In this document: one piece after another, positions 1 through 64,000 of the stretch
Numbering within the stretch: position 1 is the first letter of the stretch
How the letters are laid out: each line of letters opens with the position of its first letter
NCBI GenBank assembly: GCA_015680685.1
Contig: MNCI01000189.1
Coordinates: 164,537-228,536 of the forward strand
Origin: Gnetum montanum
Taxonomy: Eukaryota > Plantae > Gnetophyta
Length of the DNA: 64,000 nucleotides
Direction of reading: 5' to 3'
Notes under the pieces: model-generated
Told to the model about the DNA's origin: nothing
Seen by the model: the letters and a program-made list of their open reading frames with translations, nothing else
The model's database searches: none
Position numbers and translations under genes: made by a program

Positions 1-2032
1 ATCAGTAGCACCAATACCTCAACAGATGGTCATGCATGCTCAATATTTTGGATCTCCTCCTTCCAACTCAATTGTAAGAGAGATGGTCATCCATGCTGAA
101 ATCAATTAATGTGGCTCTTTGTTTTCTTTATCTTTTTTTTACATCATTTTTAGTACATTTTTCTCTTTCTTTAGTATTTTATAAATTTTTTTATATTTTT
201 CCTCATTTGATTTGTGTTTTTATTATGATTTTCTTTTCTTTCCTTATTGCCACCAAGATTTGGTGTAACTATAGCTACCAATTGATGGTGGTTTGTACTT
301 TACATTGTTATTTAATTATAAATGTATAGATTTGATTTTTGAATTTTGACATTCATGAATGAGACATTAATTCTTTTCTTGTTAACAAGCAATGAGTCCA
401 TGTCATCCACCGATCCACAAAACTTTATGGTGTCCCTTTGTTTTGGAAGTATGAGGTTCGTTCTTAAAAATAACTTATAATAAAATTTTGACCTTGGTAG
501 TTTCCAAACTTGGGATGAATTAAAAGGATAGATAAGGGTGTGACTTTAGGGGGATTTGATACCTTTTGTACTTCTCTACCCTTTGGGGTGCATCAGTATC
601 TCCACATATCCTTTGCTATTGCCATGTCAACCAATAATATGAAGCTAAGTATTTACATTGTGTGGTTCCCATTTGAAAATAAAAAATAATGGGAATTCAA
701 AGGACACCCATTAGACTTAATAATGAGCTACAAGCATTGGTTATGGGGTTGGAAAGACATGTTACCTATGCTTGAAGGCATTCCCCCCCCCCCCCTTCCC
801 TCTAACTGAGGCCCTTTTCACTTCCTACTTCTCTTTTCTTCTCTCTTGGGAATGATGATTGGTCTATGGGTATAGTCTTGTACCTTGGGGGTGGAATGGT
901 CTAAATGTGTCAACGTGAAGTCACTGGAAGTGGTTGGTCTTAATTTGGACTAAGGATGGATGTTATTAAGTTATATTAACCACATACTTCACAAGGGACT
1001 TCATGTGACCATGATAAGAAACTCCATTCCATACACTCTCATCCATATATTCTCTCCATCAATCCCCTCATGGCCTTTTCTCATAATTATTTTAATGTCT
1101 TTATTTGGATACAGTTAAAATTTTTGGTGGTTTCCTTGGTGATTCGGTTCTTATCTTACTACAACCATTAATCAAACATGGGGTCCACAAACTCCTTAGT
1201 TTGAGGGTATGCAAGGGCATTAAGGACATGAGCCTACTATGGGGAGGACCCACTTACATACCCCTTAGTTGGGAAGGCTATGTTCCTTATCCCTTAGAAG
1301 TTTTTTCTTGAAAACCTTAGAAGTTTAACTAATAAAATAATATTAAAATCACTAATTCATGAGAGTTTAACCTTCCCAACAAATGTTGGTAGCCATCTAA
1401 GAAAAATAATATTAAAATAATCAATATGCCATAATCACAACATAGCCAAAGTGTAACTGATCTAAAGAGACAAGGTATCAAAATGTTCTAAGTTACACGT
1501 CAAATGCTAATCCTTGGTCATGTTATGATTATAAATGGCACCAAGACCCAAACAAGGATACGAAGGAGGACCATTCCAACTAATGAATAAGCAAATGAGA
1601 GGAGGAAGGGGCCAACAACTGAAGTAGCCCCAAGAGCAAGCAACAAAAACCCATGTAATGGGACCTCTTCAAGAGAAGCCCGAAGTGGAATATATCCAAT
1701 AGATTCTTGCTACTGAGACTGATCAATCACACTAAGATGAGGCACCTAGGTCTGGATCGAACCTTGAGGTAACTCTGAATGATGCCTGCCTAAGGAAAAT
1801 TCACTCCAAGGAGGTCTAGAATGTAGTTCTCTAAGAACTAAACTTTGGTCCTTTCTTGGAATTAGCACTAGAAGAAGTCAAGATACAACTTTAAAGCTCT
1901 CCCATGCAGCCCATCCTTACTTCTAATTGGGAATGGTACATGGGGGAAACCTACCTCTTCTAAAACAATAGCTAAGTTGATGCTACCATGGAAATGAAGG
2001 ACATTAGTATGTTTTCTTTATGGAAGTCATCT

Positions 2033-2401
2033 TGTAGTGACTGAAAATGTCAATAGCTAGAACACTGAGGTTCATGAGTGCATAGCCTAACCCTGAACCC
2101 ACATGAGGGCCTGCTAGAGATAGAGATGGAACATCTTGAATGGTCTTGTTGATTAAAAAGGGATGTACCAAATGCAACTAGGGTGCAGCGTGGTTAGCTA
2201 TGATGTTGATGCAAGACAATGTTTAAGTGTGCAAGCAGTCTCAATGGTGTCAACGATGTTAATGGTGTCAGTGGGGTTGAGTGTAGTCAATAATTTTGGT
2301 GAAAATGAGGGCTCCAACACATGGAGACTACCACCCAAATGTGGTTTTAGGCATGGCTATGCAGTGAAATAGTGAGAAAGCAAATAAAATGCAAACAATG
2401 C

Positions 2402-2444
<43 letters not shown>

Positions 2445-3687
2445 NAGATGGAACACCACCCTAAATGGGGTTGATCATAGTTAACACCAAAAGGAGTTAG
2501 AAGGTATATGATGTATAACAAGTGTAGTGGATAGCATAGTGGTCTTGAGGATGTCTAGTCACAAAGATTGGCATTCCACTGAGGTGTCTATGTTTACTAG
2601 GTTGGCTACTACGATGTACTATTGGCTGCAGTATTTTGATGGACTACGATGGGCTATAGTGGTCTACAAATTTGCTTCTCTCTGGTTCACTGAAATGCCT
2701 TTAGTTCATCAACTCTTTGATTTTTCAACCCAAATTTACCAACCCTGAAAACATTGAGTGAGGGTATTTATAAGCCTAGGGTTAGCGCGAAATGCAAGAT
2801 GGCTACTACATGGCAGAGGGGACAATTGGGACTATGTTGTTACCCAACTATGCTTTCAACTAGGACAAGTGGTGATGTACTTTCATGTGCTCTATCTAGC
2901 TCTATGAAACTGCAAGACTATGACTATGCTACTAACTACATGTGTATGTGCCAAGAAGACTCCAAGGTACCTAAAAAATGCAACTTGAAGAAAATGCTCT
3001 AGGAGTACACTCTCCATGCTCTCATGTGGGGTCTAATGTAGTTACAATTTTGGGGCCAAAAGGGGGTACAAAAAAGAAGCATTTTTACTAAGTACACTTA
3101 CCAAAGATGAGTTGGAGTTGAGCTAAGTGCCAATGTTGCATTGTGGAGGCTGCTCAAGACTATTCTTGTTGACTACGTTTGACTACACTCTAGACCGAGG
3201 GAGAGCATAGTCCCACACTTTAAAAAATTCTATAAAAATTGGGCCTTCATGTTGACTATTCTCTCCACTAGAAGTTGACTACGCTCTAGCAGCAATGGAG
3301 AGTGTAGTCCCAATACTAAGAAAGTTTGAGGAAAATGAGTTTCCTGCTGACTATGCTCCCCACAAGAGGCTAACTATGCTCCCAACTAGGGATGAGCATA
3401 GTTCCAAGACCTGTTGAACCTTGTGAAAACTTGCCCTTTTGTTAACTACACTCTCCACTAGATGCTACCTATGCTCTGGGGTAGTGGAGAGCATAGTCCC
3501 AATGCTTAGAAAAATTTGTAGCAACTGGCTTTGTGCTAACACTTAGAAAAAATTGCAAAACTAGCCTTCATGTTGACTATGCTCTCGACAAAAGGTTGAC
3601 TATGCTCTAGGGCAGTGGAGAGCATAGTTCCAACACTTAGAAAAATTTGTGATTGGGATCCCATAGTCCATATTTAGTGGTGTTTCA
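2033..3687 (-). repeat. 3' LTR of the old Tat-type element
   Basis: TGTAG...TGTTTCA; colinear with 33343-34964; adjoined by PPT (minus AAAAAAGGGGGGCCAA). Contains an expanded (GA)n at 2405-2447. Confidence 0.85.
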
Positions 3688-4433
3688 TTGGCCCCCCTTT
3701 TTTGACATCTAAAGGAGTGGCTCAAGAGACATCGACAAAGAACAACAAAACACCACAATAGGCTTGGCACCAACATTGCTCTTCTATGCATGGTCAGATG
3801 TCATTGCACCGTGTTCAAGAGTGTTGTAGATAGCAATATACTAAATAGTAGGTGAGAAACAGGAGTAAAAGGTGTAGGCGATATGCTAGAAATAATAGGG
3901 GAGATGAGGTGTAAATGGGATATTATGACGTCAAGGGTGATGGTGACCATAGCACGAGAGTGGTTTTCCCTTGAAAATATTGACCTCTCATCGAAGTGCT
4001 TGTGAGAGAGTCAAGGTGTAGGTTCAAGGTTGGGTCAATTGCGAAACTGCTTTGCCACCTGATTACTTGGCAACATGCATTCACCTCTTTTAATTTCTTT
4101 TCTTTTTTTCTGTATGATGAGCCTTCCTTGGGCTTTGCACATTACTGAATGCTTACTATAGAGTGAAATGCTTCCCATCAAGTGAATTGCATGTCAGAAG
4201 ATGGACTTCACTTCATCATTGATGAAATGGCATGGTGCCTATACAATAGGTGTTTCCTCCCTAGGATGACTTATGCTACATCTACCTAGGCTTTGACCAA
4301 CCAATAGAGGCACCCCACAAGATGACTTATGTTACGTTCACCTTGGGAAGCTTGTTCGCTTGTAAGAGGATGGAAGGAATTATCATTAGCTAACTACAAA
4401 TCCAATTTAAGTTCTTGGTAGACCATGGCCTTA

Positions 4434-4955
4434 CTAGTTTAAGGTCTTAGCAAACTATTGTATGTTGGTTTAATAGCATAGAAAATGTGCTATATCACTT
4501 TAAAGTCATGGTGGACTGCTAGTTTATGGTCATAGCAAATGTGTTGTGATAGTTTAACATCGTGACCCAAGGATGAGCTATGCTAGTTTAATGTCATAGC
4601 AAACAAATGCTTTGCCAATTTAGCATCATAGCAAATGCATACTATGCTAGTTTAGCATCATAGTGAATGAGTGTTGTGCCAGTTTAGCATCATAGTAGAC
4701 GAATGTTGTGCAAGTTTAGAATCATAACAGATTACTTATGTGTATGCTAGTTTAACATCATAACAAATGAGTGCTTTTCCAATTTAACATCTTAGCGAAT
4801 GAGTTGTGCCAGTTTAGCATTGTAGTGAATGAAAGTTATGCCAGTTTAGTATCATAGTGAACGGATGTTATGCCAATTTAGCATCATAGCAAATGAGTTA
4901 TGTCAATTTATAGTCAAAGCATACTATTGTGCTAGTTTAGTGTTGTAGTGGATGA
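4434..4955. repeat. 3'-UTR motif array of the old Tat element (GCCAGTTTAGCATCATAGC-like cores with variable spacers)
   Basis: About 15 recurrences of (G)CYAGTTTARCATC-like cores just downstream of the integrase. Confidence 0.85.
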
Positions 4956-4989
4956 GTGCTTACCTTGCTTCATTGATGTGTGATGCTAC

Positions 4990-6931
4990 ATGTTAGATGT
5001 AATATGGCTTCAAGTATGAATGGTTCACTAAATTGGAAAACTTATTTCCATCTTGGTTAGCAAGCTTGAATGCTCCATTGTTATCAGCCTTAGTAACCAA
5101 GAAAGGCCCTTTCTAATTGACTAAGAATTTATCTATGAGCACGTGAATAGCCTTGAGAACTAAGTTTCCTTTCTTGATCAGGCATTAATGCTAGTTGTGA
5201 TGATGCTTTTGCCATTGTGTTTCTTGATACCACTTGATGTGATCAAGCATATGCATACACTCCTCCTCTATTGAGTCAAGGTCTACAGTTTTCAACTTGT
5301 TGTTCTAACCTTTGTCAATGAAATTTGAGAGGATTACTGGGAGGAATGGAACTTGCAATTCACGCAACAAGATTAATTCAAATCCATAGATAAGGCTATA
5401 AGGTGACATACCTGTTACTGTTTGGCATGTTATGCTATAGAACCAAAGTGTGTGGACTAGTTGCTTATGCCATCATTGTTTGCTATTGCTTAGCATTTTC
5501 TTGAGAAGGTTGATGATGACCTTGTTAATGGCCTTCACTTGGCCACTTTCCTAAGGGTAGTATGGCAACAAAAAGGAATGTTTGACACCAAAGTGCTCAC
5601 AAAAGGCTTTAGTTTTGGCACTACTAAATTGCAATCCATTATCCGTTACTATGGTCAAGGGCAAGCCGAAATGGGTCACTATGTTATCTAACACGAATTT
5701 GCAATCCTACTACAATGTTGTCTTCCTAAGGGGAATAGCCAAAATCCATTTGGTAAAATACTTAGTTGTAGTTATTATCAAGCTATTCCCTACAAAGGAC
5801 TTAGGCATTATGGGTCTGATGATGTTCAAGCCCCAACATTGGAATGGCCACATGATTTGCATTGTATGCAATTCAGTTGGTTGCACATGCATTAAGTTGT
5901 CATGATGTTGATAAATGTTTCATGTTTTAACTTTTGAGATGCAATTTCTTTTCATGTAAAGCCAATACTAACCTAGTCATCTAATTTTTTTTGCCATTGC
6001 CCTAGGTCCTATGTGGTTTCTACATAGTCCCTTGTGGACTTGCTCAATGATCATTTGTGCTTCCCTATTGCTTACACATGTTAGTAATATGCCATCGTAG
6101 AATCTATGACATAACATGTTATCAACTACGATGATGTACTATCGTAAACATTTGCACATTGCATTTTTTTGGGCAGTGGTTAAATGTTGTGGAGGCTCAC
6201 CCTGTAGAACGTATGCCTTGATGTCGTCGTACCACTCTCCCACGTGGGTTGTGCTTACTGTGGCTATGGATACAATGTCAATGATTTGCATGATAGGCAT
6301 AGTGCAATCCACCACCAAGATGGGCAATGCATCAAACATGCTAGGCATGATGCTAAGGGCTAACGTTACAAGTGTGTCAACAATGGCATTTTCATTTTGG
6401 GGAATATGTTGAACATCGATAGTTACAAAGTGTTGAAGCAAGTGCTTTGCCAGGTCATAGTAAGGCTATAAATGTTATGCCTTGTAGGCATAAACATCTG
6501 TTACCTAGTTGACCACTAGTTGTGAGTCACCTCATATCACTATGTATTGGATCCCTAGGTTGTGTGCTACAAGGATACCTCGGAGGAGACCTTCATACTC
6601 TGTCGCATTGTTAGTACTAAGAAATGCAAAATTATATGTGAAGGGTTGGATCTCTCTAGTGGGAAATGTGATAATAGCAGTGGTGCTACCCCCTTGAGAG
6701 GTTAAAGATCCATTGAAATGCAAGAGTGCCTCATACTTGTTGGGCACTTTGCTAATGCTATTAACATGCTTGTTCGAGAATTTAGGGTTTATGGTTGCTA
6801 GATCATTTATAGGTAAAGACATGAGTTGTACAGCTATAGCTTGACCTTTTGTTGAAGCTTGCACGATGTAATGTAGGTCAAACTTTGTTGTTATTTCTTT
6901 CTACAATGCACTATTACTACTTTTGTGGATA
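4990..6931 (-). pseudogene. Degenerate INT, aRH and RH C-terminus of the old Tat element
   Basis: ORF fragments WPFQCWGLNIIRP (INT core), LHFNGSL...TNNATEYEGLLRG and HIPQNENAIVDTL (aRH); many stops and frameshifts. Confidence 0.9.
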
Positions 6932-6936
6932 TTTTT

Positions 6937-8524
6937 TGTAACGACGGAAAATGTCGGTAGCTAGAAAATACCAAACAAAATCCCGTGAACACAGTTTTAA
7001 CCACGGATCCGTACGAGGGCTGTGCTGGAAAAACGAATCCGCGGCGCCCTGAACGGTCTTGTCGATCAGACAGGGACTTACTAAATCAGTAAATCGATGG
7101 AGATTGTGAATATTTCGTGGATCGATCTAATTCGACGGGTCGCAAAATGAGAGAGAAACGATGCAGATGAATTATAATGATGATAACGCTAACACGATAA
7201 AAGGAATCAGACACGAGGAAAATGCGTGATTGCAAGATCTATGGTTTGACCCGGAAAAATGAGTATTTTGTATATTTTGGTTACACTGGGGAGACCCCGA
7301 ATTGTTTTGTATGAAGCAAACACAAAGTAACAAGAAAATTGTCTAAGAAAAAATGTAGAATGGGGTCCGATCTACCTCGTAGGCCAGAGATGGGATGCAA
7401 GGAAGGTCAAGTTTTGACGTCTATTGATCAACTGCTTCTAACCAATAGAAACTCACAAACCACACCAGATGATCTTTTGATCTCTGGTCTGCTCCTTTCA
7501 CCTTAGGTAGTCTTTGCTCGAAGCTACCGACGATCACCAATGGAGAAAGTTGTGTCTTCGCCAAAGGGGGAATCGCTCCTGCTATCAATGCTCAAGCAAA
7601 AAAAACTCTTTGTTTCTGCTAGAAGGTGATGTTGCCAAAAATTACCAAGATGCTGCTCTCTCTATTTTTTTTTTTTTTTTTTGCCTTCTCTCTGTTTGTT
7701 CTCCCTTTTTTTTTCTGTTTGCTGCTAACTGAAGTATTTATAGGTTTGATGACGTCTGGATAAGGTCTGGGCGTGTTTCAAACTTTTTGAAACGTCGTTG
7801 ACCTAACCAACTTCGTGTTGAATTTTGTGATTACGCACAATACGCTCATTTGCATACTGTGCGTGTGAGTAACAACTATGCGTTGTATATGTTTCAGCTG
7901 ACTTTGGGCTATATTACGCTCATTCGCAGTGCATCGTGTTCAAGAGCGTAACAAAGCATGAAGACAATAGATTCAAGCTGCTTTACGCTCGTTTACGCCA
8001 CCGGGCGTAGTGAAGCGTAAGCAATGATTATTTTGACGATGACTTACGCTGACACACGTTGCGTTGTGTAACGAGCGTAAGGCAGCTAATATGTAAAAAA
8101 GAAAGGCGCCGGTCTACTGTGTGTCTTTGGTCTCTCTCTGACTTTTTTGACGCTCATTACGCTTCCGTGCGTAATAGAGCGTAAACTTAGCCTTGGACAA
8201 AAGACTTAGCCAAAATATACGAGAAGTCACATATTACGCTGCTTAAGCCTTTAGGCTTCACCAAATCCGCTGAAGTAAACTGCCTTCTAATGTCAGACTA
8301 CGTTACGTTAAGCGTCATTACGCTACATTGCATACTATAGCGTAAAGACGGAAAACATATTAAGATAAGAAATCTACAAAGAAAAAAGCAAAATCTTGAT
8401 GCCGCGTGACTCCTTGCCTTGCCCTATCTTGTTCTTCTTTCTAGCATTCTGTCATGTACTCTTGCCCGAATCACGAATCACGAATCTTTGCCTGAGGTCG
8501 ACTCGCAATTTTCATGGTGTTTTA
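6937..8524 (-). repeat. 3' LTR of the young Tat-type element
   Basis: Direct repeat of 22882-24463; 13 mismatches, all transitions, in the first ~210 bp compared. TGTAAC...GTTTTA ends; rich in TTACGC/GCGTAA. Confidence 0.95.
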
Positions 8525-8540
8525 ATGGCCCCTCTTTCTT
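8525..8540 (-). promoter_or_regulatory. Polypurine tract (AAGAAAGAGGGGCCAT)
   Basis: Purine run abutting the 3' LTR on the minus strand. Confidence 0.8.
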
Positions 8541-9735
8541 GACGGTTAGAGGGCCTGCCCGAAAGACGTCGACAAACAATGCGAAACATCGGAGAGGCAA
8601 AAGCACTAATAACGGTCATCAATGGCTACTCAAGTGTCACCCTGTCAACATAGAAGGGCAAAGCTAGAGGTTATGGGAGATAGGATGATTTGGTAGGAAA
8701 CAGGTTCAGGGAAGACTCAAATGAAGCAGGATGGCAGAAGTATGGAATACGCACACAGAAACGTATGCATACTTATATTAACAGGAATGCTTTCAGACGA
8801 GCATAGCGCATCAGTCTGAGATTTCGCTGTTACAGACAATAGCAGGAATGCTTGCAAAAGGAGAACAATGCATCGCTTCTGCGATATCTCTGCTATGACA
8901 TTTAATTGCATTACACCAGTTTGTGGATTTCATGGCGATGTGAGTGCGGAAAATGGGTGCTTGCGTATGTAACTTTTGCATACAGGAAGAAGATGGTAGG
9001 GATGAAGCGGATTAAGAGCCAAGGGTAGGGTCACAAGGGGAAGAGGGATGTATTTCTAAGTGGACAGGCTAACCTGAGCAGCAATTTCAAAACACTGTTT
9101 GTACTTTACCGCTCAGATGAATGCACCTTTGAACGACGTCCTCGAAGCAAGTAACCTGCAACCACAGAAGAAAACAGAGGATGCCATTGTCTGTGTAAAC
9201 CTGAGGTGAGGTTGTTGAAACAAGTTCTATTAGATACAAGATGAAGTGATCGGGCCATGAAGGAGGAACTGTAGCACGAGGNGCTATTAGATACAAGATG
9301 AAGTGATCGAGCCATGAAGGAGGAACTGTAGCACGAGGCCCAAGTTTTAACCCTTAACGCTCGACCTAGCATATCGCTACCAAAGAACATCAGACTCAGC
9401 GCGTCTGACTGGTTATGCAAAAAATCGGCCAGATGAATCTGTGAAGCCAAAGCCTGATAGCGATGAAGAGCAGAGATCCCCAAAGCCTTGGTTAATGAGA
9501 ACACCTTTGGGGCTCCAGATGGTGAAACGAACCTCCCAGAAGTACCACCACTGAAATAGGTGCAGTGACGGTATCTCCGAGGGGTCAGTAGTATGCCCTT
9601 CGGCACATCCGAGGAATCAGTAAGATGCCGGTGAGGTAGTGACGCTGGGACTGTCCCGGTGTCCCATCCCTCATGTTGTGAAGCTACACAGGGATGATTA
9701 CGCTTGCTTGATTTGCATGATGGCGGCTTGTAAGT

Positions 9736-10218
9736 CCCAGTTTTAAGTCCTGGTAGACCGTCGTTACTGGTTTTAAGTCTCAGCGGACCATGGTCCCAGT
9801 TTAGAGTCTGGGCAGACTGAGAAATGCTAGTTTTACGTCGTAGCGGATTGTGGTGGGGCTGATTTATGGTCTCAGCAGACCGTGCTGTGGATGTCAGTTT
9901 TATGTCATGACCCAGGGACAAGTCTGTGCTGGTTTTACGTCTCAGCAGACGGTTACTTACCTTTGTCAGTTTTATGTCATGATGGACAGCCGGTGCTAGT
10001 TTAGCGTCGTGGAGGACGCGTGCAAAAGATGCCAGTTTTTCATCTTAGCAAACCTGTACAACATTGCCAGTTTTACGTCGTAGCGGACGGTCGCAACTTG
10101 CCAGTTTTGCGTCATCGCGGATGGTCAGTACCAGTTTAGCGTCGTGGCAGACGCGTGAGGGGAGTGCCAGTTTTACATCATAGCGGACGTTTGTTGCCAG
10201 TTTAGCGTCGTAGCGGAT
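9736..10218. repeat. 3'-UTR motif array of the young Tat element
   Basis: About 15 copies of a ~23-bp core GCCAGTTT(T/A)(A/G)CGTC(G/A)TAGCGGAC separated by variable ~6-14 bp spacers. Confidence 0.9.
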
Positions 10219-10256
10219 GATGATGGCCCTACCTGATGTATACACCGGGGATGCAA

Positions 10257-13200
10257 CTATATGTAGTATCACTTCAGATATATATGATTGACAGGGTTTG
10301 GTAACTCGTTGCCATCGACATCTGCTAATTTGAATGCTCCACTGCTATACGCGTCAGTCACCAAGAAAGGGCCCTCCTAGTTTTCAGAGAATTTGCCTAC
10401 TGGTTCGTGAACAGCCTTGAGAACTAAATCTCCTTTCTTGATTGGACACTGCTAAAGATTGTGGCGGTGCTTTTGCCTCTGCTTGTCTTGATACTTCTCG
10501 ATTGTATCAAGCATCTATATTCGCTTCTCTTCTATTGAATCCAAATCCATGATCCGAGACTCGGTGTGTGTAGCCTCATTTATAATCATGGAGAGGACCA
10601 TTCTCAAAGAAGGAATTTGCAACTCGAGAGGCAGCACTGCTTTAGATCCATAGACTAGGCTATAGGGTGTACTGTCCATAGCTGTCCTACATGTAGTACG
10701 ATACGCCCATAACACATAGAGGATTTTCTCGTGCCACCGTCTCTTGTTACTGTCGAGCATCTTCTTGAGCAAATTGATGATGACTTTGTTTGTTGCTTCA
10801 GCTTAACCATTCGCTTGTGGGTAGTATGGCGAGGAAAAATATTGTTTAATGCCAAGGCTATCGTAGAAGGATTAGGTTTCTGTACTACTAAACTGCGGCC
10901 CATTGTCGGTCACGATAGTCATTGGGAGACCAAATCTGGTTACAATGTTGTCTAAGATGAAATGGAAAATCTGTTGAGATGTGATCTTCCTTAAAGGAAT
11001 AGCTTCTACCCACTTCGTGAAGTACTTAGTAGCGGTGATTATGAAGCTATGACCTGTGGAAGATTTCAGTGTGATGGGACCTATAATGTCTAGTCCCCAT
11101 CGTTGAAAGGGCCATGTTATCTAAGTCATATGTAACTCTGTAGGTGACACGTGTATAAGGTTTGCATGACGCTGACACGTGTCACAAGTCTTAACCTTTG
11201 TTAGGCAATCTTTTTCGATGCGTGGCCAGTAGTACCCTAAGCGGCAAATTTTTGAAGCCATAGCCCGTGGTGCTACGTGTCCTCCGCATAATCCCTCGTG
11301 AACCTCGCCAACGATATGTTGTGCTTGGTCCTTATTAACGTAGGTAAGCAGCACGCCATCAAAAGAGCATCTACAAAGAGTACTATCTCCTATGATTATG
11401 TACTGCCTAGCTCACTTGCGGATTGCATCTTTTTGCACGCGTATCAGTTCGTGCGGTAGCTCACCTTATAGGAGGTAAGTTTTAATGTTGTCGTACCATT
11501 CTGGCGTGCTTTCTTCGAGAAGAGAAAATATGTGTGCCGCCTGAATGATAGGACCTGTACAATCTGTTATTAAAGCAGGACAAGTGTCAAGTAGATGTGA
11601 GGGCACGTTTAAGGCCAGCATAGCTAGTGTGTTATTGGTTCGTGGCACGTGTTGGGCATCGATGGTCGCGAATCGCTTCAGAAGATCTTTAGCCATATCG
11701 TAGTAGGGCTGCAAATGTGCAGCCTTGCAGGCATAGACTCTTGTGATCTGATTAATGACGAGCATCGAATCACCCCTAACTGCCAAGTGTCGAATATCTA
11801 GTTCGCTTGCCGTTAGTAATCCCCTGAGGAGCCCCTTGTACTCTGCCACATTGTTCGTACAGGGGAATGTCAAGCGATAGGCGTGAAGATGCACATCCTC
11901 AGGTGATAGCGTAATAACGGTGGCAGCACTGCCACCTCTAGTGGTTGAAGCTCCGTCGAAATACAACGTCGCTTCGGGGCCTGTTAAGACAGGGCTTAAA
12001 CTATGTACATGTTCGTCTGGAAACTCAGGCTCTATAGTTGCCTGATTGTTAATAGGAGATGTTACTAATTGGTCGACTATCGCTTGGCCTTTCATAGAAG
12101 ATTGCCCAATATAATGCAAATCGAATTCTGCTATGATAGCCTTCTAGCGAGCTATTCTACTACTCTCGTATAAATTGTGCATAATGGTCCTAAGGATGTT
12201 ATTTTTACAGATGATGTTAACTTGGCTACGGAAAAGGTAATGCCTACACTTTTTGCGCATAAATACTAATGCTAAGCAGTTACGCTCCACTTCGTTGTAC
12301 CTCGTTTCGTACGCACATAGAGCATGACTCAAGTAGTAGATGGGCACTTCCGACCCATCATCCCTCCTTTGGCAAAGTAATGCCGCTAACGCTACATCCG
12401 AAGTTGCGAGGTAAATGTAAAATGGTAGGTCCCTTTGTGGCGGGAAAATCGTTGGTAAGCATTGGAGTTCCTGTTTTAGGCTATCAAACGCACACTGACA
12501 ATTTTCCATCCATTCAAAATTAACCCCCTTTTTGAGAAAATGTTGCATGAGGTGTAGCTTATCGGTTAATCTCGAGATGAATCGGCGTATAAACTGTAAT
12601 CGTCCTTGTAACCCGCGTAGTTGCTTGAGGTCTGTGGGAGGCGTTAATTCGACAATGGCTTTGACCTTATCAGGGTCAACTCGTATGCCGTTTTCCGACA
12701 CCACAAACCCCAGCATGCGTCCGGTTTTGACTCCGAATACGCATTTCTTTGGGTTAAGCCGAAGGTCGTATTTGGAGCATCTTTTGAGGACTAACTCCAG
12801 GTCTTCTGAATGATCCTCTGACTTTAAAGACTTGAAAGCTATATTGTCAACATAGTCATTCAGTCTCCCTAAGAGGTAATCGCTAAAGATGTATGTCATG
12901 GCTCGATGATATGTTGCTTCGGCATTTTTTAGACCAAAAGGCATCATGGTGTAGCAAAAGGTGCCCCAGGGTGTCATGAACGTCGTGGTTAATTGATGTT
13001 CTGGGTTGATGCAAATCTGATTATAGCTCGAAAAGCCATCCATGAAGGACAGAAGCACATGCCTAGCTATCGTATCGACTAATTGGTCGATACTCGGTAG
13101 TGGGAAGTTATCTTTAATTGTGGCCTTGTTCAAATCTCGGAAGTCTATGCAGATGCGTATGCTTCCAATCTTCTTTGGGACGACTACAATGTTAGATACC

Positions 13201-13724
13201 CAATCCGAGTAGTCGACTGCGTGGATGAAACCAGCTTGATATAGTTTAGTGATCTCATCACGCATGGCTAGTGCGATCTCTGGCTTGATTTTTCGTACAT
13301 TTTGCCTAAGTGCTTTAATCTGCAGGTCTAAGATTATGGTATGTTGGATTAACCTGGGATCTAGTCCCAGCATATCCTCGTATGACCATGCAAACACCAT
13401 GATGTTGTCTTGCAGGACCTGTTTTATAGAATCGTGCATTTTCTGGTCTAGTAAAGAACTAACCTTAAGTGTTTTAGCTTCACCCTTATGCGTAACGATA
13501 GAAACCTCATTGAGGGGGTCTTTGGTTATGTCTCCGGCCTCTAGGTGTAGCGTGTGCATTGACTGTTCTGGCCATTCTAGGGACGTTTCCGACGTGGCTA
13601 TGGTTACGTCATCAAAGGGAGGGTTAATTTCTACTAGCGTAGGGTTGAATTGCCTCACTACTCTCCCGTATGGGCCTGTCAAAGTTAGAGGTGCTGAAAA
13701 TGTTACGTCCATTTGCCAACCATC
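10257..13724 (-). pseudogene. pol (RT-RH-aRH-INT) of the young Tat element, with premature stops
   Basis: RT: RICIDFRDLNKA, FMDGFSSYNQI, YVDN (D>N in the YxDD motif). RH: PFYIYL. aRH: LYFDGAS, TNNVAEY, GDSMLV. INT: HEGLCGGH..CDTC, WPFQRWGLDIIGP, GPF. Confidence 0.95.
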
Positions 13725-14133
13725 CTGCAAAATCGCCAAGCGTGTAAATGATTAGCATGACGTGGTGTTGTCGAACGCGGAAAGCTAACTGAATTTTGAA
13801 TTTTGTGAACAGGCTATGATTAATGCTACCCGATTACGAGGCAATAAGATGTGATAGTTTAACGTCATTTCGGACAGTGGTGCATGCAATATCTACCGCC
13901 GCATTAATACCTTAATCTTCGAGTTTCATTTTAGAAAAGTCCCATTGAAATCGGATATCAAGTCGGTGATTTTCGCATATAAGTGAGTAGTTTTCTATGA
14001 GAACGAGCTGCTGGCTGTCGTGAATCCAAATTCTAAACTATTACAAAGCGAGAGAAAGAGGAGCAGAAGATTGGAATGCGTAGTTTGTGAAGACATGAAC
14101 ATGTGAAGCTGTGAAGATTTTGAAGCTGTGACA

Positions 14134-17100
14134 ATGGCACCTAAAACGAAAAGGAAGAACATGAAATTGGCTGAGATCGACGAGGTGCAAGAGAATCTGG
14201 AGCGCGCTTCGCAAGCAGTGATTGAAGTGAGGGACCCTACGCCATTGAACTGGTAGGTCGTTTCTTGCATATTTGTGTTATCCTAGCAATGTTTATTGTT
14301 GTAGCGTCATTCGCGTAAACGAGGGTTTTAGACTACGGACCTCGCGTTAAGACGAGGGTTTAATAGAGTTGCGTCTATCGTCGTTGCCAAGGACAAACCT
14401 TGCGCTGTTGCAAGGGTTTGGGTGATTTCGGCATGGAGAACTAAGCGTAATCTATAGGTTTTCTGTATTTAAACATGCAAATGTAAATCTAGGCGTTGAT
14501 CTGTATATTGTGTTTTCTGTACAGTATTATGCTAAAGCCTATCTTAATCGTCTTGGATATTGTTGGGGTTCTGTGCTGTATAAACCCGATCGTGCCTAAT
14601 GTCCCTCCCCCGCAAACTCGGTTGCATGGGAGGGCCATATGGTTTTGAAAGGTTGCGCTGGAGTTTCTGCAGTTCTTACTGCACAACTACAGCATTATTA
14701 TATGGTCTAATTTGTCAGGTGATATTGCGGGTGCCATTCTGGAGCACCTGCTAGTGGGTTCTGCATAGGGGATTCTAGCTTTCTTGACAGACGGAGCCAT
14801 CGATACTGGTAGTTCCGAGGACCGAGAACTTAGCGCCCGAGGTTTGAGGTGCTTAAGTTGGATCTGGGAAATGGCCCAGTTTAGTTGCTATCACACATAT
14901 AACACTTTGTTCGTGGCCCGTCATGTCTCGACCTATTTCCAGAACCCAGTAGGCACTGTGTATTATTCAGACGAGTAAGTAGTTTTGTTAACTGTATTTT
15001 TGTTATGTGTCTATTGTCTGAGTTTTGTAAAGCATAAGATAAATCCATGTGGTATGGTGCAGGTTTTTTATTCATGAGAACAAGTTAGTAGGAGATGGTG
15101 ATACGTTGTCATGGACCGAAACGGTAATAAAGGCATTTACCTCAACTAGCAACGTACGCGCTGGTGTGATGGGGTAGATCGGCTTCGACATTCATGAGTA
15201 GCCCACCCGCTATGCTGACGCTTCTGAGAATTGCCAGAATCTCGAGTGGCTACATGATGAATGGACCTTAGATCTGCCCCTTACCGTTGAGGATGTGCAG
15301 AGGAACCTTCCTCCATTTCCTTTGCCATTTGGACCTGGTAAAACTACTGTGTATTTTATTGTTGCGTGGTGTAGTTGTGAATTGTGAACGCTGCGTAATA
15401 GTATTTTTGTTTGACCTGTGTCTCACGTTGTTCAGTCAGGGATTCCCGGGAGATTACCCTTACAATTTTTGGCCACGAGGCGAATACCGTCCTCTTCCGC
15501 TACGGCGACATCAAGGATGCATAATGCTGGCTCGGCCATGTGGCGGCCCCGGTTGCGGTGGTCACCAAGATCAGAGAAGCGAGGCTAATGCATTTATTTT
15601 TAGCCGCAACTCCTGATATCCCCACCAGTGAAATGCTAACCCTGGTCAACTCCTTTAGCCCAAAGGCAGAGCGTTTTTGCACGCGTGTGCATAACGTGCG
15701 TGTAAGCTTTGACATTGACACTCAGCTTTTTGCAAACCTTTTTGGTGTCCCCTCTAACGGCCTTCCCATAGACGAGAAGGCGAAGAGGAGTCTCGACTGT
15801 CAGAAATGGCTGGAGGAGTGGGTGAGGGTCCAGAAGGAGACTAAAGGGATTCCTTGTGAAAGAATCAAACTAGGAGTTGCCAAGATAGTTTATCCCCTTT
15901 TCCGGGCCCGGGCTTTCCCCAAAACGTTCTCGCAAGGGAAGTTCTTTTCCATAGAGCAAACCCATATTATGCGGGAGGTTCTGGAAGAAGGGACCCAGTT
16001 CAATTGGGCAAGCTACTTTGCTGTGGGACTACGCACTGAGATGATCAGGCTTCGCAAGAAGCTCGAGTCTCGTTTCAATGTGCATTATGTCTTCTACATA
16101 ACTTGCCTTCAGCGTTTTGCTGAGTTTTTGGTCGTCCAAAGGGATGGGGTCTGGGTGCAACAGGACCGAGACCAGCTATCCAAACCTTCGATTACACATA
16201 TCCTCAGCACTACCCGTGGGCAGGATCCTCCGGAAGGGATTGGGGAATCTCTTTCTATAACGACCAAAGGTTTGGCGGTGTCTCAAGTGCGAGGCCTCAA
16301 CAGTGTAGGTGGGATAATGCCTACTTACACTGGCGATGCGTCGTGAGGGAAACGCATGGCGGCAGAAATTGTAGAACCTGTAGCTCGGCGTAAAAGGCTC
16401 CGTATAGCCGAGGCTTCTTCGAAGCCTGGGAGAGGCATGAGCCGAACTGTGGGGGTCAGAGTTCAGCGGAGTAAGCCTCCACCTGGTAAGCGTGAAGAAA
16501 TGTATTGAAGGTTATACTATGCAACGTCTATTTAGGATATTTTGAATGATATATTAACAGTATTGTGATATGACCAGTGAAAATTACGGAGCAGCTGACC
16601 CCTGAAACAGGGGCAGTGATACTAAGTCGAGGGGAGGGGGCCCCAGTTTTAGAAAAAGAGGCCCCAGCTATTGAGACAAGCACCACACAGACTCATGTGC
16701 ATGAGGAGGCCCCAACTAGAGGGGCAAGCGAAGCACAGACCCTTGTGCGTGAAGAGGGGAGGGAGACAGAAGAGGTTGGTCGGGTCGCCACTGTTATTGG
16801 TAGAGGTAATGAGCATGTTAGAAGTTTTGCAGAATTCTGTTAATAATTATAGTTTCTAACTTGACTACACCACAGGAGAAGAGGATGCATCCACGTCCGC
16901 CACTGTGAGCAGAGCATGGAGAGACTTTCCTGACAAGTTCACCTTCATGGAAGGCATTGTCAATGATATGATTGAGCGCCTCGAGCGCGTTGATCCTGAA
17001 GCTGGTACGTTGAAGCTATAAAAGGTTTGTTGTATTATACAGTAGTAATGTGTCATGTATATTGATAATATTTGCTATTAGGAGCTCGCCTTCGATAGGA

Positions 17101-18215
17101 CCCAACGAAGCCCATTGATTTGGACACAGTGGAGCCTCCATCGGATGGGGCGGCTGTGCCATGTCACATTTATGAGGAGATGTGTAAATGTGCATTACGC
17201 TCGACCCGCTCCTTATGGGAGAGTAAGGGTGTAAATGAACACCTTTGGAAAAGGCTGCTGAGGTCAGAGCAGAAGATTGAGTCTCTGACCAAAGAGGTCG
17301 GGGACCTGAAGTCACGATGCGAATTCCTACAGGCGCGGGAGACAGGCGATGAGGACTGGCATACTGCTGTTATTGACTACTCCCATTATTGGACCACCAT
17401 CAAAAACAGCGTGCAAACTAGTCGAGCGTTGGTAGAGTAGCGGATGCAGATAGAGCTCCTAGCTCAGAAAAGCTAAGATTGGAGGGATTACTGTGCAAGT
17501 GTGCAAGAGTGGGGGTAGAAGGAAAAGGACCACAAACATTTGTATAAGTGAGAAAGCATCGCTTATCGTAAACTTTATCGTGATTCTGCCATTAAAGCTC
17601 AATCCTTGCAAGTGTTCCTTGATGTCATTGGAGCATCCGAAGCTTTCAAGAAGTTCCAAGAGCAGGTGACTATAAGTGCATCCCCGGAAAGGGAGGTGAC
17701 TTTCCCCAGGGGCCAAACTAGCGTCCCTACATTCTTTCCTGACCCGCCTCGCTAGACTAGCGTGGAGAAAGGAAAGGTGAAGGCTGGAGCCGCTCTTGGG
17801 GATGAGGTATGGTCTGATCTGACTGAGGATCAGATTATGGAGCGCCTGTGGGCCGGCTTAGATAAGCTTCCCTTTGCTGCGGAAGCAGGGCATTCGCAAG
17901 TAAGTTTATGCATGACTAAATCTAAATTTTCTAGTTGTGTTGTCAAGTTTTGTTTTTTGCTGACATGTTTTCTGTATCTAGGTACCAAAAGAGAATAGAG
18001 AAGGCGAGCAAGCTGAGGAGCAAGTACAAGAGGAAAAACGCAGCGATGAAGAGCATCCTCCCGTGGAGCCGACACTAGAGTAGGGACCTCATGAAGAGGG
18101 GATTCCTTGTGAAGGAATACTTCCCAGGAGAGAAGGCCCACTAGAGGACGATTTATTAGGACTAGAGCTAGACTTAAGAGATACTGGTGACAGTGGCATT
18201 AGGGGAGATGCGTAA
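14134..18215 (+). pseudogene. Antisense multi-exon accessory gene inside the young Tat element (~1000 aa, unknown function)
   Basis: Exons 14134-14252, 14719-14974, 15063-15337, 15436-16485, 16578-16805, 16876-17004, 17082-17899, 17982-18215. GT-AG introns; phases are compatible from exon 2 to 8, while the exon 1-2 junction is unresolved. About a dozen in-frame stops, no frameshift seen. Homologous to 26613-30120. Confidence 0.8.
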
Positions 18216-18410
18216 TTGTGGTTTACGCGTGATTCCATTGATTGTTGCTAACCATGTTTATGCGAATGACTGAAAAAAAAACTAGCTATAAGATTTTCTG
18301 CTATTTTAAATGTCTACTTAATTCTTTTTTGTTTTTTGGGTGTTTATCTGCAAAGCGTAAGCATAGTTATTAACGATTTTGCCTAAGTTATGGTGGCGAT
18401 GGAATGAAAT

Positions 18411-18617
18411 TGCTAGTTTAAGGCCATTGCAGGCCGTTACTAGTTTTAGGCCATTGCGGGCCATTACTGGAGTTTGCGTAATCTGGAAACTAGTTTTAGG
18501 TCATTGCAGGCCGTCATAAGCATTTGTGTGAACTGGAAATTAGTTTAAGGCCGTTGCGAGACACGACTAGTTTAAGGCCATTGCGGGCCCTGGCTAGTTT
18601 AAGGTCGTTGCGAGCCC
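18411..18617. repeat. Second motif array (CTAGTTTAAGGCCATTGCGGGCC-like) between the PR stop and the antisense gene end
   Basis: About 6 copies; equivalent array at 30285-30535 in the old element. Confidence 0.85.
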
Positions 18618-18850
18618 TTTGCGTAATATAGGAAGCTTAAATGGTAACAGTATACAATTCTGCGTAATTAGGCTAAAGTGATTAAGCAACATGAATAGCG
18701 TACGTAAAAGAAATGCAATAGCGTAAAGAGGTGGCAAGCATAAAAATTGAAAAATTTTATAGCGTAAATATGTATTGAATGAAACACAGAATGCTGAATG
18801 CAAACGGCGATAGCTGATAAAAACGTGATAATGTGCGTAAATGCCATTCT

Positions 18851-21800
18851 TCAACCATCAATCCTCAGTTGTCTCTTAATGGCCTTCATGTTGAGTGTTG
18901 TGTAAGGACGGGGGGATTTACGATCTGACTCCTCTACGTTGCCATCCTGAAATGGCAGGTTGGCCCAGGCTAGACTGTCATCATTAGTGTCGATTTGTTG
19001 AGGGATTTGGGGATAGGTTTGATCATCCGATGTTTCTATCTCTGAATCCCGTTCTTCTTCAATGTTGTTGACAGTCCTGGGGGTGGTTTCATCACCGCGT
19101 ATTACAACCTCCCCTCCAGCGTAGGGTAGGTGTATCTCTTGGTGTATCGGTGATGAAACCGCCCTCAGCTGGGCTAACCACGACCTCCCTAAGATCAAGT
19201 TAAACCCAGGCATCTCCTCGACGACTAGGAATGTGGCCTCTGTTGGGAATTGATCTCCTGCCATAAATTCGATACGGACCATCCCTTTGACCTGAACCCT
19301 TGCCCCATTGAACGATTTTACGCAAGCTATCGTCGTGGGAGTGATCTGGTCGACCAGCCCAGCCTATCCACAATGGAATAAGAAATGACGTTTGTAGCCA
19401 CGCCGTCGTCCACGTGTACCCTCCGGATCAGGTACTGACCGACTCGAATGGTGATGAACATGGGTTCAGTGGTCACTTGACCTTTCTCAGGATCATCTTT
19501 AATGGACCCGTCGTAAAAGATCAGCGAAGTAGGCGTAGGTTGCTCGGCTTCGGAAGGAAACATGACAGCGTGTATCGTTTCCTCCTCTGCTGGTAAGCTT
19601 TCATCCACAAATATGGATGTCAACATGCGGACCATAGCCTCACGGTGTTCTCGGGATGTCATAAGCAGGTCATAGAGGCTCAGTGTTGTATTTTTTTGTT
19701 TGAGAGCCTGTTTGACCAGCGTAAACACATCGAGGAGGTTCTTTTCCCAGCTGGGTTGTTTATCTCCCTTATCCTCTTCCATTCGGCCCAAGAGACGAAT
19801 CTCCCAAGGTGGAACGGTGTCAATCGGGGGGTTGTTCTTTTTCTTGCCAGGAGGAGGTGGTCGCGTTTCCACACCTTCATTCTGTTTCTAAAGTACAGGC
19901 GAAGGCACAGAGGCCAGGGGCCTAGGCTTAGGGAAGCTGAGCGTAAAATGACCTTTCGTCGCGTTAACAGATGTGTCCTCTCCCTTTCGCTTGTCAGGTG
20001 ATGGTTGACAATTTTGGTTAGAAGTTTGCCCCTGCGTGAGAGGAGCAGCCGGTGGTTTTCGTGCCCTAATGATGAAGGGTGTCCTAGGCATGGGCGCGGA
20101 TGATGCCGCGGCTTGTCTGTTACTATGTGGCTAAGTGGTATTCTGAGAAGGTGCCCGAATGATGAATGGTAGCCTTGAGATGCCACTGGCTACCGATGAA
20201 AGGTTTGTCCCCCTTGGCGAGTTGGTAGGTACACGTAAGACAAATGGTTGTTTGGGTGATACCTTCCTCTCGCCATCCATACTCACCACATTGATTGTAT
20301 AAGGTGCGTCGTTTGCGTTCAACAGATCTTTATACACGTGCAATGCCTGGTTTTTCGGACACGTTGGACTACTACCATCTAGTTTCAGATGACCATCATC
20401 GATCATGCGTTGAACGTCATCCTTCAACGCCCAGCAGTAATCTGTGTCGTGACCACACAACTGGTGATAGTCACAAAAACGGTCCAGCCTGAAAGATTTT
20501 GGAACTGGTGGTTCGTTAGGCAGGGCTAAAGAAGGATTCTTTAGCAGTTCACAATGACGTATGTGATGCTTTAGAGCTTCTTCGAATACCCTTTTGGGTT
20601 GCATATATCCGACCCCTAACAATTGTTTCAATAGTTTCGAATGTTTTACAGGGAGGGCTGTATACTTTGAGCGGTCCTTACGCTCAAAGTTTGGTTTTGG
20701 CTGGGGGGACTTCAGGGGTAGCTATGTCCTGGCTAGTGCTACCTGCACTAGCCGTGGTCTCAGGAGGTGCCGTAGCTACCTTCTTGTTCTTGTTCTTTGC
20801 GTCCTTGGCCAGCGCAGCCACTGTCATTGTAGTCACTTTGCCTTTGTCCTTGCCTTTGTTGTGAGCGTTTTTGTAGGCAACATATGTCGGGTCTTTGCTG
20901 GCCTCTGCAGCATCTTGGATGCTTCTAATCTGAGCGGAGGCCTGATGTAAAGAGTTAGGGGAAAGATAATACAGCTTTGACTTGATAAAGTCATTGACTG
21001 CTCCTTTGAAGATGGCCAATAAGTGTGGCTCTACGATTGGCTCACGGATTTCATTCAAAGTAGCATTCCAGCGCTGTATGAACTTCTGGACTGGCTCGAG
21101 GGGGTCTTGTTTCACTCCCATGAGTTGATCCAATGTGACTTCCAACTTTAAGTTGTACTTAAAGTGACTCACGAATTGTGTCAGCAGCTCTTCCAATGTC
21201 GAAATGGAAGAGCGTGGGAGGGCTCGATACCAATCTAGAGCTTTCCCTGTCAAGGACATAGCAAAGACGCGGATAATCGTGTGAGGCCACTATTGTAGCA
21301 ACAAGGACTCGGATTTAAAGGTGGCTAAATGAGCATTGGGATCCCCTTCCCCATTATACTTGGTAAAATGAGGTAAGGACATCCCCGGCGGCAACGACAG
21401 CATAGGGACCGCTGAGCTAATAGGATCATCTTGGTAGAAGTCCATGATCTGTACAGTGTCTGAGCCAACGGCCTTAAGATGCCTAACCTCCTCGGTGAGG
21501 GTTTGAATAAGTAGAAAGGCTTGGTCCAGACCTGTTGCTAGAGGTGTTTGTGTAGGAGGAGCAGGGAGCTGACCTGGGAAAGCTGTACCAGGCAGTGGAA
21601 ATGGTGGGATGGTTTGGCCGGTAGACGGTGGGACGAGGATCCCTACAGGCAGGGGTACCTGTGTAGAACACCATCCACTGGTTTGGGTAGAGCGATTAGC
21701 CACCGCCGGCTGCGCGGGATAAGGATAGCGATATCGTGGGATCGCTTGCGGAATTTGCGTTGCGGGTGCCATCGAGGGTTGCACACCGTACACCGTAGAC

Positions 21801-22639
21801 TAGTTGTGTTGTGCCACGGGGTAGGTCCACTAACTCGCGGCAGGCTGTTGGATAGGTATCTGTGGCCACACGACGGTGGTGATCTGTTGGGTTGGAGGGG
21901 GCGGTAGCGATAAGGTCTGCATCAGACGAGTTGTGGACATGGTTTGGGGTTAGATCTGAGGGATAAAATGGGGCACAGTGGTCGCTGGAACCACCGCTGG
22001 AATGCTGAGTACACGTGGCGATGAAACCGCCCCCATGTTGTTGTGGGATATTTGCATTTGTAGCCCAGATGGCTGCGCAATGGCTTGTGGAATGATAGGG
22101 AAGTGCGTCTGTGTGAGCATGGCTGGGTCAAGAGGAACGGCCTCTCCGTTGAAGGGAAACAGGGGATTTATGTACATGTGGGGGCTCAGAGTATGGAACG
22201 AATGTTCAGATTGGGCTGCAAATTCATTCTCTTCCTCCTCCCCATTCTGGGGCTCCAACGTAGCCCGTGAAGCCTGGCCCTTGGCCATGACCAACTGTGT
22301 TATAATTTCATGTTGATGTTCGGTCAAAGGGATAATGTCATAGGCTGTTGGGGTGAAATCGTGACCTCCTCGATGGATCATCTCAAAGTTTCTTTTTGCT
22401 TCAATCTCGGCTCGGCTAAGGGCAAGCTTTGCCTAGATCTTAACGCAGATGAAGTTGTATTCTTCAGGGGTCATGACCGTGAAAACAGGGTCTTTGCCCT
22501 GCAGTCTCAATGACCTGTGCAATGGTCCCTACGGTCCTGCTGCACCAGCAGCTAGTTTGGTGACAGCGATAGGGTTCACAAATGTGGTACCCACATCAGC
22601 GGCGACCATGGCGGTTGTGGTTGTGTATACGGAATCCAT
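18851..22639 (-). pseudogene. gag-protease of the young Tat element
   Basis: Capsid (KYNGEGDPNAHL, ALDWYRALP), CDYHQLCGHDTDYC knuckle, protease VHVDDG and LILGRSWL. In-frame stops plus frameshifts near 20700 and 19335; ATG at 22639. Confidence 0.9.
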
Positions 22640-22858
22640 TGATCGAGTGGATTAGCTGTGACAAATGACGGGATCTAATAAGCGGCTGACAAAAAGATCG
22701 CAAATAGGCTTTCTGCCCTGTAGGATTCCAAGGGAATCGTTCCTGTGACCGATCTACACCACACGACTTGCCGTAAACTTCCCTAGAGGTATTACGTTTA
22801 TGGTTTTGGGTATAAATTGCTGACAGGGCTACCCGAAAAATATGGATCGGAGCCTAGG

Positions 22859-22875
22859 CCCTCCTTCTAGCGCCA
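22859..22875 (-). promoter_or_regulatory. Primer binding site TGGCGCTAGAAGGAGGG
   Basis: TGG-initiated motif next to the 5' LTR; the same motif occurs in the old element (33322-33337). Cognate tRNA not assigned. Confidence 0.8.
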
Positions 22876-22881
22876 GAAAAC

Positions 22882-24463
22882 TGTAACGATGGAAAATGTC
22901 GGCAGTTGGAAAATACCAAATAAAATCTCGTGAACATAGTTTTAACCACGGATCCGTACGAGGGCTGTGCTGGAAAAACGAATCCACGGTGCCCTGAACG
23001 GTCTTGTCGATCAGACAGGAACTTACTAAATCAGTAAACCGATGGAGATTGTGAATATTTCGTGGATTGATCTAATTCGACGGGTCACAAAATGAGAGAG
23101 AAACGATGCAGATGAATTATAATGATGATAACGCTAACACGATAAAAGGAATCAGACACAAGGAAAATGCGTGATTGCAAGATCTATGGTTTGACCCAGA
23201 AAAATGAGTATTTTGTATATTCCGGTTACACTGGGGAGACCCCGAATTGTTTTGTATGAAGCAAACACAAAGTAACAAGAAAACTGTCTAAGCAGAAATG
23301 TAGAATGGGGCCGATCTACCTCGTAGGCCAGAGATGGGATGCAAGGAAGGTCAAATTCTGACGTCTATTGATCAACTACTTCTGACCAATAGAAACTCAC
23401 AAACCACACCAAATGATCTTTTGATCTCTGGTCTACTCCTTTCGCCTTAGGTAGTCTTTGCTCGAAGCTGCCGACGATCACCAATGGAGAAAGTTGTGTC
23501 TTCGCCAAAGGGGGAATCGCTCCTGCTATCAATGCTTAAGCAAAAAAAAACTCTCTGTTTCTGCTAGAAGGCAATGTTGCCAAAAATTACTAAGATGCTG
23601 CTCTCTCTGTTTTTTTTTTTGCCTTCTCTCTGTTTGTTCTCCCTTTTTTTTTTCTGTTTGCTGCTAACTGAAGTATTTATAGGTTTGACGACGTGTGGAG
23701 AAGGTCTGGGCATGTTTCAAACTTTTTGAAACGCCGTTGACCTAACCAACTTCATGTTGAATTTTGTGATTACGCACAATACGCTCATTTGCATACTGTG
23801 CGTGTGAGTAACAACTGTGCGTCAGATATGTTTCAGCTGACTTTGGGCTATATTACGCTCATTCGTAGCGCATCGCATTCAAGAGCGTAACAAAGCATGA
23901 AGATAATAGATTCAAGCTGCTTTACGCTCATTTACACCGCCGTGCGTAGTGAAGTGTAAGCAATGATTATTTTGACGATGACTTACGCTGACACACGCTG
24001 CATTGCATAACAAGCGTAAGGCGGCTAATATGTAAAAAAGAAATGTGTCGGTCTACTGTGTGTCTTTGGTCTCTCTCTGACTTTTTCGATGCTCATTACG
24101 CTTCCATGCCTAATAGAGTGTAAACTCGGCCTTGGACAAAAGACTTAGCCAAAATATATGAGAAGTCGCATATTACGCTACTTAAGCCTTTAGGCTTCAC
24201 CAAATCCACTGAAGTAAACTACCTTCTAATGTTAGACTACGTTACGCTGAGCGTCATTACACCACATTGCATACTATAGCGTAAAGACGGAAAACATAGT
24301 AAGATAAGAAATCTACGAAGAAAAAAGCAAAATCTTGATGCCGCGCGCCTCCTTGCCTTGCCCTATCTTGTTCTTCTTTCTGGCATTCTGTCATGTACTC
24401 TTGCCCAAATCACGAATCACGAATCTTTGCCTGAGGCCGACTTGCAATTTTCACGGTGTTTCA
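22882..24463 (-). repeat. 5' LTR of the young Tat-type element
   Basis: TGTAAC...GTTTCA; minus-strand TATA (CCTATAAATAC) near 23673-23683. Confidence 0.95.
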
Positions 24464-24468
24464 TTTGT

Positions 24469-25850
24469 TGTTATGGCTTGGAGTACATTGTTTTTGCAAA
24501 TGATATTAACTTGACTATGGAAGAGGCAATGCCTTCACTTCTTCAGTGAGAAGACTAGGGTGAGGTAGTGCTTTTCCACATTATTGTATTTCACCTCATG
24601 GGCTACTAATGTGTGGATCAAGTAATAAACCTGAACCTCTATGCCATGAGCTTACTTTTGGCAAAGCAAAGAAGCCATGGACACATCAGAAGTGATGAGG
24701 TAGATGTAAAAAGGTTTATCTCCTTATGAGGGGTAAACCATAGGCAATTGTGCCAGCTCTTACTTAAGGTTTTCAAATGCTTGTTGGCACTGAGTGGTCC
24801 ACTTGAACTGGGCTCCTTTCTTCAGTAGATGTTGCATTGCCTATAGCTTGTTAGTTAACCTGGCAATAAACCTACGTATGAATTGTAACCTACCTTGCAA
24901 CCTTCATACCTCTTCATAGCCTTAACCTATGTCAGGGTCTATGCATATTCCTACTTTAGATACTACAAAGCCAAGCATCTGACCTACTCAAACATCAAAA
25001 ACATACTTCTTGGGGTTTAACCTAAGCTTGTATTTTAGGCAGCATTTAAACATTAGTTCTAGATCATTTGCATGGCTATGGATCACTTTGGACTTAATGG
25101 CAATGTCATCGATGTACTAGTTGAGAAAAATAAGCATGTAGTCACTAAAGATGTACATCATTATGTGTTGATATGTTGCTCCTATGTTCTTGAGTCCAAA
25201 AGGCATCATGGTATAGCAAAACATACCCCAGGTGGTCATGAAGGTTGTGTTGAGTTGGTACTTAGGGTTGATCCCAATCTGGTTATAGCTTGAAAACCCA
25301 TCTATGAAGGACAATAAGGCATGCCTGGCCGTGGTATCAATCAGTTGGTTGATATTGGGCAACAGGAAGTTTTCTTTAATGGTTACCTTGTTTAAGTCCC
25401 AAAATTTTATGCAAATGCATATACTTCTATTTTTCTTAGGTACAACTATGATATTAGAGATCTAGCTTATAGTCAACAGCCCAAATGGAACTAGCTTTGT
25501 AAAGCTTGGTGATCTCGTCATGAACTGCCAACACCACCTCAAATCTAACCTTGCATACTTTTTGCTTAACTAGTTTGATGTAGGGATCAAGGATAATATT
25601 GTATTGGACTAGCTAAGGGTCTAGGCCTGGCATATCCTTGTATGACCATACAAAGACTTTGATATTATCATTAAGCACTTTAGCGATGTCTTGGACATGC
25701 TAGGGCTCTAGCGAGGAACTTAACTTCAATGTTTTCACCTCACCATTTGGTGTTGCCATAAGGATCTCAATAAGGGGATCCTCTATGACATCCCCTGCCT
25801 CTAGATCAAAAGCCATTATGCGCTAGGGCATAGCCACTAGCGGCCATGAC
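24469..25850 (-). pseudogene. Degenerate RT-RH of the old Tat element
   Basis: LSFIDGFSSYNQIGINP...MPFGLKN, YIDD; colinear with the young RT. Confidence 0.9.
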
Positions 25851-26612
25851 TAGCATTATGCGTCATTATCTCTCTTTCTACTTTTTTTGTTTTTCATTTC
25901 TTTTGGTTTTGTTGTGAGGTTAGGGATTTGGGGATTAGGATCCCGAGAATGGCACATCATGGCACAACTGTAGGGGATGTGGGGTTCTATGCTTTTTATG
26001 TCACAATGCTACCATGGGGGCCATGGCCACCATTGCACACTACGGTGTAGCTATGATCAGTGCCATTATTTTTTATTTTTTTCTAGTTGTTGGGGTAGCA
26101 GTGGAGGTGCATCTTTCCATGACGGTAAGTCAAAGTGGGTTGCTAGTGAAATTCCATGGGAAGAATATGCTCTCCATGTGTTGAGAGTGTAGAATGCTCA
26201 GTGTTTGCTAAAATTCCTATCTTCTCAAGTGTTTGCCAAAATGTTTGTCCAATTACACTCTCCACAAAGCATAGCTGGGGTAGTCCCAAAGTTAGTCAAA
26301 ATTTAGGCATTTTTGGACTACACTCTCCATTAAGGTACTCCAAAGTTAGAAAAATTCTACCAAAATTTTGTTAACTATGCATGATGCTAAACTTGCAAAA
26401 TGTGGAACTAAGCCTATATAAAACGTGCTATATCCCAATGAGTACTAGGTGCAACGAATGAATTAAGCGACATCCTACACCTATGGGGCCCTACAGTGTA
26501 TTGCCAAAATTGCATTTCTACTAGCTTATGTTAATAATTTGTAATGTATGTATCAAAATTTTGCATCTATGCATGTATACTAACACTTTGCCTGTTGCTT
26601 GTTAATTGCAAG

Positions 26613-29600
26613 GTGTTATTGAAGCCCATTTTGATAGTCGTTGAGCTCATAAGCATCCTATGTTACATGAGTCAACCTATCCCTAGCATGCCTACATAAA
26701 ATATGTGAGTGGACCATTAGGTAGTGTGGTTTTAGCTACTAGCTCAAGAGTTCCTAGAATACCTATTACAGTAGTTCAGTATGGTCATGTAGTCACACTT
26801 GGTGGTGGAGGCTGCTAGCGCTATCACCAAGACGTTACTACCTAAGGCTAACCAGAGCATCCTGAAGTTCATCTCATATGAGTCCACTACTAATGTTGAT
26901 AGGGTAGGCGGATAAAGTAGAGGTCCTAGGAGCACTTGGTAGCTATCCAGGGTATGGCACATAATAGCATTTTCTTGTTATAATAAGAACAACACCCTTT
27001 TTATCATGCTACAAGTGCATACCTTGTTTCAGAACCTACCTATAACCATCTAATGCGTTAGAGGGTAAGTATCTTTATGGCTTCTGTAGTGTTTTTCGCT
27101 ACTTACTCATGTTAAAATACTAAGAACTCATCATTAATGTTAGGTTCAGAGGTGATGAGGAAGGCTTACATAGTGAAGCAAATACTCTAGCCTTCAGCCA
27201 CACTACCCTGGAGATATTCTCATCATGCACAAATGTTCAGGCAATCGTGATCAAGCAGGTGGTGTACAATCTGGAGGCCTACCCCTCCCGATACCTGAAG
27301 GCATACAAGCGATGCAAGATCCATGGTTGGTTGGATAAGGAGTGGGCTATTAGTGAGATTATCACTACGGAGGTGTTTGTAGCACCACCCCCATCTCGCA
27401 CTCCATTTGTTCCATGTGTGTATCTATGTTTTGGCTCATGTGGTTGCTCATGTATGCCTTTTAGTTTGCATCATTTACATGATGCTAACATTGTCTTACT
27501 TTGTGTTGTAGTGGTGGTTCCCTCAGTCAAGATGACAATGATTACCATGGGTTACACAAATGCCACCCTCATCATGAAATATGGCAATGTAGAGGGTGTG
27601 CAACATTGGCTATGCCAAAAAGCACTAAATGCACTAATGGCTCATCTCATGCATGCTAAGTTAATGGACCTATTCTTGGCCCTTAGCCCAAGTATCCCGA
27701 TGGTCAAAATGATCACCATCATCGACTCCTTCAGTAGTGAAATTAGGCAGTTTATCACCCAAGTGTGCAACATGATAGTAGCATTAGACCTCAGCGAGGC
27801 CTTCTTTGCTGATCTCTTTGGCATCCGTGCTAATAGCCTAACCATTGTTGATAAGGCCAGTAGGGAGGTGCACCATAGAGAGAAGATCAAGGACTAGTTG
27901 AAGGCCACTCAATTTTACAAGGGTATACTGATCAAAGATATGCTAGTGCTTGAGGTGCGAGAGCTCTACCCTTTATTCCACGCTCATGCATTTCCAAAGT
28001 TGCTTTTCCAAGAAATGATCCTAGGGGTGAAACCAGCACAAGTAATGAAGGAGATGCTGCTAGAGGGTATGAGGTTTAACTGGGCTACATACATAGGCAC
28101 TGGTCTACATGCAGAGATTTCTAGGCTTTGATTCAATCTATAGGCGAGGTCCCATGTCCATTTCACATTCTTCATAGGATACCTGCAAAGGTTTGTAGAG
28201 CTTTTACTTATGCGAGATGATGGACTATGGGTGGTGCAAGATCATGAGTAGCTATCCAAGCCATGGATCAAGCATATGTTCTCGACCACACGTATGCAAG
28301 ACCCCCCAAAGGAGATCAATGAGTTGTTATCAATAACAACCAACGATCCTGTGGCACTTGCATTACTCATGTGATAATGTAAGTGAGGGTCCTCTAGTTA
28401 GCACTAGGAATGTAAGAAAGGTGGATCGTTGTATAGTAGAGATGGTGGGGCCATTTAAGGCTAAGATCAATAGACCCTATCCTCAAGAGGAAGCTGCCCT
28501 TGAGATCAAAAAGCCAAGCAACAAAAGGATCTATATCAAGCTTCAAAGTTTACATGTAAATGTTGTAGGATAGTACATGTAACTTCTTGGATGCCTTAGT
28601 TATATACATGTATATGTTTTTATTTTGTGCTATACTATTAATTAGCTAATGATGTGCTATGTGTGCTATATGTGTATATGTGTTAATTGCAAAAAAAAAA
28701 AAAGAGAGAGGGCTGCAAGAGTAGCAACCAAGGCAGCAATAGAGGAAGCACCTCCTCAGACTGAGGATGAGGGTTATTTTCATAGTTTGTTCGATGGTAC
28801 GCAACTAGGTGAGCCCCCCATACTCACACCTGAAGGGCTTACTAGATAATCAAATTGTACTTCCATCTGTCTTCCCTTGTTTTATCTGGTATCTTTAGCT
28901 GTTAGGCCATATGTTAATTGCATCATTGTGTTACAACATCATATATTCCCACTAGTGATCCCACATCTACCTACCACATGAAGCCATGGGTAGATATGCC
29001 AAATAAATTCACCTTCATGGAAGCCATCATTGAGGACATGGTGGACCGCTTGTGACAAGAAGACCTAGAGCTTGGTATGTATGCAATGTTTTCATCTTAT
29101 GCTATCTTTCTTACTGCTTAAATGCCTAGTTTTCAACTAAGATTCATCAATTGTTGCATGCCTATAGGTTTGAAGCTACAGTGGGACCCAAGCAAGGTGA
29201 CCAAGGTGGATGCTCTGCTTGACCTCCCCCTGATGTTGATCAAGTGCCTCGTCACATGTATCAGACATCAAACAAGTGTGTGCTTTCATGTGCAAAGGCA
29301 TTGTGGATTTGCAAGCGCTCAAATGAGCACCTATGGAAAAGCATGCATGAGCTGTAGGAGAGGGTGACTAGCTAAGATGAGAAGATCAAGGATCTTCAAT
29401 CCAAATATGACTTCATAGTAGCTAGATCATAGGGGATAGCCCCTAGTGAACCTCTGAGATCAAGTATGCCAGATATTAGATAACTCTAGATGGACTTTCT
29501 CTCCTAGAAGAATCAGGATTGGAATAATTATACCACTCAGGTTTATCAGTGGGAATAGATGCAAAAGAACCATAAGCATACGTAAAAGCAAGAGTGTGAT

Positions 29601-30120
29601 GTGTACCTATAATGGTAGAAGAAGGAGTCTATTGAATGCCATCGCCTTGAGATGTTTCTTGAGGCAACTAGTGGGAAGTAGGCATATGACTTGTTTGTGC
29701 AAAGTATAATCATGAGTGACTCTCCTATGAGATAAATTGTCACCCCCTCCAAAGAGGTCCCTTTTACTACATTTTTCATGGAGCCACCTGCATGTACTAT
29801 TGTGGACAAAGGCAAGACCCTCGTGGGTATTTAGTTTGGCCAGAAGGACTGGATGTAACTTTCTAAAGTTGAGATCCTCCACTACTTAGAGGTTGGCCCT
29901 AGAAAGTCACCCCCAAAACTCATCAACGCAAGGCCCTTTCAGGTTGGTTATTTTTTATGCTTTTCATGTTTTAAGTTAGCTCATATAGTACATGTTTGCT
30001 TACTAATTCCACATTTTTTTAATGGTTGTGGCAAGTACCAGGCGATGCTACAAGCCCCAACAACGTAGTGGAGGAAGAAGAACTTTCACCCCTACCTAGC
30101 ACCACTAGTTAAGCATGATC
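26613..30120 (+). pseudogene. Degenerate homolog of the antisense multi-exon accessory gene in the old Tat element
   Basis: Shared motifs FSCY..NTLF..T.FQN, LM.LFLA..P.IP, FA.LFG...N.L, FNWA.Y...GL..E, KFTFME.I..DM..RL. Donors at 27065 and 29075 match 14975 and 17005 in position and phase. Confidence 0.8.
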
Positions 30121-30825
30121 AGATGTATCCTCCATTGGGCTTTTCACTACATTTTTGCTATCTGATGCTATTCATGCAATGTATTAATATGCATATTACA
30201 TTTGCTAAATGATTATTTACTATGTGTAAAATTTCATGCCTATGTGATAATTTCACTACATTTGCTATGAGTATGAAAATCTAGGCCATTGTGAGCCATG
30301 GGGAGTTTGTTAGTTCAAAGCCTTGACAAGCCCCATGCCAATTTAAGGTAATAGTAGGAGAGTTATTGTTAGTTTTTTGGCCATTTCAAGCCATGTGTTC
30401 CCAGTTAAAGACCATAGCAGGCTAGGGTGGTAGTTTGAGGGCATTCCAAGCCACATCGATGGGGATTAAGGGTAATAGTTTAAGGTTGTTTTGGGCTACA
30501 ACGTTGCTAGTTTAAGGCCATGGCAGGCTAGGTATTGCTATCTCTCTTTTTGTAATTTTGGCTTTTATGATTTTTGTGCATTTTGATGTTTTTTAAAGAG
30601 ATAACTACAAAAGTGTAAACTAACAAGAAAGTGCATCAACAAACAAATGAATGCAAGAACCAAGCAAATAAATGCATAATCTAAGCAATTAAGCTAAATG
30701 CAAATAACATGCTACCATGCTAATCTAATGCAACACAAATGCAACAAAAGTATAAAGTAGGGTACATGGCATGTAGAAGCAAATAATGGGTAGGCACCTA
30801 GCATGTTTTGGACTAAGGGGGTAGC

Positions 30826-32940
30826 TTAGTCATGTAATTGCTTCCTAACACTGTGTGGATTAAGGGGTACATAGGGCTTGGATTGTACTATCCATTATTC
30901 TCCTTAACCCTCACTTACTATTTTAAAGGGTAGCTCTACCCAAAGGCCATCCTTAGGAAAGTCCATGGCTTCTGTTGCTTCTTCAGGTGCATTAGCCTCA
31001 TGCATTTTGTTGTCTACCATAGGCACACCATCAAGAAATTCAACATCTAATCCTTGCTCCATATGAAATTGTTGATGGCCAGAGGAACAACATTATCACC
31101 ATGGATAATAACTTCACCACCTTTGTATAGAAGGTGGATCTCCTAATGAGTTAGAGAGCAGATGGGCCATAACTAGGCTAGCCAAGGCCTACCTAGTATC
31201 AAGTTAAAGACCAACATCTCCTCTATGATGATAAATTTGGCAGTGGTGGGGAATTGCTCCTCTACTATGAAATCTATGATGAACATGCCCCTAACAATGA
31301 CACATGACCCATTGAAGTATTTCAGACACATGGTTTTCATTGGCTTGACCTAGTCTGTGAGGCCTATCTTGTTGACAATGGTGTATGGTATAATTTTTGT
31401 TGCATCTCCATTGTCAATGTGCACCCTACAAATCTTGCATTGCCTAACGCATATGGCAATAAACATTAGAGTTGTTATGACCTCACCCTTCTTAGGATTG
31501 ACCTTAATTACCTCATCACGAAATGCTAGGGACTTGGAACTCAATTCTTGGGGAGTAGGAGGTAACATCACTACATGGATGGAGTTCTCATCAATAAGGA
31601 TGTCCTCTGTGATAGGAATGGAGGTCAACATCCATACCAGTGCTTCATGGTGGGCAGATGTCATCATTATTAGGTCATACAAGCTCAATGTTGTATTTTT
31701 TTCTTTTTCTTGACCACTTGCTTGACTTGGGCCAATGCATCCCTGAAGTCATTTCCATTGGCTATGTTTTTTTTGGCTTTGACTTCCTTCATGCATCCTA
31801 AGAGATGAAATTCTTGTGGAGGTAACTTGGGCTTTGTTGGCTTGGCCTGCGCAAGGGCCTCAATGCTTGGTTGTGATTTGCTGGTTGTGCCCTCCTTAGT
31901 TGTTTTGGCCATGGAGATTGTAGATATAGGGATTGGCTTTAGTAGACTAAGTGCTCTTTGGTCTTAACGTTGCCTAATCATTCTATCTATGAGATGCTCA
32001 TTGCATCTCCTAGGTTGCCACCTAGAGGGTTTGCTGATTTCACCAGTAGGATTGGCCCTTGGATGGGAAGGGACCAATGCATTGGCTACTATTGAGCTTT
32101 GGACAAGTGAAGGGTTAGCACATTGTGGTACCTTGACAATGAAGGGTAGCTAAATATTGTTGTTACGACATGCTATTGGACCCAATGAAACAAGCGAGAT
32201 GTAGGATGCCTAAGTCATTTGGGGCCTAGAGATGGACCCTACATGAACATATGGCTGAGTTGGCATGATTGCTACTAGCAAAGATGGCTAGGTAGGTTGA
32301 GATGATGCCATGAAGGGCAAGTTGAAGGAATTTTTTGCATCATAATGCATGTATTACGTCTGATGGGTTGCCACTATAGGTGTAGATCTAAGCCTAACGG
32401 AGTGGGAAGGTGATGCCAATGTTATGACTGTCTTGGCAAGGATGGATGAACTAAACTGAGGAGGGGCTATACTAGGGATTTCTTGTTGGAAGATGATGGG
32501 AAAGGGGGCCTTGTATTCAAGGAAAACTTTAAACTTGTCTAATTCCTTCTATAAGGCTTCCTCATAATCAATTCCCACATCATGCTTACCTGCTCGAATG
32601 AGCTAGGATAATAGTCGATGGTGGGACTCTCTGAGTGGGATGATGTTGAATGAGGAAGGGATATACCCCATCCATCCTAGTGGATTAGTTCAAAGTCTTG
32701 TTTTACCTCCATGTCAAGGTGATCTATAGGTAACTCTACTTAGACCTTTGCACATATGAAGTTGTATTGCCTATTGCTAAGCACGGCATACTCTAGGTCT
32801 TGGCTACATAGCCTAAGGGATTACCTTGGCCTAGCCATCACAAGATTCATAAGGTTGTCAATCCTAGTCTCTTGTTGGATAAGCAAGACATCAAGTTCAT
32901 TTAAAACTAACACTAGAGGTTGATTCGAGTTCATGGTTGC
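30826..32940 (-). pseudogene. Degenerate, internally deleted gag-protease of the old Tat element
   Basis: SLYDLIM...HIDNGDAT (PR) homologous to the young copy; capsid and knuckle not recognisable. Confidence 0.75.
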
Positions 32941-33342
32941 AAATCAAGTTGTAAAGGGAAACTATGGAGGTTGCTAGCTATAAAACATAGTGGACCAAGC
33001 TGAAACTAACTTTGTTTCAGTTGATACCACTAACTATGCTCTCCACTATAGAAATTTGACTATGCTCTCCACTATGAAGAGCTGACTACACTCTCCACGA
33101 TATAGAGCTAACTACATTTTTTATGCTAGAAATGACTATGCTCCAACTGAGGACAATAGGAACTTAGCAAAATAGTGGAGAGAAGTGTGATTTGGGCTTG
33201 CTATGAGGGGTCCCAAGAGGATCAACTATAGGGTCCCATCTACACCAATGGATCAGTGAACAACTACGATGAAAAGAGCTCACAAAACAACCTCAATAGA
33301 ATTTGAAAAAGGAGGTTAGGTCCTCCTTCTAGCGCTAGAAAC

Positions 33343-34964
33343 TATAAAAATCAAAAACATCAGTGGCTAGAACATCAAGGTCCATTGGTGCACAACCTAA
33401 TCCCAAATCTGGATGAGGACCTACTGGAAGTGGAGATAGGGCACCTTGAATGGTCTTGTTGATCAAATAAGGACTTACCAGATGCAACCAGGGAGTGGGA
33501 TGGTTAGCTACAATGCTGATGTGAGATAAAGTTTAAGTGTGCAAGTGATGTTAATAGTGTTAACAATGTTAGAGAGGTCAAGTGTAGTTAATATTTTCAA
33601 TGAAAATGAAGGTGCCAACAGGCAAAGACTACCATCCAAACATGGTTTTAGGCATAGCTATGTGGTGAAATATGAAAAATGCAAATAAAATGTGAACAAT
33701 GTAAAGAAAAAGAGAGAGAAGAAAAGAACACCACCCCAAATGAGGTTGAGCATAGTTATCACCAAAAGGGATTATAAGTTACATGATGTACAACAAGTGC
33801 AGTGGATAGTGTAGTCATAGTCTTGAGGGTGTCTGGCTATGAATACTAGCATTTCACTAAGATGTTCACATTTGCTGGGTTGGTTGCCATGGTGTACCAT
33901 TGCTTGTAGTGTTCTAGTGGATTGCGATGGGTTGTGGTGGTCTGCAACTTTGCCTCTCTCTAGTTCACAAAAATGCCTTTGGTTTGTCAACTCTTTGATT
34001 TCCAACCCAAATTTTCCAACCCTAAAAATATTTAGAGTGAGGGTATTTATAGGCCTAGGGTTAGTGCAAAATGTGGGATGGCTACCATGTGGTAGAGGGA
34101 ACGATTGGGACTATGCTATCACCCAATTATGCTCTCCACTGAGATAAGTGGTGATGTACTTTACTATGCTCTGTTAAGCTTTGTGAAACTACAAGATTGT
34201 GACTATGCTGCCAACTACACATGTATGTGTCGAGAAGACTGTAAGGTACTTGAAAAATGCAACTTGGAGACTATGCTTCAGTACTATGCTCTCCATGCTC
34301 TTACGTGGGGTCGAGCATAGTTACAATTTTAGGGCCAAATGGGGTATAAAAAAGAAGCATTTTTGCTAACTACACTTGTTGAAGATGAGTTGGAGCTAAG
34401 CTGAGTACCAGTGCTATGTTGTGGAGACTGCTGGAAACTATTCTTGCTAACTACACTTGACTACACTCTAGAATGGAGGAGAGCATAGTCTAACATTTTA
34501 AAAAATTCTGCAAAAATTAGGCCTTCATGTTGACTATGCTCTCCACTGGAAGCTGACTACACTCTAGGAATAGTGGAGAGCATAGTTCTAGTGCTGAGGG
34601 AGTTTGAGAAAAATGAGTTTCCTATAGACTATGCTCCCCATGGAAGGTTGATTGAGCTCTAAATTGGGGGTGATCATAGTCCTGGGACTTGTCGAACTTT
34701 TGAAAACCTACCCTTTTGTTGACTACGCTCTCCACTAGAGGCTAACTATGCTCTAGGGCAGTGAAGAGCATAGTCCTAGCACCTAGAAAAATTTGTAGCA
34801 ATTGGCTTTGTGCTAACACTTAGAAACAATTGCAAAACTGACCTTCATGTTGACTATGCTCTACATGAGAGGTTGACTATGCTCTGGGGTAGTGGAGAGC
34901 ATAGTCTCAGCACTTAGAAAAATTTGTAGTTAGGATGTCATAGTCTGGATTTAGTAGTGTTTCA
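33343..34964 (-). repeat. 5' LTR of the old Tat-type element
   Basis: Colinear with 2033-3687; PBS adjacent; repeated GACTATGCTCTCCAC / GTGGAGAGCATAGTC units. Confidence 0.85.
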
Positions 34965-34969
34965 CTTCT

Positions 34970-37014
34970 CATAGGTCCTCAGGTTGCTAGATACTAGGGA
35001 AACCTTGGTGAGAATATCGACATAGGTAAACCCAAAAGTAAAGAGAGAGTGTGGGTCCAATAGTGCTATGGAGTTAATTGCAAGGAATACAATGCACTTA
35101 CTAAGGCAGAGAGGGTGTACTTCAAAATCATGGCCTACCACCTCAATCCAACAATGAGGCTAAGAAAAATCATGGCCTTCTATGCACATGCATGTGTTTC
35201 TCTAAGCCATAAATTCCCTATTAATCTCCCACAACTCATCTATCTAGAGATTGAGAAGTAGTTCAAAGAGAACAAGCATGGAAGGAAGACACTCCCCTTC
35301 CTGTGCCTCATTTGCAAATTGTGCAAAAGGGGAGGCATATCCTGCTACACTAATGACATCTTTCATCATGCTCTTACTACCTCTTTCGTAGAGATGATGA
35401 ACACTAAGGTGATTGACAAGCTACAAAAAGAGGAGCAGCCACCACCACCACCACCCACCACTCAAGAAACAATGCCAATGGTTTGTGCTACCATTAAGCT
35501 CATGAAAAACCTCCATGAGAAACTCCTGTAGCAACATTAGGCTAGACAGAGTGGTAGTAAACCCTTTGTCTACCAACCAACATTGGGCCATCTCAATGAA
35601 CTAACCAGAACCATTAGCTGATTGGAGGAGACAGTGCCATTATTTTTTATCCAAAGGATGCAATTGCCCACAAGGTCAAATCCTAGTACTCAAGAAGTAA
35701 CGATGTCCCTTCCAAAACAACAAAAATTCCTAGAGATCTCTATGAACATTGCTACTTTCTCAATGTGCTTAGAGGAGAGTGAGGGGCCAACTGTCTTGAT
35801 GATGCAGCACTAAGGGTAGGAAACAACAATAGAGCTAGTGGCTACCAAAGTGGAAAAAGTACTCAACACTTGTATGACTGCCATGCCATATGTTGCTACA
35901 CTTAGGGATGTGTATACATCCATAGGAGCAGCAAGTAGAAGACTTAGCACAGCCCAGCATGAAGAGGTGGTAGATCAATTGGTTGGAATAGGGAAACCAC
36001 TTCTAGAGGCCTTCAACATTCAGGATAACATCACTATAATCCAATTAGCACTATTTGAGGCTAGGGGCAAGCTCATTATTACAATGCCTAACTTGAAGCA
36101 ACTACATCTAAAAATCAATGATTGGTTGCCAAAGTTGTAGAGTTGAGAGCTTGCCTTGTTGATCAAACCATTCTTAGCCAGGTAGTGACAAGAGATGAAG
36201 AAATCCTACAACTTCAAGAAAAATTAAAAGTAACTAAGAACACTAAGGAGACTATGATCTTTGATGCATCCATTTTGGAGGCCTTGGCCTACAACACTGA
36301 GAAGGACTTGTCTGAATTCCACAAGGAGAATGTAGTTCTAACCCAAGATAACTACCACTTGTGAAGTTGAGACTCAAAAGTACCAAATGGTCAAATTTTT
36401 ACAACAACAATAGGAGCAACTTGCCAAGGTGACCATAGATTTGAGGAGGTTGGTGCTAAAAATAGAAATCTCTCAATGGAGGAGTTTCAAGCACTTCACC
36501 AAAAATCTATCATTGAGATTATCACCTAGAAAAATGAGGCCCTAAAGTTTGAATGAGTTAAAAATCACTCTAAGAACCAAGTTGGTCTTCTTGAAGAGGT
36601 TAATGAGAAGAAGATCTAATTGACGAAGGCAAAGAAGAACAAGGCCCTCTAGCAACTCTAACAAGGTGACATGTGGTAGCCCATCTCTAATAAGGTCAAA
36701 ATCCATCTCAAGAAGTTACAAATCGAAGAGATAACTGGGTACATGAAACTATCCAACCTCCAATATGCAAACTTGGCAATGCTAACTATTGAAAGGCCAA
36801 GGTTGGAACTTGAAAAGCAAGTGACTAGCTCTTACCTCTTGTACAAGGTAGAGTTCAAGCACCACAAGGAAACAAAACAAAAGCTAGAAATAGCTAATGC
36901 CAAGCTTAAAGTTCTCATAGCCCACTTCATTGTTCAACGATCAATGGCTAAGAACCTAACTAAGAGAATGAATGATTATTAGCAGCTAAAAAATGCTACC
37001 AAAACATTCAACAT
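34970..37014 (+). pseudogene. Degenerate accessory ORF of an older Athila-like element (plant-transposon-type domain plus coiled coil); its 5' part probably lies at about 1500-2032
   Basis: PINLPQLIYLEI...TLPFLCLICKLCK resembles retrotransposon extra-ORF motifs, followed by a long E/K/L-rich region; lies upstream of a PPT and LTR at 38381. Confidence 0.5.
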
Positions 37015-37885
37015 TGATGAACCATGATTTTTCAAGCTCTGATATTAGACCCACGATATTGGGTACACGATATCACAGCCTGGCTAATGATATCGAATAT
37101 GTGATATCATGGTTCCTATATAAGCCTATAAATACCACATTTGGGCACATAGGAAAGAGTCAGTAAGTTAGTTAGAGTTAGAGTTAGTGTAGAAGTAGAG
37201 TCTTTTTTTCATTTTTTAGTTCATCTCAACTCTTTCCCCAGTGCATGCCTGCAGTGTGATGATTGTAATTGTATGGAATCTTTATTTGAGTGTGACGTAC
37301 TTGGACATGCGCATGCCTAGCAATAAAGATCGAGATTACTTCATCATTGCAACATTCACTTAGTTTTAATTGCTTAACTATTATTTATTGCTTTCTTAAT
37401 TAATATTTCTTTACCCTCATTTACTATCCCTATTATTAAACGTAGAATGAGTACAACTTAATCACGAGCATTTAAGTGTGACTACTTGGTAAGCCAGTAG
37501 CGTACCTAGGAGCACTCAAGTAATATATGCTTGGTAATCCTAGAAGTAGTACATGAGGTCCAAGATGTGTATGAATGATTAAGGATGGATGCTCATCACA
37601 CTTAGGCTAGCTTAGATTCTCTTCTCCCACTCCCTCTTAGCATAAAACAAAGTTATTTTCCATTGCCTCTAGAAGTAGCACTAGTTTAGAAGTCATATCA
37701 TACACCTCACTCTGGACTAACCATATGTGACAAAGAAAATAGTAGTCCAGGTGGGAAGACAATGAACTGTGATCAACATGTAACTATCTAGATACCACAA
37801 CTAGCCCATCTGCAGAGTTTGACTGGATCATGCATGAACGCTCATATTCATATGATTGAGTGTAGGGGTACCTAGCCACTCATCA
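37015..37885 (+). mobile_element. Solo LTR (TGATGA...TCATCA family)
   Basis: Terminal TGATGA/TCATCA; near-TSD AACAT/AGCAT; homologous to 40649-41510. Confidence 0.85.
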
Positions 37886-38380
37886 AGCATCAAACACAAA
37901 CAATTTGCTACATAGTTCATGAATGTTAATGATTTTTTCATAGAAATTCCATGTCCATGGGATGTTCCTATACGGGCTCACATCGACAAGGCTATGTGGA
38001 CCATGTATGATCCCTGGAGTAAGGAGGAAAAGATGAAAGACTTGCTAGATTATTTTCTTCTTCCACTAGCAATAGTAATTGCAATAGGATAGCCACAACT
38101 TCCACAACCTCAACCTCAACCACCACATGCACCAAAGGAAGGGAAAGATCCTTCGACACCTTAGGAACCTCCACCTCCTAGGACCATTTGATTCTCTTCT
38201 TGTCTTCAACCATTTGAAGAATTCCAATTTTCCATTTTTGTAAAGATGTTCAATTTTGTATTCATGAACATCTATTTTTATAAACACTATAAATCTATAA
38301 ACTTTAGCACTTAGCATTAGCTTGCATTACTTAGTCAATCACTAGTTCCAATCACAAGTTTTTAGTCAATCGTGGGGGTA

Positions 38381-39110
38381 TGATGAATCATCATTTGGGT
38401 GCATCAATGAGGTCATGTCAATGCATCCCCATCAACACATATGTGTCAATGCATCCCCATTAATTCATATGTGTCAACGAAGTGTCTATGTCTGCCTATA
38501 TAAATGCATGCACCCACTACATTTATGATATCAGTTAGTTAGTAGATTAACGAAGTTCTTGTAGTTTGCTTTCCCAATAGTTAGAATATTTTCTAAGTGC
38601 CCACAATAGGAGTCAAAAAGTGTATTGATCCTTATTTGAACACTAATATACCTAGACACCTCGATGTAACAACAATAAAGATGAGCTTCTTAATAAATCT
38701 TGCAACATTTGGAATTAGCTAAATATTTACCTTAATGCACTTTACTCTTAATGCAATTTACTTTTATGTACTTAGATAATTAATTACATATGATTCATTA
38801 ATACACATAAGTATGACCATCCCGAACATACATTAACGCTTAGTAATCCTAGTAGTGCTTACACTTGATAACCCAGCAATGTTGTGATGTATTCAGGATG
38901 TGTATGGCTGGTGGGACTAAATACTTATGCTAGGAATTAGCTTAAGACACTAAGTAGTTATTATATTAATTAGCACTTAATCACTTTGTTTTACACTTAG
39001 GATAAAATAGATTAAAAAATAAAATTATACAAATCATGTGCCTTAGTTACACTTAACCATACCATTGTACATCCACAAGTGAAACTAAGAAGACAGCGAT
39101 CAATAAGTAA
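38381..39110 (+). repeat. Truncated 3' LTR of the old Athila-like host element
   Basis: Preceded by PPT GTGGGGGTA; TGATGA start; TATA and AATAAAGAT as in the related LTRs; 3' end missing. Confidence 0.65.
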
Positions 39111-39118
39111 GGTACAAT

Positions 39119-39519
39119 ATGGAAATGGAAATGGAAATACTTAATTATATCCTTGTGAGACCAAAAATGATGTATAGGACAATAACATTTTATAACAAGT
39201 CTTTGATATAATCATGATGGATCTTGAACACCTCATCAAGAAAATGACCTAAAATTGACACCTCCAACCTCAATAAATGTGCTAAAAGTTTTACATGAAT
39301 ACTATATTTAAGTTTAAAATCATTAAAGAAAGGACAATTTAGAAATATATGCTCTTCATCTTCCATTACTACATGTATAAAAAATCTGTAGATGTGTTGT
39401 TCTCTTTGAAGATTAATCCACCTCCCTATTTCAATGAATAGATAGTAAGACCCCACAAAAGCATGTGTGAGTGCCACCTTATTAACATAATATATATTTA
39501 AACATATCCTATAAACCAA
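39119..39519 (-). mobile_element. LINE 3' fragment (ORF2 C-terminal zinc-finger region and simple-repeat tail)
   Basis: IEIGRW...EDEEHIFLNCPFF, followed on the minus strand by (ATTTCC)3 at 39119-39138. Confidence 0.65.
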
Positions 39520-39520
39520 T

Positions 39521-39590
39521 GAGGTCTTAGCCTAGTGGTAAGACTCTTAATTTGAAATCTCCAAGTCATAAGTTTAATTCGAGTGGGCAA
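39521..39590 (+). mobile_element. tRNA-derived SINE-like remnant
   Basis: A-box-like TAGCCTAGTGG and degenerate B-box AGTTTAATTC at tRNA-like spacing. Confidence 0.4.
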
Positions 39591-39954
39591 TGTTGAGTTA
39601 TAAAGTTTTAATTGGACTATATATCTTAGGATGTACCTATATTTCAACTATTTTAGGGTTCCAATAATTCTCCTATTTAAAATACAAGCATAATAAAATA
39701 AATAACAAAGCAAGGATCTTAGGTTCTAGATACCAAGATGTTTATAGAGTTAAAGAACATTATATTTAGGGGAAAAACTTAAGAATTTATCACATGCTAA
39801 CTTTCTAACATTGCATAGCACAACAATATGTTTCTTTATTGATCTTTTAAAGTCTTATGATTGAATGAATTAAACTTCATCAATAGCTATCCCAAGCCTA
39901 GACACAAAAGGAGGAGTTCTTTAGATTTTTCATAGAGGTTAATAATGGAAAAGA

Positions 39955-40008
39955 ACTCATGTAACCAACCCCATTCTGTTGGGACAAGGCTAGGATGATA
40001 ATGATGCT
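39955..40008 (+). mobile_element. RTE-clade LINE/SINE 3' end
   Basis: CCAACCCCA...TGGGACAAGGCT followed by a GATGATAATGATG tail. Confidence 0.45.
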
Positions 40009-40648
40009 ACTTATGATTGAGAAAATAAAATCTTAATGTTTAAGTATCTACCATACATTAATTATACAGTGGAGTTGTAGGAAAAATTAGAGGTAAGAAT
40101 AAATCTAAGTTTGTTCTTGTTATTTTTACACATAATTATCCATAGCCTATATATATATATATATATATATATCTTATTGTTGAGAAAAAACTAATAGAAA
40201 AAAATAAATTATATTCATAGGCATAGAAAATAATAAGTTTGATCATGTTAAACAACCAACCAAATGGCTCACTAAGTGTTAAGGTAAAGGCACAATGGAA
40301 AAAAAACAAAGTTAGCCTTTAAAGAGGGCAGTAGGTGTTATGTTGCTATCCTTGAAAAGCACTGCATAGCATCATCCAAGAGTCCCGAAGTAGCAACAAG
40401 AAAGGATGAACTTAAGGTAGACTATACCTCAAAACTCACAACAATTGCACACACAACATAAGTGCACATAATCCATTAGTCCAAGGTTAGTATCATAGCA
40501 AGTACATCTTATTAAACATATAAGCAACGGGACCAACAAGATACTTGTGCATACATAAATAACCAATCCCTTAAAGAGCTAAGATACATCTCTATTCTAA
40601 CACATATGGCACTAAGACCTACTCCAAAAAGAAATATTATAACCCAAA

Positions 40649-41228
40649 TGATGAGTCATGGTCTATCAAGCATAGTTATCACAGCCACAATATTGTGTAC
40701 GCAATATCGCAGCCTGCATGCGATATCGCATACGCGATATCGTGGTTCCCATGTGAGCCTATAAATAAAAGGTGACACACATGGTTTTGGGCATTAGTTC
40801 TTAGATTTTATTGTAAGTTTTTAAGTTTAAGTTCCTCTCAACCCTTTCCTCCTAGTGCATGCCTGTAGTGTGGTGATTGTAATTGTACGGCATCCTTATT
40901 CGAGTGTGACGTACTTGGACATGCACATGACCAAAAATAAAGATCAAGATTACTTTACCATTGCAGCATCCACTTAGCTTAATTATTTATTTAATTTTTA
41001 TTTATTTAACTATTATTCACTACTTTATTAGTTAATATCTCTTCACCCTTATCTCTTAGTAATGCAAAATGAGTACGACTTAATCACGAGCATTCAAGTG
41101 TGACTACTTGGTAACCCAGTAGCGTACTTAGGCCATGCGCTTGGTAATCCTAGTGGCAGTCATGCATGAGGTCCAAGATGTGTATGGATGATTAAGGAAT
41201 AGATGCTCATCATACTTAAGCTCGCTTA

Positions 41229-41264
<36 letters not shown>

Positions 41265-41510
41265 GTTTAATTAATATTATTTTCCATCATCCTCAGGAGT
41301 AGTAATAGTGTAGAAACACATCATACACCTCACTCTAGACTAAACCATACATGAAAAAGCTAATACTAGTCTAGGTGGGAAGACAATGAACTACAACCTA
41401 TGAGTAACTATCTAAATACCACAACTAGCCCGTCTGCAAAGTTTGACCAGATTGTGCATGAAACGCTCATATTCATATGGTTGAGTGTAGGGGTACCTCA
41501 CCACTCATCA
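40649..41510 (+). mobile_element. Solo LTR (TGATGA...TCATCA family)
   Basis: Termini TGATGAG/CTCATCA; near-TSD CCAAA/CAAAA; contains (CT)n at 41231-41260. Confidence 0.85.
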
Positions 41511-42870
41511 CAAAACTAGAGGGGTAAAGCCTCCCTAATAAGTCTACATATCCTTTTGATAAGGTTCACAAATGAATCATGGCTATGTAGTTTTATTGGT
41601 GATGGTNCAAGGTTCACAAATGAATCATGGCTATGTAGTTTTATTGGTGATGGTTAAGATAACATGAAACTTGTAAGAATTTCTAGACTCCTTTCATCCC
41701 CATTACATAGTGAAACAACCTTCAATTCATCAACAAGTCATGTTTTCTCTACTCTCCCCTGCTTGAAAGAACAACATTCTTGTATTTAATCTTGTTTGTA
41801 TGTTTTTCTAAATGTGGAGAGTGTAATGTATATCAAGAAACTTTAAATAACTAGAAGCTCTTTCAGTTGTTGTAGACAAGAAGGTCTAATGGCTAGGATT
41901 ACTCAACTATAAAGCACAAATATTGAACTCAACCTAGCATCTAATAAAGGCTTAGAGATGTTTGTGCAATCCAAGTTTATGAAGAACATATTTACTCTTT
42001 TTCATATAAACTATACTAACCTTTCTACCCTAAGAAAAATCTACTCGCTTGATATATGAGATGGTCCTCTACCTTTGGTAATCATACAAGAGTATAGAGT
42101 TGATCCTCTGCAACCAAGGAGAGACTATTTCATACCTTGGAGAATCTACTCCTCATGCCTAATGATAGCTTAACACTAGCATGTGTAGAGATTTTAGGAT
42201 TCTAGCCTCATTGTGGCATCATCCAACTCCTTGATTAAAGATGAAAAGATACAAATTCTCTGCCTCTTAGAAGTGTTCCATCTTGAATCCACTTTTACAT
42301 CATCTAGCTTGTCACACATTCACTAATTCTTTATAGGTAATATTATAACTCTTAAATACTATGACTCCCATTGGAAAGTGGTTGTGTCTAGCTAGCCATC
42401 CTTATACATCCACAAAAGTAAATAAATATGATTTTTTGTGTAGAAGTTTGTGATGAACATCTACTTATTCCTAAGAGCTTGTCATTTCTCTCAAGTATCC
42501 TCCTTCGAAAATTTGTCTTGCCAATGTACCAAGAACTTGACATTTTGATCAAGAGTGAAACCTGTGGTGCACATATTAACAATGGAATGAATCTATCATA
42601 TTTTGATGATCTTAATGTTTAAAGGTCATTGGAACATAAATTTTTTTTAATTAACATCTCCTAGATGGAACTTTTTTAACATGGAGATATGAAACACGAG
42701 ATGATATTTTGCTAGATATGCTGGCAACTACAAAACTTGTAAGCAACTAGGTTCAAGAGTAAGGACATCAAAGATCCATTATAGCACATTAAGAACTTTT
42801 GGCTTGCCTCCTTCTTCAATTTCATTTGCCTTGCATAATCTATTTTTAAAAGAGCACATTCTTCTACAGT

Positions 42871-43082
42871 TGATGAGTGGCGAGGTACCCCTACACAACC
42901 ATATGAATACGAGCGTTCACACACAATCCGGTTGAACTCCACAGATGGACTAGTTGTGGTATCTAGATAGTTACATGTTGATTGCAATTCACTATCTTCC
43001 CACCTACGCTAGTATTTACTTGGTCATGTATGGTTTAGTCCAAAGTGAGGTCAATGATGTGGTCCTAAACTAGTGCTACTCA
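42871..43082 (-). repeat. 3' end of a same-family LTR in reverse orientation
   Basis: Reverse complement of the ...GGGGTACCTCGCCACTCATCA terminus. Confidence 0.8.
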
Positions 43083-43347
43083 TAGGTGCTACTCATGAAA
43101 GTTCGTCACCGAATAAGTGTTCGAGCCGATGGGATGAACTGTTTTTCATTAATTGCTAATGTTTGGTTTTTACCTTCAAGTTACATTGTTGATACTAAGG
43201 TATGTTCTTTTGATATGGCAGGCAATGAGATCACTTCATCCATCCATCCATCAAGTCTATGGTTTCCCTTGGCTTGGAAATGTACAGTTCCCTTCTAATA
43301 AGAACTTTAACGAACCAGTGATTGGGCATTTCTCAAACTAAGGAAGG

Positions 43348-44258
43348 NNNNNNNNNNNNNNNNNNNNNNNNNNNNNNNNNNNNNNNNNNNNNNNNNNNNN
43401 NNNNNNNNNNNNNNNNNNNNNNNNNNNNNNNNNNNNNNNNNNNNNNNNNNNNNNNNNNNNNNNNNNNNNNNNNNNNNNNNNNNNNNNNNNNNNNNNNNNN
43501 NNNNNNNNNNNNNNNNNNNNNNNNNNNNNNNNNNNNNNNNNNNNNNNNNNNNNNNNNNNNNNNNNNNNNNNNNNNNNNNNNNNNNNNNNNNNNNNNNNNN
43601 NNNNNNNNNNNNNNNNNNNNNNNNNNNNNNNNNNNNNNNNNNNNNNNNNNNNNNNNNNNNNNNNNNNNNNNNNNNNNNNNNNNNNNNNNNNNNNNNNNNN
43701 NNNNNNNNNNNNNNNNNNNNNNNNNNNNNNNNNNNNNNNNNNNNNNNNNNNNNNNNNNNNNNNNNNNNNNNNNNNNNNNNNNNNNNNNNNNNNNNNNNNN
43801 NNNNNNNNNNNNNNNNNNNNNNNNNNNNNNNNNNNNNNNNNNNNNNNNNNNNNNNNNNNNNNNNNNNNNNNNNNNNNNNNNNNNNNNNNNNNNNNNNNNN
43901 NNNNNNNNNNNNNNNNNNNNNNNNNNNNNNNNNNNNNNNNNNNNNNNNNNNNNNNNNNNNNNNNNNNNNNNNNNNNNNNNNNNNNNNNNNNNNNNNNNNN
44001 NNNNNNNNNNNNNNNNNNNNNNNNNNNNNNNNNNNNNNNNNNNNNNNNNNNNNNNNNNNNNNNNNNNNNNNNNNNNNNNNNNNNNNNNNNNNNNNNNNNN
44101 NNNNNNNNNNNNNNNNNNNNNNNNNNNNNNNNNNNNNNNNNNNNNNNNNNNNNNNNNNNNNNNNNNNNNNNNNNNNNNNNNNNNNNNNNNNNNNNNNNNN
44201 NNNNNNNNNNNNNNNNNNNNNNNNNNNNNNNNNNNNNNNNNNNNNNNNNNNNNNNNNN
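43348..44258. other. Assembly gap (N run)
   Basis: Run of Ns. Confidence 1.
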
Positions 44259-45797
44259 GAACCTAAACCGAAGCAAGGTATGCTTTACTTAATGATTCAA
44301 TTACCCTTGCTAATATATGATTGTGTTGTATGTGCAGATGGCAATTATACAACAACGAAATGGATCTGAAGCAAACACTTGAAATGGAGCAACACTAAAG
44401 CAGCTATGCAAGGAGCGGAATTGATAATGCGCTTACGGATGGACAATAGAAGGCACAATCTAGGCGTTGGCAGCGACAAGACTCTTCTCTCTTCTTCTCT
44501 TCTATTCTCTTTCCTCTTTTCTCTCAGCTGCCAAATGTGGCCTGATGTCATTGTAATAAGGTGTTCACCCTTGTTGTCATGAACACCAGTTTTTGTCAAG
44601 TCTTGTAATAAAGACCCGTTCACATGTCATCCCATTAGTTCCATTTCCCCTAATAATCCCATACCTACTTGATATCATTGTAAGGAACTCGAGGACGAGT
44701 TTTCATTTAGTCATGGGGGTATGATGAGGCGCGACATGCACTGTGCCGCGATATCGCGTATGCGATATCGTGGCCACCACGATATCGCATCTTTCCCTGC
44801 GATATCGTGTACGAGATATCGCGGTCCGCCGCCATATCTATAAATAAGAGGCGGCACTCCCCTTATTTCCCATCCTGGCTAGAAGTAGCGAAGCTCTGGC
44901 AGATTGATCACTCCAAAGTTAGAATTTTCCCCATGTGCCCGCAGTAGGAGTCCTAGAGTGAACAGCTCTTTATTCGAGCAACTTGTAACCTGAACCCAAG
45001 TTGTGTACAGCAATAAAGATGAACTTGATTGGATAAACCTTGCAGCACGTGGTTTTATTTATTGTTGTTTATTTACTGCTTTCCTAGTGCGTACAAGTAC
45101 GACTTGATTACGAGCGTCTACGGACGTGTACGGCTAATCAAGGAATCGGCTGCTTGTCGCAACGCGTGAGTACGACTTAACTACGAGCATTTGCTACTTG
45201 GTAACCTAGTAGCGTATTCTAGGATCTGCGCTTGGTAATCCCAGTGGTAGTCCAATGTGTATGGCTAGTTAAGGAATCGGCTGCTCATCGCTAGGCTAGA
45301 ACGTGTGATAAGTACAACTTAGTTACGAGCACCCACGGGTGTGTACAGCTAGCTAAGGAATCGGCTGCTTATCACACTTAAGCTAAATAGGTGCCTCAGT
45401 ACGACCACTTCGAGCACTTGCGTTACGTGTGGTGATCCCAGTAACGATTAGCGTTTGGTAAGCCACAGTTGCATAGTTCAGGGTGTGTCCGGTAAGTGGG
45501 AACGGATGCTGACGCTAGTTAATTTAGACTTAGGACATTAGTTAGAGTTAGCTTAGTTTCTCAACCCTTTCCTCTGATAGCATAGAAGATAAACCGAAAA
45601 ATACCAAAAAAATCACATACCTCAGACTTGCTTAACCATACACCGTGACACTTACAAGCAAGCCTGGGAAGACAACGAACGATTAACCCCAAGTGTTTCT
45701 TGTGGTGTTAAGGCATTTAGTCTGCGGAGTTCGACCGGATCGCGTGTGCACGCTCGTATTCGTATGGTTGAGTGTAGGGGTACCTCGCCACTCATCA
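44259..45797 (+). mobile_element. 3' internal region, PPT and 3' LTR (44722-45797) of a TGATGA-family LTR element
   Basis: CTCGAGGACGAG...CATGGGGGTA PPT, then TGATGAG...CTCATCA; CpG-rich, so apparently young. Confidence 0.8.
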
Positions 45798-45899
45798 ACA
45801 AGCATGCACATTCCTCTTGCAAAGAAATGGGTCCTTTTTGTATTCCTCTACAGTCGTTTTTTTCTATGTTCTTCTTCCTTCTTGGCCACTTATTCCATA

Positions 45900-48200
45900 A
45901 GTTTTTGTATTCAATGGACATGCAACTCTAAAAGTTTCCCTTAAACATAGATTCCAAGACTTTTGTGCATTTTGTTTCGGAGCCCATCTATGATGTGCCT
46001 CAATTACTTTCTTTGAGAAAAGCCACGCCCTCGACATCGGTGCAACAATGAGTAATATCTACTGAGGCCACATTAAGAGTATCATTCCCTTACTTTCATC
46101 CTTAAATCTACTTCTTCAAGTTGGACACAAGCAAATAAGTTTGGTACTTATTGTTGAAAAGTTCTAACATTGTACTCCATTGGCAAATGAAGTCTAGTTC
46201 CAACGATTGGAAGCAACTTTTAACCTCCTTAATGTGTATCCTTGGGAATAACTTTAGCTTTTATCATTCGTTCTTGATGTTTTTCAAGGCACAAGTATCA
46301 TGGAAGGGTTGCATATGGTTCTACGAATCAACATTGCAGCCTCCCTCAAATCTAAGAATATTGGTCATGCACAACCACTTGATGTAGCTTTGATTTTAAT
46401 GTTTAGTTGGGGTTTGAACAACTTCCCTAATTTTGATCAAACTTTGAATTATTAACAAAGGTTCATTGTTGTCTTCTAGTTCATCATAAACATGATCTCT
46501 TTTGTGTTTCCTTTTGGTGTTTCCTTTCATGTTTGTGGTCTCAGTGTCTATCACTTTCTCTGTCTTTGTCTCCATCCCTGTCTTTGTCAAGTTGCCTATC
46601 ATGACCTCTATTTGCAACTCTTCCTCCTAGTCTATGTTCATCCTCATCAAAGATGACTGATAAGGATGAGGAAGAAGATGGAGAACTAGAAGATCCATGT
46701 CAAATTACTCTCCTTCTATGACCCTCATGATGATCTCTCCTTTGCCAAATGAAGGACCTAGGCTTGAAGGCCCTTTATGTATTAAGGCCTATCCCACCTT
46801 TTTCTAGGTTGCTTGCTAAGGTAGAGCATAGCCATGGGTTGCCTAATTCATCAATTTTGAAGACAGGTGGTTGTTGGCAATAGGATGTCTCTAATCAATA
46901 ATCAATATCTTCCTTCTCTAATAAGATGTTAATGGGATGGTAGAATGCTTGTCCTTGTTAAATTCATGATGGATCTCCATAAAAAAATGTTGTCTATGTT
47001 GGGCTTTAATGCACTTATAAAGTATGGACATGTAATTGTGCACCCAATACTCATTTGTCATAAACTTCGATGTATTTTTCATTAATGCAACTATGAGCAT
47101 TGATGGAGTTGCTCTATCAAGTAACAATACAATGATACCTTACGAGTCCCACCATATCATTTCTTCATCCTGGTGAAAGATAAAGACAAATTTCGAATAA
47201 CAAGGATATGGATGACTGTAAATGAATTTCACTTGATATGGTACATTACATCATCATAATCACAATTGGTTTTATCATCACCCCTTGCAATGTTATTTGC
47301 AGGAGGTGGAGAATCAACCCTGTAAGAAGCAGACATGATTAATTAGTATATCTAATAATATAGATTATACTTAAAAGATAAATCATTAAAATCTTGCATA
47401 ACGATTATGTATGATATAACTTTCTAGACTACTAGCACCATGTCCAACAATGACATCAAATGATGTGGAGTGAGTATGGCTAATGCTCCAGGATACAATC
47501 TACAAGCATCACTGTAGACAATGTCATATTTTGTAGATAGTACTACTATTAGCATTCGGGAGGTTATTCAATAATCACATATCGTTATCTTCCCACTTGG
47601 ACTAGTGATGGCTCTAATGTGTGTAGCTTAATCCAAAGTTAGACACATGATTGTGATGTTTTTCAGCCATTTAATTAAACTAATTGAAAATATGGAAATT
47701 AATTAATTACCATAATTAACTAAAGAGTATATTTTATTTTGGCTTAAGAGCAATGAGTGTCCATTCCCAATTTACTGTACATGGCTTGAACTCATGCAAC
47801 CACTTCTAAGATTACCAAGAATTATTCTACTAGATGACCCAAGTAACAACACTACTGGGATTACCAAGCCATTATGTGTTTATGCTCGAAGTCAATCGCA
47901 CTCATTAAGTCAAACTCTTACAGTTTCACTTCATGATGTCATTAATGCACTCATTCCTAGAGCAAATCTATCTAAGTGCTACAATCATAAGGAATCAATC
48001 TCAATCTTGATTGCTACTACAAAAACAAGATCATGAAATGAAACTTTAAAAATTTAGTTACCTATTGTATTAAGTGGGTAGTATTTATCGACAAAATGAT
48101 AAATGGGATATTACATATGCCTCACTTATTTCTACTAAGAATCATGAAGTGAAACTGTAAGAGTTTGGTTACCTATTGCATTAATGACATCATTAATGCA
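45900..48200 (-). mobile_element. Degenerate Athila-like element: gag remnant (~46100-46400) and LTR remnant (~47480-48200); possible protease remnant near 41900-42000
   Basis: Minus strand FEGGCNVDS..HMQPFHDTC...KLKLFP...CQWSTMLELFNNKY resembles Retrotrans_gag; reversed LTR motifs (GGATTACCAAG, ATCTTCCCAC). Confidence 0.5.
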
Positions 48201-48621
48201 TATGCAAAATATCGCATTAAAACCTATCATATCAAAGCCTATTAATAATGTGTCTATTTGATGCAAGAGGACATGAATATTTCTAAGAATTGGGTTCATG
48301 TAAATATCTAAGAATTAGATCCTTTTACGGATTTTTTTTATTTATAACAAAATACTATCAAGTAAAATTGAAAAGACCCTTACCACTAAGTAAACACCTC
48401 AGTGTTATCCAGTTTTAACGTATTTTCACAGTTTTTATTTTTACTTAATTTCTTTTTATCTACTGATGGATTGTTCTTTGACAAGTAGCATGGTAACTAT
48501 TACATCGATCTTTCTACTCTCTTAACTAGTGAAAATAAATGCTTGCAATTTTATATGATTTAGATTAATGAAGCTAAACTCGTCCCTCGTGTTGTTTACC
48601 GGTTTTCCGCTCGTGTGTGAA

Positions 48622-49119
48622 GTAGCAAAAAGAAAGCCACAGCATGCAACATTTCGGGAAAAAAAATTCTGACAAATGTTATGTCCAGCATCATTGTTTC
48701 CAAGACAAGAAAATGCCTTTGAGCAATGCAATCGCTGGACATATCCGAGAAAATGACTGGTTGTCAAATAATAGATCGTGTCCAATTTTGATTTTTTTTT
48801 TATTTTTCTAATTGCGCTGCCTAATCAAATTTGTAGCTGCAACGTGTTTAAAGTAGCAAAAAGAAAGACACGGCATGCTAGAAAAAAATTTAAACAAATG
48901 TCATCTCCGGCATCATTGTTTCCAAGACAAGAAAATGTGATCTTAAGCATCATTATTTTACAAGAACAATAATCTTAATCAATGCAATCTTTGGAATCAT
49001 TGGACCTGTATGAGAAAATGATCAAGTTAGCTTGTCAAACAACAGATCGTTTAGAATTTTGATTTGTCCTTTTTAATTTTTTTTACTGCGCTGCCTAATC
49101 AAATTTGTAGCTGCAACGC
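48622..49119. repeat. Imperfect tandem duplication (~230-265 bp) downstream of the DCL1 stop
   Basis: 48622-48844 vs 48853-49119 share GCATCATTGTTTCCAAGACAAGAAAATG and GCGCTGCCTAATCAAATTTGTAGCTGCAACG. Confidence 0.85.
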
Positions 49120-49271
49120 TATACATTTGATATGCTCAACCAGCCTTGAAAATGCAAAATTTTTCCTGAGTTTTGGCTTTTGTATCTGCACGCTTAATTT
49201 AGCATTAAATTATGCAATTGCCAATGAAGAGCAATATTCCTAACATGTTCAAGGTGGGCCAATTCTTTATT

Positions 49272-52200
49272 TTAAGCCATGGCCTTTTCTGCTTCGGCTT
49301 CTTTTTCCTTCAAACGAACAAGAGCATTACGGGCCGCTAGCTTCTGGGCCATCTTTTTTTGAGGGTTTTGGGCAACTCCTATCAGAACCTTATCAACGTA
49401 CACCTCCACAGTAACCATATTTGCAGTTCTGGAAGCCTTGTACTCTAAAGCCTCAGCCTGCTGTTGACATCTCTCTTGAAGCTCACGAACCGGATGCATG
49501 GGAAGTGTATCTGGAGTTACCATTGGCTGCAGCAGAGGTTGAAACACCTAAGAAGACAAAGAACAGATTAATAGACATTTCTTAGATCATACACTTCCAA
49601 TTTCATGAACAATATGTCCTTGTGAAACCTACCTCCCACACTCTAGCTGTGTCCAGTCCATTGTCCAATAAAATTGCACCTGCAATGGATTCCACTATAT
49701 CTCCAAGAACCTTCGGTGCTTTGAAGTCCCCGAGACCAAAGGAATTTATACCTGGTTTGTCCAGTTCGGCTTGAATGTCTTTCACGAAGTCTCTAATCTG
49801 CAAGCATTTATGGATCGTAAAAATTTCTCAGCTATGCATGTATGGTAGACCCAAAACCATAAAGACTGTTTGCTTGTTAAGTAGCAATTATCACCTGTGC
49901 ATCTAGTGCCGTTGAGCCATGTCTGACATGCAAATGAAGTTTATGTTTGACAGCAACTCGGGCAAAGTTCTCATTGTTGACAGCTGCAGCACGCAGATCG
50001 GTAAGGCATCCTGGAGGAAGATCGGTATATGTGAAAAAGAGATGTCTTGTTATGAGATGATCCAAAACCGCATCTCCGACAAATTCCAGGCGCTGGTAAC
50101 AGGATACCCCAGAAGAGGGGCGCGATGCATGGGTAATGCCTTCAACCAGCAAGCTCTTCTCATCGAACTTATAGTTCAAGGATTCTTCAAGCTTTTCAAA
50201 ATCAATGCTTCTCATTACAGACTCCGGCACTTTGCATCCTTTCCTGGCAAGTTCTCCATCCCCAGGATCATACTGGGTAGGAATTCCTATCCAATTCATA
50301 AGGTGAGCAGCTGCATTTTTCCCACCTTCGACATAATAAATACCGATCAAAGCCTCCACTACGTCGGCCAGAGTCTTACTGGAAAGAACCCTGTAACAAC
50401 TTGAATCCCCTTCAATTTCCCCTTCCTCCATTGGCTCGATCTCATCCTCATAATCAGCATATTTTTCACTAGCCGGCTGCTCTTCGTTTTCTGTCTTGTC
50501 TGAGTAGCTGTCCGAGTCATTTGTATCCTCGTCGAACACAGGAAGCACTCCTGGAGCAGCCCATCTCGATGGAGCAAAACGATCGGCCTGAATGTATGCC
50601 TGCAACCCTTTGTCAAGTGCATATTGATAGAGCACAACATTGCTTACTGTTTGTTGTCTCATTCGAGTAAGCTGACCTTCGTGTTTCTGAGGATACTTGA
50701 GAAACAAGCATCTGCTGACAACCCACTTCAAGTAGGCATCCCCTAGCAGCTCTGCCCTCTCGTAACAAAATGTTTCCTGACACGACGCGGAAGTCAAAGC
50801 TTCCAGGATCTACCAAAGACATATTACGAAATTAATTAGCAGGTAGGAAGAGGCAGTTCACCAGAACCCATATTAATTAATGAAATAAAGTGAAGTGACA
50901 TACTTTTAAAGATGGAATTGGATAGTTTATCTCATGCTTTAACTGAATTGCAAGAAGCATGCTTTCAACTCTCCTCATTACCGATGGCAATCTCTGCGCT
51001 CCTCTTACAAGTGATCCCGGCAAAGGATGAACCAAGCACAGTTCTGGCGGAAGCATTACATAGTAGGTCTTGTCCTGATTATCATCTACGCAACCTGCAG
51101 AAGACATACTTTCAATCAAGTATACAAGTTAGGAATCACAACCATGTAGAGAAAACGAGTTAAATGTGGTAAGGAGCTTGTTACCCTCAGTTGTTTCAAA
51201 TCTCGGGGAAAGCAAGTTCTTGCAGTATGAGACACCCCGCCCTCTTATAAGAGGCTGCTTCTTACACTTCAGTTCAACTCCATACCTGGATAATTTGTAA
51301 GAATAAGATCATATGATGCCGTGGGAAGTTCAGCAACGTAATGCGATCACTAAATTAATACAAAATTTGTACATACTTCTGTTTGTAATAATCTGCATAT
51401 GAACTGTATTCTAGAGGACCCAAATATCCCTCTTTCCTAGGGAAAGAACTCTCTGCATTCATTTCAGACCGGATTGAATCTACATAAAACCTCTTCCCTG
51501 AATGAGCAGCAGTAACTATTTTACCTAGTAGCTTTTCTATTTCAATATATCCATCTGCTATCAGTAACTTCCCTGGTGGGGGTTCATTATCAAGCTGGCC
51601 CACTGTGTCACGCGAGGGAACTAACCCTGATGCTTTTACTGCATCAAACTGGGCAACGGCCCCTCTGATTCCATAAGTTGGGTGTGATTTTTGGCCAAAA
51701 GCCATCCCAAAACGCAATTTCCTAAATCCATACTCTCGACGGTCTCCACCAAGAGTCCGTTCATCTGTACCTAGGTAAACGTCTGGACGAGCCCTGTGGA
51801 GGGGGTTATTCCAAGCATCAGTATTTAGAACCTGATCAATAAGATGCCAGTCTATTTCGTGGAATGGATTTGAGCCAGCTTCAGCTGCCAATGGAGCAAA
51901 CAGGTATGCTTTAGCAGGATCCCATGGGGTCGTGGCTGGATCAACATTGACATCAAGGACTATACTCATAAGCCTCACATGAAAGCTTTTCAACGCCACC
52001 AACTGCAAAAACAAGAATTCTCATGAAAACCAAATAATATATTTACAAAATACGACATATGATAAAAGCATGCAAAGCTCTATCAGACAACCTTGGACTC
52101 AGTGATCTGGACAGCGCCTCCGTAATCAAGAGAGGCCTTTGTGATCATAGTTCTTGCTATGAAAAGATCCATTGCCATTAATAAAACCTGCAATCGAAAA

Positions 52201-55200
52201 GATTTTGTCCATCATCCTTTTAAATCGTTCAACAAAAAATATTTCCAACAATTCTTGGTAAAAACAACATTTCCCAAACAAATAACCGGCCTCAAGATCT
52301 AGCTCACTGCCAAATAGCACTGCAAAATCTGTAGTTTGTGTTAAAAATGGATCCTTCGTAAATCCACGATTCTCACTTTTAATCTTGTACAAAAAGAGTG
52401 TAACCACTTTAGATGGGTCAGTTTGACCGTTGTTTCCAGTAAGTATCCAGTCTCCCTGGAATGTAGAAAAATCAACAACTTTAGAGTTTCATTTAAAAGC
52501 TCTATGCTGGTTAATGAAAAAGCTTGAAGATTACTGTAACAGCTATTACATCCATATTTTTTCAAGCGTTTGTAATTTAAGAGGCACAAGATACGTCCCA
52601 AAAAATATAACAATTGAATGAAATAGGATGTTGTGAAAAGTTGATGAAATAATCATCAAACAGCAACCCGTAGACCGTATAACACTTCATGACACCATGT
52701 TAAACATACGAAACAGTAGGGGCAAGAAACAAAAACGAAATCGATTCAACTGATTTAGTTGCAGGTTTTTAAAGTAAGATTAAAATGTAGAAAATAGGGT
52801 AGCTTTCCGAGAAAAAATACCAAGACAGTTTTTTGTAGTTCCTTGTAATAAAATTCAAGTTAATAGATTTTTTTAAGGAACCGAACGAAATTGAAATTTC
52901 TACGAAAAGGAAATAAAGCAAATCGAGGAAAAACTTAGAATTAAACTTAACACCTATAATTATTATAACATTCGTCCTACCACAAAGCCAACAATGCACT
53001 GTTGTTAAAAAATTTGTTTCGACACATGTCTAGAAGATTTTATCCGTCTCACCACTGCCTGGGCAGCGCTCTCCACGTAGGACCAGTGAATATACCATAT
53101 TATGACATATCCTGCATATCAGAAGATACCTAGATTCCTGCACTTTATGAAGTTTCATTGGAAGGTTTTGATATGCATAACACTTATGATCATTCTGATG
53201 GAATGTTTCAACACAAATCCAGTATTCAATGTTAACATACTTGCAAACCATCCAAAAGCTTGGAATGTAATTCTAGTATGTCATAAAGTTTTAAGATCAA
53301 TGCATTCTAGTCAAGTGCTTCACATAGTTTGAATTTTGAAATATATTCCACCAATTTGCCGCAAGATTGTTCAAAATTAAGGGCAATGGAAACTTTGAAA
53401 CTCTTTATTTTACAGTTTTCATGCTGCAAACTGAATTTTCTCCTCTGTAAATATTGTACTGTTGTATGCATCTAGAAATGATTCTAGGGGAAATGCATTA
53501 AGCTAGCCACCATGCAAACATGGCGTGAAGTAAAGATCTGAGAATGCAGTCAGAAGCAGAAAATTACATGAACTACAATGATTTGATTTTGGCAAAAATA
53601 TCTCAGTACCTCAAGAATTTTTGCAACTCCTTCTGGATAAAACTCCCTGTGTCGAGCAGTACCTGGAAGAGGCTCCCCTTCTTCAGGTTTATCAACCTTC
53701 TCCCCTTCATCATCACCGCTTCCCTTGTCTGGCAAAAGCATATCCGTGAATGCCCCCATTTCATGCAGCTGTTTGCAAGCTTCCAGACACACTGCCTATG
53801 AAATAATAAAAGTTGGCAAAGGTACATTTTTATCCATCAGCATAAACTATGTGTTAGAAAGTAGTTGCATAATTCTCTTTTCCTAATTTTATTTTAAAAA
53901 CAAATCAACTCTAGACCATGTACCGCTAACGACAACGCTAATGACTAGCTCCTTTTCTAGGAGCAATCACAGTCATGACAATATTATGGTAACCCTGCTA
54001 GAAATTTTTGCTAATTCACTAAGCACAGTAAAGCCCAATCCATCTAGAATATTTCAACAGGATTTTAGAAATTAAATTTGATAACTGAACTTATCGCTGA
54101 CAATTTTTTTCCTTTGGTTTGAACCTGTTCAGGAACAACGACTACATAGGCCACTCTCTACAACCAGCGGCAGCTGCACACACACTACAAAGGAATCGCA
54201 ACCTCCTATTTATTTCTTAGGATGATCTCTTTGAGGACCAATTTTATGAGGTCATTTTTCCGTAATGATCTCCATACTTTTTCTTTTTACAGTATTCTCT
54301 TTTTTTAATTTTCTTTGTACTGGATATAATTTATTTTTTAAAATAAGGCTTCACTTTCATTTTCAGTTTCAAAATAACTGCCTGTAACTTTAAAAAAGAA
54401 ACCACCTTTTTGTTAAAGGGACCTCGTTGTCACATACAGCTTCACTCATATGCAACATTGCACTGCCAAACCTTTCACATTCTCATTGATCTTTAGCCTT
54501 TTAAGTAGCTGCACTATATTTTGTAAAGATTTTATTGCCTTCCATCATTTGATTAATTAATTTAAAGGTGTTCTTTTCTGATCAGTTTAAAAAAAATTTC
54601 AAATTTTGCAATTCTTAGTAAGTTAAAAATCACAACAACAAAATTAAGTAAAACTGAAGTACCTGTTGTGCCTCACGCCTAGAACTACAAACAGGCCCTT
54701 CAAGCTTTTCAAAAGGGGCATTGCAAGGCAGCTGCAGCTCACACGAGTACTCAACAGAACCCCCTGCCTTATTATGCTGGTTCATGATGAAGTTCGGTTT
54801 TAAATTTGAGTACCTAGAAAAGTTAGGCATATCGATTAAACCGGGCATGGATGGCAAAAGAATAAATAAATAATGAAAAAAGTAATTGTATCAAACATAC
54901 CTATCACTTGGCAGCTGAGAACAATAGAAATGGATAAGCCCTACAGCAGAGTTCAAACTTACAGTGGCACCAGTACTGGGAACCTGGTATATAGCACCTG
55001 GCGGTGTTTCTTGTGAAGTAAACTTGGACACATCTTTGAGATGACTAAGGTCAGTTCTTTCGATAGCCTCCTTGCGCAAGGTCTCTTCGCTATTTCTTGC
55101 ATTTCTAAGGAAGGCTTCATGTGACAAGTTGCCTCTGTAAAAAATATAAAAATTATGAGAATGTATAGCACAAAAGCTTGCATACAGAGACCACAAAAGC

Positions 55201-58200
55201 CTACTGACTGAACATAGAAATTAAAATCGTGCCTTTCAAGCATCAAGATGTAATCTGAACCGGGTTTCCGAGCACGTCCTCTGGATTGTATATATGCCAG
55301 TACAGTTTTCGCAAGGTCAAACCATATTACAACATTGCACTGCCTAATGTCAAGACCTTCCTCTGCCACGCTTGTGGCTACCAGCAATGTTACCTAGCAT
55401 CGCAAACATAGTTCAGCCCTGCAAAAACACAATTACCAATTCAAGTGTAAAAAATTCCTAAGAAACACTTTATTTTGAATTACCCGCCCATCTCTAAATT
55501 TTGAAATTGTTTCGTTCATCTGTCGTGTCCGCATTTCCTGATTGTTATTGTGCCCAATCAGACTTGCGCATTTGATGAAATTTAATGAGGGCAACTCCGC
55601 AAAAACCTATCCATTTGATATTATGGTTCAGAAACACATCCTTATTAGATAGTTGTCCGGAAACATTGCCATTTAGAGATGATGAATACCAGAAAAATCA
55701 CACATTGTGGTACAAACCTTCGGCAAAACAAGCGCAGACACAACTCGCTCGACAAATACAATGGCACGGAAATCTTCGGTGTGTTGATACTTTAAAAGGA
55801 TTTTAATTAATGATTGTACTTTGGGAGTAACTTTACCATCTGCTACAGCAGCCCCAATAACCTCATCAACGTGTTCACCACCAGAAACGACTGCACACAC
55901 CGACTGGTTCATAAGCTAACCATAACGCTACACTTGTTTCTAATTTGTTTTTTAAGAAAGAGAAAAACAAGCATGTCACCAAAAACAAACATAATTTGCA
56001 CAAAGTATGTTTACCACCTTTGGAATCAACAAGTTCGCCCTCTTCTACTTCATCTCTGGATCCTTCCTCTGACGGAAGGCTCTGATCCTGTTCTTCAGAA
56101 GGATTGTTATTACAGGATACTGCTCCTTCTGCCAATTCACACTGTAAGAGAGAAACAACTCTTTTCAAATATGATTCTTGAAACTTCACATCCAGTTGAT
56201 GATTTGCCCTTTCAGCATTCTGTAAAGCTGTCAAAAATGACTGGGAAACCTAAAATCACGGGTGAAACCAATTAAAACACAGCACAGTACGCAAACATAG
56301 AAATTTTTCACTAAGAGTCAAAAATAGAAGGATTAGTAATAATCTTCTCCATGCAAATAATTAGCTACCTTGTATGCACACCATTGTCCAAGTTCATCAA
56401 GAGCATACTTTATAGCCCTTAACTTTTGTACTAAATGGGCAGCGCCGTCACTCTCTGTTCTTTCTGACACGCCATAAACAAGCCATTCCTCTTCTTTGTA
56501 GCCTGCATCTCTTGCTCCCATTAACTGCCACTTGCTCCTCTTAGAACTGGAATGGGCAGCTTTTTCTACTTCTGCTTCCATTTGTTTTATTTGTTCATGT
56601 AAAGACCACAATATGGCTGCTTTGTCATATTCTACCACAACTTCTAGAGGCATGGGAACATGCTTTTCAAGCTCCTTTCGATCTTTAATTGTGCATACAA
56701 TGGAATCTAGTTTGCTTTCTAGATTCCTTATTTTTATGGCACAGTCTTCTTGATTTGATACTCCTGCATTGCAGACACCACAGAAACTAGGTTATTCACC
56801 TACTTCAATAACGCCCATAACAGAATAAGTCGCAAAGCAACCTACCTTTTAAGTTGACAGGGGACGCTGTCATGCCAAATACAGCAGGCCTTTTTTCCTT
56901 TGTAGTAGTATGATAGAATTCTGACATTACTAATGAATATGGATGTTTTTTCACGGCATGATGACATTCGTCAAGAATAAGCAGATGAATGGCTTCCATT
57001 TTTATAATGCTATGCCGCAAAATATTCAGAAGAATTTGTGCAGTCATAACCAGCACCTGTAAGTACAAAAATGGCATGGCATAAAACACATTAAAGTCAA
57101 AAAATGCATTAAGTCACAAGGAGTGAGGCAGTATAGAAATACTCTTTGACCCTGATAGAATTTTATTTCCGTGAACTCATAGTCATCAAAAAGAAATTTC
57201 AATTAGAGATGATTAGCATTGGCTGATAAGAACACATTGTTATACAAAATTAAGCTTTAAAATAATGTTCTAACCCTCAAAGAGATCGATTAAAAGAGCA
57301 GAATCAAGCAACAGCATATGAGTATGAAAACAATCAACATCTATGAAATAAAATGGCATACCTCCCTTGACTCAAACTCCCTTTGCCATCTTCGTGCATC
57401 CCAAAAATCTTGACCCATCTCTCCACAGTAGTGTCCAACATTGAACCGGGTCTTGTTCCGGATCACCTCCGCTTGCTGACAAGTCAAAAGAAACAACAAA
57501 ATGGTATAATTATCCGCGTTAGTTGTAAGGCAATAATCCTTACTGGCCAATCAGAAATTCGTTAAGGCATTAGTAAGCAAATTCAATGACCTCCAAGCGC
57601 ACTATAAAGAGAATAGTGCGGGACTTCTGTACCTACCTGATAAACTAAAGGAACTTTTGGAACTAAGAATACAGCCAGCATTCTTTTGTTCTCCTCGCGC
57701 ATTTTATAGCAAACACTTTTCATCAAAAGAACAGCAATAAGGGTTTTTCCTGCACCTGTTTCAAGAAATGCGATAGTATTCTTTACTTTTGCCTGCTCTA
57801 AAACTTCAATCTGATAACCCCGTGCCTGATCTTCCGGGGCAATTTCTCGATGTTCATCTGAAGCATTTTCAGAGGGCGAAGTTTGCTTGGAAGGTGAATC
57901 CTTTTCTTTCAACCTAGCTCTTTCCCTTTCCGCAACGGCATCCCTGCTACCATAATGAAAACCCATTTTCCCGGACTTATCTTTTTCCCAATATCCTCGT
58001 CGTCCTTCTCTGTCCCTTCTATCATCCCTGGTGCGTCCGTCGTACTCCTTTTCCCATTCCCGATCCCTCTTTCTGTCAATCCTTCCTCTGTCTCCAGAAT
58101 CGCAGACCCTAACTGTTGGAAACAACTAACTGAAGCGGTAGATCACAGCAATGAACTAGCAGTTGCTTATTCATGAACTGCACTTTTCCTTTCTATTGTC

Positions 58201-61200
58201 CGATAGTTTTTTTCCAATTTTGTAACCTGGCGTCATAAATCGTCAAAGTTAAGAGTTCTCCCATTGCATGAGAGAGAGGCTTCTTCTTATTCTCTCCTTG
58301 TGATGAAGAGAGAAGCTTGTTATTTCCATTGTTGATAATAAGATTTTTCTGCAATTACCTGTCGGCCAACTGCTCTTTATTTTCATCTCATTTCATATTT
58401 TGCTGCCAGATCTGCTAACAGTGGTATCGAAGCTTTCAGGTTCATAGTCCGAGGAAGTGTTGCAAATCGTACATACCAATTTTTCAAAATGGCTGGCAAA
58501 TACGAAATAGAGAAGTTCAATGGAAGCAACTTCACATTGTGGAAAATAACGATACAGGCAATTCTGTGTAAAGATAATTGCCTGGCAGCGATTGGAGCAA
58601 GGCCGCAAGAGGTCACGGATGATGACAAGTGGAATGAAATGGATGGAAATGCTATTGCTAATTTACACTTAGCATTGGCAGATGGAGTTCTTTTAAGTAT
58701 TGCAGAAAAGAAGACGGCAAAGGAAATATGGGACACTCTGACCAAGCTATACGAGGCTAAATCACTCCACAACAAAATCTTCTTAAAGAGAAAATCTTCG
58801 TATGGCAGAAACCTCATCGGTAACTGACCATATCAACACCCTAAATACTTTATTTGCTCAACTCACATCGTTGGGCTATAAAGTAGATGCAGGTGAACGT
58901 GCAGAAATTCTACTTCAAAGTCTACCTGATTCATATGATCAACTCATCATCAACTTGACCAACAATGTCCTTATGGATGATCTTGTCTTTGACGAGGTTG
59001 CACCTGCAGTTCTTGAAGAAGAAAGTCGATGCAAGAATAAGGAAGATAGGTTGGCAAACAAGGTGGAGGCCTTAACAATGGTGAGAGGAAGATCCATGGA
59101 ACGTAATTCCAAGTGGAACCAAATTCATCGTAGATCCAAGTCAAGAAGTAGAAAGAAAATCATCACTTGCTACAACTGTGGCAAAATAGGACACCTAAAG
59201 AAGTGTTGGAGCAAGAAGAGAAATGAAAAGAATCCTCAAGGGAATGTGGCAAGTACCTTATATGACGGTGATGTTCTATACAGTGAGGCAACTATTGCTG
59301 AAGGCAGACAAAAGCTCATTGATGCTTGGATCTTGGATTCAGGAGCAACATGGCACATGACCTCTCGAAGAGAATGGTTTTATCACTACAAACCAATCTC
59401 AGAAGGATCTGTGTACATGGGAAATGATCATGCTTTGAAAATCGTTGGTATTGGTACTGTCAAGATAAAGATGTATGATGGCACTATTCGCACCATACAA
59501 GAGGTACGACATGTGGAGGGCCTGAAGAAAAATCTACTGTCTTTAGGACAACTAAATGATGTTGGGTGCAAAACTCGTATAGAGAATAACATCCTGAAGA
59601 TTACCAAAGGTGCGCTTGTGGTAATGAAGGCAGAAAAGGTTGCTGCAAATCTGTACATGCTTATGGGGAACACACATTAAGTGGGAGAGTCTTCTGTTGC
59701 ATCAACTAGTTTGGAAGAAGAATCGACGATGTTGTGGCATCGAAAGCTTGGTCATATGTCAGAACAAGGTTTGTAGATTCTCTCTAAACAGAAACTACTT
59801 TTTGGGCTCAATTCGGTTTGTTTACCATTTTGTGAGCATTATGTTACTAGTAAGCAACACAGATTAAAGTTTAGCACATCAACTGCTAAAAGTAGAGGCA
59901 TTTTGGACTTGCTGCACTCTGATGTTTGGCAAGCACCAGTGACTTCCCTAGGAGGAGCAAGATACTTTGTATCTTTCATTGATAATTTCTCCAGGAGATG
60001 TTGGGTGTACCCAATCAAAAGAAAGGCAGATGTCTTTTCAGTCTTCAAAGTTTTTAAAGCGCAAGTAGAACTTGAGTCCGAACAAAGGATCAAGTGTCTA
60101 AGGACAGATAATGGAGGAGAATATAAAACTGATGCATTTAATGCATCTTGTCAATAAAAAGGCATTAAGAGGTAGTTCACAGTGGCACACACTCCTCAAC
60201 AAAATGGAGTGGCAAAACAGATGAATAGAACCTTGTTGGAAAAAACAAGATCAATGTTGAAAGCTGCAGATCTAACCAAGTCTTTTTGGGCAGAAGCAGT
60301 TAATACGGCCTGCTATTTAATCAATCAGTCTCCATCAACTGCGATTGATCTAAAAACACCAATAGAAATGTGGACTGGTAAGCCAGCTGTTTATTCTCAT
60401 CTCCATACATTTGGAAGTTCTGTGTATGTGATGTACAGTGACCAAGAAAGATCAAAGTTGGACCCAAAGTCCAGGAAATGTATCTTCTTAGGGTATGCTG
60501 ATGGAGTTAAGGGGTATCGCCTGTGGGATCCCACTACCCGCAAGGTTGTCATCAGCAGAGATGTGATATTTGTAGAAGATAAAATGCAAGAGAAGGGAGA
60601 TGCTAGCACTTCAAAGGAGAATTCAGAGACTACTAAAATTCAGGTAGAAGATAAGACAAAAGTTGAAGATCCAGTTCCTTTTGAAGCAACATCAATGTGT
60701 GAAGAGACAGGACCAGTCAAGTTTGAAGCTAATGAAGTTCGTCGGTCATCTCGGGTAAAAAGATCACCAACTTGGCACTCAGATTATGTTACTGAAAGTA
60801 ATGTTGCATATTGCCTTTTAACGGAGGATGGAGAGCCCTCAACTTTACATGAAGCTCTCAAAAGTCCAGATGTGTCTTTGTGGATGGTAGCAATGCAAGA
60901 GGAGATTGAAGCTTTACACAAAAACAAGACATGGGATCTTGTTACACTACCACAAGGAAGAAAGGCTATTGGAAACAAATGGGTCTACAAGATCAAACGT
61001 GATAGTAATGACCAAGTGGAGCGATATCGTGCAAGATTGGTGGTAAAGGGATATGCTCAAAAAGAAGGAATTGACTTCAATGAGATATTTTCTCCTGTGG
61101 TTAGACTTACAACAGTCAGAGTAGTCCTAGCAATGTGTGCTACATTTGATCTACATCTAGAACAACTAGATGTGAAAACTGCTTTTCTGCATGGAGATCT

Positions 61201-63064
61201 TGAAGAAGAGATTTATATGCTCCAACCAGAAGGTTTTGTAGAAGAAGGCAAAGAGAACTTGGTTTGCAGGTTGAACAAATCTCTGTACGGTCTCAAACAG
61301 GCACCAAGGTGTTGGTACAAGAGATTTGACTCGTATATCATGAGCCTTGGGTACAATAGACTCAATGCAGACCCTTGTACGTATTTCAAGAGGTTTGATG
61401 AAGATTTCATCATTTTGCTATTGTATGTGGATGACATGTTGGTTGTAGGTCCCAACAAAGAGCAAATCCAAGAATTGAAGGCACAGTTGGCTAGGGAATT
61501 TGATATGAAAGACTTGGGACCAGCAAACAAGATTCTAGGGATGCAAATTCACCGAGACAGAAATAACAAGAAGATTTGGCTTTCTCAGAAAAATTACTTG
61601 GGTAAGATCTTGCGACGCTTCAACATGCAAGATTGTAAGCCAATTTCTACCCCACTTCCTGTTAATTTCAAATTATCCTCCGAGATGTGTCCTAGCACTG
61701 AAGTAGAGAGGAATGCGATGTCTCGCATACCATATGCATCAGCAGTGGGAAGCCTAATGTTTGCTATGATTTGTACAAGACCAGACATTGCACAAGCAGT
61801 GGGAGTAGTCAGTCGGTACATGGCAAACCCTGGACGAGAGCATTGGAGTACTGTTAAGAGAATCCTGAGATACATTAAGGGTACCTCAGATGTTGCATTA
61901 TGTTATGGAGGATCTGAATTTACTATTAAAGGTTATGTGGATTCAGATTTTGCAGGTGATCCAGATAAAAGAAAATCTACTACAGGTTATGTGCTTACAC
62001 TTGCAGGAGGAGCTATTAGCTGGGTATCAAGATTGCAAACAGTAGTCGCATTATCTACAACAGAAGCAGAATACATGGCAACTGCCCAAGCTTGCAAGGA
62101 AGCAATTTGGATTCAAAGGTTGTCAAAGGAGCTTGGACACAAACAGGAGAAGATTTCTTTGTTTTGTGATAATCAAAGCACCTTACATATTGCAAAGAAT
62201 CCAGCTTTTCATTCTAGGACTAAACACATAAGTGTACAATTTCACTTTGTTCGTAACGTAGTAGAAAATGGAAGTGTGGCTATGCAGAAGATACACACCA
62301 AGGATAATCTTGCAAATGTTCTGACCAAGCCGATTAACATGGACAAGTTTTCCTGGAGTAGATCCTCATATGGCCTAGCAATAACATAGAATGATCAGGT
62401 AGAAAGGATGGTGTGAAGATATGATTGATCCTTAATCAAAATCTCCAAGTGAGAGATTGTTGGAAACAACTAACTGAAGCAGTAGATCACAGCAATGAAC
62501 TAGCAGTTGCTTATTCATGAACTGCACTTTCCCTTTCTATTGTTCATGAACTGCACTTTCCCTTTCTATTGTCCGATAGTTTTTTTAATTTTCCTTAAAG
62601 ATAACATAAGACTTTTAAAGGTGTTGTGAAGTTCTATTTCAGTTAATTTTTTATGTTTCCAATTTTGTAACCCGGTGTGGCTATTTAAGTCTGCCCGGTG
62701 ATCCGTCATAAATCATCAGAGTTAAGAGTTCTCCCATTGCATGAGAAAGAGGCTTCTTCTTATTCTCTCCTTGTGATGAAGGGAGAAACTTGTTATTTCC
62801 ATTGTTGATAATAAGATTTTTCTGCAATTAGCTGTCATCCAACTGCTCTTTATTTTCATCTCATTTCATATTTTGCTGCCAGATCTGCTAACACTAACTC
62901 CAAAATTCCTTTCATGACTAGTGTCTCTACTGCGCTTGCATCTTCCATCCATGTCTCCATGACTATCGATGGATCCTGACCTCTCCCTCTTGGTGCCACA
63001 GTAACTCTGCCGTCTTTCTTCTTCATAGTATCGCTTCTTCATAGTATCGCGCCGCCGGCTCCAT
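49272..63064 (-). CDS. DCL1: DICER-LIKE 1 endoribonuclease (DExD helicase, DUF283, PAZ, RNase IIIa/b, one dsRBD); first exon split by a copia insertion, functional status uncertain
   Basis: Exons (minus): 63064/63042-62894 + 58108-57637, 57475-57362, 57056-56846, 56763-56369, 56249-56015, 55890-55718, 55606-55484, 55393-55233, 55134-54901, 54813-54663, 53795-53610, 52455-52291, 52187-52092, 52002-51377, 51285-51185, 51094-50904, 50809-49895, 49797-49633, 49547-49272. Motifs [57 protein letters not shown]. Confidence 0.95.
58114..62893 (+). mobile_element. Ty1/copia LTR retrotransposon (Tnt1/Tork-like), antisense inside DCL1 coding exon 1
   Basis: LTRs 58114-58420 and 62458-62893 (TGTT..AACA). 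Perfect TSD CTAAC (58109-58113, 62894-62898). PBS TGGTATCGAAGC (tRNA-iMet type) at 58422; PPT at 62447-62457. Confidence 0.97.
58489..62389 (+). pseudogene. Copia gag-pol (gag, CCHC, PR, INT, RT, RH), disrupted
   Basis: [51 protein letters not shown]. Frameshift near 58800 and stops near 59678, 59774, 60155 and 60173. Confidence 0.95.
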
Positions 63065-63737
63065 GATAACGAACACCAAAACGACAGGTTACCTACGAAA
63101 GCAAACGACCGAATCAGTATCACTTTTAAGTAGACTGAAGTTCAGCACATTAGCCCTAGTTTTAGAAATTTCCATATCAAAGTACCACGGCTGCCGACAC
63201 AGGTGAAGGATTACCCCTGCAAACGGGCCACAAAATTCTGAAAAAGCTAAAATAAAGCTATTTTAATTTTGTTATTCACTGCACTTTCCTTAATCATGCT
63301 GGTTGCTGCCAAAGGGAGCGGCAGCTACTAACTGTATCAGACAAGCAGAATCAAATCGTTTTCGTTAGAAAGCTAAGGAAAGAGCATCTAAATACGGCTA
63401 CAGTTAAAATTCAGCTCATCCTGAGAGCTCAGAAAAAACGAAGCATCTGAAAATTACTTGCAGCACACAAAGCAGTTCAAGCATTTTCCATTTGTTCGAA
63501 CTCGGAATAAAGCAACCGAAGCAGTTAAGCATTTAGGAAAAGAAAAACAAGGAAAGGCTCACTTACCCTAACACAGAAAGAGGCACGCGTTGCAGCTGCT
63601 ACACACAAACAAACTTCGCACCAAAATCAAAAAATGCAAAACAGAAAAAGTTTCAAATTCAAAGGCGGAGGCGGCAGCAGCCATGATCACCCATAAACAG
63701 CCGATCGGAAGCGTGCAGAGGCGCTCGTCAAAAGCTG

Positions 63738-63852
63738 CTGCGGAAGAATCCTCGAGGAATCATACCATAAAGGTTCCATCGTCATCGATCAACATCAGCG
63801 GCAGCATAAGGAAAAACATTTATGGTATGATCGATCGGAGATTCGCCCGCAG
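63738..63852 (-). ncRNA. Candidate pri-miRNA-like hairpin in the DCL1 5' leader region
   Basis: Perfect 13-bp core (63759-63771 / 63819-63831) inside a stem of about 45 bp. G:U pairs favour the minus (DCL1) strand. A 21/21-nt duplex with 2-nt 3' overhangs can be drawn. Confidence 0.6.
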
Positions 63853-64000
63853 ACGGAGAGTTTTGCTCCGTTTCTCCGAAATTCAGCCGCGCACCAATAA
63901 ATCAAGCAAAACAAAGCCGAAATCGCAACCAGCAGCACAACAACTCCCGCGCAAGAACAAGACAACAACAGGAGAGAGAGAGAAACCAGGCCAGTCTGGC

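Follow-up and report, generated by a model that had tools for sequence, protein, structure and literature searches.

A predicted pri-miRNA-sized hairpin upstream of an atypical DCL1-family gene as a candidate for leader-based DCL1 self-recognition

The window, by which we mean the whole 64-kb stretch of DNA analyzed here, carries on its minus strand a gene of the DCL1 family, preceded close to the end of the window by an inverted repeat that is predicted to fold into a hairpin (Table 1). From 57993 to 49311, the exons follow residues 215 to 1824 of a full-length DCL1 protein (P0072) colinearly in tblastn searches and contain no in-exon stops. They encode a helicase domain, a PAZ domain, and two RNase III domains, both with intact catalytic signatures. 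In a phylogenetic tree, the gene groups with DCL1 and not with DCL3 (SH-aLRT 100), forming a long branch in a polytomy at the base of DCL1. Its N-terminal exon is 52% to 58% identical to the best matches, with a Zingiber cluster at the top, while the RNase III exon reaches no more than 77% identity over its full length and 82% identity to Iris over 178 aa. Within the gene, a phase-0 intron (52187–52291, minus strand) starts with GC (GAG/GCCGGT) and not with GT. This intron occupies the position of the miR162 site in Arabidopsis DCL1, and the spliced junction, CTAGATCTTGAG/GTTTTATTAAT, matches the miR162 complement only poorly, which we note as a lead only.

Two features expected of a canonical DCL1 orthologue, the N-terminal motifs and the second of two dsRBDs, are missing. 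In canonical DCL1 homologs, the motifs SYWLDACEDI and FFGGIDRILDSIKNG are found within the first approximately 100 residues on a contiguous exon 1, as seen in most of the protein homologs and most of 39 metagenome loci compared; neither motif is encoded in 62700–64000 or anywhere else in the window. DCL1 homology of the window gene begins at a "YYEEERR" stretch, which corresponds to approximately residue 137 elsewhere, and the 5′ part of the coding exon is homologous to the "YYDKEER.GKRAR" region at approximately aa 137 of canonical DCL1; the conserved N-terminus of approximately 140 aa is absent. At the other end, the ORF stops at a TAA (49274–49272) 12 codons past dsRBD1, with no GT donor ahead of this stop, and searches with six DCL C-termini returned no dsRBD2 match in the whole window, including the remaining 49 kb.

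Furthermore, the 5′ end of the gene bears two lesions. An earlier note on this DNA had placed the hairpin upstream of the DCL1 start, a reading that is weakened, as the first ATG (63064), which is in good context, now opens a frame of 13 codons only, owing to a 16-bp tandem duplication that shifts it out of the DCL1 frame and supplies an in-frame ATG at 63042. Ribosomes would have to pass the ATG at 63064 by leaky scanning in order to translate the DCL1 frame; alternatively, the duplication could be an assembly or allelic artifact. The second lesion is a Ty1/copia retrotransposon with gag, Pol_BBD, integrase SH3, and RVT_2 domains (Pfam), which is flanked by the target-site duplication (TSD) CTAAC (58109–58113 and 62894–62898). 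The blocks of its LTRs are 96% to 98% identical, the 3′ LTR being longer through internal indels, and its pol region is at most 80% identical to the best matches, which are scattered among eudicots. A hand search for splicing that would excise the element and keep the frame found only one GT...AG pair, with the donor after GGAGTTA and the acceptor CCAACAG, which adds one codon. With its intact core, deviating ends, and fresh 5′ lesions, the host gene could be a DCL1 paralog that is atypical or was damaged recently, and the genome may contain a canonical DCL1 at another locus. A regulatory device on such a gene may be moot, which we count against reading the hairpin as a functional element of the leader.

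Table 1. Features of the DCL1-family locus and of related leader hairpins. Positions refer to the window unless a locus is named.
Feature	Position	Strand	Basis
CT-rich sequence with retained CpGs on the 5′ side of the hairpin, up to the window end; putative leader start or promoter-proximal region	63853..64000	-	
115-nt hairpin, 44-bp imperfect stem, approximately 20-nt apical region	63738..63852	-	MFE and inverted-repeat detection
Hypothetical 5p strand, UCAUACCAUAAAUGUUUUUCC	63810..63830	-	Fold pairing; unique in window at ≤3 mismatches
Hypothetical 3p strand, UGGAACCUUUAUGGUAUGAUU	63758..63778	-	Unique in window at ≤3 mismatches
Rest of putative non-coding exon 1, with two uATGs	63567..63737	-	
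Putative 474-nt leader intron, AGG/GTAAGT...tactgat...TTTCGTAG/GT	63093..63566	-	Read from sequence
First ATG, A at -3 and G at +4; opens a 13-codon frame only	63062..63064	-	
16-bp tandem duplication, two copies of GCGATACTATGAAGAA	63018..63050	-	TRF period 16, 2.1 copies, 100% match
5′ part of DCL1 coding exon, ...HERNFG, interrupted by copia	62899..63042	-	In frame again at 58108 past TSD
Ty1/copia LTR retrotransposon in DCL1 coding exon 1, antisense to gene	58114..62893	+	Pfam, LTRs, TSD
Remaining DCL1-family exons: helicase, Dicer dimerisation, PAZ, RNase IIIa/b, dsRBD1	49272..58108	-	tblastn, Pfam
Leader hairpin of related dicot-type DCL1 genes	L030:8908-9030	+	
	L020:8947-9061		
	L029:8875-8989		

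Upstream of the first ATG, a GTAAGT donor (63566–63561), a branch-point-like tactgat, and the acceptor TTTCGTAG (63100–63093) outline a putative leader intron, and both the donor at 63566 and the acceptor-like site near 63093 that the earlier note had proposed are indeed present. The hairpin is located upstream of these splice signals, 148 nt from the end of the window, and lies within a CpG island (63601–64000), the strongest in the region, which has an observed/expected ratio of 1.13 and a GC content of 0.48, compared with ratios of 0.26 to 0.4 in the neighboring copia element. Together, the CpG island and the CT-rich tract would fit an unmethylated promoter or the 5′ end of a gene. The transcription start of such a leader would be located close to the window end or past it. 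The position of the hairpin, with the CpG island around it, the CT-rich tract upstream, and the donor, branch point, and acceptor downstream, appears consistent with a 5′ leader, and the CpG island together with the consensus donor and acceptor is counted in favor of this reading.

The minus strand, read from 63852 to 63738, folds into one hairpin with a minimum free energy (MFE) of −46.5 kcal/mol and a z-score of −5.67 relative to 200 dinucleotide-preserving shuffles (mean −26.6 kcal/mol), none of which was as stable. The MFE structure comprises the lower helices CUGCGGG/UCCGCAG, GAAUCU/GGAUUC, and CGA/UCG, a core helix of 14 bp (GAUCAUACCAUAAA/UUUAUGGUAUGAUU), and the upper helices GUUUU/GGAAC and UUAU/AUGA, so that every helix that had been drawn by eye in the earlier note was recovered. 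The 44 pairs of the minus strand consist of 16 G:C, 21 A:U, and 7 G:U pairs. The plus strand forms 38 pairs at −43.5 kcal/mol, with a z-score of −6.2, and only a single one of them is G:U, which agrees with the previous claim that several G:U pairs are specific to the DCL1 strand. The fold and shuffle comparison that had been suggested for both strands thus yielded highly negative z-scores for each of them. The upper stem is closed on the DCL1 strand only, while the energy gap between the strands is just 3 kcal/mol. Within the main stem, G:U pairs are split 6:1 in favor of the gene strand (one-sided binomial, approximately 0.06), a strand bias that is only suggestive. When the 434 nt from 63567 to 64000 were folded as a whole, the pairs of the hairpin remained unchanged. 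This context fold also contains a 6-bp stem-loop (ACGGAG-CAAAACU-CUCCGU, 63853–63871, minus strand), which directly adjoins the main hairpin at its 5′ base. We count the stable fold that withstands its sequence context, the G:U bias toward the gene strand, and the closure of the upper stem in favor of a leader hairpin that is recognized by DCL1, and the same applies to the 44-bp stem and the proposed duplex with 1 mismatch and 1 bulge, the dimensions of which fit a plant pri-miRNA.

In order to judge how unusual such a structure is, its stability has to be seen against that of all 115-nt windows on both strands of the 64 kb, which have a mean MFE of −22.2 kcal/mol, with the 0.5 and 0.1 percentiles at −43.6 and −50.5 kcal/mol; the hairpin ranks at approximately the 0.3 percentile. 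Approximately 12 further loci reach an MFE of −45 kcal/mol or lower, and z-scores of −5 or below relative to their own shuffles were obtained for at least 7 other loci (44741, 7971, 16231, 34661, 40671, 21581, and 19071), which amounts to approximately 1 such hairpin per 8 kb, mostly in transposon sequence. Since comparable hairpins are frequent in the window, strength alone is weak evidence, and the position of the hairpin is more notable: the approximately 10 kb of non-transposon DCL1 sequence contain no other fold of comparable strength, which is counted in favor of the leader-hairpin reading. Conversely, the high base rate of hairpins with z-scores of −5 or below and the weak strand statistic are counted against it. 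Among the other stable folds, 7971–8085 (plus strand) forms a clean stem of approximately 50 bp (−53.1 kcal/mol, z −6.6), and 19071–19185 (plus strand) a stem of approximately 25 perfect pairs (−54.8 kcal/mol, z −5.0), while palindromic CGCGATATCGCG/GCGATATCGC repeats are common to 44741–44855 (plus strand) and 40671–40785 (minus strand), which seem to belong to one repeat family. A second candidate for a "self-substrate" hairpin, located in a DCL1 coding exon (54645–54770), was rejected, as it looked clean but had a z-score of only −0.57.

Miniature inverted-repeat transposable elements (MITEs) are likewise short inverted repeats of approximately 100 nt that fold as miRNA-like hairpins, and an origin from a high-copy MITE had been named as a possible refutation of a regulatory role. 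Within the 64-kb window, however, this origin does not find support. The core and both 21-mers of the proposed duplex occur solely in the hairpin, and a blastn search of 62899–64000 against the window matched only the hairpin's own arms. Neither a TSD nor a direct repeat is present at its flanks (...CTCTCCGT/CTGCGG...CCGCAG/CAGCTTTT), its termini CTGCGG...CCGCAG differ from those of common MITE superfamilies, and it is CpG-rich and not AT-rich.

Alternatively, the inverted repeat could be a promoter-proximal DNA palindrome, or the relic of an inverted duplication, with the transcription start site (TSS) downstream of 63738. In this case, the hairpin would be located outside the DCL1 mRNA and would have no role at the RNA level, being at most a protein-binding or fortuitous sequence. 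The frequency of comparable hairpins in this genome is counted in favor of such a neutral palindrome, as are the plus strand, which folds almost as well as the minus strand, and a TSS that is not visible within the window. Furthermore, the putative leader contains 9 upstream ATGs compared with 6.3 expected, 7 of them within the hairpin and all opening short uORFs; this lack of depletion is as expected of neutral or promoter sequence and is counted against the leader-hairpin reading. However, the G:U asymmetry favors the gene strand, the CT-rich tract and the CpG island continue upstream of the hairpin, and a TSS below 63738 would leave an exon 1 of at most 170 nt; the lack of a TSD, of terminal motifs of known MITE superfamilies, and of a second copy in the 64 kb is likewise counted against the palindrome. 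On balance, we consider a neutral palindrome outside the mRNA nearly as likely as a leader hairpin recognized by DCL1, with both remaining tentative.

When representative DCL1 loci from metagenomes were scanned over as much as 1.5 kb before the ATG, putative leader hairpins appeared in other plants as well. Three related dicot-type genes (represented by L020/L021, L029/L032, and L030/L031) carry an imperfect hairpin of approximately 110 to 120 nt, 355 to 415 nt before the ATG, which in L030 folds at −52 kcal/mol on the sense strand (z −6.1) and at −40.8 kcal/mol on the antisense strand. Similar to the window hairpin, it is sense-biased and located upstream of DCL1, with an acceptor-like TTTTAG just before the ATG. 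However, its sequence is unrelated, with a CT-rich arm pairing to a GA-rich arm, and it lies nearer to the ATG. The dicot hairpin is conserved among the three genes to the same degree as the rest of their leader, and a claim of covariation was dropped because there were too few substitutions and the whole leader was equally conserved. No comparable leader hairpin was found in the upstream scan of L018, L022, and the Populus-like L023, and the strong folds of grass DCL1 leaders are due solely to a GC effect, with z-scores of −0.5 to −3.

The Arabidopsis-like locus L033 contains an AT-rich, near-perfect inverted repeat (4419–4533) with a z-score of −12, approximately 725 nt upstream of the ATG, which is probably a small transposon. 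According to the TAIR gene model, this repeat lies beyond the 5′ UTR, and a strong inverted repeat at such a distance from a DCL1 start adds to the case for a palindrome outside the mRNA. In the L033 leader itself (4724–5143, approximately 420 nt), a GA-rich 5′ part pairs with a CT-rich 3′ part across a long divergent loop, while local folds of 80 to 115 nt reach just −15 to −20 kcal/mol. This long-range pairing fits a stem described for Arabidopsis, where RIP-seq with catalytically inactive DCL1 showed that the protein binds the longest isoform of its own mRNA in the 5′ UTR (Nucleic Acids Res 2026, PMC12825306). The DCL1-bound stem is conserved across the Brassicaceae, and no small RNAs map to it in Arabidopsis (PMC12825306). 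Compared with the L033 leader, the window hairpin has no homology to the Brassicaceae element in sequence or architecture. Together with the dicot leader hairpin, the Arabidopsis precedent (PMC12825306) is counted in favor of the leader-hairpin reading, while the lack of small RNAs at the Arabidopsis stem and the three loci without a comparable leader hairpin (L018, L022, and L023) are counted against it.

The stem could also be transcribed as part of the leader and escape processing by Dicer, acting as a passive barrier to scanning ribosomes through its stability and the short uORFs or having no measurable effect at all. A 5′ UTR stem of about −46 kcal/mol, as predicted here, comes close to the stabilities known to hinder scanning by the 40S subunit, and each of the 9 upstream ATGs opens a frame that closes after a short distance. 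The Arabidopsis stem provides a parallel, as it is bound by DCL1 without giving rise to small RNAs, and translational control was considered by the authors (PMC12825306). However, a near-continuous duplex of 44 bp in a nuclear Pol II transcript would be a usual substrate of plant DCL proteins, and a scanning barrier does not require pri-miRNA-like dimensions. We regard a passive element as possible, though somewhat less probable than either a DCL1-recognized hairpin or a palindrome outside the mRNA.

Finally, the hairpin could represent a lineage-specific MIRNA gene, from which a precise 21/21 duplex is excised by DCL1 and loaded into AGO1 to act in trans, with excision also destroying the DCL1 mRNA. 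The duplex proposed in the earlier note (63830–63810 and 63778–63758) fits the predicted fold, with 1 mismatch (U35), 2 G:U pairs, and 1 single-base bulge. Both putative strands begin with U, the MFEI of the hairpin is approximately 0.86, and a lower stem of approximately 22 nt followed by the 21-nt duplex would fit processing in a base-to-loop register. According to the criteria that Axtell and Meyers reportedly set out in 2018, a MIRNA should have one foldback of at most 300 nt that contains miRNA and miRNA*, with a duplex free of secondary stems; no more than 5 duplex positions are said to be allowed to mismatch, no more than 3 of them in asymmetric bulges; and miRNA/miRNA* reads of 20 to 24 nt are reportedly expected at a precision of at least 75% in independent sRNA-seq libraries. 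In structural terms, the single 115-nt hairpin with a duplex region of one continuous helix corresponds to such a foldback, and 1 mismatch plus 1 single-base bulge is within the limits for the duplex.

However, the candidate does not belong to a described miRNA family: Rfam gave no credible match near the hairpin at E ≤ 10 and none across the window at the gathering score, and a literature search across 8.4 million papers for both 21-mers and the core, written as DNA and as RNA, found no occurrence of these sequences. The exact core, searched as the pattern ATCATACCATAAA-N(32–62)-TTTATGGTATGAT, had 0 matches in JGI metagenome contigs. Moreover, no further site for either 21-mer was found in either orientation at up to 3 mismatches in the 64-kb window, which includes the DCL1 gene as a potential target. 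Most genomic hairpins that pass structural filters fail the sRNA-seq criteria, which further argues against this reading. A trans-acting, bona fide miRNA is thus the least likely of the four readings, and we consider it rather improbable.

The explanation that we favor, tentatively and with low confidence, is that the hairpin belongs to the leader of a DCL1-family mRNA and is putatively recognized by DCL1, acting in cis as a negative feedback element. For this, we infer that the first exon of the gene is non-coding, that the inverted repeat is transcribed within it, and that the RNA forms an autonomous 44-bp hairpin of pri-miRNA size. This hairpin would serve as a repressive leader element in cis that is recognized by DCL1 itself, which would either bind it or cleave it once or twice. 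After cleavage, the mRNA would lack its cap-proximal part and could not be translated, and more DCL1 activity would consequently lead to less DCL1 output, which would be a negative feedback of the DGCR8 type. In this case, the window hairpin would parallel, in compact form and without homology, the 5′ UTR stem that is bound by DCL1 in Arabidopsis. As a candidate put forward on its structure and carried by an atypical copy of the gene, it should be given modest weight.

Going further, it is conceivable, but in our view unlikely, that DCL1 genes of distant lineages (this plant, the clade of L020, L029, and L030, and the Brassicaceae) have repeatedly and independently gained sense-strand leader hairpins, and that the one described here is a complete miRNA precursor whose excision decapitates the DCL1 mRNA. 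If true, Dicer self-sensing would have evolved convergently, by means of a device analogous to Drosha-DGCR8. The dosage of DCL1 determines how much the plant miRNA pathway as a whole produces. Together, the window hairpin and the dicot leader hairpin would suggest that leader-based self-recognition is recurrent and not specific to the Brassicaceae, and the compact window hairpin would offer a simpler element for distinguishing cleavage from binding.

Two textbook feedback loops of DCL1 involve miR162 and miR838, the latter being encoded in intron 14 of Arabidopsis DCL1, and miR1047 is located in an intron of Physcomitrium DCL1a. The 5′ UTR stem was described as an addition to the miR162 and miR838 loops, and this third loop was proposed only in 2026, based on RIP-seq in Arabidopsis (PMC12825306). 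Its authors propose that DCL1 regulates itself via a single cleavage or via binding, with Drosha-DGCR8 as a precedent (PMC12825306). Leader-based self-regulation of DCL1, a concept that the earlier note had regarded as new, has thus already been proposed for Arabidopsis and other Brassicaceae. Processing of the miR838 hairpin within the DCL1 transcript aborts the productive mRNA (PMC12825306), and miR838 and miR1047 resemble the window hairpin in being DCL1 substrates, here a putative one, within the DCL1 primary transcript. However, they are intronic and supported by small RNAs, whereas the window hairpin lies upstream of the first donor, in a putative leader exon. In animals, 5′ hairpins of the DGCR8 mRNA are cut by Drosha/Microprocessor in a homeostatic feedback (PMC12825306). 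This is likewise a 5′ hairpin on the mRNA of a miRNA-processing factor, though in another kingdom and with another enzyme and gene, and its cleavage was demonstrated experimentally, while cleavage of the window hairpin is an extrapolation from its predicted structure. The closest parallel is the Brassicaceae stem, which is also a base-paired element of a DCL1 leader and for which binding of DCL1 was shown by RIP, in contrast to the window hairpin, which is known from its sequence and predicted fold. While the concept of DCL1 autoregulation through the leader has therefore been published before, what differs here is the putative element itself, which shares no sequence similarity with the Brassicaceae stem and is predicted to form a compact, pri-miRNA-like hairpin of 115 nt with a stem of 44 bp.
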